A stretch of DNA of 27,279 nt from a virus. Lineage: Duplodnaviria > Caudoviricetes. This document shows, in pieces, positions 1 through 27,279 of the stretch; within the stretch, counting starts at the first letter, position 1, and each line of letters opens with the position of its first letter. A program made the translations under genes and the position numbers. The notes beneath the pieces are model-generated. The model was not told the DNA's origin and did not search any database. It saw nothing but the letters and a program-made list of their open reading frames with translations. The stretch is from positions 1 through 27,279 of the IMG/VR virus record IMGVR_UViG_3300011443_000046. One strand, 5' to 3'.

Positions 1-44
1 CAAAGCCATGACGAAACGGATTCAAGGGAGAGGTTCACCGTTCA

Positions 45-1103
45 TCAGTTGAGACGCCGTAGGAGGACTTGTGTGAAGGTCTCGTCGTAGCCTTGGGCGG
101 CGGCTGCGCCGACAGAGAAGGTGTCGGGCGAGTACGCACGGAGCGTCAAGGCGGTGGACGTGGCAACAGTGACGACGGCCTTCAACGGCACACTGTGAAC
201 GTCGTCATCCGATCCGGTCTGCGTTCCTGACGTCGCGAGAACAGCCGAAGTCGTGTTGTCGTAGAGGAGGAAAACTATCGGGTCGGCGTTGCTCGAAACA
301 AACGGCATGACGGCGTCGATCTCGTAGGTTCCGGCTTCGACGGTGAAAATGTTCGCCGCCAGGGCGAGCCAGGTGACGGTCGAAGTCGTCGTCAAACGGA
401 CGACTGTTTCGGTCGCGGCAGAAACCGCCTGCGCGACGGTGCCGGAAGCACCCGTGTCGCGCAGCCACGCGACGGCGTTCGTCCCTCCGCTCGACGCCGT
501 GATGGACGTCAACCGTCCGTCGGCCCTGACGCTTAGGCTCGTCGGGTTGGTGTAGGTGCCAGCGGTAATGACCTGCGGAAGCAGGCTATCCAAATCGACG
601 AGTTGAGCCTTGGCTCCGGCAGCCGCCGAAGCGTTCGTTATCAGGATGCCGTCTGCCGCAGACGTCGCTTCCCCGATTAATGGAGCCTGATTGATCAGGC
701 TCTCCGCAAAGTAAGCTATCGTCGACTTTCGCGACTCGACGACGTCGGCCCTGTGCCAGACGACGGTATCCGCCGTGTAATCATCGAACGCTGTCGCGAC
801 AGTCGGCAGCGTCCCGACGCTCGCCAAAAAGCTCGAAACGGTGATGACGCTGTTCGCGTCCTCGGAGTCGTCCCCGATCAGGATCGTGTCTGTTCCCTCA
901 AGCTGCGTGATGAGATTCAACCCGCTCAACAACAAGTCCGGCGCAAGATCGGAGAACGACACAGCGCCGTCTTCGATGTCCCCTGCTCCCACGCTCCCCG
1001 TGATGGACACTTGAGGTGTCCCCAGCAAATGCCACTGGTCAATGCTCGGGACCATCCCGAGCGTGAACGTGACCGACCGTGTAACTGTTGCTGTAAGGCT
1101 CAT
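45..1103 (-). CDS. Tail fibre/tail-associated structural protein (352 aa)
   Basis: Directly after the nozzle gene; Ala/Thr/Ser/Gly rich; fibre-like motif ITAGTYTNPTSLSVRADGRLTSI; C-terminal beta-sandwich-like region; no signal peptide. Confidence 0.65.
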   Translation of the reverse strand: MSLTATVTRSVTFTLGMVPSIDQWHLLGTPQVSITGSVGAGDIEDGAVSFSDLAPDLLLSGLNLITQLEGTDTILIGDDSEDANSVITVSSFLASVGTLPTVATAFDDYTADTVVWHRADVVESRKSTIAYFAESLINQAPLIGEATSAADGILITNASAAAGAKAQLVDLDSLLPQVITAGTYTNPTSLSVRADGRLTSITASSGGTNAVAWLRDTGASGTVAQAVSAATETVVRLTTTSTVTWLALAANIFTVEAGTYEIDAVMPFVSSNADPIVFLLYDNTTSAVLATSGTQTGSDDDVHSVPLKAVVTVATSTALTLRAYSPDTFSVGAAAAQGYDETFTQVLLRRLN

Positions 1104-2833
1104 ACCCGTGATCCATCAACCGTCGACCCCCTGGTCGACTCAATCGTGACTCCTGCGATTTCCATGCGTCCAGTGGTCGAGACGAACTCCAACTGGACTG
1201 ATTGACCGTTTACGCCTAATCGGCCCGATTCCTCGCTTGACTGTAAAAGATCGAAGCCAGAGCCCTCGGGCGAAGCCCGAAGAACAAAAGGGAACTCGAC
1301 CGAATAGTCCTCGCGATAGGGAGTCGATGCGTCGTGGGTTGCGTCCTCGGGATCGTAAGCCTCCGCGCCATGAGGTCTGGCAAAGACCGTCCGGTCCTTG
1401 GTGATCGTCTCGACGCTCGACGCCTCATTCAATCCGTCCGTCGTCGCCGTGACCGCAACCGTGGCGTTGGCCGTGCGGATTTTCGACGTCCAGTACTGGA
1501 ACTTTTTCTCGCCGCCCGTTTCGCCGCCGTGCCCGCGTGTGAGTAGCCGCGTGGTGATTTCATTGTGTGTGATGTTGCCGTCCGAATCCCCTGTGTCGTC
1601 GTGATAGCCAAGGTCCAAGCAGTAGATGAAGCCGTCATTCGACAAGTACCCAAGGCGCGTTGCGCCGTCCCAGGTGAATTTCAGCCACCGCAAAACATTC
1701 GTCGCGTTGCCGGTGTCGATGGACTGCCAGGATTGGGTAATGGTCGAGTAGACCAGGATCGCGTTGTTCGTCGTTGAACTGTCCAGCGGAACAGCGAAGA
1801 GAACCTTGTTCTCCAGAACAGCGGCAACGCTGTCCCGTGCGGCGTTCCAGTTGATCCGGTCGATCCAGCGTTGGACGTCCATCGACTTCGGAGCGTCGAC
1901 GCCTTGAAGCTTGTTCTGCTCGGTCTGGATGATCGAACAGACACCGCGACGGTGCCCAAGAAACCAGATGTCGGAGCCGACCTGGACGACCGATCGAGGA
2001 GCGTTGCAGCCGTATTCGTCAGTGACCGTGTCGAGGACGGCATTCGCCTCCAGTTCCTCGTTCGTCCCTTTGACGTTATAAATCACATGGACGGATCGCT
2101 CCTTGAGAGCGATCAACGTCGACTCGCTGAATTTGTACCCCGTCACCAAACGGTCGGCCGATCCCCGGTTGATCTTGAAATTTTGGTAAACCCGTTCGCC
2201 GTAAAGATTGGAGGCTTGACCACCAATGTCCGAGACCCAAAACGAGTCCGCGTAGCGAACGCCGACGCGAGCGTCAACGCCGATCACCCGTTCTTGAAAG
2301 TAAATCGCCTGCGTCAAGGGCGGTATCGGTTCCAGTCCGCTCGGCGGGCTCGGGATCGTCTCGAAGCCGTCGTCGAAGTTCGCGAGCGTAAGAGGTTGTG
2401 CTTCGCGTCCACGAAGCAGAAGCAACCCATCGTAGGTCTGAAGCAAATCGGTCGCTCCGGCGAGCGACTCGCCTGCGGCAACCGGGATCGTCTGGACGAC
2501 GTTCCCCGGACGGATGCGATAAGCCGCATCCTCGGTCACGACCACTTGCCACTCGAACCCCGACACCGGGTTCGAGAACGTCCCGGCGCAAAGTGCGTCC
2601 TCGAACGGGATAATCAGTCCGTCCCCACCGCCGACGTTCGATCCCCAGGCCATGATGGCGACCCCTTTGCGGGTCGCAGGCCATCCGGTGTCGAAGCGGC
2701 AGTTCCCGGCGTCAGCGGCCCAACCCTGCCCCAGCTGGGCAGGATCGAGCCGGGCGTTGACGCCTCGCCATAGTCCGTCACCAAGCCCTTGCGGAGCCTC
2801 GTCGAGCGGAAAATAGGAACGTTGTTTGTTCAC
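1100..2833 (-). CDS. Tail nozzle / DNA stabilization protein, P22 gp10-like (577 aa; GTG start at 2833)
   Basis: GTGA overlap with upstream stop; beta-propeller-like segments (YGCNAPRSVVQVGSDIWFL; KVLFAVPLDSSTTNNAILVY); position after adaptor. Confidence 0.75.
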   Translation of the reverse strand: MNKQRSYFPLDEAPQGLGDGLWRGVNARLDPAQLGQGWAADAGNCRFDTGWPATRKGVAIMAWGSNVGGGDGLIIPFEDALCAGTFSNPVSGFEWQVVVTEDAAYRIRPGNVVQTIPVAAGESLAGATDLLQTYDGLLLLRGREAQPLTLANFDDGFETIPSPPSGLEPIPPLTQAIYFQERVIGVDARVGVRYADSFWVSDIGGQASNLYGERVYQNFKINRGSADRLVTGYKFSESTLIALKERSVHVIYNVKGTNEELEANAVLDTVTDEYGCNAPRSVVQVGSDIWFLGHRRGVCSIIQTEQNKLQGVDAPKSMDVQRWIDRINWNAARDSVAAVLENKVLFAVPLDSSTTNNAILVYSTITQSWQSIDTGNATNVLRWLKFTWDGATRLGYLSNDGFIYCLDLGYHDDTGDSDGNITHNEITTRLLTRGHGGETGGEKKFQYWTSKIRTANATVAVTATTDGLNEASSVETITKDRTVFARPHGAEAYDPEDATHDASTPYREDYSVEFPFVLRASPEGSGFDLLQSSEESGRLGVNGQSVQLEFVSTTGRMEIAGVTIESTRGSTVDGSRV

Positions 2834-4470
2834 TGTCCTACGTTCTCCAGCAATCGGATCTTCTCCAAGGCGGCAGCGAGTTGTTCCTCGCAAGAAGGCG
2901 GTGTGCCTTCTTGGGCTTCGTACGGCCCAATGTCCCAGGCGCCGTCGAGGCCGCGCTTGTTGCCGTCAATATCCACGTCAATATCCGGCGCCATTGCCCT
3001 GAAGCGCGAAAGGTCCACCCCGGCATTTCGGGCCACGGTGTCGGCGCTGGTTAGACGGAAGTTGTACGGTGGCGAACCCTTACTGTACCCGGCGAACGCC
3101 GGACGCTTGGACGAGTTCAACTTGTACGGCGTGACCAGAGCCAAGTCCTCGGCCCTGTTTGGCCTCTGACCCATATACCAAAATGACCAGTTCGGGCCGG
3201 TCACGACGTTGGCGTCCAGCGGGAATTCCTCGTAAGTGACATCGGACGTCAACCCAGGGCCGGGAAAGCCGAACACTTCCCCGTCGTCGTTGTCGGAGTT
3301 GCTGTACGTATCCACGACGATGTTATTGTAGAAGGCGCAGTTCTTAACGGTGTACTTGTCGGTGTTGCCCCGATCACGCGTGCCCTGATAGTGAAGCGTG
3401 AAGCCAACGGCCCTGTGGTTCGGGCTGTGATACAGGTTATTGGCAAACAATATATTCGTGATTGTCGTGTTCGTGCTGTATTTCCCCGGCACCCACCACG
3501 CATCGAAGGTCATGGCGCAACCTGCGCTGGTCGGACGGAACTCGTCGACGAACACGTTGCCGTAGACCAGGAAGTCTCCCACGGTGGCGTAGCTGAATTG
3601 GGAGAACATCCAGCTGACATACCCGCCTCCGACCGCCTGGTTGTCGCCGATGATGTTGTTGTAGATACGGATCTTGGTTCCCCATGACTGGATGCCGTCG
3701 GAGTGGCCTGACGAGAAGCCGTTGATTTGGCCGGTAATGCGGTTGCGGTAGACGTCCACGCCTCCGGGGATTTGCAGTCCGTCGTCGCCGGAGTTGACGA
3801 TGAGGTTGTCGTGGATCTTTAGATCGCCCCACGACTTGTCCTTCGTGTTGGACACTCGGATGCCATCGCCAAAGACCTGGTCCTGAATCCAGCAATAGCC
3901 GACTTCCGACTGGCCAACGGCGGCGTTGAAGTTAATTCCTGCTTGATCGGATGGTAGCCCAACAGCCCCGCATCGGTAAATGTGCAACCAGAGAAGCCGC
4001 TGCCCAGTACCGCCAGACGAAAACACCCCTTGGGCCGCCTGGTTGTGGAGGTGAATGCCGATGTTATTCGTAATCCGGTCTATGTCGTGAACGGACTTCG
4101 GCGCAACGAAGTTCGGGTCAAGCGCACCGTTGACCGTGACCCACGACTTGTTTCCGATATTGATGCCGCCGAGATTCACGTGGCCGTTGCGAGCCGGATC
4201 GCTCGCAAGCCTAACGGTCATGGGTGAGGTGGGCTTCCCCAGCGACCGGTCGAAGCCGATGTTCAGCCAAGCGACGCCGAAGTCACCTTTCGCCAGTTCA
4301 AGCGTGTCGCCAGCGCGAAACGCGGTCCATGTGATTTGCGAGAGGTCCGTCCACGCATCGGTCCAAGTCCTGCCGGTTCGCAGCCCCGTTGACGACTGGT
4401 CGACGTACCACGTCGCTGCGTTGGTTATGCCGGAGAGAAAGACCGCGAATAGTGTGAGCAGCTTGGTCAT
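2830..4470 (-). CDS. Secreted-type right-handed beta-helix protein (polysaccharide lyase-like) with choice-of-anchor-Q-like C-terminus (546 aa)
   Basis: Signal peptide MTKLLTLFAVFLSGITNA|ATWYVD; Asn-ladder repeats (IYNNII, VYGNVF, FANNL, FYNNIV); HSDGIQ motif; C-terminal FRL..ARNAG..DIDG..R..WDIGPYE. Confidence 0.8.
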   Translation of the reverse strand: MTKLLTLFAVFLSGITNAATWYVDQSSTGLRTGRTWTDAWTDLSQITWTAFRAGDTLELAKGDFGVAWLNIGFDRSLGKPTSPMTVRLASDPARNGHVNLGGINIGNKSWVTVNGALDPNFVAPKSVHDIDRITNNIGIHLHNQAAQGVFSSGGTGQRLLWLHIYRCGAVGLPSDQAGINFNAAVGQSEVGYCWIQDQVFGDGIRVSNTKDKSWGDLKIHDNLIVNSGDDGLQIPGGVDVYRNRITGQINGFSSGHSDGIQSWGTKIRIYNNIIGDNQAVGGGYVSWMFSQFSYATVGDFLVYGNVFVDEFRPTSAGCAMTFDAWWVPGKYSTNTTITNILFANNLYHSPNHRAVGFTLHYQGTRDRGNTDKYTVKNCAFYNNIVVDTYSNSDNDDGEVFGFPGPGLTSDVTYEEFPLDANVVTGPNWSFWYMGQRPNRAEDLALVTPYKLNSSKRPAFAGYSKGSPPYNFRLTSADTVARNAGVDLSRFRAMAPDIDVDIDGNKRGLDGAWDIGPYEAQEGTPPSCEEQLAAALEKIRLLENVGQ

Positions 4471-4607
4471 GGTTTAACTTCCATCTTCATCACCTTGTTG
4501 CTTCCGGTGATAGAATCGCTTCGCGAGTACGCGCCCTGCCGGGCGACATAGACGCAGCCGATCAGGAAAACGACGACGACAAGGACGATCAAGGGGATGA
4601 ACCTCAT
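4467..4607 (-). CDS. Small lipoprotein (46 aa), not in ORF track
   Basis: Hand translation MRFIPLIVLVVVVFLIG|CVYVARQGAYSRSDSITGSNKVMKMEVKP; lipobox L-I-G-C; ATGA overlaps at both ends. Confidence 0.7.
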   Translation of the reverse strand: MRFIPLIVLVVVVFLIGCVYVARQGAYSRSDSITGSNKVMKMEVKP

Positions 4608-4780
4608 ATCAATTGTCGCACGGGTTCGTTCCAAGGGATGTCCGTCGGCGCCATGCGCAGTTCGTCTCGCCGTCTGCGGTCACCTAATTCCTCCTGCCCA
4701 ACCGGCTGTCCAGCCGATCCCGTCGCTGTTGGTCTAAACAGCAAAGGGAAGATCAGCACAATAATGGCAACCGTGTTCAA
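4604..4780 (-). CDS. Small membrane-anchored protein (58 aa, TTG start), not in ORF track
   Basis: Hand translation MNTVAIIVLIFPLLFRPTATGSAGQPVGQEELGDRRRRDELRMAPTDIPWNEPVRQLI; fills the gap exactly with TTGA and ATGA overlaps. Confidence 0.55.
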   Translation of the reverse strand: MNTVAIIVLIFPLLFRPTATGSAGQPVGQEELGDRRRRDELRMAPTDIPWNEPVRQLI

Positions 4781-5289
4781 GGTTTCTTGGCTTCAACCGC
4801 CTGCTTCAGTTCAATGTCCGCAACCCGCTCCCGCATCGCGTTGGCGACGTCGAAGGCATTCAAGGACTGCTCCTTGATGGCGTTCAACTTGGACTCGATG
4901 GTGACATTGCGCGTGCTGGCGTCCATCTGCATGGAAGTCACGGTCGCCGTGACGGCGTTCATGCTCTTGAGGATCTCGTCCAGTTTACGGTCCGAAGCCA
5001 AAGCCGTCGTCGCGTCGACTTTCCGAAACTGCTCATACTGCCAGATGAAGCGGTCGAGTTTCTCGTCGCTGGCTTTCCTGGCGTTCTGCTCGGCGATTGC
5101 CGTTTTGTCGAAACCATCCATCCGGGTCTCGACGCCAGTGAGACGGTCGTCAAAAGCGGTCACTTTGCCTAACTTGACCAAGGCACTGGACCCAGCCGCC
5201 ATCGCGCCTAACGCAAGGCACGTCATAATAACGTAAACCACAGGCTTCGGGAATATGCCCCACGGCGACGACTTCGATTCATTGGACAC
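4777..5289 (-). CDS. Single-TM membrane protein with long coiled coil (170 aa); holin- or spanin-like candidate
   Basis: GTG at 5289 with AAGGA upstream (ORF open to 5364); TM VVYVIMTCLALGAMAAGSSALV followed by heptad-rich helix. Confidence 0.65.
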   Translation of the reverse strand: MSNESKSSPWGIFPKPVVYVIMTCLALGAMAAGSSALVKLGKVTAFDDRLTGVETRMDGFDKTAIAEQNARKASDEKLDRFIWQYEQFRKVDATTALASDRKLDEILKSMNAVTATVTSMQMDASTRNVTIESKLNAIKEQSLNAFDVANAMRERVADIELKQAVEAKKP

Positions 5290-5370
5290 AGAATCGTCCT
5301 TCAGTTGTAAACCCCACCAAAGCTCGTCGGCAAAGGCCGAACCGCATTGAAGGGCTGAGTTCACGGCAGT

Positions 5371-6012
5371 TCACTCCTCGATGGTGATGGACAGCCAGTT
5401 GGTTGGAGCCGTCACGACAATCGAGTTCGTCTTTACGAACAGATAGTTTGTCTCACCGTTCTTCCATAGGTCGTAAATCTGTCGGATTTCGTTGGACGTC
5501 TGGTTGAGGATATTCCGCTCGCCTGCGGTCAGGTTGGTGAGGGCATTCCCTCGAGCCAGTGCGGTCAGGAGGAAATACTCGCCTTTCGCCATCAATGCCG
5601 TCATGCGAAGGAAGCCGTCCTCCCAGTTACCGGCACGCATCCGAGATGTGAGTTCCTGCGAGACGGTTGAGGCCGTGTCTGAATTTATCCCGGTAATTTC
5701 CCCAGGCGTCAGGGCTCGCAGTGTCCATACCTTGGTGACGTTAGTCGGAGTGAGCGTGAAACCGCCGTCGTTGATATTCGTCCCAGCAGGTTGGACCGTC
5801 TGCTGCAATGTCGCGTCGGGTTTCTGTGGAACGACCAGCAATCGGTACTGAGCGACCTTCTCAGGCTTTCCGCCGAAGCGGTACGAGTCCACCAACCCTG
5901 CGCTGATCTCCTCGTAACCCACGATCAGGTTGCGCTCGGCATTCAGGACGGCGTGCGTCTCACCCTTGGAAGCGAACGCAATCAAGCAAATGACTGCGAC
6001 AATGGTTTTCAT
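5371..6012 (-). CDS. Tail fibre assembly chaperone-like protein with signal peptide (213 aa)
   Basis: Follows fibre/LamG genes; motif P.KPDATLQQ...VWTLRALTPGE resembles fibre chaperones; N-term MKTIVAVICLIAFASKG|E. Confidence 0.55.
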   Translation of the reverse strand: MKTIVAVICLIAFASKGETHAVLNAERNLIVGYEEISAGLVDSYRFGGKPEKVAQYRLLVVPQKPDATLQQTVQPAGTNINDGGFTLTPTNVTKVWTLRALTPGEITGINSDTASTVSQELTSRMRAGNWEDGFLRMTALMAKGEYFLLTALARGNALTNLTAGERNILNQTSNEIRQIYDLWKNGETNYLFVKTNSIVVTAPTNWLSITIEE

Positions 6013-6842
6013 CTCAAGTGCCTCGCTGCTCCAGAATTATAAAGATCAGTGATATCATCTGCCGACAGAACTGTATGCCACACAGACAGTTCATCAATTA
6101 ATCCATCGAAGTACCATCCGTCGCTTGAGAAGTTTCTGCGACCCACGTTCACTGGAGCGCCGGAATTAGGCGGGTCAATCGTCTTTGCACCGAAAGTGTC
6201 AGGAGTTCCAGCGTCCTTGTAGATTTTCATCTCGTTACTGGAAGGATCGAAAGTCGCTGCGACAAAGTACCATGTCGCCGTTGACAGAGCCCCTCCGTTT
6301 GTCGAGATAACGGCATCAGTGGATGCGCTCGAAGCCCTTCCTAACGCGAAGAACAACCGGGCTGCTGTTCCACCGTATGCGAGAACGTATTCGTTATTGC
6401 CGGACGAATTGCTGCTTTTGGAGGTGATGCAACTATTCGATCCAGCTCCGGCAAAAGACTCAAAATTTACCCAGGCTGTAATAGACAGGGTAACATTCGT
6501 ACCCATGGACAAGTCGTCATTGTCCGTCTTCGAGAAATACTCACCAAGTTCAAGATCTGCCGCGTTGGTAAGGATGCCCGTAGCAGACGCGCTGAATGGA
6601 GTCACGTCTGTCAAATCGTAACCGGAGAATTTATCCACGCGAGTCACGGCGCTTGTCCCGGCGGCAACCTCGTCCATATCCCAATAGCTGATGAGGCCAT
6701 TGGTTGGAACTAAACCGTCGAAGTAATCTCCTGTGGAAGCTCCGATCACGAACGACCGGCTGCGTCCAGGCAAGTAACTCTGCTGACACCACACCGCCAG
6801 CGTCAGGAAGGCGACGAGTAGGAATGGAACAGTCCTCACCAT
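6009..6842 (-). CDS. LamG/concanavalin A-like jelly-roll protein with signal peptide (277 aa; start ATG 6842 or GTG 6839)
   Basis: GLISYWDMDE, SITAWVNFES, WYFVAATFD, YFDGLIDELSVWHTVLSADDITDLYN are LamG_3-type motifs; N-term MVRTVPFLLVAFLTLAVWC|QQ. Confidence 0.85.
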   Translation of the reverse strand: MVRTVPFLLVAFLTLAVWCQQSYLPGRSRSFVIGASTGDYFDGLVPTNGLISYWDMDEVAAGTSAVTRVDKFSGYDLTDVTPFSASATGILTNAADLELGEYFSKTDNDDLSMGTNVTLSITAWVNFESFAGAGSNSCITSKSSNSSGNNEYVLAYGGTAARLFFALGRASSASTDAVISTNGGALSTATWYFVAATFDPSSNEMKIYKDAGTPDTFGAKTIDPPNSGAPVNVGRRNFSSDGWYFDGLIDELSVWHTVLSADDITDLYNSGAARHLR

Positions 6843-9800
6843 GCGGACGGCTCCGTCGTGGTTTCGGTGTACTGGAGGTGAACGCCGAACAGGCGTTCCA
6901 AGACGCTCGAATTGTCGTCGGCGTGACCAGGAAGTCGCTTCAACGTGAACCAAGTCATGTGACCGGCGGCTGGGCTGCCGCCGATTGTCACCGCACTCGT
7001 CGCGGCTGTGATCGTCAGGACGTTGGTGTCATTCGCGCCGACGGTCGTGAGGTTCACCAAAGTCCCAAGGGTGTTCCCGCCTGTTTCCCCGCTGTTGAGG
7101 GAACCTCCTCCAAAGGCCCAGACGTTCGTTGACGTAGCTTCGGCGGTAACCTGCTTGAAGTGGACCTTCGCCTTGACCGTGCCAGCGTCCCAAGCCTGCG
7201 GAAGCGTCAGCGTCCAGTAAACCGAATTGGTCGAAGTCGCGCTGAAGTCCCATGTCTCGGCACGCTGACCGTCGGTCGTCGTGGCCCAGACGTTCGTCGA
7301 AGCAGTAGGAGCGTCAGAGGTTCCGCCTCCCATCGCATTGGCGGGAATCCAGATTTCACGGATGACGCCCGTACGGGTCCGCATGACATTGCCGGAACCC
7401 GTTGCCGAAACCGCAGTAAGTGCACCTCCGCTATCGGCCAAAGCAAAGCCAGAGGCAATATCCACGACATTCACCTTCCCGTCGTCGTCCGTGTCGAACA
7501 GGTGACCCCAGTCGTAAAGGACGTTCTGGCTTGGGGCGACGGTCGTCTGACCGTTCAACGCCGAAGCGAAAGCCGTGTCGCTGATCGTTCCATTGCCGAC
7601 GACGTTCGCAGAAGCATTGTAGTCAACGAACCAGATAATCACCCGCTGGTCCGGTGCGGCAGCGTTCCATGCGCCCGAGATAAGAAGGCGACACTCGTTC
7701 GTATGCTGCTGGCCTTCCTCAATAGTCATCACCGGCAACGCATCGGCTGTATTTCCCTCAGCCGTCATAAACACGCCGTAGTTCGTCGTCGTGAAGTAAT
7801 TGGAAAGCGTGACAGTCAGAAAGATCGGAGTGACCGAATCACCGTCCGTAACCGTGAGGCCGGTCACGATGCCGAACATGGCGTTTGTGACGAGGATCTC
7901 ACTATCAAGAACTGGCGTGTTGAACTTGACGTCGAATCCTCCGACAACCTGCATGAGGCTTCCGAAGTTCGTTCCCGCCGATCCTCCAGTGGCGGCGGCC
8001 CAACTAGGCAGGCCAGAAGCAAGAGTCAAAACCTGCGTGTCGCTTCCTTTGGCCAGGTTCGTCCAGCCGGTGGCATCGCGGTACAGGATGTCCCCGGAAA
8101 CCCCAGCCCCAATACCAGCCAAGCGGGTCAAGGTGGCGTTGGTATATTGAGCGTCCGTAATGCCGTAGCCGCCAAGAGTCGTGGGAGTGGAGAAGAGGGT
8201 GTTCCAGTTCTGCGTCCCAACGTGATTGGTGCGGTTCAGCAATGAAGCAAGCGCAGCCGCCGTCAGCTTGTTGGTCCCGATGGACGCATTGGCCACCGTC
8301 GCCGTAACACTTCCGCCTGTCTCCCCAAACGTAATGATGTCTGTTGAGGTGAAATCTGCCGTCGCGAGAGTGCTGCCAGCATCCACCTTCACGTCACTTC
8401 CGCCACCTCCTCCAGCCAACAGGAGAGAATGGAAGTTGGCGTCGATCCTGTTGGTAGAAATCGACCCATCGACAAGGCTGTGAGCCGCATTGGTGCTGCC
8501 AGTCACGTCTACTGCGATCTCGGCTGAATCCCCAAGATTAAGCGACACGTACGGCCCCGCCGCATCCACGAACACGGACGTTCCATTCGTGGCACCGGCT
8601 CCTCCTGTTCCGCCTCCTCCGGTCCCGGGGCCAGCGAAACCCTCAGCGTACAGCACAGCCGCTCCGTTGATGTTCGTAACCGAGATGCGACGCAGGGCGT
8701 TGCTTATCCACGTCGAGATGCCTGCATTCGGATAAGCCGTCTTATCCAACTGGAACATGGTACTGGACCCGTGCTGCCACCTAAACAGTGTGTTGGTCGA
8801 ATGGGTACTTGGGACCGTGAACCTCAACCCGCTCGTTCCGTTTGTGGGTACCGCCGCATAAACAGGAGCGTCATCTGTATGGGTAATGGTACCATCACTC
8901 TCGAACCGAACAGTCTCCACGCGGCTTGTGGAATTCTGTGGTGTGACCTCAAAGTATATTTCGGTGTTGTGATTTGTCGTATTCCACACCGTAGGGGCGT
9001 ATCCAATCATGCCTCCTCTGGCACTGGTCACGGCATTGCTGTCGTGGCCCGCAAAGAATATCGAACCAAGACTACTTACAGATGTGCCCGTTATGTTGGT
9101 CCGACCACCGGTGGTTCGGAGCATCGTTATTTGAGGCGGCGAATTGCTGTACCCGATGACAAAAAGGCCGGGCGCGTCGTCCGACTCCTCCCCAACAACC
9201 GTCATCTGACCTGTCAGGCCATCAAACCTCCATAGGTAATTATCCTCGGTGGCGCCGGTCTGATCTGTCGCAAACATCAGATTCTCGTTGGAGCCACTCA
9301 GGACGTTCGTTTTACCAATATCCAAATCCTCGAAGCGAATCGTCGGATTGTCGCCGCGAATGGACAGTTGCTCGCTTTGGGCAAGTGTGTCGAATGAGTT
9401 CGCTGGAACATCCAACGAGTTGTCTATGACTCGGACTCCGGTGTTGCCGGTAATCTTCACCCCACGGAAAGCGTTATTGTTCGAGGTCGAATCAAACTCA
9501 ATGATCGTCTCAGGTGCCGCGTATCCCTGATTCGCGGACGATGTCCATGCGAAGAAACTTCCAGTAAATAGGTTCTGATCGGCACCATGCTTTAGCCGAA
9601 GAAATCGCGACGTGTTTGTGTAGGCAAAATCGGCGACAAAGCCGCTGTACACGTTTGCGTCTGAACCGCGCAACACAATCAAGTCTCCTCCGTTGTCCTC
9701 CAGGCGAAAATCGTCAAAGCGAGAGAAGTTATTCTGACTATCTCCAGCAATAAGCATTAATGGCGCGTCCTCGTCACCCATGTACAACGCATCGCCTGTA

Positions 9801-11065
9801 TTTGTGCCGCCCGTGAAATTTAGAAGAATGTCCGACGTGCTCCTCAGTTGGATATCGTTTCCAGACCCGCCCCACACAGCGAAGTAAACCTCCGGCGGCG
9901 TAACTCCACTCGGGTAGTTTGTGACTGCCCCGCAATACCAAGTTAGTGGCATGCCGTCGTACAGCCCATTGGTAGTTGCCAGCGTTATGGTATCGGCGGC
10001 GTCGTCGTAGGACGATATCTCAAACTTCTTTATCGAGTTGCCATACCCGGTTTCCTTTCTCGGCCCGCTAAACATGAAGATCCGGGAATAGGTATTCTTC
10101 CATGTGTACCTAGTTGTCCAAAGAGGCGGGAACGGTGTTCCGGTCGTTGACCCCCGGGTGCGACCGGCAATGTCGCAGTCCATAAACTTTAAATCGGAGG
10201 ACACTGACAAAAATACGCCAGATCCGAAGTAACAGTCGCGAATCTGCGAGGAACCAATCCCGGCCCGCGCAAAGAACCCGTAGCCAACGGTGTTGACGAT
10301 GGCCAAACCCTCAATGACGAAGTTCTTGCACTGCTGATCGTCGACTAGGATGCCGGTCTGCCATAGAGCGTTTGTGTCTTGATTATCGTAGTCTCCGTCT
10401 AGGATGAACCCCTTTAACGTCGAGAAGCGAGACCGATTCGTGACACCGTTTCTGACGTACTCACCGAGATGCAGCATTGCATTATGGCCGAAGTTCGGTC
10501 CGGCCACTATGCGCGGAGACGCCCTGTCTTCTGGAAAGCCCTTCGACGCCGACCCATCGTTAGCCGCCACGATCGACACGCCGTATGGTAGGGTCAACGT
10601 GTCGGTGATTTTGTAGACGGTTCCTTGAGGCAGCACCAACGTGCCGAAATCCCCGGCATCGACGTTGCCTATTTGATTGGTTTGCAGACGGTCGCCAATG
10701 GCCCACAGCGCGTCCTGAATTCTCACTGTATCATCCGTGACGCCGTCGCCCTTGACCCCCCAGGAGCGGGCCGTCATCGAATCCTTGTCGACCCGCTCCC
10801 ACCGACCCGTGCTCGTCGTCGCGAGATAGTACCCGCCGTCGACGGCGTTCGTCGCAAGAGCGTTGTAGAAGTAGGCGCCACCGCCGTTGTCGCCCTGACT
10901 GCCGTACCCACGGACTGTCGCCGTCACCTTCTTGCTGGTCCCTGACGCAATGGCGTTTGGCGGCGTGTTGGTCATCGCCGCGATGGTGTCGAACGTGAGC
11001 GTGTAAGCCTGTCCCCCGGCGAGGACAGGCATGAACACCAACAGCCAAATGACAAAGGTTCTCAT
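6836..11065 (-). CDS. Large tailspike/tail fibre with pectate-lyase-3-type beta-helix, fibre repeats and signal peptide (1409 aa)
   Basis: ATGA overlap at 11062-11065; ARSWGVKGDGVTDDTVRIQDAL beta-helix start; fibre motifs LLNRTNHVGTQ, PTTLGGYGITDA, GDILYRDATGW...QVLTLASGLPSW; N-term MRTFVIWLLVFMPVLAGG|Q. Confidence 0.85.
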   Translation of the reverse strand: MRTFVIWLLVFMPVLAGGQAYTLTFDTIAAMTNTPPNAIASGTSKKVTATVRGYGSQGDNGGGAYFYNALATNAVDGGYYLATTSTGRWERVDKDSMTARSWGVKGDGVTDDTVRIQDALWAIGDRLQTNQIGNVDAGDFGTLVLPQGTVYKITDTLTLPYGVSIVAANDGSASKGFPEDRASPRIVAGPNFGHNAMLHLGEYVRNGVTNRSRFSTLKGFILDGDYDNQDTNALWQTGILVDDQQCKNFVIEGLAIVNTVGYGFFARAGIGSSQIRDCYFGSGVFLSVSSDLKFMDCDIAGRTRGSTTGTPFPPLWTTRYTWKNTYSRIFMFSGPRKETGYGNSIKKFEISSYDDAADTITLATTNGLYDGMPLTWYCGAVTNYPSGVTPPEVYFAVWGGSGNDIQLRSTSDILLNFTGGTNTGDALYMGDEDAPLMLIAGDSQNNFSRFDDFRLEDNGGDLIVLRGSDANVYSGFVADFAYTNTSRFLRLKHGADQNLFTGSFFAWTSSANQGYAAPETIIEFDSTSNNNAFRGVKITGNTGVRVIDNSLDVPANSFDTLAQSEQLSIRGDNPTIRFEDLDIGKTNVLSGSNENLMFATDQTGATEDNYLWRFDGLTGQMTVVGEESDDAPGLFVIGYSNSPPQITMLRTTGGRTNITGTSVSSLGSIFFAGHDSNAVTSARGGMIGYAPTVWNTTNHNTEIYFEVTPQNSTSRVETVRFESDGTITHTDDAPVYAAVPTNGTSGLRFTVPSTHSTNTLFRWQHGSSTMFQLDKTAYPNAGISTWISNALRRISVTNINGAAVLYAEGFAGPGTGGGGTGGAGATNGTSVFVDAAGPYVSLNLGDSAEIAVDVTGSTNAAHSLVDGSISTNRIDANFHSLLLAGGGGGSDVKVDAGSTLATADFTSTDIITFGETGGSVTATVANASIGTNKLTAAALASLLNRTNHVGTQNWNTLFSTPTTLGGYGITDAQYTNATLTRLAGIGAGVSGDILYRDATGWTNLAKGSDTQVLTLASGLPSWAAATGGSAGTNFGSLMQVVGGFDVKFNTPVLDSEILVTNAMFGIVTGLTVTDGDSVTPIFLTVTLSNYFTTTNYGVFMTAEGNTADALPVMTIEEGQQHTNECRLLISGAWNAAAPDQRVIIWFVDYNASANVVGNGTISDTAFASALNGQTTVAPSQNVLYDWGHLFDTDDDGKVNVVDIASGFALADSGGALTAVSATGSGNVMRTRTGVIREIWIPANAMGGGTSDAPTASTNVWATTTDGQRAETWDFSATSTNSVYWTLTLPQAWDAGTVKAKVHFKQVTAEATSTNVWAFGGGSLNSGETGGNTLGTLVNLTTVGANDTNVLTITAATSAVTIGGSPAAGHMTWFTLKRLPGHADDNSSVLERLFGVHLQYTETTTEPSAW

Positions 11066-12084
11066 TCCTGCGGGTAGATTATCAGCGTTCGTCGAAGTAT
11101 CGCCCCGTCGGCTGATTCGAGGATGTCTGTTCCAGTGACCGTAAGACCGGCTTCCGTCGTCTTGAACCACTGCGTGACGATGGAATCGCCGACCGTCTCG
11201 AAGTTCTGGCACCACGCCGTCGACCAAAGAGACGTATCGCTCGCCAGCATGTCGGCGACTGTCGCGAACTCCTGATTGACCGAGCCCGTGCCGGGAGGCA
11301 CGGACGGAATCCCGTAGCCGTCCTCTTCGTCGCTTGTGTAGACGACCGTCGCGTCCCAGATGTCGCCCTTGAACTTCCAAGGCCTTGGAAGGTACTCGAT
11401 CCAGGGTTCGAGGACACAAGGGTCCAAGACTTGGACGCCGAGTGACGACTCCGCGTAAGGCACATGCGGCTCGTTCCGGTTCTCCCGTGGATCGCAGGCG
11501 AACACGCCTGCGACCTGGTCTATCGTAAAGAAACCCGTCTGCTTGAACGGGACATAAGCGTCGAGTTCGGAAATCTCGCCCCAATACAGGGTGTTGGTCG
11601 GAAGCGTTCCGGCAGGAGACGCCGTGTGGGCCTGATAATGCAAACCGTCGTCGACGTAATACACCCGGTCGCCCTGTTCGTAATCGACGGTCACGTCCCA
11701 ATACGTGCGGTCCAGCGACCGCACGGCTTCGGCCCAGTACGACAAATTGACCGTCACGACGCCATCGGCGTCTATCGTCGCCGGTTCCTGCCCGGTATGC
11801 GCCTGGATCGCCTGATAGTACGCCGCCGCCTGGTCAAACCAGACAAAGTCCCCGGCGACATAGGCCGTCGTCGATTCCCACGCGTCGGCAAAGTGGCGCT
11901 TCTCGACCTGTGTCAGTTCGCGCCAGAAGGCAGCAGGATGGACCTTGCCGTAGGCTTTCGTGATCGCCCGCTTGGCCATGTGCCACTCGCGGTCATCAAG
12001 CAGGAGGGTTCCGTCGTCGTCCGTCTTCCAGCCCATCGCGTCGGCAACGCCCTTCAACACCTCGCTGTAGGGAACACTCCTCAT
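11062..12084 (-). CDS. Head-to-tail adaptor-like protein with CBM5/12-like repeats (340 aa)
   Basis: Helical N-term (MRSVPYSEVLKGVADAMG...AFWREL), position after capsid genes; W..T..Y..GD.V[WY][FY]...Y.A repeats. Confidence 0.65.
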   Translation of the reverse strand: MRSVPYSEVLKGVADAMGWKTDDDGTLLLDDREWHMAKRAITKAYGKVHPAAFWRELTQVEKRHFADAWESTTAYVAGDFVWFDQAAAYYQAIQAHTGQEPATIDADGVVTVNLSYWAEAVRSLDRTYWDVTVDYEQGDRVYYVDDGLHYQAHTASPAGTLPTNTLYWGEISELDAYVPFKQTGFFTIDQVAGVFACDPRENRNEPHVPYAESSLGVQVLDPCVLEPWIEYLPRPWKFKGDIWDATVVYTSDEEDGYGIPSVPPGTGSVNQEFATVADMLASDTSLWSTAWCQNFETVGDSIVTQWFKTTEAGLTVTGTDILESADGAILRRTLIIYPQE

Positions 12085-12377
12085 CGCGTGCGAACCTCCG
12101 GTTGGACGAAATCGCCCCTATGGGTTGCATGGCGCCATGCAAGATCGTCGAGGGTCGAAACCGTGTCGCGAGACTGCGCCCGTTTCTTGTCCAGGGCATC
12201 CGGCCCGAGAAGATACGCGACCGCCTGCTCAACCAGATACTCCTCGAAAATATCGAGGATTGGGAGCTTGGCCCACTTCTCCGGGGTGTTTAACGGCGAC
12301 TCACCCGGATTCGTGGTCGCGATTGCCGCGTACCAGTCGCCTTGGCCGTCGACCTCGAAGTATGCTTGGCTCGGCAT
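12081..12377 (-). CDS. Adaptor C-terminal-like fragment (98 aa)
   Basis: Starts with second half of a CBM-like repeat (AYF...GDWYAAIATTNPGESPLNTPEKW), then amphipathic helices (IFEEYLVEQAVAYLL) typical of adaptor C-termini. Confidence 0.6.
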   Translation of the reverse strand: MPSQAYFEVDGQGDWYAAIATTNPGESPLNTPEKWAKLPILDIFEEYLVEQAVAYLLGPDALDKKRAQSRDTVSTLDDLAWRHATHRGDFVQPEVRTR

Positions 12378-12385
12378 GGTTCATT

Positions 12386-12814
12386 CTAGAACCCGGCCTT
12401 GGTGAACTTGAGATGGAGCAGGCCGGAAACGGCTTGTGTCGCACCGTTCTGAGTCGTGTAGAGGCGGAAGAAGGGAATCGCGCCGACGACGATATTGGTC
12501 ACGGCGCCTGAAACGGCGGTGCTGGACGTCAAGGTTGGGACGACAAGGGTCGTGAAGTTCACCCAGTTCGTCCCGTCAATCGACGACTGATAGGTCGCGG
12601 TAATGTTCGCGACAGTCGACGTGGCGGCCAGGCCAAAACGAAAACCGACGGCTACCTCACGGCTGTTGCCGACGCCGATCAACGCATTGTTGGTGATCGT
12701 GGACGACGCAGGGATCGCATTCGTCGTGTCGAGGAACAGGGGAGTCTGGGCATGAGCCGCAACTCCCATGCCCAGACCAGCAACCCCGATGACCCATGAG
12801 GAGAGAAATTTCAT
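12386..12814 (-). CDS. Small beta-sandwich virion/decoration-like protein with signal peptide (142 aa)
   Basis: MKFLSSWVIGVAGLGMGVAAHA|QTP (AxA site); QSSIDGTNW motif. Confidence 0.7.
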   Translation of the reverse strand: MKFLSSWVIGVAGLGMGVAAHAQTPLFLDTTNAIPASSTITNNALIGVGNSREVAVGFRFGLAATSTVANITATYQSSIDGTNWVNFTTLVVPTLTSSTAVSGAVTNIVVGAIPFFRLYTTQNGATQAVSGLLHLKFTKAGF

Positions 12815-13299
12815 TTCACGAGACGACGAAAGCGGTAGGTCGTGTTGGACGAATCCGTGCCGTAGCCGACGATGTCGAGAATTGCGCCGGTGCCGTTCGT
12901 CAAAACGGTCGGCGTATTCGCCGTGACGTCGGCTGACTGGAACGCCGTCGCAGGGACGGTCAGGTTAACACCCGACCCGGAGGCGTTCAGGATCAGGAGA
13001 CGATAGGTCGCTCCTGCGATATTGTTCGTCACTCCTGTGATCGCCACATGGTTCGTCGCCTGGATGAATCCAGCTGGCGAAGCCGCGAAGTCGACGAGGA
13101 AGTTCGTGGCAGCCGTCGGCGCAAGCGTTGTCGTCGACAGAACCGACCGGCCATAGGCCGTCTCGTTCGACGAGATGCTCGGCACGCTCCACGTCGCTGC
13201 GCCGGTCAGGAACTTTCCGGCATCATTGGGAAACTCCGGCACCTGTGCGGTGACGCAAAGCGTCAGCAGCGAGAGACAAAGAATCGTAAAAGTTTTCAT
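12811..13299 (-). CDS. Short fibre-like protein with signal peptide (162 aa)
   Basis: ATGA overlap at 13296-13299; MKTFTILCLSLLTLCVTA|QVP; fibre motif PNDAGKFLTGAATW; beta-rich C-terminus. Confidence 0.7.
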   Translation of the reverse strand: MKTFTILCLSLLTLCVTAQVPEFPNDAGKFLTGAATWSVPSISSNETAYGRSVLSTTTLAPTAATNFLVDFAASPAGFIQATNHVAITGVTNNIAGATYRLLILNASGSGVNLTVPATAFQSADVTANTPTVLTNGTGAILDIVGYGTDSSNTTYRFRRLVK

Positions 13300-13640
13300 C
13301 GGTATCCTACCTGCACTTTGGTCGGCGCTTCGCGGACGAAGAATTCCGGCCCCTTTTTCTTCAACCACTTGATGAATTCAGGATCGTTCCAGACCAGTTC
13401 CTTCGCGTCGCAAACGCGGCTGAAGTGCCACTCGAGCATCGGATCAATGACCATCGTACAGGGACCGAAATCCTTGTGCGTCACTCCGGGCACCGCAGCC
13501 GCATTATAGATTTGATGAAGCTTCGCCTGTCGCAATTTCGCGATCGCGATCTTGGCCATGTAGCGGTCCGACAACGTCGAGCGTATCCGCTCACGGACGT
13601 CCTTCGGCAACTGCGACAGGTCAGAAGTGATCGCGGCCAT
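13296..13640 (-). CDS. Hypothetical phage head-region protein (114 aa)
   Basis: Coupled ORF downstream of capsid genes; plausible composition. Confidence 0.75.
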   Translation of the reverse strand: MAAITSDLSQLPKDVRERIRSTLSDRYMAKIAIAKLRQAKLHQIYNAAAVPGVTHKDFGPCTMVIDPMLEWHFSRVCDAKELVWNDPEFIKWLKKKGPEFFVREAPTKVQVGYR

Positions 13641-13642
13641 GT

Positions 13643-14143
13643 TCAGGGACGGGTTCCGCGGACGCCTTCGAGACCTTCGAGGTAATCGCGGACGTGGAAG
13701 TACAGATGGACTTCGCCGACAGTCGCCTCCGAAACAAGCGGAGAACCACCGTTGGCGACCGTAAATAGAGCGTCGACCGTGTCGGCTGCCAGATAGGCAT
13801 ACGGCGTGGTCGTCGCAGCGCCGACTTTATAGACGACATTCGAGCCGTCGGCAGCGAGTTCAGTCTGGCCTAGGAATCGGGCGGTCGAGCCGCCGTCGCC
13901 GACTTCGACAAGACAGGAGGTGATCCCGGCGTCAGAGAAATCGAACGCCGTGACAAGATCCAGTCCGGCAAAGCCGACTACCGTGCCCGCTGGCACGGTC
14001 GAGCCGCTCGCGACGAAGGGCAGGCAGACGACGATCCCGGTCGTCGCTGCGGCCATTGCCGCAAGGTCGGTCGCATAGATAATGACCTTGTGCGTCGCGA
14101 GGTTGAATGCCTGCTCGCTGGGAGAAAGTTTGACGTATTTCAT
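13643..14143 (-). CDS. Putative capsid decoration/cement protein (166 aa)
   Basis: Immediately after MCP; Ala/Gly/Val/Thr-rich beta protein (LVEVGDGGSTARF); no signal peptide. Confidence 0.6.
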   Translation of the reverse strand: MKYVKLSPSEQAFNLATHKVIIYATDLAAMAAATTGIVVCLPFVASGSTVPAGTVVGFAGLDLVTAFDFSDAGITSCLVEVGDGGSTARFLGQTELAADGSNVVYKVGAATTTPYAYLAADTVDALFTVANGGSPLVSEATVGEVHLYFHVRDYLEGLEGVRGTRP

Positions 14144-14188
14144 TGGTCCAGTTTGGTTGGTTTGTTCCGTTTCTTTTTCTCCCAGAGA

Positions 14189-15202
14189 TTAAGCAGTCGG
14201 AGCCCACTTGCCTTCCGCCTTCGGATTCTTGCAAATGAGCATGTAGATGGCCTCGCAGAACGCCTCATACGCCCCGCCCTGGTACGCCTTGCGCTGCCAA
14301 GTGGGCTTGGTGTTCCAGGCCAGTTGCCACATATCGCGGTGGAGGAAAAAGGTCGTGTAGTTGCGAGGCACTCCCGTCGACGGCGTATCGAACTGCCGGT
14401 TGCGCCAGGAGAGCCGCAACTCGACCGTGCCGAAGTCGGTTCCGTAACGCTCCATGACGACGCCTCCGGTGTTGACCGAACCCTGCTGGTAAACCACGCC
14501 GGTTGCGCCGGTCGGCGTGCCGCCGATCAAGGTCGAAGCCGGGGTGAAGTACGGCATCTTGTTCATGGCCATCTTCGCCTTGGGTGCGACAAAAGCCGTG
14601 ATTGGATCAGAGCCCTTTCGGATCGTGCCCATTGCGCGGAAGACGTCGATGAAGGCGTCCTGATTGATCGACGCCGTAGCGGTCGTAATGCACTGGTCGG
14701 CTCCGGGCCGAAAGGCCGACGGCACAATGTCGATTGTCTGAGCCGCCGTCTGGACCCAGGTCGAAACGCCCCGCGTAAGCGACCCGACGGTTCCGCTGTC
14801 GGCCCGGCCTTCGTCATTCCCCAGGAACGAGGCTTCAAGGTCGCCGGACAGTTCATACGTCCGCTTGATGATGTCGCGAGCGAGCTCGTCGTTGACGCCT
14901 GCGATGTCCGAAACGTCCTGATGAAGTTTCGAGACGGCGGAAGCCTTCGTCGCATACTGGACGCGGGCGACTAGCTCGCCGCGGTCGTCGCCAGCCGACA
15001 AAAAATTCGTGACCGGCGTTCCATCAGGATGAGAGTTCACAACCGGATCGGCATAGATCTCGGCCTGATAGCTTTTGACGGTGTTGACCGGCTTCTCGCC
15101 CGACATCAGCCAGCTCATGAACGGAAGGCTCTCGGCCTCCACGTTCGTGATCATATTCGCCCAGTCTTCCTGATTACCGATAATGTTGTCGTAGATCAGC
15201 AT
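14189..15202 (-). CDS. Major capsid protein, SU10/DUF5309-like (337 aa)
   Basis: N-term GNQEDWANMITNVEAESLPFMS matches the G.REDL...I.N+.P...PF pattern of this family; YGTDFGTV; LICKNPKAEG. Confidence 0.85.
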   Translation of the reverse strand: MLIYDNIIGNQEDWANMITNVEAESLPFMSWLMSGEKPVNTVKSYQAEIYADPVVNSHPDGTPVTNFLSAGDDRGELVARVQYATKASAVSKLHQDVSDIAGVNDELARDIIKRTYELSGDLEASFLGNDEGRADSGTVGSLTRGVSTWVQTAAQTIDIVPSAFRPGADQCITTATASINQDAFIDVFRAMGTIRKGSDPITAFVAPKAKMAMNKMPYFTPASTLIGGTPTGATGVVYQQGSVNTGGVVMERYGTDFGTVELRLSWRNRQFDTPSTGVPRNYTTFFLHRDMWQLAWNTKPTWQRKAYQGGAYEAFCEAIYMLICKNPKAEGKWAPTA

Positions 15203-15208
15203 GTTTCG

Positions 15209-16261
15209 CTACTTGTCACCCAACAGTTGACGGACGTACGCCTGACGATCAGCGGGGCTTGCGCCTCGGCCTACGGCTTTAGCCCTGAGTTGTTCGACAC
15301 CCGTTGCTGGAGAGGCAACGGGCTTTGGAGCACCCGGAAGCCGGGGAGCCTGGGGGACGCCTTTTGGTGTCGTCGGCTTCGCCGGTGGCGCTGCCACCGC
15401 ACCCTGTTTCGCAAATCTCGCTTTCAAGGTCTGAAGTCCCAAAGCCGAAATCGCCGCCATCATTGCCCAGTCGGGCGCTTTCTTGAGCCAGGGCCGTGCG
15501 GCGAGAATGTTCTGCATCTCCTGATGCAGCCCGCTGCCTTCATCCCCCATCTCGGGAAAGAGTTCGGCGACTTTTGCAATCGCCTGTTCTTCTGTTCGCA
15601 GGAACGACAATCGTTCCGGCGCGGCCTGAATCACTTTCCTGGCGTGACCTTTCAAGGTCACCAGTTGTTGGCGGACGGCCTTGCGATCCCAGCCGCCCGA
15701 CGGCGGCGGAAAACCCTGCTTCTCCAGTTCTGCCCCGATCAGTGCCGCGTCCTCGTCGCTATCGAGTGAATCGAGGCGTTCCTCGACCCAGCCGTGCGCG
15801 ACTTGTGCGTCTGACAATTTCCGGCCCAGAACTTCAGGATCGGTCTCGTCAGCAAGACCAATGTCTTTCGGCTGTTCGACCTTCTTGCGAAGCTCGCCGA
15901 CTTCCGACCGTAGGTTCGCCAGTTCTTCCTTGGCCTGGTCGCGTTCGTCGCGAAGCGCCTTTTTCTGATCCTTGAGCTTCCGTATCCGCTCGATCTTCTT
16001 TCGAGCGTCCTCTGCGGACTCCGGTCCGCTGTCGTCGTCGTCGTCCTGAGAAAGAGCGACCTTCGGTTGTTCCGCTGGAGCGGGTGACGTTTGCTCCGGC
16101 TCGACTTCCGTCGGTGCGACAGGTGTCGCTTCTGGAGACGCCTGCGTCTCCGGTTCCACTGGTTCAAGGTACGAGCGTACCTTGTCGAATATTGATTGCG
16201 GGGTTTGAGAGGTTCCCTCGCCACCTTCGGTTGCCGCAGCAACCACTGTTTCTTCTGGCAT
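15209..16261 (-). CDS. Capsid scaffolding protein (350 aa)
   Basis: Acidic/Pro-rich disordered N-term, central coiled coil, basic C-terminal helix; between portal and MCP. Confidence 0.8.
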   Translation of the reverse strand: MPEETVVAAATEGGEGTSQTPQSIFDKVRSYLEPVEPETQASPEATPVAPTEVEPEQTSPAPAEQPKVALSQDDDDDSGPESAEDARKKIERIRKLKDQKKALRDERDQAKEELANLRSEVGELRKKVEQPKDIGLADETDPEVLGRKLSDAQVAHGWVEERLDSLDSDEDAALIGAELEKQGFPPPSGGWDRKAVRQQLVTLKGHARKVIQAAPERLSFLRTEEQAIAKVAELFPEMGDEGSGLHQEMQNILAARPWLKKAPDWAMMAAISALGLQTLKARFAKQGAVAAPPAKPTTPKGVPQAPRLPGAPKPVASPATGVEQLRAKAVGRGASPADRQAYVRQLLGDK

Positions 16262-16341
16262 AGCGTTTACAGCCCGCTACCGGGCATAGGGCGTATCGCC
16301 CTTGCGCTATGCGAAGGTCAACGGAGCATGGGATGCTCCGT
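16258..16341 (-). promoter_or_regulatory. Structured leader of scaffold gene (three-way junction including the start codon, plus an upstream hairpin)
   Basis: gcatagcg 16258-16265 / cgctatgc 16305-16312; inner gcccg-ctac-cgggc 16272-16285 and agggcg-tat-cgccct 16288-16302; acggagcat-ggg-atgctccgt 16321-16341. Confidence 0.55.
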
Positions 16342-16375
16342 ATCGAAATGTATCTAAACGGGTGCTTTGAAGTGA

Positions 16376-16609
16376 CTACGTCACTTCAGGAGGAGCATTG
16401 ACGACAGCGCGAATCCGCTCGACCTCCTCGACCAGGCTCATGGCGCCGAAGGCTGCGCCGTCTATGAACGTCCGGTCGTCTGCCGAAAGGCCACGAACGC
16501 CAGCGTCCGCGACCGACTGAAGTGCGGCTTGCTGCGCAAGGTCGCGCAAACCGATCATCAGTCTATCGTCGTCGGCTTTGCCGAGAAGGGCTTCTTCGAG
16601 GTCGGTCAT
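16376..16609 (-). CDS. Small post-portal helical protein (77 aa)
   Basis: ATGA overlap with portal stop; usual position of a small conserved gene in podovirus-like head modules. Confidence 0.7.
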   Translation of the reverse strand: MTDLEEALLGKADDDRLMIGLRDLAQQAALQSVADAGVRGLSADDRTFIDGAAFGAMSLVEEVERIRAVVNAPPEVT

Positions 16610-18777
16610 TGCTGGGGCGGGACGCCAACGCGTCCGGTTTTCTTGTTCTCCTCCTGCTGGACCGAGAAGCCGAGATTCTTTATGTAGGTCTCGTACTGTT
16701 CGGCGAACGGGCCTTGCTGCTGCAAGGCGGCCTGATAGTTCTTGTTCTGCTGAACGATTTGCTCGGCAAATTGCATCTTCGCCTTCGCCGTCGGATCGTT
16801 TTCCACCAGCTGCGGAGCATTGCCCAAGAACATCGACATGAGGTCGTTGTTGACCTGGTTATAGAGCGACTGGCTCGCTTCCTCAGACGACACAACCAGT
16901 TCCTTCGCCCATGCGGGTTTGAGCATCCGCAAAGCCATCGCGGGCCATTTCGCCCGCTGGATCGTTCCGGTGACGTCGCTCGGGATGATCGCTTCGTTAA
17001 CGATCTCGATCATTTTCAACGTCATCTCGTCTGACAACTCACGGACGTCGAAGGACAACCCTGCGGTCAGTAGACCAAGTGAATCGCGACGCGATTCCAG
17101 CCATCCCTCGGGCGCACCCGTCACACGGGCGAACTCGGCGTCGGCCATGTACTTTTGGCTGAGCGCCAAAACCTGATGGAAGGCCGACACCCAAGTGACG
17201 AGGAACCGCTGAACAGTGCGCGTGATGCGCGCACTCAAAGCCTCGGGCGCAATCTCCTTGTGGAACGTGCCGAAGTACGAACACCGCCTGAATTCCAGCC
17301 GCTCCAGAGCGGCTTCGGCGATGGCGAAGCCTTGCAAGGGGATCGGCTCGAACTTGGGCTCTTTGCCAAGCTGCACAAAGTTCTGTGCAGCGGGTGCAAA
17401 TTTATACCTGAACACCTTGGGGTCTTTATAAACGTTGACCGGAGGAACGACCCCAATCGACGTCAAGTCGATCTCCGCATCGCGGAGAGCCTTCTCCTCA
17501 TGCTGCCACGTCAGGGCGACTTCCGGCACACCTCGCGAAGCGACGGCTGCACGAGCGATGTTCTCCCGTTTGCCCAAGACGAACGGATACGACCCGTGAG
17601 GGTAGTCGATCAGTTCATGCTTGGCGTATAACGCCTTACTGTCCTTCCCCTTCGTCACGACGGGAGAAAAGGTCGTGCAGTAGATCCCCGGAACGTCGTC
17701 TTCGTCGACGGCTCGATAGGTCGCGTGGACGATTTCAATTCGTTCACTCTTGCTGAAGACGTCGCCGGAAAGGCGAACGCCTGTCGTCGGCGACATAAAT
17801 CCGGGGACGACCGAGAACATGTTCTTGCCGGACTTGACCGCCTCATCGACCCAAGTCGCATCGTAGCCTTCACCAACGATCCGCGACCGCAAGGTCGCTT
17901 CGGTCAGAACCTCGCGTTGGAAAATGACGCGGGCGTCCTGCAAATCCGTTGTATCGCTCGGGAGAAGCACTTCAACCCACGGTTGAAGCGCATAAACCAT
18001 CGGTTCGTTACGGCACAAATAGGGAACCGGCACTGTCGTCTCGCCGTCTTTGCGAAGCTCCTTGATCGCACGTTTCAGCGTCCGATCTTTGATCGGCGGA
18101 ATCTCAACGGCTTCGCCGGGCGGCATCTGCTGGGCCGCATACGTGTCATAGATGAAACGCAGGGCGTCAGTCGCGAGAGCCTCTTGACTCTCGTCAAGGA
18201 CGAGACCCTGCAAGTCGGCCAGTTCCGGTCTCGTCGGATACTGCGGCGCAAGCTGCGCACCAACTCCGACCAGCGTCGACATCGCGACCTTGGTTTTTTT
18301 GAGGCTCACCTCCTGCACCCAGCATGGGTGGAGGACAACCCATCCATAGTGATAGAGATACTGAGCACTCAACTCGACCTCGTCCGTCAGGACGGGCAGC
18401 AGCTTGTCGTTGACGAGATAGTCGAGGAGTGCAACCGCATACGCGCTCGATTCGCTCGATCCGGCTTTGCCGCTCAATATCGCTTTCCAGAAGGCGTTCC
18501 AACTGATCGTCACCAGTTCATTGATCGTCGCATCGACGGCCATGGGCCGAGTATCACTCGCATTCTCCCACGGAAACGGGTCGACGCCGTCTCTCTTGTG
18601 CTTCTTGCCGTCGACACTTTGGCCGGCCCATGTGCAATAACGGACGGCATCAGCATTGACCTGGCGAGCCCAAAGCTCGTCACCGCTCCCAAGCGACGAG
18701 AAGTCGCTCGTCAGGCGTTCAAGGAGTTCGGGCGTCGGCTTGTCGAGCGCCACTACCAGGGGATCGTCGTTGTTCAT
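16606..18777 (-). CDS. Portal protein (723 aa)
   Basis: Size and position after TerL; PFPWENASDTR, YPHGSYPFV, SRGVPE motifs; Gln-rich C-terminal helices. Confidence 0.88.
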   Translation of the reverse strand: MNNDDPLVVALDKPTPELLERLTSDFSSLGSGDELWARQVNADAVRYCTWAGQSVDGKKHKRDGVDPFPWENASDTRPMAVDATINELVTISWNAFWKAILSGKAGSSESSAYAVALLDYLVNDKLLPVLTDEVELSAQYLYHYGWVVLHPCWVQEVSLKKTKVAMSTLVGVGAQLAPQYPTRPELADLQGLVLDESQEALATDALRFIYDTYAAQQMPPGEAVEIPPIKDRTLKRAIKELRKDGETTVPVPYLCRNEPMVYALQPWVEVLLPSDTTDLQDARVIFQREVLTEATLRSRIVGEGYDATWVDEAVKSGKNMFSVVPGFMSPTTGVRLSGDVFSKSERIEIVHATYRAVDEDDVPGIYCTTFSPVVTKGKDSKALYAKHELIDYPHGSYPFVLGKRENIARAAVASRGVPEVALTWQHEEKALRDAEIDLTSIGVVPPVNVYKDPKVFRYKFAPAAQNFVQLGKEPKFEPIPLQGFAIAEAALERLEFRRCSYFGTFHKEIAPEALSARITRTVQRFLVTWVSAFHQVLALSQKYMADAEFARVTGAPEGWLESRRDSLGLLTAGLSFDVRELSDEMTLKMIEIVNEAIIPSDVTGTIQRAKWPAMALRMLKPAWAKELVVSSEEASQSLYNQVNNDLMSMFLGNAPQLVENDPTAKAKMQFAEQIVQQNKNYQAALQQQGPFAEQYETYIKNLGFSVQQEENKKTGRVGVPPQQ

Positions 18778-18982
18778 CGCGTTCTTTGGCTACTGCCATG
18801 ATCCGGCTGCGAACGTAGCGTCGGCGTTTCATGCCCGGTAAGACAACAGCAATCTCTGGCCGGGCCTGACGGATGCGTTCGAGAGTGTCGGCGTGTTTGA
18901 CGCCGAGAAGGAGCATCGCTTTCGAGCGGGAGAGGAACTCTCCGAGGAGGGTATCGGACGGAAACGAACGGGCAACGCTCAC
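18719..18982 (-). CDS. Small Xis/MerR-like HTH DNA-binding protein (87 aa)
   Basis: FLSRSKAMLLLGV...LERIR...LPGMKRRRYVRSRI helix-turn-helix plus wing pattern; GTGA overlap upstream; overlaps portal start by 59 nt. Confidence 0.5.
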   Translation of the reverse strand: MSVARSFPSDTLLGEFLSRSKAMLLLGVKHADTLERIRQARPEIAVVLPGMKRRRYVRSRIMAVAKERDEQRRSPGSGARQADARTP

Positions 18983-19200
18983 AGGAAAACGTCCTGTTTG
19001 GCCACAAGGTCAAGGGGTGCGTTCACGGTCACGAAAAAGTGGCCGTCAGCGGTCCAGGAAAGGTCGCCCGTCCATTGACCCCCTATGTGTGCCTCTCCTC
19101 TGAAAGGAAAACAGGATTCGGGCAATTCCTCGGTAATACGCGCCGAAAAACCGCCCCTTGTCCTGTAATGTCCTCCGACCGCTGGTTTGATCGTGTCCAT
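18979..19200 (-). CDS. Small hypothetical phage protein (73 aa)
   Basis: ATG 8 nt after TerL stop; G..YRTRGG..ARI...FPFRG...WTADG...LDLV pattern common in phage small proteins. Confidence 0.7.
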   Translation of the reverse strand: MDTIKPAVGGHYRTRGGFSARITEELPESCFPFRGEAHIGGQWTGDLSWTADGHFFVTVNAPLDLVAKQDVFL

Positions 19201-19207
19201 ATTTTCT

Positions 19208-21031
19208 TTAGTATGATCCTCCCCCATAAGGTCCGTATTTCCCTGGCTCGATGTAATCGAGCCCAGACGTGAACATATCCCGCAGACAGTCAATCGGGTC
19301 CTTGCACGCTCCACGGATCTTGTCCCGTCCGGTGAAGTTTTCGAGAGCCCAGATAAGCTGGCGGCACTTGTCGCTGACGAACAACTTTGGATAGTTCGAC
19401 AACGGATCGAGCGCCTTGTCGAGGTCGACAAAAAGCGCCTGCCGGATCAGTTCCAGGCCGTCTTCTTCGATCCCTGAACCTCCAGCCAGCTCGAAATCCA
19501 TTCCGCCGACCGTTTCCTGCCCGGTCGATTGCTCGTCGTTCAACTCCTGCCAAAGGCAGGTGGACGGACCTGAACCAATGGGGATAGGCACTGGCCCGGC
19601 CCGGCGGTCCACGGTACGACGGACGACCGTCCAATGACGGCGAGCCTCTTGCAGTTTTCCCTCTCGCCGCTGGATCTCCAGTTTGTACTGGGCAATGCCG
19701 AGCCCTGCGGGCTCTTGCGCAGGGCCGGTGTCGCCGTCCCATCCCAGTCCAGAATCCGCCGACGGGTTCCTGGTCGTCGCGACGGCCCACTCGCCGAACT
19801 CCTGCTCGGGCGGCCATTCGTCGACGGCGTAGACTCGACCCGCAGGGTCGACGGCAACCCAAAGAATGAACCAGTTCCGGGCCGGATGCGGGTCGACGTG
19901 CATATAGACAACTGCCTCGGAAGGCAGTTGATCGCTTGCGATCACGTTCCAGGAGCCAAAGGTTCCAAACATCCTCCCGCGAGTATCGCGGGTGAACCCG
20001 CAGAGCGTGCGCTCGGCCATGTACCAGGGCTTGCCCTTGCAGGCATTCACAACCCGGTCATAACCGCCCAAGGGATTCTCCCTTGTGTGGAAATAGATGA
20101 CCCGCGTGTCGGGGCGGGAGCCCTCCTGAACCGTCGGCATTGCCCCTTTGGGCAATCCAGGCAAGTTCTGTCGACCCGCCAGATACGGCTCCATTTCGTA
20201 TTCGAGGACTTTTCCCTGGCCGATTGTCTCCTTGAGGCTCGGCGTCATCCCCGACAGGGGGGTGAAGGTCCAAATGCCGACGGCATCGAACGTGGCGGAC
20301 CGGGTCCGCAAGAGAGTCAACCAGTCGAGCGGGAGCGACTCGTCGGCATACCAGCCCGGCACAGCCGGTTGGTTGGGGCATCCAACTTGGATGCCCTCGT
20401 AGTCGCTCGGTGACTGCGTATAGACGAGGAACACAATCTCCGACTCATTCGGAAAGACGATCTTATCCCCACTGAATCCGGTGCCCTTCTGATACTTGAC
20501 GTAAAACGTCCGCTTGCGGTCACTTTTCCCATTCAGCGCCTTGATCTGCTGCGGGAGGAAATCCCAGATATACGCCTGCTGGACCTGACGGGACGTCTCC
20601 AACTTCTGGCAGAGGAAAATCAGCCTGGTCCTGTCAAACCGCAGCGCGGACTGCAAACACCTCTTCACCGCCCACGTCGTCTTGCTTGCCCGGTTCCCGC
20701 CCAGCACAACCATCAATCGGATGTCATTGATCGGAACCAGATAGTCGAACTTCGTCTTGTCCCAGACGATGACCGGCAATAGATCGTCGGCTCTTTTCCA
20801 GCACTTCCACTCGAAACCTTTGCCAAAGGGATCGAGCTTCGCTTCGCGTATCACCCTCTCGCGTGCGGTATACAGCTCGGCGATCTCCTGCAATCCGGCT
20901 TCGCCTTTTTGCACTATCAAGGCGCGCAGCGCCTCGTCACTCGGCCAGGGGGGGAAAGGCTGACGACTCGGCTTCAACGACTGAAGCCCTGCAATCAAGA
21001 GCTCGATGGAGGACATTATTGCCGGACGCAT
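19208..21031 (-). CDS. terL: Terminase large subunit (start 21031 or 21016)
   Basis: Walker A-like VLGGNRASKT, Walker B-like WYADE, coupling motif TFTP, RNase H-like nuclease acids HVDPH and KDPIDCLR. Confidence 0.92.
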   Translation of the reverse strand: MRPAIMSSIELLIAGLQSLKPSRQPFPPWPSDEALRALIVQKGEAGLQEIAELYTARERVIREAKLDPFGKGFEWKCWKRADDLLPVIVWDKTKFDYLVPINDIRLMVVLGGNRASKTTWAVKRCLQSALRFDRTRLIFLCQKLETSRQVQQAYIWDFLPQQIKALNGKSDRKRTFYVKYQKGTGFSGDKIVFPNESEIVFLVYTQSPSDYEGIQVGCPNQPAVPGWYADESLPLDWLTLLRTRSATFDAVGIWTFTPLSGMTPSLKETIGQGKVLEYEMEPYLAGRQNLPGLPKGAMPTVQEGSRPDTRVIYFHTRENPLGGYDRVVNACKGKPWYMAERTLCGFTRDTRGRMFGTFGSWNVIASDQLPSEAVVYMHVDPHPARNWFILWVAVDPAGRVYAVDEWPPEQEFGEWAVATTRNPSADSGLGWDGDTGPAQEPAGLGIAQYKLEIQRREGKLQEARRHWTVVRRTVDRRAGPVPIPIGSGPSTCLWQELNDEQSTGQETVGGMDFELAGGSGIEEDGLELIRQALFVDLDKALDPLSNYPKLFVSDKCRQLIWALENFTGRDKIRGACKDPIDCLRDMFTSGLDYIEPGKYGPYGGGSY

Positions 21032-21062
21032 AGCGCCTTCTTGGCTTCGCCAAGACGACGCC

Positions 21063-21260
21063 TCAAACCCTCGGCACCCGGACGCCTCTTAAGGCGTCCA
21101 GGACGCCAAACGCGTAAAGGCTAATCAACACCAGTGCCACGATGACGACGATATTCACCAGACGCTTGACCTTCGCGTCTATCGCCGTCGCATAGGTGTT
21201 GAAAAGCCAGAGGAGAAAACCGAACAAAACCAAAATGAGTAATAGTTGCATCAGGCTCAT
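21063..21260 (-). CDS. Two-TM small membrane protein, Thivi_2564-like (65 aa)
   Basis: L..LLLILV..G.LLWL.NTY...+...K.L+NIVVIV pattern. Confidence 0.75.
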   Translation of the reverse strand: MSLMQLLLILVLFGFLLWLFNTYATAIDAKVKRLVNIVVIVALVLISLYAFGVLDALRGVRVPRV

Positions 21261-21278
21261 AATCTTTCCTTGCCTCTA

Positions 21279-21381
21279 AACGTGCCCCCTTGTTCTACCG
21301 GTTTACCAAAAGCCCGCGTTACGGCAAACGCCGATGCGGGTTACGCCTCTTGGACTCTCGGGCGAGGTTCGGGGGCACGTT
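21279..21381. ncRNA. Candidate structured RNA/DNA element (multibranch fold)
   Basis: Perfect 11-bp closing stem aacgtgccccc 21279-21289 / gggggcacgtt 21371-21381 enclosing hairpins at 21311-21342 and 21346-21367. Confidence 0.4.
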
Positions 21382-21398
21382 AAGTTGTGATGTCTGCG

Positions 21399-21415
21399 GC
21401 CTCCTCCGTCGCCGC
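21399..21415. repeat. 17-bp direct repeat, copy 1 (gcctcctccgtcgccgc)
   Basis: 16/17 identical to 21889-21905; the two copies flank the HD-domain gene. Confidence 0.8.
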
Positions 21416-21417
21416 TG

Positions 21418-21876
21418 TCACGCCAAAACGACGACCTCTTTCTTCAAAAGAGCGACAGTATTATGTGCAGCCCGGCGAAGTAACTCCTCCGAAAACTTGA
21501 TCTCATACACACTACCGCTCCGCGCCATACCCGCCATTACGCAGTCGGATATATATTCCAGAACGTCGATGAGGTTCACGTCCAACGGCACTCCATCCTC
21601 CATGCCAAGGTGATGACGCGTGATCTTGCGGTGGTTATCCCACCATCCAGCCTCCTTGAAGCCGGTGACGAAGTCCCTGTGGAACCAATCAATTCCGGTT
21701 AGCTTGTCGTCGTCGTGCTTTCCGGCAGCCTCAACGATCTTGCCAGAGAAGAACGCCAGCGCCTTCACGACATCCGAAATGTGAATCTGGCTGGATGCCA
21801 ATAGCTGATCCTTCGTCGTGTTCGCGAAATCGCACGTTCGCGTGTCCGCTGTAGGGGACTTGGTGACCTGAATCAT
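21418..21876 (-). CDS. HD-domain-like metal-dependent phosphohydrolase, DUF5662-like (152 aa)
   Basis: H(ISDV)...HDDDK...H...RHH...NLIDVLEYISDC motif set; ATGA overlap at 21873-21876. Confidence 0.7.
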   Translation of the reverse strand: MIQVTKSPTADTRTCDFANTTKDQLLASSQIHISDVVKALAFFSGKIVEAAGKHDDDKLTGIDWFHRDFVTGFKEAGWWDNHRKITRHHLGMEDGVPLDVNLIDVLEYISDCVMAGMARSGSVYEIKFSEELLRRAAHNTVALLKKEVVVLA

Positions 21877-22436
21877 ATTGTTTTTTCTGCCTCCTCCGTC
21901 GTCGCCTTCGGCGTCGTCGCTGGCGCGGCGACAGGCGCCGCATATCGCAAGAACTCCCAGAATCTGGGAGTCCCCTTGAAACACACGTGAATCCTTGTCG
22001 GCGTCCCGTCAGCCCCAAAGGGGCCGAACATCCGCGACGTGTGGACCTGGACGAAGATGTATTCCCTTCCCTCTCGTTCGCACTGAATCACGAACGGATT
22101 TCGGAAGTGCGTTATCATGCCATTGGGCATGCGGCGCGGAACCGAGACGACCTTGACGACCTCGTCGTCAATGAACGGGAGTGGAGCGGGTTCCGGCAGC
22201 CGCGGGGGCAGGGGTTCGAGCCCTGCAAGCTTGGCGCGAGCGCCGACTATCGTCGTTTCACCCCGGCCCAACTGGCCAAGGACGTCCGCGACCTCTGGTC
22301 GGTAGACGACGTGCCCGGCTTCGCCGGTCCATGAATCGCGACCTTCGGTGCAAATCAAAGCGACGTAGCTCTTGGTCTGCTTGAGATTGATGCTCAAAGC
22401 ACAGGCTATATCGCTCAGCAGAACTCCCTCTCTCAT
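21873..22436 (-). CDS. Hypothetical protein (187 aa), possible N-terminal HTH
   Basis: ATGA overlap at 22433-22436; LLSDIACALSINLKQTK resembles an HTH. Confidence 0.65.
   Translation of the reverse strand: MREGVLLSDIACALSINLKQTKSYVALICTEGRDSWTGEAGHVVYRPEVADVLGQLGRGETTIVGARAKLAGLEPLPPRLPEPAPLPFIDDEVVKVVSVPRRMPNGMITHFRNPFVIQCEREGREYIFVQVHTSRMFGPFGADGTPTRIHVCFKGTPRFWEFLRYAAPVAAPATTPKATTEEAEKTI
21889..21905. repeat. 17-bp direct repeat, copy 2 (gcctcctccgtcgtcgc)
   Basis: Encodes ATTEEA at the 3' end of the upstream gene and contains GGAGG on the minus strand. Confidence 0.8.
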
Positions 22437-22663
22437 CGCTCCCTTTCGATCCTTGTCAGCAGTTCGTCCGTCAATCCGATCCCGATCAGTTCCTCGCGAC
22501 GCCGTCTTGATTTCCACTGTATGACCGTCAAGTCGGCGGCCCTCCGCCGCTGTTCGTCGACGTCCTTCGGACGACTCGCCACAACCCGCCCGTACAGCAG
22601 CGACAAGTCGTGCAATTCGACGGCTAGAGTCCTGATTCGTTCCTCTGTCACTTCGTCACTCAT
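22433..22663 (-). CDS. Hypothetical helical protein (76 aa)
   Basis: ATGA overlaps at both ends. Confidence 0.7.
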   Translation of the reverse strand: MSDEVTEERIRTLAVELHDLSLLYGRVVASRPKDVDEQRRRAADLTVIQWKSRRRREELIGIGLTDELLTRIERER

Positions 22664-23250
22664 TTCGTTTCCTTCGGTTGTGCGGCCAACTCCGTTGTCT
22701 CGCTTCGCGAGTCGACGACGAGTGCTCCCGCACTCGCGGCAAATTCCCTCAATTTCTTGACGACACTATTTATGGCCGTCCGGTCATCCATGATTTGCTC
22801 CGTGATCGACGTCGGCTCGCCCTCCAGCAATTGCCATTTGTCGAACAGCAACGTCGCTTCCTTAACACTGACCTTTCCCGGCCGCTTTGACCGCTCGAGA
22901 ATAATGTCCTCAATCAACGCCCCCATGGATCGCTTCAAACGATTCCTGATCGTCGGCAAAAGCCCGCTGGCCTCCGCCTCCTTGATCGACCGTTCCACGG
23001 CAGACCTCGGACACTTCATCCGGACCGCGATAGCCGGTCGTGACAATCCCTGCACAAACAGCTCAACCGCCTTGTAGTACCGCTTCCCCTCCAGTGTCTC
23101 GATGTTCAATCCCGTCGTCTCCTGAACGACGGCAACCGGCAGGGGCGGCAGAGGTGAGACGTCGTCCGGCGAAGCCGGTTGCGAAGCGATTTCCGAAGAC
23201 GGCGCCTTGACGACCCTGGTCGTCACCCGCTTGCGCGATCCTTTTTTCAT
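22660..23250 (-). CDS. HTH protein, probable terminase small subunit (196 aa)
   Basis: HTH AVELFVQGLSRPAIAVRMKCPRSAVERSI; helical oligomerisation region ending FDKWQLLEGEPT; upstream of terL. Confidence 0.6.
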   Translation of the reverse strand: MKKGSRKRVTTRVVKAPSSEIASQPASPDDVSPLPPLPVAVVQETTGLNIETLEGKRYYKAVELFVQGLSRPAIAVRMKCPRSAVERSIKEAEASGLLPTIRNRLKRSMGALIEDIILERSKRPGKVSVKEATLLFDKWQLLEGEPTSITEQIMDDRTAINSVVKKLREFAASAGALVVDSRSETTELAAQPKETK

Positions 23251-23480
23251 CCCCTGTAATACGGCGTGATTTCCGGTCCCCATTGATCGTCCGTTGATAG
23301 GTCAACGAGGTAATCTCCCCAACCCATTCCCCGCGTGTATCGAAGCCTTCCGTACTCCAACCAAACCCACATGGGTTTCCACCGATGATCCACTTTCTTG
23401 TCGAGGCGAAACCACCACCAACCAGGGTGCGTCGGTTTTCCCGCCGCCGTGGTTTCTTCCCGTCCAAGTTCTTCGTTCAT
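23247..23480 (-). CDS. Trp-rich hypothetical phage protein (77 aa)
   Basis: PTHPGWWWFR...WGPEI pattern; ATGA overlaps at both ends. Confidence 0.7.
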   Translation of the reverse strand: MNEELGREETTAAGKPTHPGWWWFRLDKKVDHRWKPMWVWLEYGRLRYTRGMGWGDYLVDLSTDDQWGPEITPYYRG

Positions 23481-23959
23481 ACGTCACCGATGACGGCGCT
23501 CGCTGCAAGCTCCGCTTGGGTTTCAGGGACGGTCCTTGGCGCCAGCCCAACGCCGACTCGCTTCGCTCGACGTTCCCTCACCTCCTCGATCGCCTTCGTC
23601 ACCTCCGCAAGCTCCCTCCTTTTCCACTCCCTCACCGGGCGCAGTGCTCTTTCCAAAGAGTCGCCCTTTTTCTTCAGCCTCTTATACATCGTGTGATATT
23701 TGACCCCGCTTGTCCGTGCGAGGTCTGCAATCGTTCCAACGATCCTCTTCCCCTCAACCGCCCACCGGGCGTTGCCCGGTCCGAACTCCTTCCCACTGTC
23801 GACATCCAGTCGCATGCCGACTGGCTTCTCCCCCATGTCCTTCAGAAATTCCTCGAATTTCTCCCATGCGTTTCTCGGAAACGCCGAGCGTTCCCTCGCA
23901 GCGCGCCAGGCGTTCCAGGTCGCACTTCCCGTCATTCCATGTCTGTCCGGCCGGGGCAT
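23477..23959 (-). CDS. Degenerate HNH-endonuclease-like protein with C-terminal HTH (160 aa)
   Basis: HGMTGSATWNAW...WEKFEEFLKDMGEKP.GM.LD...GPGNARWA matches a common phage HNH family; HTH TIADLARTSGVKYHTMYKRL. Confidence 0.7.
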   Translation of the reverse strand: MPRPDRHGMTGSATWNAWRAARERSAFPRNAWEKFEEFLKDMGEKPVGMRLDVDSGKEFGPGNARWAVEGKRIVGTIADLARTSGVKYHTMYKRLKKKGDSLERALRPVREWKRRELAEVTKAIEEVRERRAKRVGVGLAPRTVPETQAELAASAVIGDV

Positions 23960-23988
23960 TTTTTGTTGGCCAAGGGCCAACAAAACAA

Positions 23989-24018
23989 AACGTATCCTTT
24001 TGTCTCACGCAATGTCAA
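23989..24018 (-). promoter_or_regulatory. Putative sigma70-type promoter for the leftward operon
   Basis: TTGACA (24018-24013), 18-nt spacer, TACGTT (23994-23989), about 30 nt before the first ATG. Confidence 0.45.
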
Positions 24019-24042
24019 ATGCCAAATGTAGCTAACTCTTGT

Positions 24043-24116
24043 AAAAATTTTTTGTGGGGGAGATGGGACACATCGCACCCCCCGCCCCGCCTGGAAACAA
24101 CGTACCCCCTCCCCCC
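24043..24116. other. Candidate packaging-initiation/terminus signal (A5T6 tract plus four C-runs)
   Basis: aaaaatttttt 24043-24053; C6 24078-83, C4 24085-88, C5 24105-09, C6 24111-16; upstream of HNH/TerS. Confidence 0.4.
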
Positions 24117-24495
24117 GGTTCGACAGTGGGGGATGGACTGGCGGCCAGGGCCGTCGAAACGGTCAAAAGGGCCGTCTCTTGTGGTTGGGAGGGGCGGAGA
24201 GAGGGGCGCTGATACCACAAGCGGGCATTGCCGAGTTCTGTTTCTTTCTTACCGTTGTGACGCAGGCAAGCGTCACAATTACTGCGCACAATAAGGCTTG
24301 TGTTCACTTGTTCTGTCGGGAGAGAAATGGGTTTTGAACGTATGGCCAGCAATCGCGCCAGGATGGGCTAGGAAAGGTCGGCGCGAACGAGGCACACATT
24401 CACCTTCGCACTTCCCGCAGATGCCGCTGGAACGGACAGACGTTCGGGGAGAGGGTAGTTAAGATGAGCGCGAACGAAGTCAAACTTGCCCTGTT

Positions 24496-24699
24496 ATGGC
24501 CGTGACGGTATGTGCCCATTGTGGGGGAGTGGTAAGGAAGGACGGGAAAGCGGTCGTGACACCTGAAACGTCACGCAATGGGGGACTGGCGACGTGGCGA
24601 AAGCATCCTGATATGCGGGAAAGGATGATGAGGGGGCGGGAACAAAGTCGGATCGTTCGGGCCGACGTTCGGAAGCTTAAAAGCCACGTCTACGAATAG
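24496..24699 (+). CDS. Small basic protein with CxxC and KGG-like motif (67 aa)
   Basis: CAHCGG...SRNGGLATWRKH. Confidence 0.55.
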   Translation: MAVTVCAHCGGVVRKDGKAVVTPETSRNGGLATWRKHPDMRERMMRGREQSRIVRADVRKLKSHVYE

Positions 24700-24773
24700 A
24701 CGCTGGCGCGGGAGAGGATCACCCGACGGGAATCGAACAGGCGGAGCTTTTGAGGATTAACTCCATTTCATGT

Positions 24774-24801
24774 TTGACTTTGGGTACAGTTGTCTTACAT
24801 T
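24774..24801 (+). promoter_or_regulatory. Putative sigma70-type early promoter
   Basis: TTGACT (24774-79), 16-nt spacer, TACATT (24796-801), ahead of RBS gaaaggaaca. Confidence 0.5.
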
Positions 24802-24829
24802 TGCCGCGACGGAACGAAAGGAACATCAA

Positions 24830-25213
24830 ATGAAGACAATCAAACGGTTAAGCCCGTCGGCTTTTTTCTATCGGTTCGCGGGCTATGGCTACGACCCAGC
24901 GAAAGAAACAAAACGCCAAGGGCGCTTGCGTGGGGCAAGACATCTCGCCGAAGCAGAGAAATGGGCGCAAGCGGAGTGCGTCGGGTTTGAATGGCAAATT
25001 GATACGGACAGCAACAGCGCGAGCTTTAGCAAGAAGCGTCCAACGTGGAGCCTGTGGTCATGCTTCATGCGGGGGAACGGGGAATGTCGAGCTTCTCTCC
25101 ACGCAATTGACTTTGGGCGGGATGGTGAACCGTGGGGTCAACCCTACAAACGCGTTGTAGAAGCAGAACTGGCGCTCGACGCCATGAACGCGGATTACGC
25201 GCACAAGCCATGA
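24830..25213 (+). CDS. Early-region hypothetical protein (127 aa)
   Basis: RBS gaaaggaaca 24816-25; FF...AGY.YDP..ET..QG....A..LA.AE...SL..ID...Y.RVVEAELA phage pattern. Confidence 0.8.
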   Translation: MKTIKRLSPSAFFYRFAGYGYDPAKETKRQGRLRGARHLAEAEKWAQAECVGFEWQIDTDSNSASFSKKRPTWSLWSCFMRGNGECRASLHAIDFGRDGEPWGQPYKRVVEAELALDAMNADYAHKP

Positions 25214-25311
25214 AAACCCTACGAACCCTAACGCTCGGGATACTCGCTCTTGCGAGTGTGTTGCTGGCGCGCGCCGTGGGCGCGTTATTGAGGATGAGAG
25301 GAGGATTATGA
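25210..25311 (+). CDS. Hydrophobic micropeptide (33 aa)
   Basis: MKTLRTLTLGILALASVLLARAVGALLRMRGGL; ATGA overlaps at both ends. Confidence 0.5.
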   Translation: MKTLRTLTLGILALASVLLARAVGALLRMRGGL

Positions 25312-25391
25312 CGCTTCGCGATCCCGTTATCATCTGTCCGAACCTTGAACCGGGCGTCCCGATAGGGACGGTATCGAAGAATGACCTATGA
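25308..25391 (+). CDS. Micropeptide (27 aa)
   Basis: MTLRDPVIICPNLEPGVPIGTVSKNDL; strong GAGGAGG RBS; ATGA overlaps at both ends. Confidence 0.45.
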   Translation: MTLRDPVIICPNLEPGVPIGTVSKNDL

Positions 25392-25672
25392 AAGATGCCT
25401 TGAAGCGATTTGAAACGATCAATTTGGACGACGAAAGCGAATGCGAGGCGTTCATCAATGCCCATGGGACCACTAAAGGCCGCAGATTGGCCAACAAGCT
25501 AGGTTTCAGTGGCAAGGGGTCGGAAAAGCGTGCCGATTCCCTTGCCTGCTATGCGTGGAACAAATGGACGGCTATAGGATTAAGGAAGCGGGGAGAAATC
25601 GGAAAGGCAATGGCTTATGAGGCAATAGCCAACCGGATTTACAACCACATGCCTAAAGACATTCGTTGGTAA
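25388..25672 (+). CDS. Early-region hypothetical protein (94 aa)
   Basis: YAWNK.TA...R..G.I..A..YE.I...IY..+P...RW phage pattern. Confidence 0.8.
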   Translation: MKDALKRFETINLDDESECEAFINAHGTTKGRRLANKLGFSGKGSEKRADSLACYAWNKWTAIGLRKRGEIGKAMAYEAIANRIYNHMPKDIRW

Positions 25673-25687
25673 CGGTTTCGACCGTAG

Positions 25688-25710
25688 GGGCGGCGAAAGC
25701 CGCCCTTTCT
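25688..25710 (+). terminator. Intrinsic terminator-like hairpin
   Basis: gggcggc-gaaa-gccgccc followed by tttct; flanked by acggt-ttcg-accgt and tcggca-N6-tgccga hairpins. Confidence 0.6.
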
Positions 25711-25746
25711 GTCGGCATCGAATTGCCGAGGAGAAAAGGAACACCT

Positions 25747-25971
25747 ATGACGACAGAACAAAAAGAGTACAACGGTCATCCGTCCAGAGCACACTGGAAC
25801 GTCGCGCTATGGTTCGGAAACGATTACGGGCTTTATCGCCTCGCGCTTGCGTGCAAATCGGGAAAGGAATTGCTGGAACGTTGCAAGGAGACGGGTTTCG
25901 TCAAAACGCCGGACGGATACACGTTGACGGAACGCTTGTGTCAACACGCATGGGAATGCGTCAACGAGTAA
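25747..25971 (+). CDS. Early-region hypothetical protein (74 aa)
   Basis: RBS aaaggaacac; YNG...WNVALW..ND.GLY...TPDG pattern. Confidence 0.8.
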   Translation: MTTEQKEYNGHPSRAHWNVALWFGNDYGLYRLALACKSGKELLERCKETGFVKTPDGYTLTERLCQHAWECVNE

Positions 25972-25977
25972 AAGACC

Positions 25978-26250
25978 ATGCAAGCAATCGTCACGAGATT
26001 TCTCCCCGCAACAAACACTAAAGGATCGCGAATAAAGGCTTGGTGCGAACGGGGCGCGATCATCGTCTCAGCCGACTGTGAGACAGACCCACACGAAATG
26101 GCCGTCAAAGCGCTCGTCGCAAAGTTCGTCAAGGAGGATGAAAAACGCTATGGGGCGAACAAAAACCCATGGTCCTGTCGTCGCATTTATGGCGGGCTTC
26201 CCAAAGGTGTCGGCGCCGATTACGTATGGGTTTTCGTAGGTGGCCAATAG
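25978..26250 (+). CDS. Early-region hypothetical protein (90 aa)
   Basis: MQAI.T++LP.TNT+GSRIKA pattern common in phage early regions. Confidence 0.8.
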   Translation: MQAIVTRFLPATNTKGSRIKAWCERGAIIVSADCETDPHEMAVKALVAKFVKEDEKRYGANKNPWSCRRIYGGLPKGVGADYVWVFVGGQ

Positions 26251-26261
26251 AAAGGAACACC

Positions 26262-26528
26262 ATGACCCGCGAGCAAATCATGAACGAATATCAGACGAAA
26301 GACGACCGCATCATTTCACCCGGAAAGTTTGAAGGGGAACCAATATTCGTCCCCGCACTTTGGGAGCTTATGCTGGAATATGGCTCACCGAGTGAAAACA
26401 AAGCCTTTGGCCCCATTCCCCGGCATGACCCACTCCGCGTTGAATGGCCAGAATTGGATGCTTGGCTCGGGCGACGCTGGACCATTCGCCTCTGGGAAGA
26501 CGCGCAAGGGTTCGTGCATTGCCGATAG
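26262..26528 (+). CDS. Early-region hypothetical protein (88 aa)
   Basis: RBS gaaaggaacacc; PGKFEGEP...L.ED.QGFV pattern. Confidence 0.8.
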   Translation: MTREQIMNEYQTKDDRIISPGKFEGEPIFVPALWELMLEYGSPSENKAFGPIPRHDPLRVEWPELDAWLGRRWTIRLWEDAQGFVHCR

Positions 26529-26550
26529 AACGTCCTTCCCTTCCCCTTTC

Positions 26551-26587
26551 AATCCCCGGTTTCCCAAAAGGGCCGGGGATTTTTATT
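26551..26587 (+). terminator. Intrinsic terminator after the early cluster
   Basis: aatccccgg...ccggggatt stem followed by T-run. Confidence 0.7.
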
Positions 26588-26801
26588 GCCCATGGCCAAA
26601 TGGCCAGGAGGGGAGAATAAAAGAGGGGAGGAAAGGAGACAGACGGCGCATGGGCGCAATCTGTCGTCTGCTTCGCAGCCGCAAGACGCCAGGAGGCGTT
26701 TTCACCCCGTTTGACGGCCAGACCGTTTCCTTTGGACGCCTCAAAAACCGGTTGGAAACCTTCTTACACCGTCCCGCAGGGCGGGGAAATCCCGTTTCAA
26801 T

Positions 26802-26827
26802 CAACGCAACGATCCAACGCAACGATC
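26802..26827. repeat. 13-bp tandem duplication (caacgcaacgatc x2)
   Basis: Exact copies at 26802-26814 and 26815-26827. Confidence 0.9.
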
Positions 26828-26874
26828 CCTACGGGATGGTGACGGTCTGTAAGATCTTACGTTTCCCGAAAAAA

Positions 26875-27133
26875 CGGTTTTGTACCGCTTTTTAGTGGGT
26901 CGTGAACTGCTTACATTGGACATGTGACACCCGTCACAAGATCAATAGATAAAGGGCGACGGTCGTGGTCCGTCTTACAAGTTGACTACATTTCACACCA
27001 AAAAAAGGGGGTAAAAACGGTACAAAAACCGATAATTTTGGCCCTTCGGTCCAAAGGACGTCATGAAAATCCCTTACCCAAGGTCAAAAAAGGGGTTCTC
27101 TCGAAATGGGCTCAAAAATACGGTTTTTGTACC
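26875..27133. repeat. Three copies of CGGTTTT(T)GTACC, middle copy inverted
   Basis: 26875-26886 (+), 27019-27031 (-), 27121-27133 (+). Confidence 0.8.
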
Positions 27134-27279
27134 ATTTTGAAGGGGTCGCTGTTGAGAAACCTTTTTGATGTTTTGCTGAGCCGGGTTGGCTAAAGGCCAT
27201 GTTAAATGGCCTGTCGGTCAATATTATGGGGGGGGTGGGGGGTAGCGGGCCGTTCATTAGAAAAAAAAAAAAAAAAAAA

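Follow-up and report, generated by a model that had tools for sequence, protein, structure and literature searches.

Tailed phages are taken to complete their particles in the cytoplasm, and our literature search found no account of tailed-phage appendages that are exported and then join the particle at lysis. Among the closest described systems, the MAT fibres of Bdellovibrio are phage-like fibre proteins that follow a signal peptide (PMC10769870), and Pantoea possesses the tailspike-like enzyme WceF (PDB 6tgf). As these sources present them, both are products of cellular genes serving the cell, whereas the genes considered here are coupled inside a phage head-tail operon. Phage-encoded proteins exported by Sec include endolysins of the Lys44 and SAR types (PMC6116005), and Q-rule proteins have been described in Porphyromonas phages (PMC10367356). 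They have the use of host Sec in common with the present locus, but the examples given in those papers either are lysis enzymes or have no assigned function, and neither tailspikes nor fibres are among them.

The window, i.e., the whole stretch of 27,279 nucleotides that was analysed (IMGVR_UViG_3300011443_000046, positions 1-27,279), belongs to an uncultured, probably short-tailed phage of the Caudoviricetes whose host is likely a member of the Verrucomicrobiota. All late genes lie on the (-) strand (Table 1). The major capsid protein (MCP) matches PF17236 with E 1.8e-28 in Pfam, and the nozzle matches the head closure family phrog_578 with E 4.7e-5, the slot being likewise annotated as such in phage C75C1. 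TerL, portal, scaffold and adaptor gave no informative Pfam or PHROG match and are labelled from position and synteny. Relatives hold lipoprotein- and holin-like small genes at the place of the putative lysis cassette. The contig ends just past the 352-aa gene, and the tail module is covered up to that point.

Table 1. Late genes of the window, with the length of the predicted leader.
Feature	Coordinates	Strand	Leader (aa)	Basis
Leaderless head module: TerL, portal, 77-aa gene, scaffold, SU10-type MCP, 166-aa and 114-aa genes	13296..21031	(-)		MCP by PF17236; others by position and synteny
162-aa protein, mature Gln, short, fibre-like	12811..13299	(-)	18	Leader call; no family match
142-aa probable beta-sandwich protein	12386..12814	(-)	22	ESM Atlas, homologues
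98-aa leaderless protein, separately encoded C-terminal part of relatives' adaptor	12081..12377	(-)		BLAST
340-aa leaderless adaptor-slot protein	11062..12084	(-)		20 relatives
1409-aa tailspike/fibre: neck domain at residues 19-135, followed by likely beta-helix and fibre repeats	6836..11065	(-)	18	PHROG, fold
277-aa LamG/concanavalin-A-like lectin	6009..6842	(-)	19	PF13385, phrog_18503
213-aa protein, no family	5371..6012	(-)	17	Leader call
Likely lysis or membrane cassette: 195-aa membrane/coiled-coil, 58-aa hydrophobic and 46-aa lipobox-like genes	4467..5364	(-)		Sequence; putative function
546-aa Pel9A-like beta-helix protein, short C-terminal helix	2830..4470	(-)	18	Atlas, homologues
577-aa leaderless nozzle/head-closure protein	1100..2833	(-)		phrog_578
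352-aa leaderless protein, post-nozzle tail-fibre slot	45..1103	(-)		Slot synteny

Signal-type leaders in six late genes

The original prediction held that six genes (starting at 13299, 12814, 11065, 6842, 6012 and 4470) encode signal-type N-termini and that the core proteins do not. Both points are borne out by an independent heuristic caller, used in a stricter version with leaderless late genes, internal Met positions and shuffles as controls. A basic n-region, a hydrophobic core and small residues at -3/-1 were found in 6/6 proteins, with cleavage sites identical to the predicted ones, and 0/13 other late genes pass. The background amounts to 1/89 internal Met positions and 62/2600 shuffles. 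The 352-aa gene is weakly flagged by the looser version of the caller and negative with the stricter one. The exported set, however, does not end at six as had been claimed, since the lipobox-like LIG|C of a 46-aa ORF (4467-4607) makes it a seventh candidate. The starts had been said to be fixed by stop-start overlaps, and a 4-nt overlap with the upstream stop indeed occurs in 5/6 genes; the sixth starts either at ATG 6842 (7-nt overlap) or at GTG 6839 (4-nt overlap), its leader being kept either way.

Homologues retain the leader in 2/2 cases for the 142-aa protein and in 2/3 for the 546-aa protein, the third homologue of the latter, without a called leader, being a distant 26% match. For both proteins the leaders of homologues drift in sequence and identity begins at the cleavage site. 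Mature Gln at +1 is seen in 4/6 proteins here and in 18/40 of the family set; no such rule was evident for the likely host group (8/57 in genome G001). Taken as a prediction, Sec export of the six leader-bearing proteins is well supported because of the controls, the family-wide conservation and the sequence signature of the host secretome described below.

The predicted exported proteins and their slots in the phage family

The 1409-aa protein has 2168 relatives at E<=1e-3, and its PHROG matches are tail-fibre/spike families. A predicted structure covering the neck and the beginning of the helix motif (pLDDT 88) places a tailspike neck domain ahead of the beta-helix motif, and phage tailspikes make up 14/15 of its best folds (top Z 9.6, rmsd 2.5, 108 aligned). 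The neck fold is common to Fri1 gp49 (6c72, Acinetobacter phage), Kp7 gp52 (7xyc, Klebsiella phage) and CBA120 TSP2/TSP4 (5w6p, 5w6h), with Z of 8.0-9.6 and rmsd of 2.4-3.0 over 98-111 aligned residues; WceF is also among the top folds (Z 8.2). Like these tailspikes, the protein is encoded in the tail module, but it carries a Sec-type leader where a tail anchor would be. No recognisable anchor was found before the neck, and ~3 residues separate the leader from it. At least 40 residues stand ahead of the neck in 93/150 best homologues, 138/150 best homologues are leaderless, and some leaderless ones begin at the neck too. PDB sequence searches with the 1409-aa and 546-aa proteins gave no match. 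Residues 961 and 991 mark what we take to be fibre motifs. In general, the modelled fold supports the appendage nature of the 1409-aa protein.

The gene in the post-adaptor slot has a leader in 16/23 loci (14 by the caller, L013 and L018 by eye) vs 1/265 core proteins. Some leader-bearing relatives resemble virion proteins: L001 matches the virion family phrog_1645 (E 5.6e-53), L040 a tail spike (E 6.1e-18), and residues 21-182 of L082 align to phrog_677 beginning at profile position 2, which means that cleavage would expose a normal N-terminus. The slot of L066 holds a leaderless tail-spike protein (phrog_4636, E 3.7e-134). Two members of the family without leaders, phage C75C1 (OQ984151.1) and G251, a prophage integrated in a complete Verrucomicrobiota genome, share the gene order of the window (TerL, portal, scaffold, MCP, two small genes, adaptor, ~105-aa gene, slot gene, small genes, head closure, tail fibre; portal 25.5% identical). 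A leader occurs in 0/17 late genes tested in C75C1, and the slot gene of G251 is leaderless. On a capsid tree the leader label needs 4 changes, a count that comes with long-branch warnings and with a label for L025 that refers to the pre-adaptor slot only.

The last ~70 residues of the 340-aa adaptor form a candidate docking domain, judging from profile comparisons. Against a tailspike-neck profile this tail reaches a weak E 0.013 for the window alone (reversed controls 0.03-0.33), E 3.4e-6 for L007 and E 1.9e-4 as a four-tail profile. The extra C-terminal domain occurs in loci whose fibre starts at the neck domain, the profile match being clear in L007 only. The 98-aa protein aligns to residues ~245-325 of relatives' fused adaptors.

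The remaining leader-bearing proteins are a mixed group. The nearest ESM Atlas clusters of the 142-aa protein are viral (106-128 aa, TM 0.69-0.80) and belong to no named family, and its AlphaFold model is poor (pLDDT 47); it may be a jelly roll of the decoration or spike-base kind, its appendage nature being weakly supported. The 162-aa protein has no Pfam or PHROG match and, at residue 28, what is presumably a fibre-like motif. Neither of the two was picked up by a profile built from leaderless slot proteins of ~100 aa. The lectin matches PF13385 with E 3.7e-21 and phrog_18503 with E 1.5e-10. The 213-aa protein, without a Pfam or PHROG match, may resemble tail-fibre assembly chaperones. For the 546-aa protein the Atlas clusters are 81-100% bacterial (score 0.96-0.97) and homologues sit in bacterial genomes, the best two being Verrucomicrobiota; from its relatives it is likely a free secreted glycan-acting enzyme, closer in appearance to the beta-helix enzymes that bacteria secrete than to a component of the virion. 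The proposal that the leader-bearing proteins are appendages finds support in the neck fold seen for the 1409-aa protein and in leader-bearing relatives in the same slots, but not in the enzyme-like 546-aa protein. The post-nozzle slot gene is leaderless in 7/7 loci, has tail-fibre PHROG matches in the G251 prophage and is annotated as tail fiber in C75C1. As the phage retains this leaderless fibre-slot gene, the exported appendages may be dispensable.

Thr-Asn bias and the likely host

Paired Thr-Asn (TN) figures are observed vs expected. The six leader-bearing proteins contain 51 vs 20.8, with 0/3000 shuffles as high (1409-aa protein, 30 vs 11.6; 213-aa, 6 vs 1.9; 162-aa, 4 vs 1.8), while the leaderless late genes have 10 vs 9.0. 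Slot proteins of the family give 214/90 with a leader vs 15/29 without one, although three leader-bearing ones lack a clear excess (ratios 0.85, 1.11, 1.27); the leaderless slot protein of C75C1 has 4 vs 3.7. A charged residue two after Asn is found at 9/338 sites vs 58/206 in core proteins. In one Verrucomicrobiota order, secreted proteins show this T-N-x-uncharged bias too (78/45, against 88/87 for other proteins; unselected regions, five genomes), whereas it is absent from the secreted proteins of G002, G005, G251 and G317. Host and phage agree in 4/4 genomes holding a related phage, a leader-bearing slot going with a biased host (2) and a leaderless slot with an unbiased one (2); two of these four links depend on binned assembly contigs, and frameshifts occur in L162. 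A scan of the genome contigs for the MCP gave no match.

A generic beta-helix or tailspike trait was rejected as the source of the bias, the leaderless homologues of the 1409-aa protein (138) giving 561 vs 649 and the leader-bearing ones (12) 59 vs 61. N-x-S/T glycosylation by STT3/PglB was likewise rejected: sequons number 220 vs 225 expected, and STT3 occurs in 3/61 genomes of the order. No candidate transferase for TN sites was found. A ~740-aa PMT_2 protein conserved in the order, with PMT_2 matches in 39/41 genomes, was set aside as the transferase, since it lies next to housekeeping genes and is presumably a phosphatase-ArnT-type lipid enzyme. The nearest parallel is the general O-glycosylation of Bacteroidetes at D-(S/T)-(A/I/L/V/M/T), which, as outlined in PMC8550257, similarly combines a three- to four-residue export-tied motif with an uncharged last residue. 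Unlike it, the mark here is T-N-x-uncharged and its glycosylation is conjectural; secreted sets of the host order reveal no excess of the Bacteroidetes motif (109/121 and 43/42).

Proposed assembly at lysis and alternative explanations

On balance, we lean towards Sec-exported and likely host-modified appendages that dock on particles at lysis. The leaders would direct the six products via host Sec into the periplasm of the probable host, a member of the Verrucomicrobiota. Cleavage and folding would follow there, probably with modification at Thr-Asn sites, most likely by glycosylation if the analogy with the Bacteroidetes system holds. The core particle would be assembled in the cytoplasm, and fibre-, spike- and decoration-like proteins may dock when lysis mixes the compartments, possibly at the freed adaptor C-terminal domain; the 546-aa enzyme-like protein may remain free. 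A fuller version can be offered only tentatively: receptor-binding and decoration proteins built in the periplasm, glycosylated at T-N-x-uncharged by an undescribed host enzyme and docked at lysis would mean two-compartment assembly, host-glycosylated virions and a new general modification motif in one Verrucomicrobiota order. Two testable questions arise, virion completion at lysis and periplasmic Thr-Asn modification in this order, and the mark may help to predict the hosts of uncultured phages.

The exported proteins might instead stay off the virion, acting as free depolymerases, lectins and decoys. They would then strip or shield the capsules of the infected cell and of cells nearby, with the leaderless 352-aa fibre recognising the host. 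We regard this as rather unlikely. It accords with the invariably leaderless post-nozzle fibre, the missing anchor of the 1409-aa protein, the resemblance of the 546-aa protein to bacterial secreted beta-helix proteins and its position adjoining lysis-type genes, and the precedent of WceF and the MAT fibres, described as phage-like fibres working as exported non-virion proteins. However, leaders also occur on non-enzymatic virion-type proteins (L001, L082), relatives have ordinary leaderless spikes in the same slot, and the extra adaptor domain accompanies fibres that start with the neck.

Lysogens normally keep a head-tail operon silent. Such an operon contains the present genes, translationally coupled before and after the adaptor, and the integrated G251 has a leaderless slot gene; lysogenic-conversion cargo, displayed by a prophage as adhesins of the host surface or as exclusion factors, is accordingly quite improbable, even though G251 shows integration within the family and secreted proteins of Porphyromonas phages are proposed to modify the surface of their host (PMC10367356). 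Very improbable as well, in our estimate, is that the leaders are bypassed through downstream starts or kept as uncleaved assembly or membrane anchors, the proteins being built in the cytoplasm. The leaders are called by heuristic only, and downstream starts, which the original prediction had named as a way in which it could fail, are available in part: in-frame start codons lie inside four leaders and just after a fifth (codon 20 of the 162-aa gene). But the starts are overlap-coupled, the 546-aa gene has no in-frame start codon within its first 60 codons, the Met inside the leader of the 142-aa protein is missing in 1/2 homologues, and the Thr-Asn bias marks secreted, not cytoplasmic, proteins of the host order.

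Disulphide folding was considered as a motive for export and rejected. The mature six proteins contain 0, 0, 5, 1, 0 and 5 cysteines, and the family set of 40, in which some sequences are incomplete, has even counts in 6, odd in 20 and zero in 14, so that cysteines are unpaired in both. One tail slot that alternates between leaderless and exported forms in step with the host secretome mark provides a reason for export that does not involve disulphides.

Leaders of the late operon and their spread in the family

The head-tail operon lies on the minus strand; it includes a gene for a capsid protein of SU10 type (PF17236, E 1.8e-28) and a head-closure-like gene. Family searches gave no informative match for TerL, portal, scaffold or adaptor, which take their labels from position and from synteny, both with relatives and with phage C75C1. 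The record spans 27,279 bases, all taken in by the window, and no endolysin was recognised in any part of it. Leaders (Sec-type signal peptides) were scored by a purpose-written heuristic caller requiring a basic n-region, an uncharged hydrophobic core, and small residues at -3 and -1. The six leaders of the original prediction are present as described, on proteins of 162, 142, 1409, 277, 213 and 546 aa: all six pass, and none of the 13 other late genes does. The background of the caller is 1/89 for internal Met positions and 62/2600 for shuffles. The starts had been regarded as fixed by stop-start overlaps; five overlap the upstream stop by 4 nt, and the LamG gene has two candidate starts. 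Four of the leaders contain in-frame start codons, so translation from the first one is presumed. The 142-aa protein's homologues do keep the leader, as a drifting segment, with identity starting at the cleavage site. Predicted cleavage would expose Gln in 18/40 leader-bearing family phage proteins vs. 8/57 host proteins of bacterial genome G001 under the same caller (cf. Q-rule proteins in PMC10367356).

Capsid and portal searches provided family loci L001-L082, from which L022, L023 and L029 (own or near copies of the window) were left out and duplicates removed at 85% identity. A leader was called in 1/265 core proteins. The slot gene, the first of at least 140 aa after the adaptor, is visible in 23 distinct loci including the window; it bears a leader in 14 by the caller and in two more by eye (L013, and L018 after start correction). 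It is leaderless in L027, L030, L047, L066, L072, L073 and L075, which are not independent, four of them being a single clade. The post-nozzle gene lacks a leader in 7/7 cases. Phage C75C1 shares synteny with the window's late genes but, unlike the window, has no leader on the 17 late genes tested. The leader feature is real and family-wide, and export of the six proteins is very likely.

Coordinates of features in the window and in related loci
Feature	Position	Remark
46-aa ORF	4467-4607	lipobox-like LIG↓C; putative seventh exported product
LamG gene start	6842 or 6839	ATG or GTG
Adaptor	11062-12377	split and reordered; C-terminal ~98 residues a separate upstream gene
65-aa membrane protein	21063-21260	upstream of TerL; two helices; similar small hydrophobic genes near L016 head genes
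HNH endonuclease-like gene	23477-23983	start of late strand; phrog_3377, E 1.5e-9
GC skew reversal	near 24000	small early genes there on + strand
Lysis-region enzyme slot	L015:12236-13030	
Lysis-region enzyme slot	L021:17844-18320	
Family prophage L121-L123	G251:C1 ~3.055-3.095 Mb	integrated in complete Verrucomicrobiota genome; 2411-aa gene after tail fibre

Thr-Asn dipeptides and the probable host

The six mature proteins contain 51 Thr-Asn (TN) dipeptides vs. 20.8 in shuffles, a count reached in 0/3000, and 21 vs. 9.3 expected without the largest protein; the 13 leaderless window genes give 10 vs. 9.0. TN is the top dipeptide of 40 leader-called family proteins (338 vs. 137), which reveal no excess of SN, NT or N-x-S/T, and is at 207 vs. 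213 in family core proteins. Among slot proteins the figures are 214 vs. 90 with a leader and 15 vs. 29 without, three leader-bearing ones having a ratio near 1. A charged residue stands two after the Asn at 9/338 sites in leader-bearing proteins (background 13.8%) and at 58/206 in core proteins. The bias is absent from other phages' tailspikes homologous to the neck (residues 19-135 of the 1409-aa protein). Paired cysteines were not seen in the leader-bearing proteins.

Among bacteria, the 546-aa protein has its two best homologues in genomes recorded as Verrucomicrobiota. Capsid matches occur in 11/401 Verrucomicrobiota genomes and 3/401 of G001's order; they are distant (best E 2e-40), and TerL, portal and gene order are common to three of the contigs checked. 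Secreted proteins of G001 have TN 434 vs. 233 in the same residue context as the phage, in a sample where 13/20 regions were picked around FN3 matches. Its non-leader set is also raised (213 vs. 130), mostly from 15 Thr-rich ORFs including missed leaders and fragments; minus these, in a post hoc split, it is 56 vs. 60. In contig starts taken without selection from five genomes in this order, TN is 78 vs. 45 for secreted proteins and 88 vs. 87 for others. No such bias was found in secreted proteins of G002, G005, G251 and G317.

Host and slot can be compared in four genomes, each with a family phage whose slot is visible. Slot genes are leader-bearing and TN-rich in G031 (host TN 14 vs. 7) and G711 (51 vs. 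26), and leaderless in G251 (73 vs. 87) and G317 (23 vs. 22). These genomes are few, three of them (G031, G711 and G317) consist of binned contigs, and in G031 and G711 the non-leader sets are mildly raised too. The window's host is thus inferred: probably Verrucomicrobiota of G001's order, possibly Limisphaerales. G003 (locus L086), recorded as Bifidobacteriaceae, may be mislabelled; it has many FN3 proteins and secreted TN of 167 vs. 89.

Appendage identity and possible docking

An appendage nature is supported for part of the set of six. The neck has 2168 relatives, and 25/25 homologues scanned match tail-fibre or tailspike PHROGs. Its predicted model (pLDDT 88) finds phage tailspikes in 14 of the best 15 fold matches (top Z 9.6, rmsd 2.5, 108 aligned); the remaining match is Pantoea WceF, and row 16 drops to Z 4.2. 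Tailspikes share the fold; of the neck's best 150 homologues, 138 are leaderless. Many of the 29 family proteins scanned had no match; among leader-bearing ones, that of L001 matches a virion structural protein (E 5.6e-53), that of L040 a tail spike, and in L082 the predicted mature N-terminus falls at position 2 of the profile of a tail connector. In L066 this slot is filled by a leaderless tail spike. The 277-aa protein belongs to the LamG lectins, the 142-aa protein looks like small beta-sandwich proteins of viruses (ESM Atlas; own model poor), and no family was found for the proteins of 162 and 213 aa. The case for a virion part is weakest for the 546-aa protein, whose likeness is to Pel9A-like beta-helix proteins of bacteria.

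No anchor precedes the neck in the 1409-aa protein; about 93 of the best 150 neck homologues have at least 40 residues there. The adaptor is split likewise in L003, L004, L007, L012, L013 and L015 and fused in L010, L011, L016, L018-L021, L027, L030, L032, L040 and L041. Several split adaptors have a fibre-type domain at their freed C-terminus, and that of L012 matches the C-terminus of an L016 fibre (E 2.4e-9). By sequence comparison, the last ~70 residues of the window's adaptor, a candidate docking site, may be a degenerate neck-domain copy: L007 gives a clear match (E 3.4e-6) and the window a weak one (E 0.013, close to the reversed controls), and the match is not significant for L003 or L004 taken alone.

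Proposed mechanism and alternatives

We lean slightly towards a combined scheme in which host Sec would secrete the six proteins late in infection, followed by cleavage; a host envelope enzyme would modify T-N-x-uncharged sites; and holin lesions or lysis would mix periplasm and cytoplasm, whereupon the fibre-, lectin- and decoration-like proteins would bind particles. Modification would explain why export follows host lineage despite unpaired cysteines. An analogy is the Bacteroidetes motif, whose glycosylation requires export according to PMC8550257. No enzyme for Thr-Asn modification was found in the genomes of G001's order searched, and the bias could be passive, having arrived on domains acquired from the host secretome. 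The boldest version, periplasm-built appendages host-glycosylated at T-N-x-uncharged and docking on finished particles at lysis, is doubtful. The main rival has the proteins exported but acting as free enzymes or decoys, so that receptor binding would fall to the leaderless 352-aa fibre alone; we consider it less likely.

A full-text literature search covering few subscription papers found no account of tailed phages whose fibres or tailspikes are exported by Sec, of a Thr-Asn motif in Verrucomicrobiota, or of phage C75C1. MAT fibres of Bdellovibrio and Sec-exported endolysins are described in PMC10769870 and PMC6116005, respectively. The slot gene of the G251 prophage is leaderless. The enzyme slot of the lysis region differs among relatives, L015 and L021 having presumably caspase-like and amidase-like N-termini there.
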